NCBI GenBank assembly: GCA_900772445.1
Contig: CAAHEL010000060.1
Span: 1 to 28,550 of the forward strand
Reading direction: 5' to 3'
Length of the DNA: 28,550 bases
Source: Bacilli bacterium
Lineage (GTDB): Bacteria > Bacillota_I > Bacilli_A > RF39 > UBA660
Below the pieces are notes generated by a model. It did not search any database. It worked only from the letters and a program-made list of their open reading frames with translations, and was not told the origin of the DNA. Below are positions 1 to 28,550 of the stretch, piece after piece. Each line of letters starts with the position of its first letter. Positions within the stretch are counted from its first letter, which is position 1. A program made the translations under genes and the position numbers.

Positions 1-488
1 TACAGAAATCATCTTTTAGAATCCATTACTTAATTAGACTTTTTTTATTTAGTCCTTGACAAAGGGTTCATTTTAATTTCAAATCTTGGTCTTTTTTTCA
101 AAAAAAATGCATTTTATGTGACATAAAAAGCAGGTGGAAAAAATGTGATATATATATTTTTTGGTGTTAAAATTTTGGGTTTATTAGTAAGTAGGCTAAG
201 ATATTATTGTCTTGGTCTTTTAAAATTTAAAAAAAGAAGAAATAAAATGAAATACATGTATTTAAAACCAGAATTAAAAAACTTGTCTCAAAGAGAAAAA
301 CTGCATTTATGAAATAATTCAAAGGACTTATACGAGATAATATTTCAGAAAAATTAGGATTAATCGAATAAAATAAAGAAAAATATGATATTACTAAAAA
401 TGTGATTTTGCTAAATAAGTTTAAGACTATACATTATTAGTAATAATAAATTAATAGTAATTGAATATACTACAAATGTATACTATAG

Positions 489-517
489 TTGACATTTTCA
501 TAAAAATGTAGTATATT
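489..517 (+). promoter_or_regulatory. Sigma-A-type promoter driving the antitoxin-repeat/toxin transcript
   Basis: TTGACA (489-494), 17-nt spacer, TATATT (512-517). It lies about 25 nt upstream of the tandem repeats. Confidence 0.6.
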
Positions 518-540
518 TATATTGCACTGAAAAGTGTGAA

Positions 541-644
541 AATGTTTTTCGCTTCTGGATGGTGCGAATAATAAATGATTCCAGGCGACAATGTTTTTCG
601 CTTCCAGGTGGTGCGACTAATAAATGATCCTGGTTGAAAATGTG
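541..644 (+). ncRNA. Type III antitoxin-like tandem RNA repeats: two full 49-nt units (541-589, 590-638) plus the start of a third (639-644)
   Basis: Direct repeat with an exact 49-nt period and 39/49 identity. Six of the ten differences are three compensatory double changes that preserve a 5-bp helix (CTGGA/TCCAG in unit 1, CCAGG/CCTGG in unit 2). Unit boundaries are A-rich (GAAAATG / GACAATG / GAAAATG). The repeats sit directly upstream of a ToxN/AbiQ-like ORF. Confidence 0.75.
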
Positions 645-701
645 AATAACTTCATCAAACGATGGAGTTTTCTTTTATTTTGTGATATATTATATACGGA
701 G

Positions 702-1178
702 ATGATGCTTGTGGAAATTAAGACAGGTTATTTATATCATATTAAAGATGAATATTTTGATGTTGTAGATGATGATAGTTTAATGCAAAATCATGAAAAG
801 GGTAAAAAAAGGCCAACTTATTTTACTATTAAAGATAAAGATATTTTATGGTTTATACCAATAAGTTCTAAAGTAGATAAATACAAGAAAATAATTGATA
901 AGAAGATAGAACGATATGGATTTTGTAATACAATTATAATTAGGAAAATAGCGGACGAAGATGCAGCGATACTTCTTCAAAATGCGTTTCCTACATTAGA
1001 AAAATATATAGATCATGTACATACTGTTGATGGAGTTCCTTTAAATGTTCCAACAGATTTACAAAACGAGATAAAAAGTTTATTTAAAAATATGATTGGA
1101 TTAAAGAAAAGAGGGACTAATTTATTTTTTACTGATATAGATAGTTTAAAAAAGAAAATGTTAGATGAAGTAAAATAA
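702..1178 (+). CDS. Type III toxin-antitoxin toxin, ToxN/AbiQ/CptN-superfamily endoribonuclease-like
   Basis: About 158 aa. The N-terminal pattern (YLYHIKDEYFDVV ... KKRPTYFTIKDKDILWFIPISSKVDKY) resembles ToxN/AbiQ (FYTISSKYIEYLKEFD ... YLAPLTSPK), and an RNA repeat array sits just upstream. The track ORF starts at 624 inside the repeats. The ATGs at 702/705 (or GTG at 711) after GGAG (697-700) are more plausible starts. Confidence 0.7.
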   Translation: MMLVEIKTGYLYHIKDEYFDVVDDDSLMQNHEKGKKRPTYFTIKDKDILWFIPISSKVDKYKKIIDKKIERYGFCNTIIIRKIADEDAAILLQNAFPTLEKYIDHVHTVDGVPLNVPTDLQNEIKSLFKNMIGLKKRGTNLFFTDIDSLKKKMLDEVK

Positions 1179-1220
1179 ATGATTATAATAATTAAGAAAA
1201 TAGAATTTTAATAAAATACT

Positions 1221-1254
1221 AAAATAAGATAGTTGACAGTAACTATCTTATTTT
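1221..1254. terminator. Bidirectional intrinsic terminator hairpin between convergent genes
   Basis: ATAAGATAGTT (1224-1234) pairs with AACTATCTTAT (1241-1251) around a 6-nt loop. The stem is flanked by A-run/T-run and overlaps the stop codon of the minus-strand gene. Confidence 0.6.
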
Positions 1255-2075
1255 TTATTAATTCTATAAAAGTTAATCGAAGGAGTATTAAATAATCTGA
1301 AATTTACTCTAGATACTCCGATACCATTTGATACATATAAATCAATATCATCTACTTTATAATACTTATCATAATATTTTTTAGCGTTTGTAGGTAAGAA
1401 GAAATTTTTTATGTAAGGGATATTAATTTGTCCGTTATGTGAATGACCTGCCATAACGATATTGGGTTTTAATCCTTTGATACTATCAATATAGTCTGGT
1501 TCGTGCATTATTATTATTTTATAAATATTTTCTTCGTTTGTTAGTTTAGATAATACACTTTCATTGAATTCACCAGTGCTTATTCCTCCGATAAATATTT
1601 TTTGATTATTTTTGCTATAGATAAAATCATAATTATTTTCTAGTAATATAAAATCAGATTCTTTGTAAATATTTCTTATTTTTTCTATATCAATAGAGTA
1701 GTCGTGATTACCAATTACTGAGTATTTTCCATATTTAGCATTTATTTTTTTAAATGTTTCTTTTAAATATTTAATATCTTTATTAGTTATATTGCTATCT
1801 TGGTCTATTAAATCTCCAGTAAATACAACAATATCTGGATTAATTAAATTGATTTCATTAACGATATCATTAATTCTATCTTTGGTTATTATTCTTTTAT
1901 AATGTAAATCAGAAAAATGTACTATTTTTAGTCCATCAAAATCATTATCAATACTTGTATTAATTACTATTTCATTGGTTTTTAAACCTGATGTAGCAAT
2001 ATATCTTGCATATAAAAAAGTAAGAGATACAATAATAATTAATATTAGAAATACTTTAATTATTTTTTTTATCAT
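1248..2075 (-). CDS. Membrane-anchored metallophosphoesterase (calcineurin-like, YkuE-type)
   Basis: N-terminal TM helix plus the motifs HFSDLH, GDLID, GNHD, HEP and GHSHNG. Confidence 0.85.
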   Translation of the reverse strand: MIKKIIKVFLILIIIVSLTFLYARYIATSGLKTNEIVINTSIDNDFDGLKIVHFSDLHYKRIITKDRINDIVNEINLINPDIVVFTGDLIDQDSNITNKDIKYLKETFKKINAKYGKYSVIGNHDYSIDIEKIRNIYKESDFILLENNYDFIYSKNNQKIFIGGISTGEFNESVLSKLTNEENIYKIIIMHEPDYIDSIKGLKPNIVMAGHSHNGQINIPYIKNFFLPTNAKKYYDKYYKVDDIDLYVSNGIGVSRVNFRLFNTPSINFYRINKK

Positions 2076-2752
2076 ATAATATTTGCTCCGATTAGATAAA
2101 GTAATATAGTAACAGTATTATGTAAAAAGTGCATACTCATACTAGAAAAGATATTATTAGTTTTAGTATAAAGATAAGCAAAGGTAAATCCTAAAGAACA
2201 ATATGGTACTAGATATAGTAAAGCAGATATTCCTGTTGAACTAATTACGTGTAATCCTCCGAAAATAAAACCACTTACAAATATATATAACCATTTATTA
2301 TTTATTATATCTCTTATTCCTTTTCTAAATAATAATTCTTCGGTTAATGGGGCATAAATTGCTACATCTAATAACATTAAGATAGGGAATAATTCAATTC
2401 TTTCTCTAACTAATTGTTCGTTTTCAGCAATTTTATTACCTAATATTAAAGTAATTATTACGTTACTTACTATCATAACTATTACTCCGATTAGATATAC
2501 TTTGAATGCTTCTTCGAAGTTATTAGAGAAATTACTAAAGAATTTTTTGGCGTCTTCTTTTAAAGTTTTATAGTAACTTAGAATAAATATTATTAGTATT
2601 ATTATATTCCAAATTGATTCATATATCATTTTTTCTTTTATGGTATAACTATCATAATCAATATTAAATATTACTATTGGTAATGATTTTAGTATTAATA
2701 AGACTATAAATAGTAAGATAAATTTAATTATATATTTTATTTTTTCTTTCAT
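2072..2752 (-). CDS. CPBP family intramembrane glutamic endopeptidase (CAAX protease-like)
   Basis: Polytopic membrane protein with TEELLFRKG (EExxxR), FGGLH (FxxxH) and HFLHN (HxxxN). It overlaps the downstream phosphoesterase gene by 4 nt. Confidence 0.8.
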   Translation of the reverse strand: MKEKIKYIIKFILLFIVLLILKSLPIVIFNIDYDSYTIKEKMIYESIWNIIILIIFILSYYKTLKEDAKKFFSNFSNNFEEAFKVYLIGVIVMIVSNVIITLILGNKIAENEQLVRERIELFPILMLLDVAIYAPLTEELLFRKGIRDIINNKWLYIFVSGFIFGGLHVISSTGISALLYLVPYCSLGFTFAYLYTKTNNIFSSMSMHFLHNTVTILLYLIGANII

Positions 2753-2848
2753 TTTATCACCTAGAATAATTATATCATAATATATAGAAAAAAAATACTT
2801 TATTTTGTATTATTTATAATGTATAATTATATTGAAAGGTATGATGAT

Positions 2849-4351
2849 ATGAAAAAAATAATGTTATGTATATTAGATGGAGTGGGAGTAACTGAAAATC
2901 ATGTAGGTAATGCTTTTTATAATGCTGATACTAAAAATATTGATAAGTTAATTAAAGAGTTTCCTCATACGTTACTTCATGCTTCGGGAGAGTATGTAGG
3001 GCTTCCAAAAGGTCAAATGGGTAATTCTGAAGTGGGACATATGACTATTGGGGGAGGTAAGGTTATATTTCAGTCTTTGGAATATATAAATAAGAAAATT
3101 GAAGATAATACATTTAGTGAAAATACTGAAATATTAAAAACTATTAATCACGTAAAAGAAAATAATTCTAAACTTCATTTAATGGGACTTTTATCTGATG
3201 GTGGGGTACATTCAAGTATTTATCATTTATTTAAATTATTAGAAATGTGTAAGGAAAATGATTTAAAGGAAGTATATATTCATATTATTACTGATGGAAG
3301 GGATACGCTTCCTACTAGTTCGGTAAAATATATTAAGATGCTTGAAGATAAGATTAATTCTTTAGGTATTGGTACTATTGCTAGTGTTGGGGGAAGATAT
3401 TATGCAATGGATAGGGATAATAGATATGAAAGAATTAAAAAGTATTATGATGTTATTGTAAAAGGAGATAATTATAAGGAAAAAGATGTGTATGATGTAA
3501 TTAATTCTAGTTATAATAATAATGTTACTGATGAATTTATTGTGCCATTTCTAGTTAATAAAAATGGTATGATAGATAGTAATGATGGAATAATAATTTA
3601 TAATTTTAGACCTGATAGATTAAGGGAAATAATTACTGTTTTAACAGATGATAATGGTACTTATTTTGATATTAAGAAATTAGATAATGTTAGTATTGTA
3701 TCAATGATGAAAGTATCAGAAAAGTTAACTAGTAGATATGCTTTTAGTTTAGAGAGAATTGATAATCCACTTGGTGTTTATTTAGATAGTTTAGGTTATA
3801 GTCAACTTAGAATTGCAGAAACAGAAAAATATGCTCACGTTACTTATTTCTTTGATGGTGGAAAGGAAAGAGAATTAAAGGGTTCAAAAAGGGTATTAAT
3901 TCCTTCCCCTAAAGTTGCAACTTATGATTTACAACCTGAAATGAGTGCTTATGAAATAAATAAATCTTTACTTGAAGAAGTTAATAATAAGAAATATGAT
4001 TTAATTGTTTTAAACTACGCTAATGGTGATATGGTAGGGCATACTGGTAATTATGATGCTGCAGTTAAGGCAGTTGAAACAGTAGATAAATGTTTATATG
4101 AATTATATGAAAAATTACATAATGAATATACTTTTTTAATAACTGCAGATCATGGTAATTGTGAAAAAATGTTAAATGAAGATGGTAGTATTAATACGGC
4201 ACATACTAATAATAGGGTATTTTTTATAGTAACTGATACTAGTGTTAAGTTAAAAGAAGGTACTTTATCTGATATTGCTCCGACAATTCTTGATTTAATG
4301 AATATAGAAAAAAATAAAGAGATGACTGGTAGTAGTTTAATTAAAAGATAG
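2849..4351 (+). CDS. gpmI: 2,3-bisphosphoglycerate-independent phosphoglycerate mutase
   Basis: LCILDGVG, MGNSEVGH (catalytic Ser), ITDGRD and TADHGN motifs over about 500 aa. Start moved to the ATG at 2849 (MKKIML), which follows GAAAGG. Confidence 0.93.
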   Translation: MKKIMLCILDGVGVTENHVGNAFYNADTKNIDKLIKEFPHTLLHASGEYVGLPKGQMGNSEVGHMTIGGGKVIFQSLEYINKKIEDNTFSENTEILKTINHVKENNSKLHLMGLLSDGGVHSSIYHLFKLLEMCKENDLKEVYIHIITDGRDTLPTSSVKYIKMLEDKINSLGIGTIASVGGRYYAMDRDNRYERIKKYYDVIVKGDNYKEKDVYDVINSSYNNNVTDEFIVPFLVNKNGMIDSNDGIIIYNFRPDRLREIITVLTDDNGTYFDIKKLDNVSIVSMMKVSEKLTSRYAFSLERIDNPLGVYLDSLGYSQLRIAETEKYAHVTYFFDGGKERELKGSKRVLIPSPKVATYDLQPEMSAYEINKSLLEEVNNKKYDLIVLNYANGDMVGHTGNYDAAVKAVETVDKCLYELYEKLHNEYTFLITADHGNCEKMLNEDGSINTAHTNNRVFFIVTDTSVKLKEGTLSDIAPTILDLMNIEKNKEMTGSSLIKR

Positions 4352-4358
4352 GTGAACT

Positions 4359-5618
4359 ATGAATAAAAAGATTAGAATTGTTATAATAATTCTTTTGGTA
4401 ATGGTATTAATTTTTTTAGTGGGTTCTTTATTATATAAAGATAATTTAGAACAAAAGGAAGAAAATAAAATTAGAAATACTATTACTGAAATTAAAAAAC
4501 ACTATAATAATAAAGTTATAACTGATAAGGAAACTAAGTTATATATATTAAATAATAATAATTATGAAGAAGTAGGTATGGTAAGTGATAATGTAGTTTT
4601 ATCTTTAAAAGATATTAATATTAATACTGAAACTAAATATTTTATTACGGATACTTTTTCTGAAGAATATTATATTTATTATGAAGATGTTATACCAAGT
4701 AATGATACTGAAGAGGTTGATTATAGATATAGAAATTATATTCCTTTTGATGAGAATATTGTAACTGGGGATATAACGGAATTTTATAGTGATGGTAATT
4801 TGATATATAGATTTAATAAGTCTTTTGATTTACCAGTAATTATAAAGGAAGATAATAGTTATTTTGTGGAATTTAACAATAGGTTATTAGAAGTAAAAAA
4901 AGATAATGTAGTAAATACTTATAGTAATAATAATAGTGAAATAGAAAAAGCGAAAAGTATTAGAGTAATTGCATATCACGCTTTTTATGATAAATATGAT
5001 GAAAATGAGAAATGGTGTAGGACTGAAATATGTCATCCAACAACTCAAGTTGAAGAACAAAGTAAATATTTAAAAGAAAATAATTATTTTACATTAAATA
5101 CTAAAGAGTTATCTTGGTTTATTGATGGAAAAATTAATGTTCCTAAAAAATCAATAATGATTACTATTGATGATGGACTTCTTGCAGAACGTGGTTTGGA
5201 AGTTTTTGATAGGTATGAACTTAATGCGACTTTATTTTTAATTACTTCATTATATAAACCAGAATCTTATATAAAAAGCAAGTATATAGAATATCATTCA
5301 CACGGAAATGATTTACACAAAGTTGGTGTTTGTCCTGGAGGCCAAGGTGGAGGAATTAAATGTTTAGATAAAAATGTACTTATTGATGACTTGAAAACTA
5401 GTAGTGAAATACTAGGAGGTAGTACAGTATTTTGTTATCCATTTTATGAATTTAATAACTATTCAATTAGTGTTTTAAAGGAAGCTGGATATACTATGGC
5501 ATTTGCTGGTTTAGTAGGAAATGGTAGGGTAACTACTGGTACAAATAAGTATATAATTCCTAGATATACTATTACTAGTGATGTATCTTTAGAGGAATTT
5601 ATTAATATAGTTAAATGA
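4359..5618 (+). CDS. Membrane-anchored polysaccharide deacetylase family protein (NodB homology domain at the C-terminus)
   Basis: N-terminal TM helix. The C-terminal part carries ITIDDG (TFDDG-type motif) and HSHGNDLH (HxxxH-type motif). Confidence 0.7.
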   Translation: MNKKIRIVIIILLVMVLIFLVGSLLYKDNLEQKEENKIRNTITEIKKHYNNKVITDKETKLYILNNNNYEEVGMVSDNVVLSLKDININTETKYFITDTFSEEYYIYYEDVIPSNDTEEVDYRYRNYIPFDENIVTGDITEFYSDGNLIYRFNKSFDLPVIIKEDNSYFVEFNNRLLEVKKDNVVNTYSNNNSEIEKAKSIRVIAYHAFYDKYDENEKWCRTEICHPTTQVEEQSKYLKENNYFTLNTKELSWFIDGKINVPKKSIMITIDDGLLAERGLEVFDRYELNATLFLITSLYKPESYIKSKYIEYHSHGNDLHKVGVCPGGQGGGIKCLDKNVLIDDLKTSSEILGGSTVFCYPFYEFNNYSISVLKEAGYTMAFAGLVGNGRVTTGTNKYIIPRYTITSDVSLEEFINIVK

Positions 5619-5641
5619 GGTAGTTTTTACTATCTTTTTTT
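5618..5641 (+). terminator. Intrinsic terminator after the deacetylase gene
   Basis: GGTAGT (5619-5624) pairs with ACTATC (5629-5634) with one G-U pair and a 4-nt loop, followed by a T-run (5635-5641). Confidence 0.5.
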
Positions 5642-5675
5642 CTTAATATTAATGTGTCTAATGATACTTAAAAAC

Positions 5676-5704
5676 TTGACTGAATAGTGTTTTTCTTATA
5701 TAAT
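5676..5704 (+). promoter_or_regulatory. Sigma-A-type promoter of the wall-polysaccharide operon
   Basis: TTGACT (5676-5681), 17-nt spacer, TATAAT (5699-5704). AGGAAG lies before the ATG at 5726. Confidence 0.65.
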
Positions 5705-5725
5705 TTTATTAGGAAGTGATGATAT

Positions 5726-6511
5726 ATGATAAAAAATATTATACAAGTAATGAAAAGGTATAGATTTCTATTAGAGCAATTAGTTCTTAGAGATTTTAAA
5801 GTAAAATATAAAAGAAGTTTTTTAGGGGTAGTTTGGAGTTTATTATATCCATTATTAATGATGGGAGTTATGGCGTTGATATTCTCTAATGTATTTAGAT
5901 TTAGTGTACCTGGAGTTAATTATTTGGTATATTTAATGACTGGGTTAGTTATGTTTAATTATTTTAGTGAGGCTTCAAATCTATCTATGGGTTCAGTAGT
6001 AGCAAACTTTGGTTTAATTAATAAGATATATATTCCTAAATATATTTTTCCATTATCAAAATGTTTATTTGTTGGTATTAATTTTTTACTTACTTTGATA
6101 CCTTTATATTTAATAATTTTTATAACAGGACAAGGTGTTAATATTTATCATTTATTATTACCATTTGCTTTTATTTGTTTATTTATTTTTACTATAGGTA
6201 TGGGATTTATTTTATCTACAATTACTGTATTTATGAGAGATATGTTTTATATATATGGAATTATTATAACAGTATGGACTTATTTTACTCCGATTATGTA
6301 TGATATTTCAATGATTGGTCCAAAATTACAATTTTTATTTAAACTAAATCCATTATATCAATATATAGATTTTGCTAGAACTATTATTTTATATGGTAAT
6401 TGTCCTAGTTTAACTAGTTTTATTGCTTGTTTAGGAAGTTCGTTATTATTCTTATTAATTGGTTTAGCTGCTTTTAGGAAAAATCAAGATAAATTTATTT
6501 ATTATGCATAG
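5726..6511 (+). CDS. tagG: ABC-2 type polysaccharide/teichoic acid export permease
   Basis: About 260-aa six-TM ABC-2 permease with the typical N-terminus LVLRDFKVKYKRSFLGVVWSLL, directly followed by the cognate ATPase. Confidence 0.85.
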   Translation: MIKNIIQVMKRYRFLLEQLVLRDFKVKYKRSFLGVVWSLLYPLLMMGVMALIFSNVFRFSVPGVNYLVYLMTGLVMFNYFSEASNLSMGSVVANFGLINKIYIPKYIFPLSKCLFVGINFLLTLIPLYLIIFITGQGVNIYHLLLPFAFICLFIFTIGMGFILSTITVFMRDMFYIYGIIITVWTYFTPIMYDISMIGPKLQFLFKLNPLYQYIDFARTIILYGNCPSLTSFIACLGSSLLFLLIGLAAFRKNQDKFIYYA

Positions 6512-6522
6512 GTGGTGAAATA

Positions 6523-7302
6523 ATGAAAAGAAATAGTTGTATAAAAGATGAAATAATGATAGATATAGAAAATGTTTCAATGAGATTTAATCTAGGTATT
6601 GAAAAGGGTTTTTCTTTCAAGCAATTCTTTGTAGATTTATTTAATCCTAAAAAAAGAAAAAAGAAAAAGAAAGAAGAATTTTATGCATTAAGTGATGTTG
6701 ATATAAAAGTTAAAAGTGGTGAAGTTATTGGACTTATTGGTAGTAATGGAGCAGGTAAATCAACACTTTTAAAAATAGTAGCAGGAGTTATGAAACCTAC
6801 CAAAGGTAGTGTAAAAGTAATGGGAAATGTTTGCCCTATGATTGAACTTGGAGCAGGTTTTGATATGGAACTTACTGCTAGAGAAAATATTTATTTAAAT
6901 GGTGCAATACTAGGATACTCTAAGGAATTTATTGAAAGTAAATTTGATGAAATAGTGGAGTTTTCTGAATTACAAGAATTTCTAGAAGTTCCTGTTAGAA
7001 ATTTTTCTTCAGGTATGATTGCTAGACTTGCTTTTTCAATTGCTACAATAGTTGACCCAGAAGTATTAATAGTAGATGAAATATTATCCGTGGGAGACTT
7101 GGCATTCCAACAAAAAAGTGAAGAAAAAATGCGTTCAATGATTGGGGGAGGTACTACTGTATTATATGTTTCACATTCGGTTGATTCAATTAAGAGTTTA
7201 TGTGATAGAGTAGTATGGTTAGAACATGGTAAAGTAGTTGAAATTGGTGATACTAAAAAGGTATGTGACCACTATATTGAAACTGTTGTAGGGGAGGAAT
7301 AA
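6523..7302 (+). CDS. tagH: Polysaccharide/teichoic acid export ABC transporter ATP-binding protein
   Basis: Walker A GSNGAGKST, signature FSSGM, Walker B LIVDE, H-loop SH. Paired with the ABC-2 permease. Confidence 0.88.
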   Translation: MKRNSCIKDEIMIDIENVSMRFNLGIEKGFSFKQFFVDLFNPKKRKKKKKEEFYALSDVDIKVKSGEVIGLIGSNGAGKSTLLKIVAGVMKPTKGSVKVMGNVCPMIELGAGFDMELTARENIYLNGAILGYSKEFIESKFDEIVEFSELQEFLEVPVRNFSSGMIARLAFSIATIVDPEVLIVDEILSVGDLAFQQKSEEKMRSMIGGGTTVLYVSHSVDSIKSLCDRVVWLEHGKVVEIGDTKKVCDHYIETVVGEE

Positions 7303-7304
7303 GT

Positions 7305-8327
7305 ATGAAATTATTAACTGTAATAGTTCCTGTATATAATACAGAAAAATATATTAAAAGATGTTTAGATTCACTAGATAATGAAGAAGTAAATGATTTA
7401 TTAGAAGTCTTAATAGTTAGTGATGGAAGTAAAGATAATGCTATAAATATTGCTAAGGAATATGAAAAGAGATTACCAGATACATTTAAAATAATTGAAA
7501 AAGAAAATGGCGGACATGGTTCAACAATTAATAAAGGATTAGAACTTGCTACTGGTAAATATTTTAGAGTATTAGATAGTGATGACTGGGTAGATAATAA
7601 TGATTTTGTTACTTTTGTTAAGAAATTAAAGGAATTAGATGTAGATTTAGTAGTAACAGATTATAGAAAAGAATTTGTTTATGAAGGAAAAAGTGAAAAA
7701 TTAGTTTATAAGGATTTGGAACCTAATAAGAAATATGATTTTGATACTTTTGATTTAAAACTATTAAATGGTGAATACTTTGTTATGGCAACTTCAACAT
7801 ATAAAACTGAAGTTCTTAGAAAGAGTAATTTAAAATTAATGGAAAAAACATTCTATGTAGATATGCAATATAATGTTGTACCAATACCTATGGTTAATGA
7901 TTTTATTTATTTAGATTTAGATATTTATAGATACTTTATTGGTAGAGTAGAACAAAGTGTAAATACATCATCATTTGTAAAAAATCATAAAAATCATGAT
8001 AAAGTAGTTAAATATTTAATTGAATATTATACTAATTTAAAAAATATTAGTGATGTAAAAAGAGAATATATAAAAATAATTATTAAATATATATTATTTA
8101 CTCATTATTCAATATATTGTATTTATTTTAAACATAAAAAAGAAGGATATAAACTAGTAAAAGAATTTGATAAATATTTATATGATACAAATAAGGAATT
8201 ATATGAAGTTAGTGATGTTTCTTTTATTAAGGTATATAGAAAATTGAAGTTTACTCCGACTTTATTAGTAATAAACAAAATGAAAAATACTTTAGTTAAA
8301 TTTGGAAAGAGAATGATGTCTAGATGA
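7305..8327 (+). CDS. Family 2 glycosyltransferase
   Basis: LTVIVPVYNTEKYIKRCLDSL, VSDGSKDN and the DxD-type LDSDDW motif. Confidence 0.85.
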   Translation: MKLLTVIVPVYNTEKYIKRCLDSLDNEEVNDLLEVLIVSDGSKDNAINIAKEYEKRLPDTFKIIEKENGGHGSTINKGLELATGKYFRVLDSDDWVDNNDFVTFVKKLKELDVDLVVTDYRKEFVYEGKSEKLVYKDLEPNKKYDFDTFDLKLLNGEYFVMATSTYKTEVLRKSNLKLMEKTFYVDMQYNVVPIPMVNDFIYLDLDIYRYFIGRVEQSVNTSSFVKNHKNHDKVVKYLIEYYTNLKNISDVKREYIKIIIKYILFTHYSIYCIYFKHKKEGYKLVKEFDKYLYDTNKELYEVSDVSFIKVYRKLKFTPTLLVINKMKNTLVKFGKRMMSR

Positions 8328-9547
8328 AAAAAATATTAGTTATTACTTGGTTTTATCCACCAGTTAATTCTTCGGAAGGATTAGTTACATATAAGCTTTT
8401 AAATAATTCTAAATACGAATATGATGTTTTTACTCAAAAGAATTCTGCTTCTTGGAGTTACGGAAATAAAGAAACATTAGAAAATAAAGATAATGTTAAT
8501 TCTATATTTGCTAAATCTAATAATTTAAAAGATTGGAAAAAGGAAGCAATTGAATACTTTAAAAATAATAAAGATAAATATGATATAGTTATGACTAGGT
8601 CTATGCCTCCAGAATCACACGAAGTAGGATTAAAAATAAAGAAAATTAAACCTAGTATTAAATGGATAGCATCTTTTGGAGATCCAATTGCTAATAATCC
8701 TTATGTTAATTTGAGTAAAAAAATGGATAATACAAGATTACTTATTAGAATTAAAAGATTACCTAAGAATATTGCAAGAAATCTAGTTAGAAAATGTATT
8801 ACAGAAAATCCAATTCAAGATAAAACTATTAAGAATTCTGATATGATTATTTTTAATTCAGAAGAACAAAAGAAATATATGTTAGGAAATAAATATAAAG
8901 ATAAGAATAGTATTGTTTTAGCACATTCTTATGATGAAAAGTTATATCCTAATAAAGTAAAAAAATATGAAGATAAAATACATATTACTTATATAGGTCA
9001 TTTAGATAGAATAAGAACACCAAGAATATTTTTAGAAGCAATAAAAGAATTAAAAAATGAAGATGAAGAATTATTCAAGAAACTTGAGGTTGATTTTTAT
9101 GGTAATTTATGTAGTGATGATAAATTATATATATTTGATAACTATTTGTATGATATAGTAAAATATAAGAAACAAGTATCATACTTAGAAAGTTTAAAAA
9201 TAATGAAAGAAACTAATTTCTTATTACATATAGATGCTAATTTAAGTTTAGTTAATAATGAAAATATCTTTTTTGCAGCAAAGCTTGCTGATTATATTGG
9301 TAGTGGTACTCCGATTATTAGTATTACTATGTTAGATGGGGCAAGTGCTAATATATTAAGAAATATAAATGCTTTAGTTTTAACTTATAGTAAATCAGAT
9401 ATTAAGAATTATTTAAGAAAAATAGTTTATAATAATTATAAATTCGAATTAAATAAAGAAACATCTTTGGAATATAGTTCTAAAGAAGTAGCAAAGAAAT
9501 TTGATAATATGGTTTCTTCAGAATTAGGAGTAAAAAATGAAAACTAA
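8324..9547 (+). CDS. GT-B fold (GT4/GT1-like) glycosyltransferase, specificity unknown
   Basis: The KILVITWFYPP N-terminus and YIGHLDRIRTP...EAIKEL / KLADYIGSGTPII patterns are typical of GT-B enzymes. Its ATGA start overlaps the upstream stop. Confidence 0.5.
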   Translation: MKKILVITWFYPPVNSSEGLVTYKLLNNSKYEYDVFTQKNSASWSYGNKETLENKDNVNSIFAKSNNLKDWKKEAIEYFKNNKDKYDIVMTRSMPPESHEVGLKIKKIKPSIKWIASFGDPIANNPYVNLSKKMDNTRLLIRIKRLPKNIARNLVRKCITENPIQDKTIKNSDMIIFNSEEQKKYMLGNKYKDKNSIVLAHSYDEKLYPNKVKKYEDKIHITYIGHLDRIRTPRIFLEAIKELKNEDEELFKKLEVDFYGNLCSDDKLYIFDNYLYDIVKYKKQVSYLESLKIMKETNFLLHIDANLSLVNNENIFFAAKLADYIGSGTPIISITMLDGASANILRNINALVLTYSKSDIKNYLRKIVYNNYKFELNKETSLEYSSKEVAKKFDNMVSSELGVKNEN

Positions 9548-10796
9548 ATATTTAATAATTGGTGGTGGTATCTCAGGATTAACACTAGCAAACTATGTTG
9601 ATGATTATTTAATAATTGAGAAAGAAAATGAAGTTGGTGGATATTGTAAAACAATTAAAAAAGGAGATTATATTTGGGATTATGCAGGACATTTCTTTCA
9701 TTTTAAAACTGAAGAATTTAAAACTAAATTTTTAGATGTTATTCCTAAAGAAGATATAATCTATCAAGATAAATGTACTAAAATATTATATAAAAATAAG
9801 TTAATAGATTATCCTTTTCAAACTAATATTCACGAACTAGATAAAGAGGAATTTATTGATTGTTTGTATGATTTATTTACTAAAGAAGAAAAAGATAATT
9901 ATGATAATTTTTTAGATATGTTATATGGTAAATTTGGTAAAAGTATTGTAGAAAAGTTTTTAAAACCATATAATGAAAAGTTATATGCAATTGATTTAAC
10001 AAAACTAGATGTTGATGCAATGGGAAGATTTTTCCCTTATGCTGATAAAGAAGCAATTATTAGAAATATGAAAGAAAGTAATAATAGTTCTTATAATAAT
10101 AGTTTCTTATATCCAAAAAATGGTGCTGGTTCATTTATTAAAGTATTAAGTGATAATTTAGATAAGAATAAAATATTATTAAATACAGAGGTAAAAAGTA
10201 TTGATATAGAAAATAAAAAAGTAACTTTATCTAGCGGGAAAGAAATTAATTATGAATATTTAATTAATACTATATCTTTACCTAAATTTATAAAGTTAAC
10301 TAATAAAAATCTAGAACTTGCTAATTCGTTATCTTATAATAAAGTTTTAGTATTTAATCTAGGATTTAATAAAAAATCTAATTTAACTAAAGAACATTGG
10401 TTATATATTCCTAGTAAAGAATGTAATTACTATAGAATAGGATTTTATGATAATATCTTAAATCAAGATAAACTTAGTATGTATGTTGAAATAGGATATG
10501 GTAAAGATGATATAATTAGTGAAGAAGAAATAAAAAGACAATTAGATTTAACTATTAATAATTTATTAGAACAAGGTATTATAGATAAAGATACTAGATT
10601 ATGTGATTATGTTTCTATAGTTATGGATCCGGCATATGTACACATTAATAGTGTTACAGATAAAGAAGTAAAAAAATACTTTAAAGATATGGAAAAATAT
10701 AATGTATATAGTATTGGTAGATATGGTGGTTGGACTTATTGTTCTATGGAAGACTGTATGTTAGAGGCGAAGAATTTATCAGAAAAAATAAACTAA
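9537..10796 (+). CDS. FAD-dependent oxidoreductase, UDP-galactopyranose mutase-like
   Basis: The N-terminal dinucleotide fold YLIIGGGISGLTLA, then EVGGYCKT...WDYAGHFFH, resembles the Glf/amine-oxidase pattern. It sits inside a glycan cluster next to galE. Confidence 0.5.
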   Translation: MKTKYLIIGGGISGLTLANYVDDYLIIEKENEVGGYCKTIKKGDYIWDYAGHFFHFKTEEFKTKFLDVIPKEDIIYQDKCTKILYKNKLIDYPFQTNIHELDKEEFIDCLYDLFTKEEKDNYDNFLDMLYGKFGKSIVEKFLKPYNEKLYAIDLTKLDVDAMGRFFPYADKEAIIRNMKESNNSSYNNSFLYPKNGAGSFIKVLSDNLDKNKILLNTEVKSIDIENKKVTLSSGKEINYEYLINTISLPKFIKLTNKNLELANSLSYNKVLVFNLGFNKKSNLTKEHWLYIPSKECNYYRIGFYDNILNQDKLSMYVEIGYGKDDIISEEEIKRQLDLTINNLLEQGIIDKDTRLCDYVSIVMDPAYVHINSVTDKEVKKYFKDMEKYNVYSIGRYGGWTYCSMEDCMLEAKNLSEKIN

Positions 10797-10826
10797 AAAC
10801 TTTAAAAAGAAAAAGAGTTGAGTGTT

Positions 10827-11549
10827 ATGGAAAAATATTATAAGGTAATGTATAAAGATAGTGCAAATAGTTTTTATAATCTATTAGAAGACTATCTAGT
10901 TAATAATAAAAAAGAATTTATTGTTACTGCTAATCCTGAAACTTTTATGAAATCTTTAGAAGACAAAGAAGTTACTAAATTATTATCTGATAAAAATACT
11001 CTTTTAGTACCAGATGGAATTGGTATAGTAAAGTCTTCAAAAATGTTAGGATATGATATTACTGAAAGAATTACTGGTATTGATATTGCTTATGAATTAT
11101 TAAAATTAGGTAATAAATATCATAAAAAAATCTATTTATTTGGTTCAATGCAAAAAGTAATAGATATGATGTTAGAGGTATTAAAAAAAGATTATCCTAA
11201 TTTAGTAATAGTTGGTAGTTCTAATGGATATGTTAATGACAAAGATAAAGTCTTTGATGAAATATCTAAATTAAAACCTGATATTGTTTTAGTAGCACTT
11301 GGTATTCCTTTACAAGAAAAGTTAATATATAAACATTTAAATAAATTTGATAAAGGTATTTTTGTTGGAGTAGGTGGTTCTTTTGATGTAATTAGTGGTT
11401 ATAAAAAAAGAGCGCCTAAGATATTTATTAAATTAAATTTAGAATGGTTATATAGAATAATAAAAGAACCAAAAAGAATTAAAAGATTTTTTGAATCTAA
11501 TGTTAAATTTATGATTTATAATTATAAATTAAGAAAATCTAGGAGGTAG
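10827..11549 (+). CDS. tagA: WecB/TagA/CpsF family glycosyltransferase (N-acetylmannosaminyltransferase-like)
   Basis: About 240 aa with TANPE, LVPDGIGIV, ALGIPLQE and GVGGSFD motifs. The track start at 10818 is a TTG, so the ATG at 10827 is preferred. Confidence 0.85.
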   Translation: MEKYYKVMYKDSANSFYNLLEDYLVNNKKEFIVTANPETFMKSLEDKEVTKLLSDKNTLLVPDGIGIVKSSKMLGYDITERITGIDIAYELLKLGNKYHKKIYLFGSMQKVIDMMLEVLKKDYPNLVIVGSSNGYVNDKDKVFDEISKLKPDIVLVALGIPLQEKLIYKHLNKFDKGIFVGVGGSFDVISGYKKRAPKIFIKLNLEWLYRIIKEPKRIKRFFESNVKFMIYNYKLRKSRR

Positions 11550-11552
11550 TAA

Positions 11553-12653
11553 ATGATTAAAGTAATGACTGTTTTTGGTACTAGACCAGAAGCAATAAAG
11601 ATGGCACCTTTAGTAAAAGAATTAGAAAGTAGAAAAGAAATAAAAAGTATTGTTTGTGTTACAGCACAACATAGAGAAATGTTAGACCAAGTTTTAGAAG
11701 TTTTTGATATAAAACCAGATTATGATTTAAATATTATGAAACCAGGTCAAACCTTATCTGAAATAACTAGTAGAGTATTAATGGGATTAGAAGAAGTAAT
11801 AAAGAAAGAAGAACCAAATGTTATTTTAGTTCACGGAGATACTACTACTACATTTGCTGGAGCACTTGCAGCATTTTATAATAAAGTAGATATAGGTCAC
11901 GTTGAAGCAGGTCTTAGAACATATAATAAATATTCGCCATTTCCTGAAGAAATGAATAGACAAATGGTTGATAGAGTAACTGATATGTTTTTTGCTCCAA
12001 CGGAAGTATCAAAAAATAATTTACTTATTGAAAATATTAATGAAGATAAAATCTATATAACAGGTAATACTGCCATTGATGCAATGAAATATACTGTAAA
12101 AGAAGATTATAACAATGAAATATTTGATTATATTGGTAATGATAGAATGATATTACTAACCGCTCATAGAAGAGAAAATTTAGGAGAACCTATGTATAAT
12201 ATCTTTAGGGCAGTAAAAAGATTAGTGGAAGATATTCCTAATATTAAAGTAATTTATCCAATTCATTTAAATCCTAATATAAGAAAAATAGCAGATGAAG
12301 TAATAGGACATAATGATAGAATAAAAATAATTGAACCTCTTGAAGTAGTAGATTTTCATAATTTTATAAATAAAAGTTATATAATTTTAACTGATAGTGG
12401 TGGAATTCAAGAAGAAGCACCATCACTTGGTAAACCAGTTTTAGTTTTAAGAGATACTACTGAAAGGCCAGAAGGAATAACTGCAGGAACATTAAAACTA
12501 GTAGGAACAAATGAAGAAGAAATATATAATAATGCTAAAATATTATTAGAAAATGAAACAGAATATAATAAAATGAGTCACGCTTGTAATCCATATGGTG
12601 ATGGTACAGCAAGTAAGCAAATAGTAGATGCAATAATTGAAAAATATAGGTAG
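11553..12653 (+). CDS. mnaA: UDP-N-acetylglucosamine 2-epimerase (non-hydrolysing)
   Basis: FGTRPEAIKMAP, HVEAGLRT, HRREN and DSGGIQEEAPSLGKPVLVLRDTTERPE. Confidence 0.93.
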   Translation: MIKVMTVFGTRPEAIKMAPLVKELESRKEIKSIVCVTAQHREMLDQVLEVFDIKPDYDLNIMKPGQTLSEITSRVLMGLEEVIKKEEPNVILVHGDTTTTFAGALAAFYNKVDIGHVEAGLRTYNKYSPFPEEMNRQMVDRVTDMFFAPTEVSKNNLLIENINEDKIYITGNTAIDAMKYTVKEDYNNEIFDYIGNDRMILLTAHRRENLGEPMYNIFRAVKRLVEDIPNIKVIYPIHLNPNIRKIADEVIGHNDRIKIIEPLEVVDFHNFINKSYIILTDSGGIQEEAPSLGKPVLVLRDTTERPEGITAGTLKLVGTNEEEIYNNAKILLENETEYNKMSHACNPYGDGTASKQIVDAIIEKYR

Positions 12654-12661
12654 GTGTAAGA

Positions 12662-13663
12662 ATGAAAATATTAGTAACAGGTGGAACTGGATTTATTGGT
12701 AGTCATACGGTAGTAGAATTATTAAATAGTGGCTATGAAGTAATAGTAATTGATAATTTATCTAATTCTAAAATAGATGTTGTAGATAAAATAAAGAAAA
12801 TAACTAATAAGAATTTTGACTTTTATGAAGAAGATGTTTGTAATAAAGAAGCATTAGAAAAGATATTTAAAGAAAATAAAATAGATGCAGTAATACATTT
12901 TGCAGGATATAAAGCAGTTGGAGAATCTGTAGAAAAACCATTAATGTATTATAGAAATAATCTAGATAGTACATTTAGTTTATGTGAAGTAATGAGTAAA
13001 TATGGTTGTAAGAATTTTGTCTTTTCTTCATCTGCGACAGTATATGGTACACCAAAAAGTTTACCAATTAAAGAAGATTTTCCTATTGGAGACACTACTA
13101 ATCCATATGGAACTAGTAAAGTAATGAATGAAAGAATATTAACAGATATTTATAATTCAGATAATTCTTGGAATATTGCTTTACTTAGATATTTTAATCC
13201 AATTGGAGCACATAAAAGTGGTTTAATTGGAGAAAATCCTAACGATATTCCAAATAATTTAATGCCTTACATTGTTAAAGTAGCAACTGGAGAATTACCA
13301 ATTTTAAATATATTTGGTGATGATTATGATACAATTGATGGAACTGGAGTAAGAGATTATATTCATGTTGTTGATTTAGCAAAAGGACATATTAAAGCAA
13401 TTGAATGGGTACTTAAAGGTAATGGAATAGATGCTTTTAATCTAGGAACTGGTAATGGATATAGTGTACTTGAACTGGTTAATGCTTTTAAAAAATACAA
13501 TAATGTAGATGTTCCATATAAAATAGTAGGAAGAAGAAGTGGAGATATTGCTTCTTGTTATGCTGATGTTAGTTATGCTAAAAAAGTTTTAGGCTGGGAA
13601 AGTGTTTATGGTATTAAAGATATGGTAATAGATGCTTATAATTTTGTAAAAAATAACAAGTAG
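12662..13663 (+). CDS. galE: UDP-glucose 4-epimerase
   Basis: GGTGFIGSH Rossmann motif, the SSSATVYG and YGTSK (YxxxK) catalytic motifs, and RDYIHVVDLA. Confidence 0.92.
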   Translation: MKILVTGGTGFIGSHTVVELLNSGYEVIVIDNLSNSKIDVVDKIKKITNKNFDFYEEDVCNKEALEKIFKENKIDAVIHFAGYKAVGESVEKPLMYYRNNLDSTFSLCEVMSKYGCKNFVFSSSATVYGTPKSLPIKEDFPIGDTTNPYGTSKVMNERILTDIYNSDNSWNIALLRYFNPIGAHKSGLIGENPNDIPNNLMPYIVKVATGELPILNIFGDDYDTIDGTGVRDYIHVVDLAKGHIKAIEWVLKGNGIDAFNLGTGNGYSVLELVNAFKKYNNVDVPYKIVGRRSGDIASCYADVSYAKKVLGWESVYGIKDMVIDAYNFVKNNK

Positions 13664-13681
13664 TATTGAAAAATAAATAAA

Positions 13682-13712
13682 ACTATTATATAATTTATAT
13701 AGTAGTTTTTTT
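13682..13712 (+). terminator. Intrinsic terminator after galE
   Basis: A 10-bp stem (13682-13691 pairs with 13697-13706, one G-U) with a 5-nt loop, followed by T6. Confidence 0.55.
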
Positions 13713-13723
13713 GAGGTGAAATT

Positions 13724-14761
13724 ATGGGGATTAAGGAAATTTTATTAATGGTTGGAGTAACTTTCTTATTTACGGTATTTTTTATTCCAGTAGTAAAGAA
13801 AATTGCTAATCATATTGGAGCATTAGATATTCCAAATGAAAGAAAAGTACATAAGGTACCAATTCCAAGATTAGGTGGTTTAGGAATATATGCTGGTTTC
13901 TTATTAGGTTATATGTTATTTTGTAATGAATCGTTGCAAATGAATTCAATACTTATTGGTAGTTTTATTATAATTATAACTGGTATAATTGATGATATTA
14001 AACCAATACCTGCGAAATATAAATTTTTAGGTCAAGTTGCTGGGGCAGCAGTAATACCATTATATGGTGGTATTATTCTAAAAGATATTAGTGCTTTTGG
14101 ATTAAATATTGATTTTGGTTTTTTAAGTATTCCAGTAACTATTCTATTTATAGTATCAATAATTAATTGTATTAATTTAATTGATGGATTAGATGGACTT
14201 GCTGGAGGGCTTGCTTCGATATATTTTTTAACAATTGGAATAATAGCAATGATGCTTAATAATTCAAATGGATTAGATATAGTTTTAACATTTATAATGT
14301 TAGGTTCTACACTAGGTTTCTTATGGCATAATTTTAATCCAGCATCAATATTTATGGGAGACTCTGGTAGTATGTTTTTAGGATATATTATATCAGTAAT
14401 TGCTTTATTAGGTTTTAAAAATGTAACATTAACATCATTTATTGTTCCAATGTTATTGCTTGCTATTCCGATATTAGATACATTCTTTGCTATATTAAGA
14501 AGAATTATTAATCATAAACCTATAACTATGCCAGATAAAAATCATTTACATCATCAATTACTTAGAATGAAGTTTTCGCAAAGAAAAACAGTATTAATTA
14601 TATATATGGTTGATATATTATTTGCAATAGCATCAATTATATATGTTCTAGGAGATAGTCTTCAAGGAATAATTGTTTATGTAATATTACTTATTATTAC
14701 TTTAATATTTATATTTAAAACCAATATTATTTGGGATAGAACTAAGAAGAATAAGAATTAA
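13724..14761 (+). CDS. tagO: Undecaprenyl-phosphate GlcNAc-1-phosphate transferase (WecA/TagO, MraY-like GT4 family)
   Basis: Polytopic membrane protein with the NLIDGLDGLA and FMGDSGS motifs. Its context includes tagA and mnaA. Confidence 0.88.
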   Translation: MGIKEILLMVGVTFLFTVFFIPVVKKIANHIGALDIPNERKVHKVPIPRLGGLGIYAGFLLGYMLFCNESLQMNSILIGSFIIIITGIIDDIKPIPAKYKFLGQVAGAAVIPLYGGIILKDISAFGLNIDFGFLSIPVTILFIVSIINCINLIDGLDGLAGGLASIYFLTIGIIAMMLNNSNGLDIVLTFIMLGSTLGFLWHNFNPASIFMGDSGSMFLGYIISVIALLGFKNVTLTSFIVPMLLLAIPILDTFFAILRRIINHKPITMPDKNHLHHQLLRMKFSQRKTVLIIYMVDILFAIASIIYVLGDSLQGIIVYVILLIITLIFIFKTNIIWDRTKKNKN

Positions 14762-14773
14762 TTATTCTTTTTT
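14747..14773 (+). terminator. Terminator-like hairpin at the end of tagO
   Basis: AAGAATAA (14747-14754) pairs with TTATTCTT (14762-14769) around a 7-nt loop that holds the tagO stop codon, followed by a T-run. Confidence 0.45.
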
Positions 14774-14792
14774 CTATTTTTATCTAAGAGTA

Positions 14793-14801
14793 TGATATAA
14801 T
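14793..14801 (+). promoter_or_regulatory. Extended -10 promoter element upstream of the three-gene ATPase module
   Basis: TGaTATAAT (TG 14793-14794, TATAAT 14796-14801) lies downstream of the tagO hairpin. There is no good -35 box, which is typical of extended -10 promoters. Confidence 0.45.
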
Positions 14802-14834
14802 ATAATTATATTAGAAATAATAATGAGGTGCGAA

Positions 14835-16694
14835 ATGAATAATAGTGTTAGATTAACCCTTCCCACTATGAAGGATATATTTGGAACAGATGATTACAAT
14901 ACAGGTCAATTAAGAGTAATAGCAAAATATGGGGTAGCAAGCAATGTAACAGATTTAGCTTTGTTAAGTGGTGCAGATCCATATGTGTATAAAGGAAATA
15001 TTTATGAAGGAGCATATTTTACTAAGTCACAAGAAAGTGTTGGTATGGGTTATCTCTTAGTTTGTGAAGGTGGTTGGTGTGGTATTAATGGAAATAGTTA
15101 TACTAGAGATAAATGTATTAGACCAGTTATTGAAATGCCTTCAAATTATATAGAATTATGTAAAAATAGTAGATTTAATGATAAAGATGTTAGGGAAGTA
15201 GATTTTGGTGAATATCCACAAAATGCTCCTCCAAAAGATATACAAGAAATGCTTGAAGAAAAATATAGAAAAGGTGAATTTAAATTAACTGGAGCTAGTT
15301 ATACTTTTAATAGATTTGATAATACTGTGGTACATAATTCTCCTTTTGAACCTGTTAAATATAATGAGTATGAATATAATGGTAAAAAATATATTAGAAC
15401 AACTGTGGAGTCAAATTACATTGTTTTAAATAATGGTGAATGTCTTCGTGATGCAAAGGGAAGTTATGTTTGGATTGAAGTATCACCAGTTACTTGGTTG
15501 ATTGATACAGAAGAACATAAGTTAATTTCTAAATATTGTTTACTTTCAGGAATTAGATTTGATAAAGAAGATTTATATGATGGAGATTTTTCTAAAACAG
15601 AAATGTATGATTATTTAGAAAAATATATGTCAAAAGAAATGATGCAAGGTACTTTAAAAACATATGTTAGTAGTAAACCTAAAACTGTTAATTCATATGG
15701 ATTTAATTTTGAAAAAGTAAGTGAAGAAGATATAATAAGAGGTTCTGTTGAAAGTGGAATAGCGGTATTTTTACATGGTCCATCTTCTGAAGGCAAAAGT
15801 GCTAGAGTAAAACAAATTGATCCGGATTGTGAAATAATTTATCTTCGCAATGCTACACCAGATAGTTTAAATGGAAAAAGTGTATATAACACCGAAACAG
15901 GGGAAATGATTGATGTTCCTCCGACTTGGTTAAAAAAATTAAAAGAAAAGTGTGAACGAGAACCAGATAAACTACATATTTTGTTCTTTGATGAAATAAC
16001 TAATGCTCTTCCAAGTATCCAAGGTATAGCATTTAATATAGTTTTAGATAGAGAAGTAAATGGTATTTGGAAATTACCAGATAATGCTAGAATTGTTGCG
16101 GCAGGTAATGATATGAAAGATTCACTTGCAGCCAACGAACTTGCTGAACCTTTATTTAATAGGTTTGCTCATGTTTATATAAAAACAACTACTGAAAGTT
16201 GGTTAAAATGGGCAAGTGAAAATAATATACATCCTGCGATTTATGCTTATATTGCTTATACTAGAGGTGAAGCGTTAAGAAGTAAATATGATGGTGAAAA
16301 GCCAAATGCTGATCCAAGAAAATGGGAAATGGCATCAAAAATGCTATATAAAACAAATAATCCGGAAATGTTAAGAGCATTAATAGGTGAAGACTTGACG
16401 GAAGAATTTATTCATTTTTGTAAATGTTCTGTAATAACTTTAGATGATGTAATAAATGATAGTTATAGTGAAAGTGATTTAACTATGTTAAATACTGCAG
16501 AAAGATATTCAACAATAATGGGATTATCTGGAGTAGATGAAGAAAACTTTGGAAAAGTTAGGGATTTTGTTTGTAAATTAGGACCAGAATTTGTATCAAC
16601 GTTTGATAGTTTATGGTGTCGTAATGATGAACACAGGTTAGAAATAGTGGCAGAATATAGACTTACTGAAAATAAAGGAGTTGGAAGACGATAA
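14835..16694 (+). CDS. AAA+ ATPase (AAA_5 / MoxR-like core) with an uncharacterised N-terminal region of about 300 aa
   Basis: Walker A GPSSEGKS (15777-15800), Walker B ILFFDE (DE at 15990-15995), sensor-1 VAAGN (N at 16107-16109), arginine in LFNRF (16161-16163) and a helical lid with PRKWEMAS. Start moved from 14823 to the ATG at 14835, which follows GAGGTG. Confidence 0.8.
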   Translation: MNNSVRLTLPTMKDIFGTDDYNTGQLRVIAKYGVASNVTDLALLSGADPYVYKGNIYEGAYFTKSQESVGMGYLLVCEGGWCGINGNSYTRDKCIRPVIEMPSNYIELCKNSRFNDKDVREVDFGEYPQNAPPKDIQEMLEEKYRKGEFKLTGASYTFNRFDNTVVHNSPFEPVKYNEYEYNGKKYIRTTVESNYIVLNNGECLRDAKGSYVWIEVSPVTWLIDTEEHKLISKYCLLSGIRFDKEDLYDGDFSKTEMYDYLEKYMSKEMMQGTLKTYVSSKPKTVNSYGFNFEKVSEEDIIRGSVESGIAVFLHGPSSEGKSARVKQIDPDCEIIYLRNATPDSLNGKSVYNTETGEMIDVPPTWLKKLKEKCEREPDKLHILFFDEITNALPSIQGIAFNIVLDREVNGIWKLPDNARIVAAGNDMKDSLAANELAEPLFNRFAHVYIKTTTESWLKWASENNIHPAIYAYIAYTRGEALRSKYDGEKPNADPRKWEMASKMLYKTNNPEMLRALIGEDLTEEFIHFCKCSVITLDDVINDSYSESDLTMLNTAERYSTIMGLSGVDEENFGKVRDFVCKLGPEFVSTFDSLWCRNDEHRLEIVAEYRLTENKGVGRR

Positions 16695-17083
16695 TGGATA
16701 GAAAAGAGTTATTACTTACTTATATTGAAAATAATGTTGTGCCAATACTTGTAGATTTTATATCAGGTAGTGATTTAGGTAATGCTATAATTTTACCAGC
16801 AAGTATTTCTAAAAGTGAATTAAACGGACATTATGAAGGAAAAGATTTTTTACCTCCGAAATGGTATCAAGAACTTACTTTTGAAAAAAATAGTAAAATA
16901 TTAGTTATAGATAAAATAGATTCTGTATCTAAAGAAGAACAAACAAAGTTTATAGAATTATTAGAATATAGAAAAATATCTACTTTTATACTTCCTAAAA
17001 ATTGTGTAATTATTGTTACAGCAAATGAGATTAATAAAGATAAAATTAATGAAGAATTATTCTCTTTAGTAGCAAGAATATGA
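16694..17083 (+). CDS. Degenerate, catalytically dead AAA+ core paralogue (pseudo-ATPase), 129 aa
   Basis: It aligns by eye, block by block, with the core of the upstream ATPase, but every catalytic motif is ruined. GPSSEGKS becomes SGSDLGNA, FFDE becomes VIDK and NRF becomes SLV, while VAAGN/VTAN is retained. Its start overlaps the upstream stop (TAATG). Confidence 0.7.
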   Translation: MDRKELLLTYIENNVVPILVDFISGSDLGNAIILPASISKSELNGHYEGKDFLPPKWYQELTFEKNSKILVIDKIDSVSKEEQTKFIELLEYRKISTFILPKNCVIIVTANEINKDKINEELFSLVARI

Positions 17084-17090
17084 GGTAATT

Positions 17091-18248
17091 ATGTATGATA
17101 TTGATTCGTTAAAAAGAAAAATGTTAATTAAATATCCATTCTTTGGTAGTACAATTACTAATGTAGAATATCAAGAACTATTAGATATAGATACTGCTGC
17201 AACTGATGGAAATAAAATATATTATAATCCTGAATTTTTAGGTGGATTAACTATTGAAGAACAAATATTTATACTAGCTCATGAAGTTTGTCATATTGCT
17301 TTTAATCATATATCAAGAAGAAAAGATAAAGATAAAAATTTATGGAATATTGCTACTGATGCTGTAATTAATCAGTTATTAAAAAAAGATGGATTAAAGA
17401 TGTTAGATGGTTTGATAGATATTCCAGAAGCAATTGATTATGATGCTGAAACATATTATGAAAAATTATTGCAAGAACAAAAAGAAAATCCTGATTTTGA
17501 TAGAAAAGCAGGTAATGATTCTCATGAAATGTGGGAAAATACTGACATAAAAGAAATTGGTAAAACAGATACTTTGGAAAAAGAAGATGATATTAGTGAA
17601 AAAGATGCTTTCAAAAAAAATAGGGAATTAAAAAAGAAGCAATTAGAAGATTTAAAAAGATCTTTAATAAAGGATACTGTTACTAGTAATGAATTTAATA
17701 TGAGTAATGTAGGTGGTGCTAGTTCTTTAATTGATTGGAGATATATTTTAAAAGAAACTATTAATTATGATGTTGACTGGTCTTACAAAAATGCTACTAT
17801 AGAAAATGGAGTAATAACTGCTAATTTGGAAGATAAAGCATTACCAGTAACGGAGATACTTTTAGATACTAGTGGTTCAATAAATGAGGATTTATTAAGG
17901 ACATTTTTAAGAGAATGTAAAAATATTTTAAAGCATTCTAAAGTTTTAGTAGGGTGTTTTGATACAATTTTTTATGGCTTTAAAGAATTAAGAACAGAGC
18001 AAGATATAGATAATATGAGATTTGTTGGTGGTGGAGGAACCAATTTTGATGTTGCAGTAAATGCTTTTTCAAGAAGAAGTGAAAATAAAATTATTTTTAC
18101 AGATGGTGAAGCAAGAATGCCTATAACTCCTGTTAATGCTGTATGGATAGTTTTTGGTAACAGGAAAATTAATCCAAAGGGTGGAAAAGTAATCTATATT
18201 AATGAAGAATTATATAACAATATGAATGTGGTTAATAAAAAAAGATAA
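17091..18248 (+). CDS. Putative metallopeptidase (HExxH, DUF2201_N-like) fused to a vWA-like domain
   Basis: KYPFFG...AATDG...LAHEVCHIAFNH...WNIATDAVINQ (HEVCH at 17280-17294). The C-terminal part has the MIDAS-like LLDTSGS (17865-17879), GGGGTNF and IFTDGEA. A GAGGT RBS overlaps the upstream stop codon. Confidence 0.8.
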   Translation: MYDIDSLKRKMLIKYPFFGSTITNVEYQELLDIDTAATDGNKIYYNPEFLGGLTIEEQIFILAHEVCHIAFNHISRRKDKDKNLWNIATDAVINQLLKKDGLKMLDGLIDIPEAIDYDAETYYEKLLQEQKENPDFDRKAGNDSHEMWENTDIKEIGKTDTLEKEDDISEKDAFKKNRELKKKQLEDLKRSLIKDTVTSNEFNMSNVGGASSLIDWRYILKETINYDVDWSYKNATIENGVITANLEDKALPVTEILLDTSGSINEDLLRTFLRECKNILKHSKVLVGCFDTIFYGFKELRTEQDIDNMRFVGGGGTNFDVAVNAFSRRSENKIIFTDGEARMPITPVNAVWIVFGNRKINPKGGKVIYINEELYNNMNVVNKKR

Positions 18249-18267
18249 GTTACTAGAAATAGTAACT
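18248..18267. terminator. Hairpin exactly between the convergent stops of the vWA gene and gpsA
   Basis: AGTTACTA (18248-18255), GAAA loop, TAGTAACT (18260-18267). The flanking U-tracts are short. Confidence 0.5.
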
Positions 18268-18268
18268 T

Positions 18269-19243
18269 TTAATCTTTTGTAATTAAGAAACTTGCTAATT
18301 TATCAGGGTCAGTTTCTTTAAAAATAATATTATATATTAAATCAATTATAGGCATTTTTACTTTTTTTCTTCTTAATAATTTATAAATAGATTTTAGAGT
18401 ATATAATCCTTCGATAGTGGTATTATTAATATAATTATCAATTTCTTCTTTTGGTTTTCTTTCTCCAATCATTTTCCCTAAAGTATAATTTCTACTTTTG
18501 GTACTAGTGCAAGTAAGAAGTAAATCTCCAAAACCTGCAAAAGATAATATTGTTTTTTTATTGCCACCAAGTGCTTTAATAAGATTTTTAATATCATTTA
18601 ATGATTTAGTTATAAACATACAACTAGTGGAATCTGGATAACCTAAACCAGATAACATTCCTGAAGCAATAGCAATAACATTTTTTATTGAACCACATAT
18701 TTCAATACCTATAATATCATTTGTTGTTCTTAGTTTTAAATATTTATTTTCTAATGCTTCTTTTACTATGAGGGAAGTATTTTTATTTCTTGTAGCAAGT
18801 GATAATCCAAGTGGACAATTATTAAACATATCAATTGCAAAAGTACCACCAGAAATTACTGCTAATTTTTTGGTTTTAATATATTTTTCTACAACGCTAC
18901 TTACAAATAAGCAACTATTTTGTTCTATACCTTTACTAGCAATACAAATATGCATATCTTTTTTATAATATTTTGCTAATTGTTTGCTAACTTCATTTAC
19001 TGCTCCAGCAGGAACAGCAATTATAATTAATTTACTTTTATTTACTGCTTCTTCCATATTAAAAGTATATTTAAAATTACTAGGTAATTTAATATTAGGA
19101 AGTACCTTTGCTTTATTTTCTTTTTGCAAATAAGTTATTTCTTCTTCAAATTTAGACCATAAAATTATTTCATTATTATTTTGATTAAGCATATTTGCTA
19201 GTGCTAGTCCATATGCTCCAGTTCCTAAAACAGTTACTCTCAT
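18269..19243 (-). CDS. gpsA: NAD(P)H-dependent glycerol-3-phosphate dehydrogenase
   Basis: MRVTVLGTGAYGLALA Rossmann motif with typical GpsA length and core motifs (GSIKNVIAIASG, TCTSTKSRNYTLG). Confidence 0.92.
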   Translation of the reverse strand: MRVTVLGTGAYGLALANMLNQNNNEIILWSKFEEEITYLQKENKAKVLPNIKLPSNFKYTFNMEEAVNKSKLIIIAVPAGAVNEVSKQLAKYYKKDMHICIASKGIEQNSCLFVSSVVEKYIKTKKLAVISGGTFAIDMFNNCPLGLSLATRNKNTSLIVKEALENKYLKLRTTNDIIGIEICGSIKNVIAIASGMLSGLGYPDSTSCMFITKSLNDIKNLIKALGGNKKTILSFAGFGDLLLTCTSTKSRNYTLGKMIGERKPKEEIDNYINNTTIEGLYTLKSIYKLLRRKKVKMPIIDLIYNIIFKETDPDKLASFLITKD

Positions 19244-19246
19244 AAT

Positions 19247-19564
19247 CTACCTTCTTTCTCCAACTTTTGTATTAATTTTAATATTAAAATAATTTACGGG
19301 TGTTTCATATACTTTATAAACGTTTTTTTTAGGTAATATTATTTTATTTTTAGAAAGATTATTATAATAATATAGTATTTCATTATTTTTATTACACATT
19401 ATTACATCAATATTTTCTTTCATAAAAAAAGTATGAATACTATTACATTTATTAAAAAGTAGGGCGTTATCAATATTTTTTTTAAACATAAAGCCTTTTA
19501 GTCTAGTAAAAAAACTTTTACATTCAGTTAAATTTATTTCTTTATTTTCGTATATTAATTTCAT
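19247..19564 (-). CDS. DUF192 domain-containing protein
   Basis: LKGFMF...LLFNKCNSIHTFFMKENIDVI...YETPVN matches my recollection of the DUF192 pattern. Confidence 0.55.
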   Translation of the reverse strand: MKLIYENKEINLTECKSFFTRLKGFMFKKNIDNALLFNKCNSIHTFFMKENIDVIMCNKNNEILYYYNNLSKNKIILPKKNVYKVYETPVNYFNIKINTKVGERR

Positions 19565-19596
19565 TTTATCACCATATTTATATTATACTAAAATTA

Positions 19597-19625
19597 TTGT
19601 AAATAGTAAATATTTATGATATTAT
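19597..19625 (+). promoter_or_regulatory. Sigma-A-type promoter of the pilin-like gene / lspA-rluD unit
   Basis: TTGTAA (19597-19602), 17-nt spacer, TATTAT (19620-19625). Confidence 0.5.
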
Positions 19626-19649
19626 ATTAATGTAAGAAAGAGGATAGAA

Positions 19650-20177
19650 ATGAGAAAAAAATTGAATAATAAAGGTTTTACTTTAATTGAATTACTTGCT
19701 ACTATTGTTATACTTGGAATAGTATCTACGGTGGTGGTGGTATCTGTAACAGGGTATTTAAATAATAGTAAGAAAACGACTGAAAATGCATTTATTATGC
19801 AACTTGAAGATTCTATCGAAGGTTATGTTTCTTTATATGCTAGTAAAGACTTGAAGTTTTCTTTATATGATGAGAGTAATAAGTATCAAAAGTGTTATAA
19901 AGAAGGTAATAGTAATAAATGTTATGATGTTGTTATTTATAAGGGAATGGTATCTGGTACAAATAATATACCTACATTAAGTGTACTAAAAAGTAAAAAT
20001 ATTATTAATAATGAATTAGTTAATCCAATAAATAAAAAGAGTTGTGATATAGATAATACTTCTTTAGAAATATATAGGGATTCTGATTATGTTTATTGTT
20101 TTAAGGTAAATACTATTAATTGTATAGATAAAACTAATGTTATTGATACTTGTTCTAGTTTATATATAGAAAGATAG
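19650..20177 (+). CDS. Type IV pilin / pseudopilin-like protein (prepilin-type N-terminal cleavage/methylation domain)
   Basis: Canonical class III signal peptide MRKKLNNKG/FTLIELLATIVILGIV with Glu at +5. AGAGGA RBS. Confidence 0.85.
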   Translation: MRKKLNNKGFTLIELLATIVILGIVSTVVVVSVTGYLNNSKKTTENAFIMQLEDSIEGYVSLYASKDLKFSLYDESNKYQKCYKEGNSNKCYDVVIYKGMVSGTNNIPTLSVLKSKNIINNELVNPINKKSCDIDNTSLEIYRDSDYVYCFKVNTINCIDKTNVIDTCSSLYIER

Positions 20178-20181
20178 GGAT

Positions 20182-20652
20182 ATGATGCAAAAGATAATTA
20201 AAATAACAAGTAGTTTATTATTAATTGATATACTTATAAAATTATTAGTAAAAAATAATATGTTAGTAAATGAAAGTATAAAAATAATTAATAACTTTTT
20301 TTATATTACTTATGTAAAAAATACTGGGGCAGCGTGGAGTATTTTAAGTGGGAAACAAACTTTTTTGATAATATTTAGTATTATAGTTATTGCTTTAATT
20401 ATTTTTTATTTAGTTAAGAAAAAGAGTTATTTAAATTTAGAGGTTATTGGTTATAGTTTACTTTTATCTGGGGCACTTGGTAATTTAATTGATAGAATAC
20501 TTTATGGATATGTTATAGATTATTTTAGTTTTTATATATTTAGTTATAGTTTTCCTATATTTAATTTTGCAGACTCTTGCATTGTTATAGGAATTGTGTT
20601 ATTATTTATAAGTTCGTGGAGGGATAGTAATGTTATTCGAAGTAGAAAATGA
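20182..20652 (+). CDS. lspA: Lipoprotein signal peptidase II
   Basis: Four-TM protein with NTGAAWS and FNFAD motifs. It is followed by rluD, as in other Bacillota. Confidence 0.9.
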   Translation: MMQKIIKITSSLLLIDILIKLLVKNNMLVNESIKIINNFFYITYVKNTGAAWSILSGKQTFLIIFSIIVIALIIFYLVKKKSYLNLEVIGYSLLLSGALGNLIDRILYGYVIDYFSFYIFSYSFPIFNFADSCIVIGIVLLFISSWRDSNVIRSRK

Positions 20653-21523
20653 TGGTATTAGAATAGATAAATATTTAATGGATAAGTTAGATGTTAGTCG
20701 TAGTAAGATACAAAAATTAATTGATAATGATAATATACTTGTTAATGATAAGAAAGTTAAATCTAGTTATATTTTAAAAAGTGATGATATAATTAATGTT
20801 AATATGGATATGGATGATGAAGTGCATATAGTGCCAGAGGATATTCCACTTGATATTGTTTATGAAGATGAATACTTACTTGTTGTAAATAAACCTAGTG
20901 GTATGGTAGTTCATCCAGCACCTGGTAATTATTCAAATACTTTAGTTAATGCTTTGATGTATCATTGTAATAAATTAAGTGGAGTAAATGGTAGTATTAG
21001 ACCTGGAATAGTTCATAGAATTGATGCAGATACTTCAGGACTTTTATTGGTTGCTAAAAATGATTTAGTACATAATGATTTAGCTAAACAAATTAAAGAA
21101 AAAACTGTTAAAAGGGAATATATTGCTTTAGTTCACGGAATAATTAATGAGGATTCTGCAACAATAGATGCTCCGATAGGAAGAGATGTTAATAATCGTA
21201 AGAAAATGGCGGTAACTGCTGATAATTCTAAGGATGCTGTAACTCATATATTTGTTTTAGAAAGATTAAATAATGCTACATTAATTAAATGTGTTTTGGA
21301 AACTGGTCGTACTCATCAAATAAGGGTACATTTAAACTATATTAATCATCCAATTGTAAATGACCCAGTATATGGATTAAAAAAGCAAGAAAATAGTTCT
21401 TTCGGACAAATGTTACACGCTAAAACTATTGGTTTTATTCATCCGATTACTAAAGAGTATATGGAATTTTCTAGTGAAGTACCACAGGAATTTACAGATA
21501 TAGTTAACAAATATAGAAAATAA
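20630..21523 (+). CDS. rluD: 23S rRNA pseudouridine synthase, RluA/RluD family
   Basis: N-terminal S4 domain, HRIDADTSGLLLVAK (catalytic Asp) and GRTHQIRVH. GGAGGG RBS. Overlaps the end of lspA. Confidence 0.9.
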   Translation: MLFEVENDGIRIDKYLMDKLDVSRSKIQKLIDNDNILVNDKKVKSSYILKSDDIINVNMDMDDEVHIVPEDIPLDIVYEDEYLLVVNKPSGMVVHPAPGNYSNTLVNALMYHCNKLSGVNGSIRPGIVHRIDADTSGLLLVAKNDLVHNDLAKQIKEKTVKREYIALVHGIINEDSATIDAPIGRDVNNRKKMAVTADNSKDAVTHIFVLERLNNATLIKCVLETGRTHQIRVHLNYINHPIVNDPVYGLKKQENSSFGQMLHAKTIGFIHPITKEYMEFSSEVPQEFTDIVNKYRK

Positions 21524-21573
21524 CTTTAAAATTATTAAAAAATTTAGTATAATATGTATAAAGAAGGGATTTT

Positions 21574-22695
21574 ATGCAAGATATAATTATTAATGATAAA
21601 GATTTATTTGTTATGAAATTAGTTCATTATTTTATAACAGAAAAGAATTATAATCCAGTAATTATTCACGGAATTAATGATGAAATATGGTTAGAAAATT
21701 TAGATAATGATTATAAATTAATTAGAATAGTTTCTCATCATATTCATAATAATGAACAATTAGGTTATGATAAGTTTAAATTAAATCAAATTACTAAGAA
21801 ATTAAAAGTAAAGACTTTATCTTTAAAAATGAATGTTTTAAATATTTATACGGATATTGGAGATACTGTTAATCTTGAAGATAAAGATGTTTTTGTAAAA
21901 ACAGAAAAAGATATTAAGAATGATACTTTAATAGAAATATTTCCTGATATTGTTGAAAAAACTAAACATAGTGAAAATGGGATAGATTTATTTTTAAAAA
22001 TGACTGATGGAATAAATGATACAACAATGAAAAAAAATAAAATTGCTGATAAGATATTTACTAAGAAATATCCTTTTGTTACTTATTTAATAATTGGTGT
22101 TAATTTACTTATTTATTTATTTATGGTTTTAAGTGGGGAATATAACAAGATAATTAGTAGTTATGGTATGTTTACTCCAGCGATTATGAATGGGGAATAT
22201 TATAGATTATTTACTTGTATGTTTTTACATGGAGGAATAATACATTTAGGATGTAATATGTATGCTTTATATGTTTTAGGACCTCAAATAGAAAGTTTCT
22301 TTGGTAAATGGAAGTATTTATTTATTTATATAGTTAGTGGATTATGTGGAAGTATTTTATCTATGACTTTTAATGGTAACTCTATTTCAATTGGGGCTTC
22401 TGGAGCAATATTTGGTTTACTTGGTTCAATGTTATATTTTGGTTATTATTATAGACCATATTTAGGTAATGTTGTAAGAAGTCAAATAATTCCAATTATT
22501 ATTTTAAATCTTGGTTTAGGATTTATGTTAAATGGAGTAGATAATCTAGGACATATTGGAGGATTAATCGGGGGAGTTCTTACTTCGATGATTATGGGAG
22601 TACCAGATAAAGAAAATAAATTAGATAAAACTAATGGAATAATTATTCTAATAATTTATATAGCATTTTTATTCTATTTGACAATGGGAAGGTAA
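21574..22695 (+). CDS. Rhomboid family intramembrane serine protease with a cytoplasmic N-terminal domain (YqgP/GluP-type architecture)
   Basis: HLGCNM (HxxxN), GASGAIFG (catalytic Ser) and GHIGGLIGG (catalytic His), preceded by a soluble region of about 170 aa. Confidence 0.85.
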   Translation: MQDIIINDKDLFVMKLVHYFITEKNYNPVIIHGINDEIWLENLDNDYKLIRIVSHHIHNNEQLGYDKFKLNQITKKLKVKTLSLKMNVLNIYTDIGDTVNLEDKDVFVKTEKDIKNDTLIEIFPDIVEKTKHSENGIDLFLKMTDGINDTTMKKNKIADKIFTKKYPFVTYLIIGVNLLIYLFMVLSGEYNKIISSYGMFTPAIMNGEYYRLFTCMFLHGGIIHLGCNMYALYVLGPQIESFFGKWKYLFIYIVSGLCGSILSMTFNGNSISIGASGAIFGLLGSMLYFGYYYRPYLGNVVRSQIIPIIILNLGLGFMLNGVDNLGHIGGLIGGVLTSMIMGVPDKENKLDKTNGIIILIIYIAFLFYLTMGR

Positions 22696-22712
22696 TACCT
22701 TTCTTTTTTTTT
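22687..22712 (+). terminator. Intrinsic terminator after the rhomboid gene
   Basis: GGAAGGT (22687-22693) pairs with ACCTTTC (22697-22703) with one G-U and a 3-nt loop, followed by T9. Confidence 0.6.
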
Positions 22713-22770
22713 AAAATTATGGACTATGTATTTAGAGTATGATATAATTTTTATGAAAAGAGATGATTTT

Positions 22771-23931
22771 ATGTATAGAAATACTTATGCAGTAATAGAT
22801 TTAGATGTACTAAAAAATAATATAGTTAATATAAAAAAAGAATACCCAGATTATGAATATTATTTTGGTGTAGTAAAGGGAAATGCTTACGGACATGGGA
22901 GTTATATTGTTAATACTTTAATTGAAGCAGGTATTAATTATTTAGCGGTATCTTCTTTGGAAGAAGCACTTGATGTAAGAAGTTATAATAAAGATATTCC
23001 TATCTTGATTTTAGAACCTATTAAAATTAAATATTTAGAGGTATGTATAGAAAATAATATAACTATTACTTTATCTGATTATTCTTATTATAGAGAGTTA
23101 TTAGATTTTAAAGATAAAGATAAATTAAAAGTTCATTTAAAAGTAGAAACTGGAATGAATAGAATAGGGATAGATAATAAAGAAGAAATAACAGAAATAG
23201 TAAATGATAAAAAAATATTTATCGAAGGAATATATACTCATTTTGCTACAAGTGGGATAAATGATAGGTATTGGGATATGCAACTTAATAATTTTAGAGA
23301 GTTAACTAGTGATATTGATTTATCTAAAATAAAAATAGTTCATTTAGGAAGAAGTATGACTTTAACTAGTCATAAAAAAATAGATATAGCAAATGGTATA
23401 AGACTAGGTATTGTAATGTATGGATTTAATAATAAAATACTTCCTGGTAGTGGTATTAAAAATAAATTAAGGGAATTAAAAAATAAATATAAAAGAAAGA
23501 AAGAAAATATTAGTGAAACTATTACTACAAATCTAGAAGTTAATACGGCTTTTAGTTTATATTCTGAAGTTATACAAGTAAAACAAGTAAAAAAAGGTGA
23601 TATTGTTGGATATGGGGCAAGTTATATTTTAAATGAAGATGCTTATCTTGCTACTGTATCTATTGGATATTATGATGGTGTATCTGGTTTTAAAAGGGTA
23701 GTAATTAATGGTAAAATATATAATATTGTCGGAGATATTTGTATGGATATGTTAATGGTTAAGGTAGACTCTAGTGTAAAAGTTGGGGATAAGGTTTGTT
23801 TACTTGGTAATGAATTATCTGTAAAAAGTGTTTGTAGGGATACTCACGTTAATGCTTATAAACTTCTTACTAGGATATCTAATAGGGTACCTAGAATATA
23901 TAAAAAGGATGGTAAGATAATAAAAAAATAA
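22771..23931 (+). CDS. alr: Alanine racemase
   Basis: VVKGNAYGHG (PLP lysine), THFA, VGYG and the C-terminal CMDMLMV motif. Start moved to the ATG at 22771 (MYRNTYAVIDL). Confidence 0.9.
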   Translation: MYRNTYAVIDLDVLKNNIVNIKKEYPDYEYYFGVVKGNAYGHGSYIVNTLIEAGINYLAVSSLEEALDVRSYNKDIPILILEPIKIKYLEVCIENNITITLSDYSYYRELLDFKDKDKLKVHLKVETGMNRIGIDNKEEITEIVNDKKIFIEGIYTHFATSGINDRYWDMQLNNFRELTSDIDLSKIKIVHLGRSMTLTSHKKIDIANGIRLGIVMYGFNNKILPGSGIKNKLRELKNKYKRKKENISETITTNLEVNTAFSLYSEVIQVKQVKKGDIVGYGASYILNEDAYLATVSIGYYDGVSGFKRVVINGKIYNIVGDICMDMLMVKVDSSVKVGDKVCLLGNELSVKSVCRDTHVNAYKLLTRISNRVPRIYKKDGKIIKK

Positions 23932-23954
23932 AACTTTAAACGAGTTTTATTTTT
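23924..23954. terminator. AU-rich bidirectional hairpin overlapping the convergent alr and flippase stop codons
   Basis: AAAAATAAAACT pairs with AGTTTTATTTTT around a 7-nt loop, with a single G-C pair. Confidence 0.4.
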
Positions 23955-25552
23955 CTTAATATTTTTACTATTTTATCTGGAAGTATTAGGGATAAATAAT
24001 TTTTATTTAATCTAATATAGATAGGTACAGTAGTTATTCCTAGAATAATTATATTAAATATTTGGATTATTCTTCTTGGACTATTAATAGGAAGAATTAA
24101 TGATATTAATTTATCTATAATTATTAATACTAATATTCTTAATATTACTTTAGGTAATAAATTTAGTGTTTCGTTATAATTAAAATTAAGTTCTTTTTTT
24201 AGTGATTTAAAGGAAATAATAAGGGAAGTAATTAAACCTAAGAAAGTTGCTAATATTGCTCCATAAAATGCTTCAGAATGTAATATATTAAATACATACA
24301 TAAGAGGAATATCTAATACTAAATTAATTACGATACCAGATATTACACTAGTAAATAATATTTTATATTTACTTAAACTTTGCAATAGGGAATTAACTAT
24401 AATATATAAACTATCAATAATAGTAAGTAAGATATTACATTTAATAATTAATGGTCCATATTTACTTTTTCCATAAAAGATAGTCCATATTGAAGTAGCG
24501 TTAATACTAATAAATATTGCAATAGGTACAATTATTAATAAGACTATTTTTAAGCATTTATTAAATATTTTATTTACACCATCATTATCTTTTTCTACAT
24601 ATAAACTAACAATATGAGGTATTAAACTAATAATTAAACCATTAGCAATGGCAATAACAATTGAATTTATTTTAGGTCCCCAAGTAGTAAAAACAGAACT
24701 AATGGTTTCAACATCTTTTCCAATATAGTCTAATTTAGGTAGGGTTCTTAACATTAAAATCATATCTGTTGAACTATATATTTGATTAGCACAACTAATT
24801 ACAATGAAAGGAATAGAGTAGGCAATGATTTTTTTTATTATTTCTTTATTTGTTATTTTAGATTCGTTTATTTCTTTTGGTTTTAGTTTATCTTTATTTT
24901 TTCTAGTTACATTAAGTAAATAAAGATATGCTGATAATCCTCCGATACAAGAAGCAAAGACACTTACTCCGATGGCAGTTCTTAAAGATAAGTTAAATAC
25001 TTTTAGGGTTAAATAACTACCAGATAATATTATAACAACTCTTACTACTTGTTCGATTACTTGACTAATTGAAGGTTCTTTAATATATTTATGTCCTTGT
25101 AGATAACCTCGCATTATTGAAAGAAGAGGTACAACAAGAAGGGCAAAAGAGACCATTCTTATAGTGAAACTAACATCTTGGATAGTATTACCATTTTCTA
25201 TATTACCAATGATTAAACTCGCTATTTGTGGTGCAAAAATAAAACAAATTAGAAAACATAAAATAGAGAATACTAAAATACATCTTTTAGATAGTTTATA
25301 TAATCTTATTTTTTCGTTATATAATTTTAAGGTATTATATTCGCTAGTTAATTTACTTATTGCTAGTGGAAATCCTATTGTAGATATGGTTAAAAAGAAA
25401 TTATATATTGTATAAGAGTATCCATATAATGCTCCCCCTTGTTCTCCGATAATACTATAAAAAGGAATAACGTAAATTATTCCTAATATTTTTGTAAAAA
25501 TAATTGCTGCGGTGGCAATAAAAGCACCTTCTAAAAAGTTAGATTTTTTCAT
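23936..25552 (-). CDS. murJ: MOP-superfamily lipid II / oligosaccharide flippase (MurJ, YtgP-type)
   Basis: 538-aa protein with about 14 TM helices. The N-terminus LEGAFIATAAIIFTKILGIIYVIPFYSIIGEQGGALYGYSYTIY...GFPLAISKLTSEY resembles B. subtilis YtgP-type MurJ. Confidence 0.7.
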   Translation of the reverse strand: MKKSNFLEGAFIATAAIIFTKILGIIYVIPFYSIIGEQGGALYGYSYTIYNFFLTISTIGFPLAISKLTSEYNTLKLYNEKIRLYKLSKRCILVFSILCFLICFIFAPQIASLIIGNIENGNTIQDVSFTIRMVSFALLVVPLLSIMRGYLQGHKYIKEPSISQVIEQVVRVVIILSGSYLTLKVFNLSLRTAIGVSVFASCIGGLSAYLYLLNVTRKNKDKLKPKEINESKITNKEIIKKIIAYSIPFIVISCANQIYSSTDMILMLRTLPKLDYIGKDVETISSVFTTWGPKINSIVIAIANGLIISLIPHIVSLYVEKDNDGVNKIFNKCLKIVLLIIVPIAIFISINATSIWTIFYGKSKYGPLIIKCNILLTIIDSLYIIVNSLLQSLSKYKILFTSVISGIVINLVLDIPLMYVFNILHSEAFYGAILATFLGLITSLIISFKSLKKELNFNYNETLNLLPKVILRILVLIIIDKLISLILPINSPRRIIQIFNIIILGITTVPIYIRLNKNYLSLILPDKIVKILRKIKLV

Positions 25553-25621
25553 TTATATCCTCCTTGCTATATATAAATTATATCTTTAATAGATAATTAT
25601 TGCAAGGATAAATTATAATTT

Positions 25622-25873
25622 TTATATTCTATCTTTAAATTTCATATATAAATTTTCTATTTTACTATAAGTAAGCGGTTTTACTTGTTCTTTTATTTCA
25701 TCTAATATTCCTCTTGGATTACCATAAATTATTTTTTTATAATCTTCTTTAATGTATTTATAAATAATATCTAGTTCATATTTTTCTAAAGTAATTCCCT
25801 GTTTTAAAGCAAAGTTATTTATATCTTCCTTTTTTAATCTATTTATGTATTCTTGTAATAAATATATATTCAT
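25622..25873 (-). CDS. Small conserved Bacillota protein, DUF2624-like
   Basis: 83 aa counted from the ATG at 25873 (GGTGA RBS). The track start at 25918 is a TTG inside the terminator T-run. The pattern LKKEDINNFALKQGITL...KPLTYSKIENLYMKFK resembles DUF2624 from memory. Confidence 0.5.
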   Translation of the reverse strand: MNIYLLQEYINRLKKEDINNFALKQGITLEKYELDIIYKYIKEDYKKIIYGNPRGILDEIKEQVKPLTYSKIENLYMKFKDRI

Positions 25874-25911
25874 TATATCACCAGTAAAATATATGTATTT
25901 ATAAAAAAAAT

Positions 25912-25948
25912 ATAACAAAAAAGAGACTGACCCCCAAGGAACAGTCTC
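25912..25948 (-). terminator. Intrinsic terminator (minus strand) lying upstream of a CDS rather than after one
   Basis: The minus strand reads GAGACTG-TTCCTTGGGGGT-CAGTCTC followed by TTTTTTGTTATATTTTTTTT. Confidence 0.65.
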
Positions 25949-26016
25949 CCAAAAAGAATAAAAAGGGGTTGGCTAGTGTGATACTAGCACCAATTCGCTT
26001 AAAATTTGAATTGGTG
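25912..26016 (-). ncRNA. Candidate structured leader (attenuator or riboswitch-like) or small RNA of about 100 nt, class not recognised
   Basis: It has its own consensus promoter. There is a 9-bp hairpin (26016-26008 / 25996-25988), a 5-bp hairpin (25987-25973), a C-rich linker CCAACCCC and then the terminator hairpin with a G-rich loop. Confidence 0.5.
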
Positions 26017-26022
26017 ATTTAT

Positions 26023-26051
26023 ATATTAACCGATTGTTACTAATTTGTCAA
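26023..26051 (-). promoter_or_regulatory. Near-consensus sigma-A promoter on the minus strand
   Basis: The minus strand reads TTGACA (26051-26046), 17-nt spacer, TAATAT (26028-26023). Confidence 0.65.
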
Positions 26052-26089
26052 GTAGAAAATTAAAAATTGTAGAAAAAAATCATAAATTA

Positions 26090-26118
26090 TTGTAAAAATA
26101 TACTTTTTTTTGTATAAT
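26090..26118 (+). promoter_or_regulatory. Sigma-A-type promoter of the large pilin-like gene
   Basis: TTGTAA (26090-26095), 17-nt spacer, TATAAT (26113-26118). Confidence 0.55.
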
Positions 26119-26143
26119 TAATTTAAGATAAGGTATGGTGAAT

Positions 26144-27893
26144 ATGAATAATAAAGGTTTTGCAATAACAGGAATATTGTATGGATTAATGATTTTATTT
26201 GTTATAGTAATTACATCTTTTTTAGCAGTAGTGGTAGGTAAAAGTAAAAGAGATAATGAAGTATTAAATAATGTTAAAGAAAGTTTATCACTTAATTCTT
26301 CAGAAACAGTTTATTGGTCTAAATTTAATTATGCTAATTATGGTTGGACTTACAATGGTTATAGATATAGTTATGTAACTGATAGAAGAGCTTTATATAC
26401 TTTTGAAAATGCTGATTATAATACTTGTGTTAGTATGTATTTGCCAAAGGGTACAGTAGTTATTATAGATTCAGAGGGAAGGTTATCTTATTCGTTATAT
26501 GGTAGTGAAAATGAGGCTGAATTTAAAGAGATGAGTGATAGTTGTTATGGTGAATTGTATAATAAACCAAATAGTCCAGATTTAGTTGATGGACTAATTC
26601 CAGTAGTATATAATGAAACAACTAGTAAATGGGTAAAAGCAGACTCTACAAACGAAAATAATTCTTGGTATAATTATGATGAAAATAAATGGGCGAATGC
26701 TGTACTTGTAACTAGTGTTAATAGAAATGTATATCAAAATGCGAAGCCTGGTGAAGAAATATTAGATAATGATATTTTAGCATTTTATGTCTGGATACCA
26801 AGATATAAATATAAGGTATGGAATATAAATAAAGTTATTGGAACAGACTCATATAATGCACAAACAACGGGAATAGATATAAAATTTGAAAATGGAATAG
26901 ATACAACAGGTACGATAGTATGTAATGATTATAGTTATAGAGCTCCATCATCAACTGCAGGTAGTCCAAATGAAAATTGTACTGGGGGAAATGGAGATTA
27001 TTATACACATCCAGCATTTACTTTTGGAGATAATGAAGTAAGAGGATTTTGGATAGGAAAATATGAATTATCAAGTGAAACGCCAACAGCAACAAATGGA
27101 GGTGGAAGTTCCACAACATTAACAGCAAGAATACTTCCAAATGTTAATTCTTGGAGAAACAATAGCCTCTCAAACTTTAATACAGTAATTCAAAGTATGC
27201 AAACAACAAATAATATATACGGATTAGGGGCAGATAAATCAAATACAGATTCACATATGTTAACCAATATGGAGTGGGGAGCAGTAGCGTATTTAACGCA
27301 CTCTGCTTTTGGAAGATGTTATGGAACAAATTGTACTGAAGTAACAATAAATAATTGCTCTACTTATGTAACAGGTATTGGAGCAGATACAGTAAGTGCA
27401 AGTTCTTCGTCAACGACTTGTACGACAGACGCAAATAAATATAATGGGGCAAAAGGTGTGCTTGCGTCATCAACAGGAAACGTGTATGGAGTATATGATA
27501 TGAGCGGAGGAGCTTGGGAATATGTAATGGGAAATACGTCAAGCACAGCAGACTCTTATACATTTTCTCCATCTACTTCAGGATTTGCAAGTAGTTGGTA
27601 TTCTAATTATAGTAATCAAAAATATGTAAATACTTATGCAAATGATTCAGCAAGCAGCAACCAAACAGCATATAATAGAGCAAGACTAGGAGATGCAACG
27701 GGTGAAGTGGTATCGTCAAGTGGTTATGCTTGGTACAATGATTCAGCGTACTTCCCTTATTCCAGCGTTTCCTGGTTCGTACGCGGTGGGGTTTACGGCA
27801 GTGGTTCTGGTGCGGGCGTATTCTTCTTCAGCTACTACTTTGGCTCTGCCAACAGTGGCTACTCTGCCCGCGCTACTTTAGTATCTTTAAAAT

Positions 27894-27895
<2 letters not shown>
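26144..27895 (+). CDS. Large modular pilin-like protein: class III (prepilin-type) leader plus an FGE-sulfatase/SUMF1-like C-terminal module
   Basis: The MNNKG/FAITGILYGLMILFVIV leader resembles the pilin at 19650 but lacks Glu+5. Downstream are IPVVYN...WVKAD...WYNYDENKWANAV, WIPRYKYK, HPAFTFG...GFWIGKYELS, NMEWGAVAYL, GVYDMSGGAWEYVMG and WFVRGG...GYSARATLV. The alternative start is 26135. Confidence 0.65.

Positions 27896-28550
<655 letters not shown>

Follow-up and report, generated by a model that had tools for sequence, protein, structure and literature searches.

The contig analyzed here (the window, the whole stretch of 28,550 nucleotides) comes from a Bacilli bacterium and carries, between tagO and gpsA, three genes that raise the question of what a MoxR-class ATPase, a small ATPase-like protein and a peptidase joined to a vWA domain accomplish together. 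The trio may be read as a cytoplasmic sensor-motor-protease cassette, in which a ligand sensor on a MoxR motor controls a vWA-tethered protease, an interpretation in which our confidence, built on sequence comparison, is evenly balanced. Such a cassette would probably be a conflict system and would most likely recognize variable targets, for example phage proteins, because related gut bacteria carry a mutagenic retroelement that rewrites the binding domain. The features that enter into this interpretation are listed in Table 1.

Table 1. Features of the three-gene cassette and its borders, in window coordinates.
Feature	Position	Strand	Remark
AT-rich hairpin with a trailing T-run, immediately behind the tagO stop codon	14744-14772	+	Possible tagO terminator
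Extended -10-like element TGaTATAAT, upstream of gene 1	14793-14801	+	Read from sequence
Gene 1, 619 aa: variable N-terminal recognition module and MoxR-class AAA+ ATPase	14835-16694	+	N4 gp24 / phrog_1297 type
N1 subdomain, residues 1-110	14835-15164	+	Most variable part of the protein
Variable-repeat equivalent, residues 66-100	15030-15134	+	Predicted beta-hairpin ending in conserved RP motif
N2 subdomain, residues 115-270	15177-15644	+	Beta-rich; conserved GEYPQ and VWxEVxPxxWLxD motifs
Walker A GPSSEGKS, G315-S322	15777-15800	+	G315, G320, K321, S322 invariant in 60 homologues
Walker B ILFFDE, I382-E387	15978-15995	+	E387 invariant, D386 at least 90% conserved in 60 homologues
Sensor-1 N425	16107-16109	+	Invariant in 60 homologues
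Arginine R443	16161-16163	+	Invariant in 60 homologues
Gene 2, 129 aa: AAA+ alpha/beta core paralogue without P-loop and lid domain	16694-17083	+	hhalign
Gene 3, 385 aa: DUF2201_N zinc metallopeptidase, linker, DUF2201 vWA	17091-18248	+	N4 gp25 / phrog_1314 type
HEVCH zinc-binding/catalytic motif, H64-H68	17280-17294	+	Conserved in 65 homologues
MIDAS motif DTSGS, D259-S263, vWA domain	17865-17879	+	Conserved in 65 homologues
Hairpin, 9 bp stem, between convergent gene 3 and gpsA	18247-18268		Folding compared with shuffles

The three open reading frames are tightly coupled, real genes. They are co-directional and, as the first-pass annotation of this DNA had claimed, translationally coupled and self-contained: the gene 1 stop codon and the gene 2 start codon overlap in TAATG (16692-16696), and the ribosome-binding site of gene 3, GAGGT, overlaps the gene 2 stop codon (17081-17083). 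For gene 1, the start given in Table 1 is preferred to that at 14823, because it is preceded by a ribosome-binding site, GAGGTG, at 14826-14831 and because homologues start at the same residue. By inspection, no obvious signal peptide or transmembrane segment is present in the three translations. The suggestion that the trio was dropped between tagO and gpsA is borne out by sister genomes, in which the gap between these two genes is only 23 bp, and the trio constitutes a 3.5-kb indel; genomes whose TagO is 76-84% identical retain the same flanking synteny and lack the trio. Across 75 genome loci the cassette is found in unrelated genomic contexts, and its genes travel together as had been predicted, with the ATPase in all 75, the peptidase-vWA partner of this MoxR-type ATPase in 70 and the small gene 2 protein in 60, where it nearly always lies between the other two genes. 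The hosts of the family are small-genome gut Bacilli and some Clostridia. One copy is located after the lysis cassette of a prophage, and the ATPase form with the N-module occurs in only 1 of 2.9 million viral contigs.

[quoted passage not shown] The class assignment is supported by Foldseek, in which the best structural matches are NorQ (9qhg, 7e-8) and CbbQ2 (6l1q), together with the MoxR protein 2r44 (E-values of 7e-8 to 8e-6, probability 1.0), and by the match of this half to phrog_1297 (1e-47). The original label, AAA_5/MoxR, therefore holds for the MoxR class, but not for the Pfam family as applied to the window protein, whose AAA_5 score of 15.2 bits falls under the gathering cut-off of 22; among homologues, 13 of 14 match AAA_5, with E-values no better than 1.1e-6. 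The Walker A, Walker B, sensor-1 and arginine motifs are intact, as previously stated, and against 80 homologues the window ATPase is 86.5% identical in the AAA core and 70% in the lid.

Joined to this very conserved ATPase is a two-lobed, fast-evolving N-module. Median identity of the window protein to the 80 homologues is 26% in N1 and 44% in N2, and within N1 the variable-repeat equivalent is 18.5% identical. A confident structure model of the N-module (pLDDT 84, pTM 0.86, with N2 at pLDDT 90-98 over most of the segment) gives no Foldseek match with E < 0.1 in PDB and BFVD, and a profile search of PDB sequences returns spurious repeat matches only. In relatives, N1 has sub-threshold and only weak Pfam similarity to DUF6273 (E = 0.018) and Fib_succ_major (1.2e-5), and a precomputed PF19789 match on the relative P0003 reflects the same weak DUF6273 similarity. 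Variation among strains of the window species is spread across the whole N-module and is not concentrated on the hairpin, which counts against the sensor reading.

The description of gene 2 as a dead AAA+ paralogue is upheld by profile-profile alignment (hhalign), in which residues 5-128 match the ATPase core over 123 columns with a probability of 92.4% and E = 5e-7, in agreement with BLASTP. The alignment gap falls exactly at the Walker A loop, so that the P-loop is deleted, and the DE of Walker B is changed to DK. Gene 3 likewise encodes the HExxH peptidase and the vWA domain with a DTSGS motif that had been recognized in it. Both Pfam domains score above the gathering cut-offs (DUF2201_N, 3.5e-31, 109.3 bits against 23.2; DUF2201 vWA, 2.5e-12, 47.5 bits against 26.4), the protein matches phrog_1314 (6.8e-66), and GGGGT and TDGE motifs farther downstream are conserved in the same 65 homologues as the HEVCH and MIDAS motifs. 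The linker between peptidase and vWA domain, in many cases rich in Q and N, varies widely in length among homologues, so that total protein length ranges from 385 to 761 aa.

The N-terminal domain had been singled out as novel, an emphasis that stands, but its key content escaped the first reading: relatives have, within this "unknown" domain, the variable repeat of a diversity-generating retroelement (DGR), which ties the family to the published theme of MoxR-vWA conflict systems with retroelement-diversified sensors. Directly upstream of the ATPase, at least 10 related loci harbor such a retroelement, composed of a bAvd-like gene (PF22296, 1.4e-5), a template repeat and an RVT_1 reverse transcriptase (RT); the RT is carried by 14 related genome loci and by the prophage locus L084. 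The template repeat matches ATPase residues about 70-108. In the template/variable repeat pairs that were found, mismatches lie exclusively at template adenines in L011 (12/12), L013 (10/10), L019 (12/12), L037 (10/10) and L044 (14/14), as do all 11 substitutions in L047, which has in addition one 1-nt gap, and they lie predominantly at adenines in L067 (11/12), L084 (11/14), L009 (9/11) and L056 (7/9). In other relatives, 2-6 ATPase paralogues form an array and diverge chiefly in the variable-repeat segment; in the case of L010, identity is 97-100% between AAA cores but only 48-79% between variable-repeat equivalents.

As read from its sequence, the window copy is a fixed-specificity, retroelement-free member of this family, and its hairpin is not a retroelement target. 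No RT is detected in the window by tblastn, and the gene calls for 22 kb around the same-species locus L007 include no RT either. A search of the window for a template repeat of the region coding for residues 1-140 yields AT-rich chance matches only. The variable-repeat equivalent (segment GC 0.33) has no GC-rich homing motif (IMH) at its 3' end; the corresponding position reads AGAGATAAATGTATTAGACCAGTTATTGAAATG (GC 0.27) in the window and GCTGTTCGCCCAGCTTTGCAATCT in RT-linked loci and in many loci without RT.

The combination of genes had been regarded as unlike any described system, which does not hold for its core. The ATPase and the peptidase-vWA protein correspond to N4 gp24/gp25, a core gene pair of N4-like phages (PMC4193335) that has been noted in jumbo phages as a MoxR and metallopeptidase-vWA chaperone pair (PMC7824862). 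A pair of this type is defined by a phrog_1297 ATPase and a phrog_1314 peptidase-vWA protein that are encoded side by side and co-directionally, a definition that the trio fits apart from the intervening gene 2. Enterobacter phage EcP1 and cyanophage S-TIM5 likewise have these two genes next to each other in this order; a gene 3 homologue is present in 481 phage records. Pairs of the N4 gp24/gp25 type are also seen in N4-like, jumbo and T4-like cyanophages. N4-type pairs lack a protein like that of gene 2, which in the window separates the other two genes. Unlike gene 1, the N4-type phage ATPases, of about 330-350 aa, lack the N-terminal recognition module, and the phage pairs are encoded among middle or replication-region genes, whereas the trio is a cellular cassette. 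What is new is the DGR-diversified N-module on the ATPase of a known MoxR and peptidase-vWA theme.

Several other systems share part of this design. The MoxR-vWA-VMAP ternary conflict systems with retroelement-diversified C-lectin (FGS) sensors, which have been proposed on comparative grounds (PMC7159879, PMC10907252), resemble the trio family in uniting a MoxR-class ATPase, a vWA protein and peptidase activity, in the predicted cytoplasmic location of their proteins and, as in the relatives of the trio, in a hypervariable ligand-binding domain that is rewritten at template adenines by a DGR; the coupling of invader sensing to peptidase activation that is proposed for them parallels the reading suggested here. 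However, their variable domain is at the C-terminus of the vWA protein rather than at the N-terminus of the ATPase, their peptidase is a trypsin- or caspase-like domain on the VMAP protein rather than a DUF2201_N zincin that forms one chain with the vWA domain, their third component is the VMAP protein rather than a dead ATPase paralogue of 129 aa, and their hosts are mostly multicellular cyanobacteria, actinobacteria and Chromatiales rather than gut Bacilli and some Clostridia. Tentaclins of gut phages and other DUF6273 retroelement targets (PMC10743442; bioRxiv 10.1101/2024.10.15.618418) share with the relatives of the trio a variable repeat close to the target gene's 5' end, the order Avd, template repeat and RT, and the folding of the variable repeat into a beta-hairpin that terminates a small globular domain. 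The DUF6273 likeness of gene 1 relatives is nevertheless weak and below threshold, a C-lectin fold is not confirmed by Foldseek, and tentaclins are virion receptor-binding proteins with Ig-like domains, whereas the domain of the trio family resides on a cytoplasmic ATPase. In NorQ/NorD, CbbQ/CbbO and RavA/ViaA, as in the trio, the vWA/MIDAS domain of the partner is linked to a second domain, but these pairs have neither peptidase, variable N-module nor dead paralogue, and they are linked to defined client enzymes, none of which lies beside the trio.

From these comparisons, a course of action can be envisaged. The N-module would bind a ligand, and its variability points to a protein from a phage or another invader as that ligand; binding would control assembly of the ATPase ring or its ATP turnover. 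The vWA domain of the gene 3 protein would dock on the ring, by analogy with NorQ/NorD, where the pore of the ATPase takes in the vWA finger and the NorD linker is remodeled by the motor (PMC13036017). The motor could then pull on the linker between peptidase and vWA domain, by which the HExxH peptidase would be unmasked or positioned to cleave the captured ligand or a host target, and the ATP-dead gene 2 protein might act on the ring, in fixed stoichiometry, as an adaptor or regulator. A defense role, which we infer from the retroelement link in relatives, gains no support from PADLOC, from the flanking genes or from retroelement targeting of the window copy. PADLOC (PADLOC-DB 2.0) gives no match for any of the three proteins at E-values up to 1, and the neighborhood survey gives no sign of defense islands: the 120 immediate neighbors in loci L009-L064 (about 50 loci) show no enrichment of defense genes, and their PADLOC matches comprise only cross-hits of the retroelement's own RT and 3-4 mad3/mad8 hits.

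The trio also lends itself to a reading as a chaperone dedicated to the assembly or maturation of one client, endogenous or derived from a prophage, and equipped with a protease to process it; the N-module would then bind the client, the MoxR ring and vWA domain would remodel it and the peptidase would trim it. Homology of the core to the N4, jumbo-phage and cyanophage pairs, for which a role in virion assembly and processing has been proposed (PMC4193335, PMC7824862), is in keeping with this, as are the maturation-chaperone functions of the characterized pairs NorQD, CbbQO and RavA-ViaA and the housekeeping genes found among many cassette neighbors. A fixed client, however, leaves unexplained the hypermutation of the binding hairpin by a retroelement, the paralogue arrays that differ mainly in this hairpin and the presence/absence polymorphism between sister genomes, and no co-conserved client gene or other further conserved neighbor stands next to the trio in the 75 loci, so that we consider a chaperone unlikely. 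Regulated proteolysis rather than immunity is quite improbable as the purpose of the trio, although an AAA+ ATPase, an HExxH peptidase and a recognition domain, produced in tight, translationally coupled stoichiometry, are what a substrate-selective AAA+ protease would need if it resembled FtsH in function with its parts separated: the N-module would capture specific cytoplasmic proteins, the ring would unfold them and the vWA-tethered zinc peptidase would degrade them. MoxR-class ATPases are known as remodelers that act through vWA partners and not as processive unfoldases (PMC13036017), and the retroelement link and accessory distribution fit housekeeping regulation poorly.

That the trio is cargo left behind by a mobile element and now in decay, without current function in the window genome, is very improbable. 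It does form an indel between housekeeping genes, the retroelement and homing motif have been lost or were never present, and some relatives are fragmented (L032 and L033, and L003 with a split peptidase-vWA gene); yet the three open reading frames are intact, every catalytic motif is conserved, translational coupling is preserved, 170 contigs encode exactly the same gene 2 protein, and among 16 strain variants the identity of gene 1 does not fall below 93%, with hardly any variation in the ATPase. In its strongest form, the preferred reading of a sensor-motor-protease cassette would make the trio an undescribed intracellular immune or targeting machine, in which a receptor on a MoxR motor directs a vWA-tethered zinc protease at recognized proteins, a proposal that we advance only tentatively and with more doubt than belief. 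If it is true, the receptor can be retargeted in three ways, by retroelement hypermutation, by paralogue arrays or by fixed alleles like that of the window, its variable repeat may be carried on a scaffold other than the canonical C-lectin fold, and the gp24/gp25 core genes of phage N4 represent a receptor-less ancestor or counterpart of the machine.

The cassette had further been described as bracketed by hairpins and preceded by its own extended -10 element, and these signals hold unequally. The upstream hairpin (-7.6 kcal/mol) is judged weak because of its z of -1.55, 13 of 200 shuffles folding equally well; the T-rich run ttcttttttctattt (about 14765-14779) just downstream of it is also found in L089, which lacks the trio. 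The left edge of the indel lies a short way downstream of this hairpin. The -10 motif is present but is not distinguishable from the background of DNA with 25% GC: 50 promoter-like hexamers are found against 50.2 expected from shuffled sequence, so that a promoter for gene 1 is plausible but within chance. The downstream hairpin stands (-8.6 and -8.2 kcal/mol on the two strands, z = -4.1 and -4.3, with none of 200 shuffles as good) and is likely to be a bidirectional terminator. It coincides with the right edge of the indel.

Relatives of the window trio carry a gene 1 ATPase whose N-terminal half (the N-module, with subdomains N1 and N2) is, on sequence grounds, rewritten by a diversity-generating retroelement (DGR). 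An RVT_1 reverse transcriptase lies directly upstream of the ATPase gene in 14 genome loci, itself following the gene for a bAvd-like protein (PF22296 at 1.4e-5); the Avd of the prophage locus L084 matches the phrog "Avd protein of DGR". A template repeat of 80-100 nt separates the Avd-like gene from the reverse transcriptase and corresponds to the part of the ATPase gene that encodes residues about 70-108; the adenine-specific pattern of mismatches between repeat and coding region (see table) is, as read from the alignments, the hallmark of mutagenic retrohoming. Within the reverse transcriptase is the sequence LGNQSSQ, which we take to fit the motif typical of DGR-type reverse transcriptases. 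The variable repeat ends in the GC-rich homing motif GCTGTTCGCCCAGCTTTGCAATCT, which is also retained in many loci without a reverse transcriptase within 8 kb, including all five scored paralogues of the array at L010; such loci may be targeted from a distance or result from recent loss. Reverse transcriptases were labelled by single-linkage clustering ("cluster 3"). One cluster-3 ORF in L019 is a C5 DNA methyltransferase pulled in by single linkage and was not counted, nor was a second cluster-3 ORF in L009 and L047, which may likewise be a methyltransferase. Four tandem ATPase copies with a period of 1967 bp, 99-100% identical including the N-module, adjoin the reverse transcriptase at L030:7977-17439, where the template repeat match is degenerate (mismatches at 11 A, 4 G and 3 C); amplification of very recent date, or faulty assembly, could account for these copies.

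Trio genes of the window, segments of the gene 1 protein and template-repeat comparisons in homologous loci
Feature	Position	Observation	Basis
Gene 1 ORF	14823/14835-16694	co-directional with genes 2 and 3	ORF calling
Gene 2 ORF	16694-17083	co-directional with genes 1 and 3	ORF calling
Gene 3 ORF	17091-18248	co-directional with genes 1 and 2	ORF calling
Variable-repeat equivalent	residues 66-100	18.5% median identity	window protein vs 80 homologues
N1	residues 1-110	26% median identity	window protein vs 80 homologues
N2	residues 115-270	44% median identity	window protein vs 80 homologues
AAA core of gene 1		86.5% median identity	window protein vs 80 homologues
Lid of gene 1		70% median identity	window protein vs 80 homologues
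L011		mismatches at template adenines 12/12
L013		mismatches at template adenines 10/10
L019		mismatches at template adenines 12/12
L037		mismatches at template adenines 10/10
L044		mismatches at template adenines 14/14
L047		substitutions at template adenines 11/11, plus one 1-nt gap
L067		mismatches at template adenines 11/12
L084		mismatches at template adenines 11/14
L009		mismatches at template adenines 9/11
L056		mismatches at template adenines 7/9

The paralogues of the L010 array have AAA cores that are 97-100% identical, whereas their variable-repeat equivalents are just 48-79% identical. AlphaFold models the N-module with confidence (pLDDT 84, pTM 0.86) and places the variable-repeat equivalent on a beta-hairpin (strands 73-78 and 81-86) whose geometry agrees with that described for DUF6273 proteins targeted by gut-phage retroelements (PMC10743442). 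It is this one surface hairpin that is diversified in relatives, by the retroelement or among paralogues. Comparison of the N-module with PDB and BFVD by Foldseek returned no significant neighbour, and its matches to DUF6273 and Fib_succ_major were sub-threshold only. A C-lectin fold was not assigned, given the Foldseek result and an N1 profile that produced only spurious matches against PDB. These were weak summed matches of N1 to PQQ beta-propeller blades in PDB sequences, made up of individually insignificant stretches. The N-module alone retrieves 1360 cluster representatives among the protein representatives at an E-value of 1e-3 or better. Hundreds of these homologues are only 270-350 aa long and could be stand-alone recognition proteins or contig-end fragments; if stand-alone, they resemble the short target genes of other retroelement loci. 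Other domain orders also occur among the homologues of gene 1, namely two N-modules ahead of the ATPase (P0006), an N-module followed by the ATPase and a second N-module (P0004 and P0054), and two ATPase domains behind a single N-module (P0010).

The C-terminal half of gene 1 had been called AAA_5 in the first-pass annotation. Its score lies under the AAA_5 gathering threshold, but the nucleotide-binding motifs are all invariant or nearly invariant; this half matches phrog_1297 at 1e-47, and its confident AlphaFold model (pLDDT 81) matches NorQ, CbbQ2 and the MoxR protein 2r44. The peptidase-vWA assignment of gene 3 is borne out by profile search (DUF2201_N 3.5e-31, DUF2201 vWA 2.5e-12), which makes its domain identity unambiguous, and both HEVCH and the MIDAS motif DTSGS are kept across 65 homologues. 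Gene 2 aligns with the ATPase alpha/beta core over 123 columns (hhalign probability 92.4%, E = 5e-7), with a gap exactly at the expected P-loop position and DK instead of the Walker B DE, and is therefore an ATP-dead paralogue without a lid domain, in agreement with its earlier description as a dead AAA+ protein. On inspection, none of the three translations showed an obvious signal peptide or transmembrane segment.

Gene 1 has >3000 homologues, of which the full-length ones share 55-63% identity with it. When GTDB representative genomes were scanned, 75 loci emerged, mostly in MAGs of uncultured gut Bacilli, some labelled Tenericutes (named hosts include Clostridium sp. CAG:417, CAG:609, Coprobacillus sp. 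CAG:605 and Candidatus Faecisoma), with a few in Clostridia such as Zhenpiania hominis and Lentihominibacter. Classification of locus contents by ORF calling and BLAST confirmed the expectation that the genes travel together: the N-module ATPase is present in 75/75 loci, the peptidase-vWA protein in 70/75 and the small protein in 60/75. In nearly all of these 60 loci the small-protein gene follows the ATPase gene and precedes that of the peptidase-vWA protein, and each stop codon overlaps or adjoins the next start; the exceptions are L081, with different spacing, and the fragment L049, which lacks this order. The small protein is missing from a Clostridia-type form (L065, L068-L071, L073-L075, L078 and L083), of which Zhenpiania hominis BX12 (L071) and strain DFI.6.37 (L070) are carriers in culture, and several Bacilli have arrays of 2-6 ATPase paralogues around 1-2 copies of the small-protein and peptidase-vWA genes (for example L001, directly after rpoBC, L003/L004/L010, L022, L038, L040 and L066).

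The distribution of the cassette is that of an accessory element. Clustering of neighbours across loci found no conserved partner except the retroelement genes, the flanks being otherwise unrelated, and in several loci the cassette adjoins recombinase, methyltransferase or prophage genes. The N-module form was found on just 1 of 2.9 million IMG/VR contigs, a prophage in which Avd, reverse transcriptase and trio come after tail, holin and endolysin genes, a position typical of accessory cargo. The island at L019:3420-7935 holds a C5 DNA methyltransferase, two Xre-type HTH genes and a 162 aa protein of no assigned family besides the bAvd-like gene, template repeat and reverse transcriptase; L044 and L037 are similar. 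A large serine recombinase lies downstream in L037 and L044, and one of the same cluster upstream in L026 and L066. Recombinase and island content together suggest that L019-type loci are integrative mobile elements. The ATPase and peptidase-vWA genes of L032 (CP091726, a complete 1.46 Mb Bacilli chromosome) and L033 are split into several ORFs and are likely pseudogenised copies, which suggests that the cassette is dispensable and decaying in some lineages.

Phages are already known to encode the ATPase and peptidase-vWA core pair. Gene 3 has matches in phrog_1314 (7e-66) and in 481 phage records; the label "HNH endonuclease" of phrog_1314 and RefSeq phage genes was rejected because it is contradicted by the HExxH/DUF2201 assignment. 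The two genes are adjacent in Enterobacter phage EcP1 and cyanophage S-TIM5, with annotations that note similarity to N4 gp24 and gp25. N4-like phages have 14 core genes, and gp24 and gp25 are among them, the former without known function and the latter annotated solely as a vWFA-domain protein (PMC4193335). No functional study was found in the literature on DUF2201 and COG3864.

A possible working scheme is that the N-module binds a variable ligand, and that binding would gate the MoxR ring. The vWA domain of gene 3 may dock on this ring as in NorQ/NorD, in which a vWA finger enters the pore and motor action imposes twist and stretch on the NorD linker (PMC13036017); acting on the peptidase-vWA linker, the motor would then activate or position the HExxH peptidase, and the gene 2 protein may modulate the ring. 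The linker is strikingly variable in length among homologues and often Q/N-rich. Many gene 3 homologues reach 440-761 aa through a long Q/N/S/G-rich tandem-repeat insert between peptidase and vWA domain (e.g. L019:10773-11029); window gene 3, at 385 aa, has a short linker.

By analogy, and because of the link to the retroelement, a role in biological conflict is the best-supported reading, as has been published for retroelement-diversified C-lectin sensors in MoxR-vWA systems (PMC7159879, PMC10907252). The main rival is that the trio is a chaperone or processing system, in line with the virion assembly and processing role that Iyer et al. proposed for the MoxR and metallopeptidase-vWA pair of jumbo phages (PMC7824862). 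The trio had no match in PADLOC, and an aggregate PADLOC and Pfam analysis of 120 immediate flanking proteins found no enrichment of known defence families; these neighbours are a mixture of housekeeping, regulatory and IS or integrase genes.

Retroelement-diversified sensors with MoxR-vWA modules are a published theme. The searchable literature gave no description of an ATPase that itself bears the variable domain at its N-terminus, of the N4 gp24/gp25-type peptidase-vWA partner, of the P-loop-less paralogue, or of fixed single copies, paralogue arrays and retroelement-linked cassettes in small-genome gut Bacilli. Genes for the DUF2201 peptidase-vWA and MoxR pair are widespread, uncharacterised orphans, and a ligand-recognition domain joined to them suggests a possible and testable working logic. 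Cytoplasmic sensors of this diversified kind, formerly tied to multicellular bacteria, now extend to small-genome, unicellular, uncultured gut Bacilli. A single, nearly invariant engine comes with fixed alleles, with paralogue arrays or with receptors diversified by the retroelement, which gives a natural comparison set. If the mechanism is true, a programmable, recognition-coupled protease could find practical use as a tool.

The window trio itself is a retroelement-free member of the family. Neither reverse transcriptase nor template repeat was found in the window, and the homing motif is absent from its variable-repeat equivalent, where a GC of 0.33 equals background. Of the 46 columns that vary among 16 strain variants (identity 93% or more), 38 fall in the N-module; clustering in the hairpin was not seen at this strain level, the variable N-module columns being dispersed and haplotype-like. 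The exact gene 2 protein is present on 170 contigs and the same genomic context occurs in Hadza gut assemblies; the window species is common.

The translational coupling reported earlier is present, TAATG joining the gene 1 stop to the gene 2 start and the gene 3 ribosome-binding site GAGGT overlapping the gene 2 stop. Gene 1 likely starts at 14835, to judge from the GAGGTG site that precedes this codon and from homologues that start at the same residue. Of the two hairpins said to bracket the trio, the downstream one (18247-18268) is significant (z = -4.1), but the upstream one (14744-14772) is weak (z = -1.55); the extended -10 element TGaTATAAT does exist at 14793-14801, but promoter-like hexamers are as frequent in shuffles of this AT-rich DNA (25% GC). 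Antisense ORFs of 61 aa (15611-15796, minus strand) and 98 aa (15839-16135, minus strand) within gene 1 are most likely spurious, since both lie across the best-conserved stretch of ATPase coding sequence. Nothing in the window matched in an Rfam or a tRNA scan.

Genomes with TagO 76-84% identical have the same synteny (tagO, gpsA and/or DUF192, pilin, lspA, rluD, rhomboid) without the trio, and in the sister locus L089 only 23 bp separate the tagO and gpsA stops. The trio, its own upstream region and the terminal hairpin therefore constitute, in comparative sequence terms, a 3.5 kb indel at about 14780-18265. Upstream of it, window 5726-14761 is a wall-polysaccharide or teichoic-acid-type cluster, from Pfam calls for the same-species locus L007 (ABC-2 exporter pair, GT2 glycosyltransferase, amine-oxidase-like protein, WecG, UDP-GlcNAc 2-epimerase, GalE-like epimerase and TagO), whose content varies among sister genomes (L085 versus L089). 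Downstream, the gene for a type IV pilin-like protein whose N-terminus has a methylation motif (19650-20652) directly precedes lspA and rluD, an arrangement kept in all sister loci (L085-L089). A 586 aa ORF at 26135-27895 matches the DUF87/HerA-like ATPase of L087 in length and position and sits where GC rises from ~0.24 to 0.33-0.36 (profile from 26500 to 28500).

Follow-up and report, generated by a model that had tools for sequence, protein, structure and literature searches.

A 129-residue non-catalytic AAA+ core encoded between a divergent MoxR-like ATPase and a VWA-metallopeptidase in uncultured gut Bacilli

Inactive paralogous subunits are a recurring means of breaking symmetry in AAA+ machines or of regulating them. 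Examples include the clamp-loader delta/delta' subunits, ChlD, FtsHi, dynein AAA5/6 and LAP1/LULL1. The ChlD/BchD protein of Mg-chelatase starts with an AAA+ module homologous to the ChlI/BchI motor, which a linker joins to an integrin-I/VWA domain with a MIDAS at the C-terminus. The AAA+ module acts as a bridge or allosteric element and not as the ATPase, and ChlD bridges the ChlI motor to ChlH (PMC6604950, PMC3789969). LAP1 has an AAA+-like fold devoid of nucleotide motifs and is a partner of Torsin; LAP1 and LULL1 pair with a real AAA+ ATPase (PMC4358337). Both are eukaryotic luminal membrane proteins without a VWA partner, and both donate a strictly conserved arginine finger to Torsin, which has none.

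Pairs of a MoxR-type ATPase and a VWA protein are represented by NorQ/NorD, CbbQ/CbbO and RavA/ViaA, as well as by the VMAP, iSTAND and FtsH ternary conflict systems of Kaur et al. 2020 (PMC7159879). Some of the ternary systems include an inactive NTPase as the third component, either iSTAND or a dead N-terminal FtsH AAA+ domain (PMC7159879). NorQ contacts the NorD VWA domain with its pore and its post-sensor-1 loop (PMC13036017). A further ATPase/VWA pair, phrog_1297 'ATPase' and phrog_1314, occurs in N4-like Schitoviridae, in jumbo phage PA5oct and in other phages.

The window analysed here, a 28,550-nucleotide stretch of contig CAAHEL010000060.1 (assembly GCA_900772445.1, Bacilli bacterium), contains an uncharacterised three-gene module composed of an ATPase whose N-terminal domain is hypervariable (gene 1), a dead AAA+ core (gene 2) and a VWA-metallopeptidase (gene 3). 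Inactive AAA+ partner subunits are a known theme, and gene 2 is an unusually small one. The features of the module are collected in Table 1.

Table 1. Features of the three-gene module (positions in the window; residues in the respective protein)
Feature	Residues	Position	Strand	Remark
Gene 1		14823..16694	+	623 aa; ORF call
Gene 1, variable N-terminal domain	1-296			
Gene 1, divergent AAA_5/MoxR-like AAA+ core	303-451			
Gene 1, conserved C-terminal lid/extension	452-623			
Gene 1, GPSSEGKS	319-326	15777..15800	+	Walker A
Gene 1, ILFFDE	386-391	15978..15995	+	Walker B
Gene 1, VAAGN to LFNRF	425-429 to 444-448	16095..16166	+	Sensor-1 strand to arginine-finger helix
TAATG		16692..16696	+	Gene 1 stop/gene 2 start overlap; one base common to TAA and ATG
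Gene 2		16694..17083	+	129 aa; stand-alone, lid-less, P-loop-less AAA+ alpha/beta core
Gene 2, modelled elements, first part	3-73			alpha0 3-13; beta1 18-20; beta2 31-35; helix-2-insert hairpin 46-53; alpha2 56-63; beta3 69-73
Gene 2, modelled elements, second part	80-128			alpha3 80-92; pre-sensor-1 hairpin 94-99; beta4 105-109; alpha4 120-123; beta5 127-128
Gene 2, ISGSDLGN	23-30	16760..16783	+	Variable loop replacing deleted P-loop and helix alpha1
Gene 2, ELNGH...PPKW	42-57	16817..16864	+	Helix-2-insert hairpin
Gene 2, ILVIDK	69-74	16898..16915	+	Former Walker B strand; catalytic Glu replaced
Gene 2, EEQTKFIELLEYRK-ISTFILPKN	81-103	16934..17002	+	alpha3 and pre-sensor-1 hairpin; most conserved part of the family
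Gene 2, VIIVTAN to LFSLVARI	to 122-129	17006..17080	+	beta4 (former sensor-1) onward; ends at beta5, no lid
Gene 3		17091..18248	+	385 aa; N-terminal HExxH metallopeptidase domain, C-terminal VWA-like domain with MIDAS DxSxS
Gene 3, HEVCH	64-68	17280-17294	+	HExxH metallopeptidase motif
Gene 3, DTSGS	259-263	17865-17879	+	MIDAS DxSxS motif

As in the MoxR-VWA pairs, an AAA_5/MoxR-like ATPase is combined with a MIDAS-VWA partner; this operon partner of the MoxR/AAA_5 group is gene 3, which adjoins gene 2 at most loci. Unlike in the described systems, the N-terminal domain of gene 1 is large and variable, the VWA partner is a DUF2201-type protein that also contains a metallopeptidase domain (Pfam DUF2201_N, 3.5e-31; DUF2201, VWA-like, 2.5e-12), and both AAA+ proteins fall under the gathering score of 22 bits for Pfam AAA_5 (PF07728), with 15.2 bits (E 0.022) for gene 1 and 16.8 bits (E 0.0073) for gene 2. 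Such sub-threshold AAA_5 matches were found in 21/23 gene 1 family members and in 8/40 gene 2 members. The first-pass annotation had called gene 1 MoxR-like, and this resemblance holds, albeit only below the Pfam threshold. In the ternary MoxR-VWA systems the third component is of the STAND, FtsH or VMAP kind, whereas here it is a minimal lid-less copy of a MoxR-like core. The phage pair is related at the level of families: residues 303-613 of gene 1, i.e., the core plus C-terminus, match phrog_1297 (1.1e-47), and gene 3 matches phrog_1314 (6.8e-66). Unlike gene 1, the phage ATPases are of about 350 aa and have no N-terminal domain.

The catalytic motifs of gene 1 are well preserved among the tabulated homologues. 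The Walker A motif GxSS[ED]GKS is present in all of them with the sole exception of one species (L001-L003 rows, GPSSENKF), the Walker B DE pair is replaced only at L014 (NE, in FLNE), the sensor-1 N is invariant, and the NRF arginine-finger motif is missing only from the L001/L002 rows (LNKF). The set is thus complete at each tabulated locus except for the L001-L004 species and the L014 Walker B variant. The mean p-distance among gene 1 proteins is 0.48 in the N-domain versus 0.19 in the core plus C-terminus.

Of 76 homologous loci, each from another species, 64 have gene 2 placed directly after gene 1 and ahead of gene 3. The first-pass annotation had raised the question whether homologous loci always carry the small gene; with this count it is not absent from most of them. 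The stop/start overlap reported there (TAATG) was seen in the window, and an overlap of 1 or 4 bases between genes 1 and 2 is found in nearly all homologous loci. Gene 3 starts 7 bases past the gene 2 stop after a GAGG ribosome-binding site, and wherever gene 3 is present the spacing is 7-11 bases. Four very divergent members of the gene 2 family, sampled separately, occupy the same position, while the genes flanking the module vary from genome to genome. In one species whose locus has no gene 3, gene 2 is still found with gene 1. The module is common in uncultured gut Bacilli. A Clostridia clade has genes 1 and 3 only, and the same is true for the phage homologues, in which no gene 2-like ORF was found by tblastn or, in the two loci examined, by HMM. 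Since the gene 1/gene 3 pair runs without it in both of these groups, gene 2 is an accessory part or modulator and not a core part.

Neither an N-terminal domain nor any part of the lid is left in the gene 2 protein, and the P-loop together with helix alpha1, the catalytic Glu and the arginine finger are gone as well. The motif survey covered the 150 best representatives of the family, and conservation percentages were taken from 102 diverse members. The sequence GxxxxGK[ST] was found at the P-loop position in 0/150 representatives. It had been proposed that the GKS of the P-loop became GNA in gene 2; this proved to be a misregistration, as the segment NAIILPA falls on strand beta2 of gene 1 (CEIIYLR) both in the hhalign alignment and in the model. 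Therefore, gene 2 has undergone a deletion of the P-loop and helix alpha1 rather than a substitution, with a gap of 9 columns by hhalign or about 15 in the MAFFT alignment, and the loop in their place is not conserved in sequence across the family. The replacement of Walker B DE by DK, also noted earlier, was found as described. The two positions read DK, DN, DR, KD, QD, EN, NN and others in the family and are therefore under no catalytic constraint. The sensor-1 Asn said to be kept is indeed N111 in this protein, but other family members vary at this site, which is not under selection. The arginine is lost as claimed, L125 standing at the position of R447 of gene 1, and no conserved Arg occurs at or near the finger position in the family. 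The final residue, 129, lies in strand beta5, so that the C-terminal lid with sensor-2 is absent, in agreement with the earlier description of a chain without N-terminal domain and lid. The claim that nucleotide-binding and hydrolysis residues were systematically destroyed is thus correct insofar as the motifs are absent or unconstrained in 100+ diverse members, except that the P-loop was deleted and not mutated. Judging from the sequence, the gene 2 protein cannot bind or hydrolyze ATP in the canonical way.

What has been retained in the predicted structure is the five-stranded core together with the helix-2 insert and the pre-sensor-1 hairpin. The AlphaFold2 model (pLDDT 94.4, pTM 0.88) has five parallel strands in AAA+ order with flanking helices and shows both hairpins of the MoxR/AAA_5 group, at residues 46-53 and 94-99. 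In Foldseek searches, the best 50 PDB and best 50 viral matches were all AAA+ ATPases (probability 0.99-1.00, query-normalized TM-score 0.50-0.74), which bears out the AAA+ alpha/beta core assigned by the first-pass annotation. The top PDB matches, with query-normalized TM-scores of 0.54-0.68, included NtrC1, NorQ complexed with the NorD VWA domain, CbbQ, MoxR 2r44, MCM and dynein; NorQ and CbbQ, here among the best matches, belong to the MoxR-VWA systems. The viral matches were phage AAA_5/MoxR-like ATPases with a TM-score of ~0.7.

Gene 2 is a non-catalytic paralogue of the gene 1 AAA+ alpha/beta core. BLASTP aligned residues 53-129 of gene 2 with residues 365-451 of gene 1 at E 0.014. The hhalign comparison of the two family alignments extended this to residues 5-129 against 303-451 (probability 91.9%, E 6.9e-7), collinear from alpha0 through beta5, and the 102-sequence alignment gave a probability of 93.1% and E 3.3e-7. 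In 20 column shuffles and one reversal used as controls, E was at least 0.0057 and scores did not exceed 26, whereas the real alignment scored 52. With the HMM of the gene 2 family, every gene 1 protein was matched at a single-comparison E of 1e-8 to 8e-6, reaching 4.7e-11 in one lineage. The reading of gene 2 as a dead copy of the neighbouring core is accordingly upheld by significant profile similarity (hhalign E 3e-7 to 7e-7). Of the four aligned blocks on which it was originally based, software reproduced blocks 2-4; block 1 is half right, as strand beta1 aligns (PILVDF against AVFLHG) and the P-loop part is misregistered.

Shared motifs point in the same direction. LNG and PPxW are common to gene 2 and gene 1 (SLNGK 348-352, PPTW 366-369) and are not shared with the phage relatives, the phage ATPases of the same family having no PPxW. 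W57 of gene 2 is invariant and P55 is at least 90% conserved. The EEQTKFIELLEYRK-ISTFILPKN region aligns with PSIQGIAFNIVLDREVNGIWKLPDN of gene 1, and within it Q83, K85 and F86 are each at least 90% conserved. The gene 2 consensus string FELPKNC is also found in the gene 1 protein of one locus (L087), again not in the phage relatives. Descent from gene 1 specifically is thus suggested by profile-profile scores, shared motifs and position rather than by a phylogeny. The most probable source of gene 2 is a tandem duplication that copied part of a gene 1-type ATPase in an ancestor of a clade of uncultured gut Bacilli. Homologous loci often contain further gene 1 copies or fragments in tandem, from which a truncated copy could readily arise.

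Among the described systems, ChlD/BchD is similar in several respects. The gene 2 AAA+ module is an inactive paralogue of the neighbouring active motor by both profile similarity and lost motifs, belongs to the helix-2-insert/pre-sensor-1-hairpin group and is associated with a MIDAS-containing VWA domain, here that of gene 3; the order of dead core and VWA protein beside the motor is ChlD-like. Unlike ChlD/BchD, gene 2 encodes a separate polypeptide unfused to the VWA protein, lacks the lid, P-loop and helix alpha1 of the complete ChlD module and has no sequence-level membership in the chelatase family, while its VWA partner bears a zincin-like HExxH peptidase domain. A chelatase H/N-type subunit was not seen in the loci examined. 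With LAP1/LULL1 gene 2 shares the character of a stand-alone AAA+-like alpha/beta domain without nucleotide motifs or small lid domain (PMC4358337). Unlike these proteins, it has Leu at the finger position, and gene 1 keeps its own NRF finger. LAP1-type activation by gene 2 is impossible, since the finger position holds no conserved arginine.

The most likely role of gene 2 is that of a non-catalytic partner of the ATPase, either coupling it to the VWA-peptidase or regulating its action on it. The reading of gene 2 as a paralogue of the gene 1 core acting as a nucleotide-free partner within the gene 1/gene 3 machine is given a probability of roughly 55%. Duplicated subunits of homo-oligomers usually keep binding their parent protomers. 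Synthesis of gene 2 would be translationally coupled to that of gene 1, and retained AAA+-type contacts would allow the product to bind gene 1 protomers as a fixed nucleotide-free partner. There it could break the symmetry of the ATPase assembly or bridge the assembly to the VWA-metallopeptidase, and thereby tune when the ATPase remodels or activates the latter. The logic would be that of ChlD, in which a VWA domain is accompanied by a dead AAA+ module, yet with the module as a separate minimal polypeptide. Strict synteny and precedent, together with the stop/start overlap and covarying divergence, suggest indirectly that gene 2 may be a physical subunit with gene 1 or gene 3. Against this stands the absence of two elements that normally contribute to AAA+ ring contacts, the lid and helix alpha1, so incorporation into a ring is not assured. 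Furthermore, the gene 1/gene 3 pair works without gene 2 in the Clostridia clade and phages, and the gene 2 of one species (L055) has a large internal deletion.

A more far-reaching version of this partner reading is offered tentatively. Gene 2 might represent a class, not described so far, of AAA+ pseudo-subunits reduced to a minimal core of ~130 aa that has neither P-loop nor helix alpha1, lid or arginine finger. Such pseudo-subunits would insert into or cap a MoxR-like ATPase assembly and provide in it a fixed site free of nucleotide, at which a VWA-metallopeptidase would dock and its activation would be gated; they would have evolved by partial tandem duplication in a diversifying, possibly conflict-related system that has phage relatives. 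If true, bacteria would have in this class a trans-encoded equivalent of the ChlD-ChlI and LAP1-Torsin logic. In any case, the family shows how small a dead subunit under selection can be, i.e., 129 residues without P-loop, helix alpha1 and lid. The module is uncharacterised and widespread in uncultured gut Bacilli, with homologues in >700 phage genomes (718 phage records matched by gene 1). Clostridia and phages, which have the ATPase/VWA-peptidase pair without the dead core, provide a natural comparison, and this contrast could reveal what a nucleotide-free AAA+ core contributes to a MoxR-VWA machine.

It is unlikely, though worth considering, that gene 2 is a cap or brake, binding one face of a gene 1 protomer and ending or poisoning ring or spiral assembly, so that ATPase and peptidase would stay off until a signal displaces it. 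With Leu/Ser at the finger position and the P-loop gone, gene 2 could form no catalytically active AAA+-type interface with gene 1, and coupled synthesis would deliver the inhibitor with the enzyme. Gene 2 is also dispensable in the sister clade, as a regulator should be, and the variable gene 1 N-domain and tandem paralogues resemble a regulated sensor-type system. However, co-translation of a pure inhibitor and its target in equal dose would be odd unless the release is regulated, and the most conserved surface of gene 2 (helix-2 insert, alpha3, pre-sensor-1 hairpin) is on the pore side and not on inter-protomer faces of the cap type.

The same conserved parts correspond to the NorQ elements gripping NorD (PMC13036017). 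They fit a further reading, rated as rather improbable, in which gene 2 stays outside the ATPase assembly and mainly serves the VWA-metallopeptidase like a split ChlD, as a trans-acting AAA-like docking module or as a decoy holding the VWA 'finger' through its retained pore-loop elements. The dead AAA+ module of ChlD likewise sits on the VWA subunit (PMC6604950), and the constant short distance upstream of gene 3 is in keeping with such an adaptor, as is the metagenomic protein P0369, a truncated chimera in which the C-terminal half of gene 2 is fused with a middle portion of gene 3. In distance matrices, gene 2 showed a partial correlation of 0.59 with gene 3 and a somewhat lower one of 0.41 with the gene 1 core; as that core barely varies, the test is a weak one. 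On the other hand, gene 2 is kept with gene 1 in the species without gene 3 at the locus, its start overlaps the stop of gene 1 rather than touching gene 3, and no clean gene 2-gene 3 fusion was present among the 150 best family representatives, gene 2 being a separate gene in all loci.

An independent origin, whereby a dead AAA+ core from another lineage, e.g., a clamp-loader-like or phage protein, was recruited beside gene 1, is very improbable. In the PHROGs sequence-profile search a clamp-loader family (1e-5) did outrank gene 1's own family (3.7e-4), which speaks against descent from gene 1; the top Pfam match of gene 2 is the generic AAA family, and RFC and Lon are also among its structural matches. 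Yet the helix-2 insert and pre-sensor-1 hairpin typify the NtrC/MoxR/MCM group and not clamp loaders, and among viral structures the best matches are phage ATPases of the AAA_5/MoxR-like kind. Gene 2 also always adjoins gene 1, aligns with it collinearly and shares LNG, PPxW and FELPKNC specifically with cellular gene 1 proteins.

The view of gene 2 as the decaying remnant of a tandem copy of gene 1, whose reading frame is still open by chance, could invoke the frequent gene 1 copies and the damaged gene 2 at two loci (L030 and L055), but is effectively refuted by the conserved stop/start coupling and motifs, the confident compact fold obtained from the family alignment and the conservation data that follow. 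The family comprises 234 clusters at 50% identity, nearly all of them stand-alone proteins of 115-140 aa with a constant length of ~130 aa. No Pfam or NCBIfam model covers it, and it could become a newly defined domain family. The median dN/dS across 398 pairs is 0.195, and on this sequence evidence gene 2 is a real gene under purifying selection.

The three genes are tightly packed on one strand (see the table). The gene 1 stop and gene 2 start codons have one base in common (TAATG, 16692-16696), and 7 bases separate the gene 2 stop from the start of gene 3, which is preceded by a GAGG ribosome-binding site. Scanning the operon for promoters and terminators gave counts equal to those of shuffled sequences, so the scan is uninformative in DNA this AT-rich.

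Features of the window discussed in the text
Feature	Position	Strand	Product
ORFs UDP-glucose 4-epimerase-like and WecA/MraY-type glycosyltransferase-like (two, by eye)	12662-14761	+	
Gene 1 (AAA+ ATPase)	14823-16694	+	623 aa
Gene 1, N-terminal domain	14823-15710	+	residues 1-296
Gene 2	16694-17083	+	129 aa
Gene 3 (VWA-metallopeptidase)	17091-18248	+	385 aa
Type IV pilin/pseudopilin-like ORF	19650-20177	+	175 aa

Gene 1 is divergent, scoring 15.2 bits with Pfam AAA_5 (threshold 22), and carries textbook motifs, namely Walker A GPSSEGKS, Walker B ILFFDE, sensor-1 VAAGN and arginine-finger LFNRF. The phage family phrog_1297 ('ATPase') matches its residues 303-613 end to end (1.1e-47). The N-terminal domain is hypervariable (mean p-distance 0.48), whereas the AAA+ core and C-terminus are almost frozen (0.19), and several genomes have tandem paralogues of this gene, 2-4 or more in each (loci L006, L008, L028 and L064). 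This pattern points to a conserved motor that bears a diversifying head for sensing or ligand binding. A few gene 1 homologues show weak matches to DUF6273 and Fib_succ_major. Gene 3 is of the DUF2201 type (Pfam DUF2201_N at the N-terminus, 3.5e-31; DUF2201 at the C-terminus, 2.5e-12). Its N-terminal domain is a putative zincin metallopeptidase with HEVCH at residues 64-68, and its C-terminal domain is VWA-like, the MIDAS DxSxS motif being DTSGS at residues 259-263. The phage family matching gene 3, phrog_1314 (6.8e-66), carries the label 'HNH endonuclease', which looks like annotation carry-over because gene 3 is a DUF2201 metallopeptidase-VWA protein. Together, genes 1 and 3 conform to the MoxR-VWA theme, and the pair has homologues in phages. 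No NCBIfam or PADLOC family was matched by any of the three proteins, so a known defence system has no support here.

Sequence similarity between gene 2 and the gene 1 core becomes clear with the depth of the alignments. BLASTP aligned gene 2 residues 53-129 with gene 1 residues 365-451 only marginally (E 0.014). The three sub-threshold Pfam matches of gene 2 all belong to the AAA+ clan, and they recur among 40 family members: AAA (0.0022; 16/40), AAA_5 (0.0073; 8/40) and Sigma54_activat (0.018; 10/40). With a narrow family alignment hhalign gave P = 6e-4, and with broader ones (60 gene 2 and 82 gene 1 sequences from 80 loci) a probability of 91.9% and E 6.9e-7 over 124 columns. The register places gene 2 residues 5-129 on gene 1 residues 303-451, from helix alpha0 to strand beta5. 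An alignment of 102 gene 2 representatives at 50% identity raised the probability to 93.1% (E 3.3e-7), and none of the controls, 20 column shuffles and one reversal, was better than E 0.0057. The gene 2 HMM compared with every gene 1 protein gave single-comparison E values of 1e-8 to 8e-6, reaching 4.7e-11 in one lineage whose gene 1 has the string FELPKNC in common with the gene 2 consensus. Searches of the PDB by sequence gave no significant match with the gene 1 profile, the gene 1 core or the gene 2 profile; both proteins are too divergent to be detected from sequence alone.

The predicted fold agrees with this register. AlphaFold2 supplied with the 102-sequence alignment returned a five-stranded alpha/beta core for gene 2 (pLDDT 94.4, pTM 0.88) with two hairpins, the helix-2 insert at residues 46-53 and the pre-sensor-1 hairpin at residues 94-99. 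This model replaces one from a shallow alignment (about 70% identity between sequences; pLDDT 61), for which the Foldseek matches were weak and all AAA+. Foldseek of the deeper model against the PDB found AAA+ ATPases only, with E from 1e-4 to 2e-3 and query-normalised TM-scores of 0.54-0.68; among them are NtrC1, NorQ (also as bound to the NorD VWA domain), MuB, FlrC, LonP1, CbbQ, MCM, MoxR 2r44 and dynein. Among viral models, the matches were phage AAA_5/MoxR-like ATPases of about 350 aa (TM about 0.7). The hhalign, HMM, AlphaFold2 and Foldseek results therefore confirm the central observation of the first-pass annotation, that gene 2 is a copy of the gene 1 AAA+ core. We put the probability of a dead AAA+ core paralogue at about 90%, and the structural and evolutionary claim is regarded as solid.

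The inactivation differs in detail from that first description. The P-loop GKS had been read as changed to GNA; this is a misregistration and the substitution is rejected, as both hhalign and the model place the NAIILPA segment of gene 2 on strand beta2. Gene 2 has lost the P-loop and helix alpha1 by outright deletion, and a short non-conserved loop (residues 23-30) stands in their place. The proposed Walker B change from DE to DK holds in that the pair is altered in gene 2, but across the family it varies freely (DK, DN, DR, KD, QD, EN, NN). Likewise, the sensor-1 Asn is kept in the gene 2 of the window without being conserved across the family. The loss of the arginine stands, the finger position being Leu/Ser. 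Conservation falls instead on P55 and W57 (the PPxW motif), I72, Q83, K85 and F86 of helix alpha3, and I106, which map to the helix-2 insert, alpha3, the pre-sensor-1 hairpin and hydrophobic strands. Gene 2 is a folded AAA+ core incapable of binding or hydrolysing nucleotide in the canonical way.

A gene 1 scan with one genome per species yielded 76 loci. Gene 2 directly follows a gene 1 copy in 64 of these, nearly always with a 1- or 4-base overlap, and gene 3 lies 7-11 bases further downstream in almost all of the 64, which come from uncultured gut Bacilli ('Tenericutes'/RF39-like MAGs). The position between genes 1 and 3 recurs in four separately sampled gene 2 representatives that are highly divergent (25-35% identity), their wider neighbourhoods being unrelated. 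Gene 2 is dedicated genetically to the module that genes 1 and 3 form, and sister lineages can dispense with it: in 11 of the 76 loci, mostly labelled Clostridia/Bacillota (L063, L066-L069, L071, L073-L075, L078 and L079, including Zhenpiania hominis and Lentihominibacter), gene 3 overlaps the gene 1 end directly and gene 2 is lacking. This clade provides a natural counterpart of the system that does without gene 2. The one remaining locus stops at gene 1.

The catalytic motifs are retained in all tabulated gene 1 homologues except L014, with an Asp-to-Asn variant in Walker B, and one abundant species (L001-L004; gene 1 at 4082-6001, gene 2 at 6001-6393). In the latter, the Walker A of gene 1 is broken (GPSSENKF), the finger Arg is Lys in some copies, and gene 3 is absent from the locus. 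A small AAA_18/zeta-toxin-like gene is seen downstream where gene 3 would be. Both ORFs are intact nonetheless, and gene 2 is well conserved.

A duplicate of a self-assembling subunit generally goes on binding the subunit from which it arose. To our knowledge, every well-studied dead AAA+ module acts inside or against an active AAA+ assembly. ChlD (PMC6604950, PMC3789969), LAP1 (PMC4358337) and the inactive third components of MoxR-vWA systems (PMC7159879) exemplify this. These precedents suggest that the gene 2 protein most likely associates with gene 1, joining its protomers as a fixed, nucleotide-free partner. It could then bias the ATPase assembly or bridge it to the VWA-metallopeptidase, a mechanism proposed tentatively and by analogy. 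The best-conserved parts of gene 2 are pore-side elements, which would be consistent with a grip of gene 2 on gene 3. A pure cap or brake on the ATPase assembly seems unlikely, and somewhat less probable still is an adaptor or decoy on the gene 3 side, outside the ATPase; mirror-tree partial correlations, testing for co-evolution of gene 2 with gene 1 or with gene 3, lean slightly to gene 3, a weak test given how little variation the gene 1 core shows. A LAP1-style activation of gene 1 is unlikely, since gene 1 retains a finger of its own and gene 2 has no conserved Arg at the corresponding position.

The closest system in logic is ChlD/BchD, a dead motor paralogue attached to a VWA domain; unlike it, gene 2 is unfused and lacks the P-loop, helix alpha1 and lid. 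LAP1 and LULL1 are alike in architecture, having a lid-less AAA+-like domain without nucleotide motifs, but gene 2 lacks their defining arginine. None of the described ternary MoxR-vWA systems has a minimal MoxR-like core copy as the third part (PMC7159879), and no literature on the gene 2 family was found.

The gene 1 core was found in 718 phage records (N4-like Schitoviridae and jumbo phages), the gene 1 core (15711-16691) and gene 3 (17091-18245) of the window being members of phrog_1297 and phrog_1314. Gene 2 gave no tblastn match in phage genomes and no HMM match in two phage loci (L082, Vibrio phage VBP47; L083, Pseudomonas phage PA5oct). In many Bacilli loci gene 1 is present as tandem paralogues, the cassette reading gene 1-gene 1-gene 2-gene 3, and the LNG and PPxW motifs are common to gene 2 and cellular gene 1 proteins and absent from phage relatives. 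Given the synteny, the lack of gene 2 in phages and in the Clostridia-type clade, the tandem copies and these motifs, the most economical origin would be a partial tandem duplication, with a cellular gene 1 as its source. An independent AAA+ origin, for which PHROGs sequence-profile scores placing a clamp-loader family slightly above that of gene 1 could speak, is very improbable.

A word-indexed search found 452 close relatives of gene 2, and when 1.84 billion representatives were searched exhaustively the family came to 234 clusters at 50% identity, almost all of them stand-alone proteins of 115-140 aa; no Pfam, NCBIfam or PADLOC model covers the family. Pairwise dN/dS has a median of 0.195 and a maximum of 0.51 (398 pairs), indicating that gene 2 is under selection. 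In view of both dN/dS and family size, a functionless pseudogene remnant is hardly conceivable and was rejected. A programmed gene 1-gene 2 fusion was also rejected: homologues lack fused forms, and gene 1 variants of 890 aa keep a separate gene 2.

Neighbours of the module differ between genomes (e.g. hrcA-grpE-dnaK in L087), so the adjacency of the epimerase- and glycosyltransferase-like ORFs directly upstream of the operon is probably incidental. Further + strand ORFs lie upstream of these two, from about 2819. The N-terminus of the pilin-like ORF reads KGFTLIELL, followed by a hydrophobic helix; it is closely followed by a 156-aa membrane-protein ORF and a pseudouridine-synthase-like ORF.

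In rare cases gene 2 is damaged or rearranged. In one locus (L055, 2031-2207) an in-frame internal deletion leaves 58 aa; in another (L030, about 7900-8500) gene 2 is frameshifted and genes 1 and 3 are fragmented too, probably an assembly-quality problem. In a 233-aa metagenomic protein (P0369), the C-terminal half of gene 2 is fused to the middle of gene 3.
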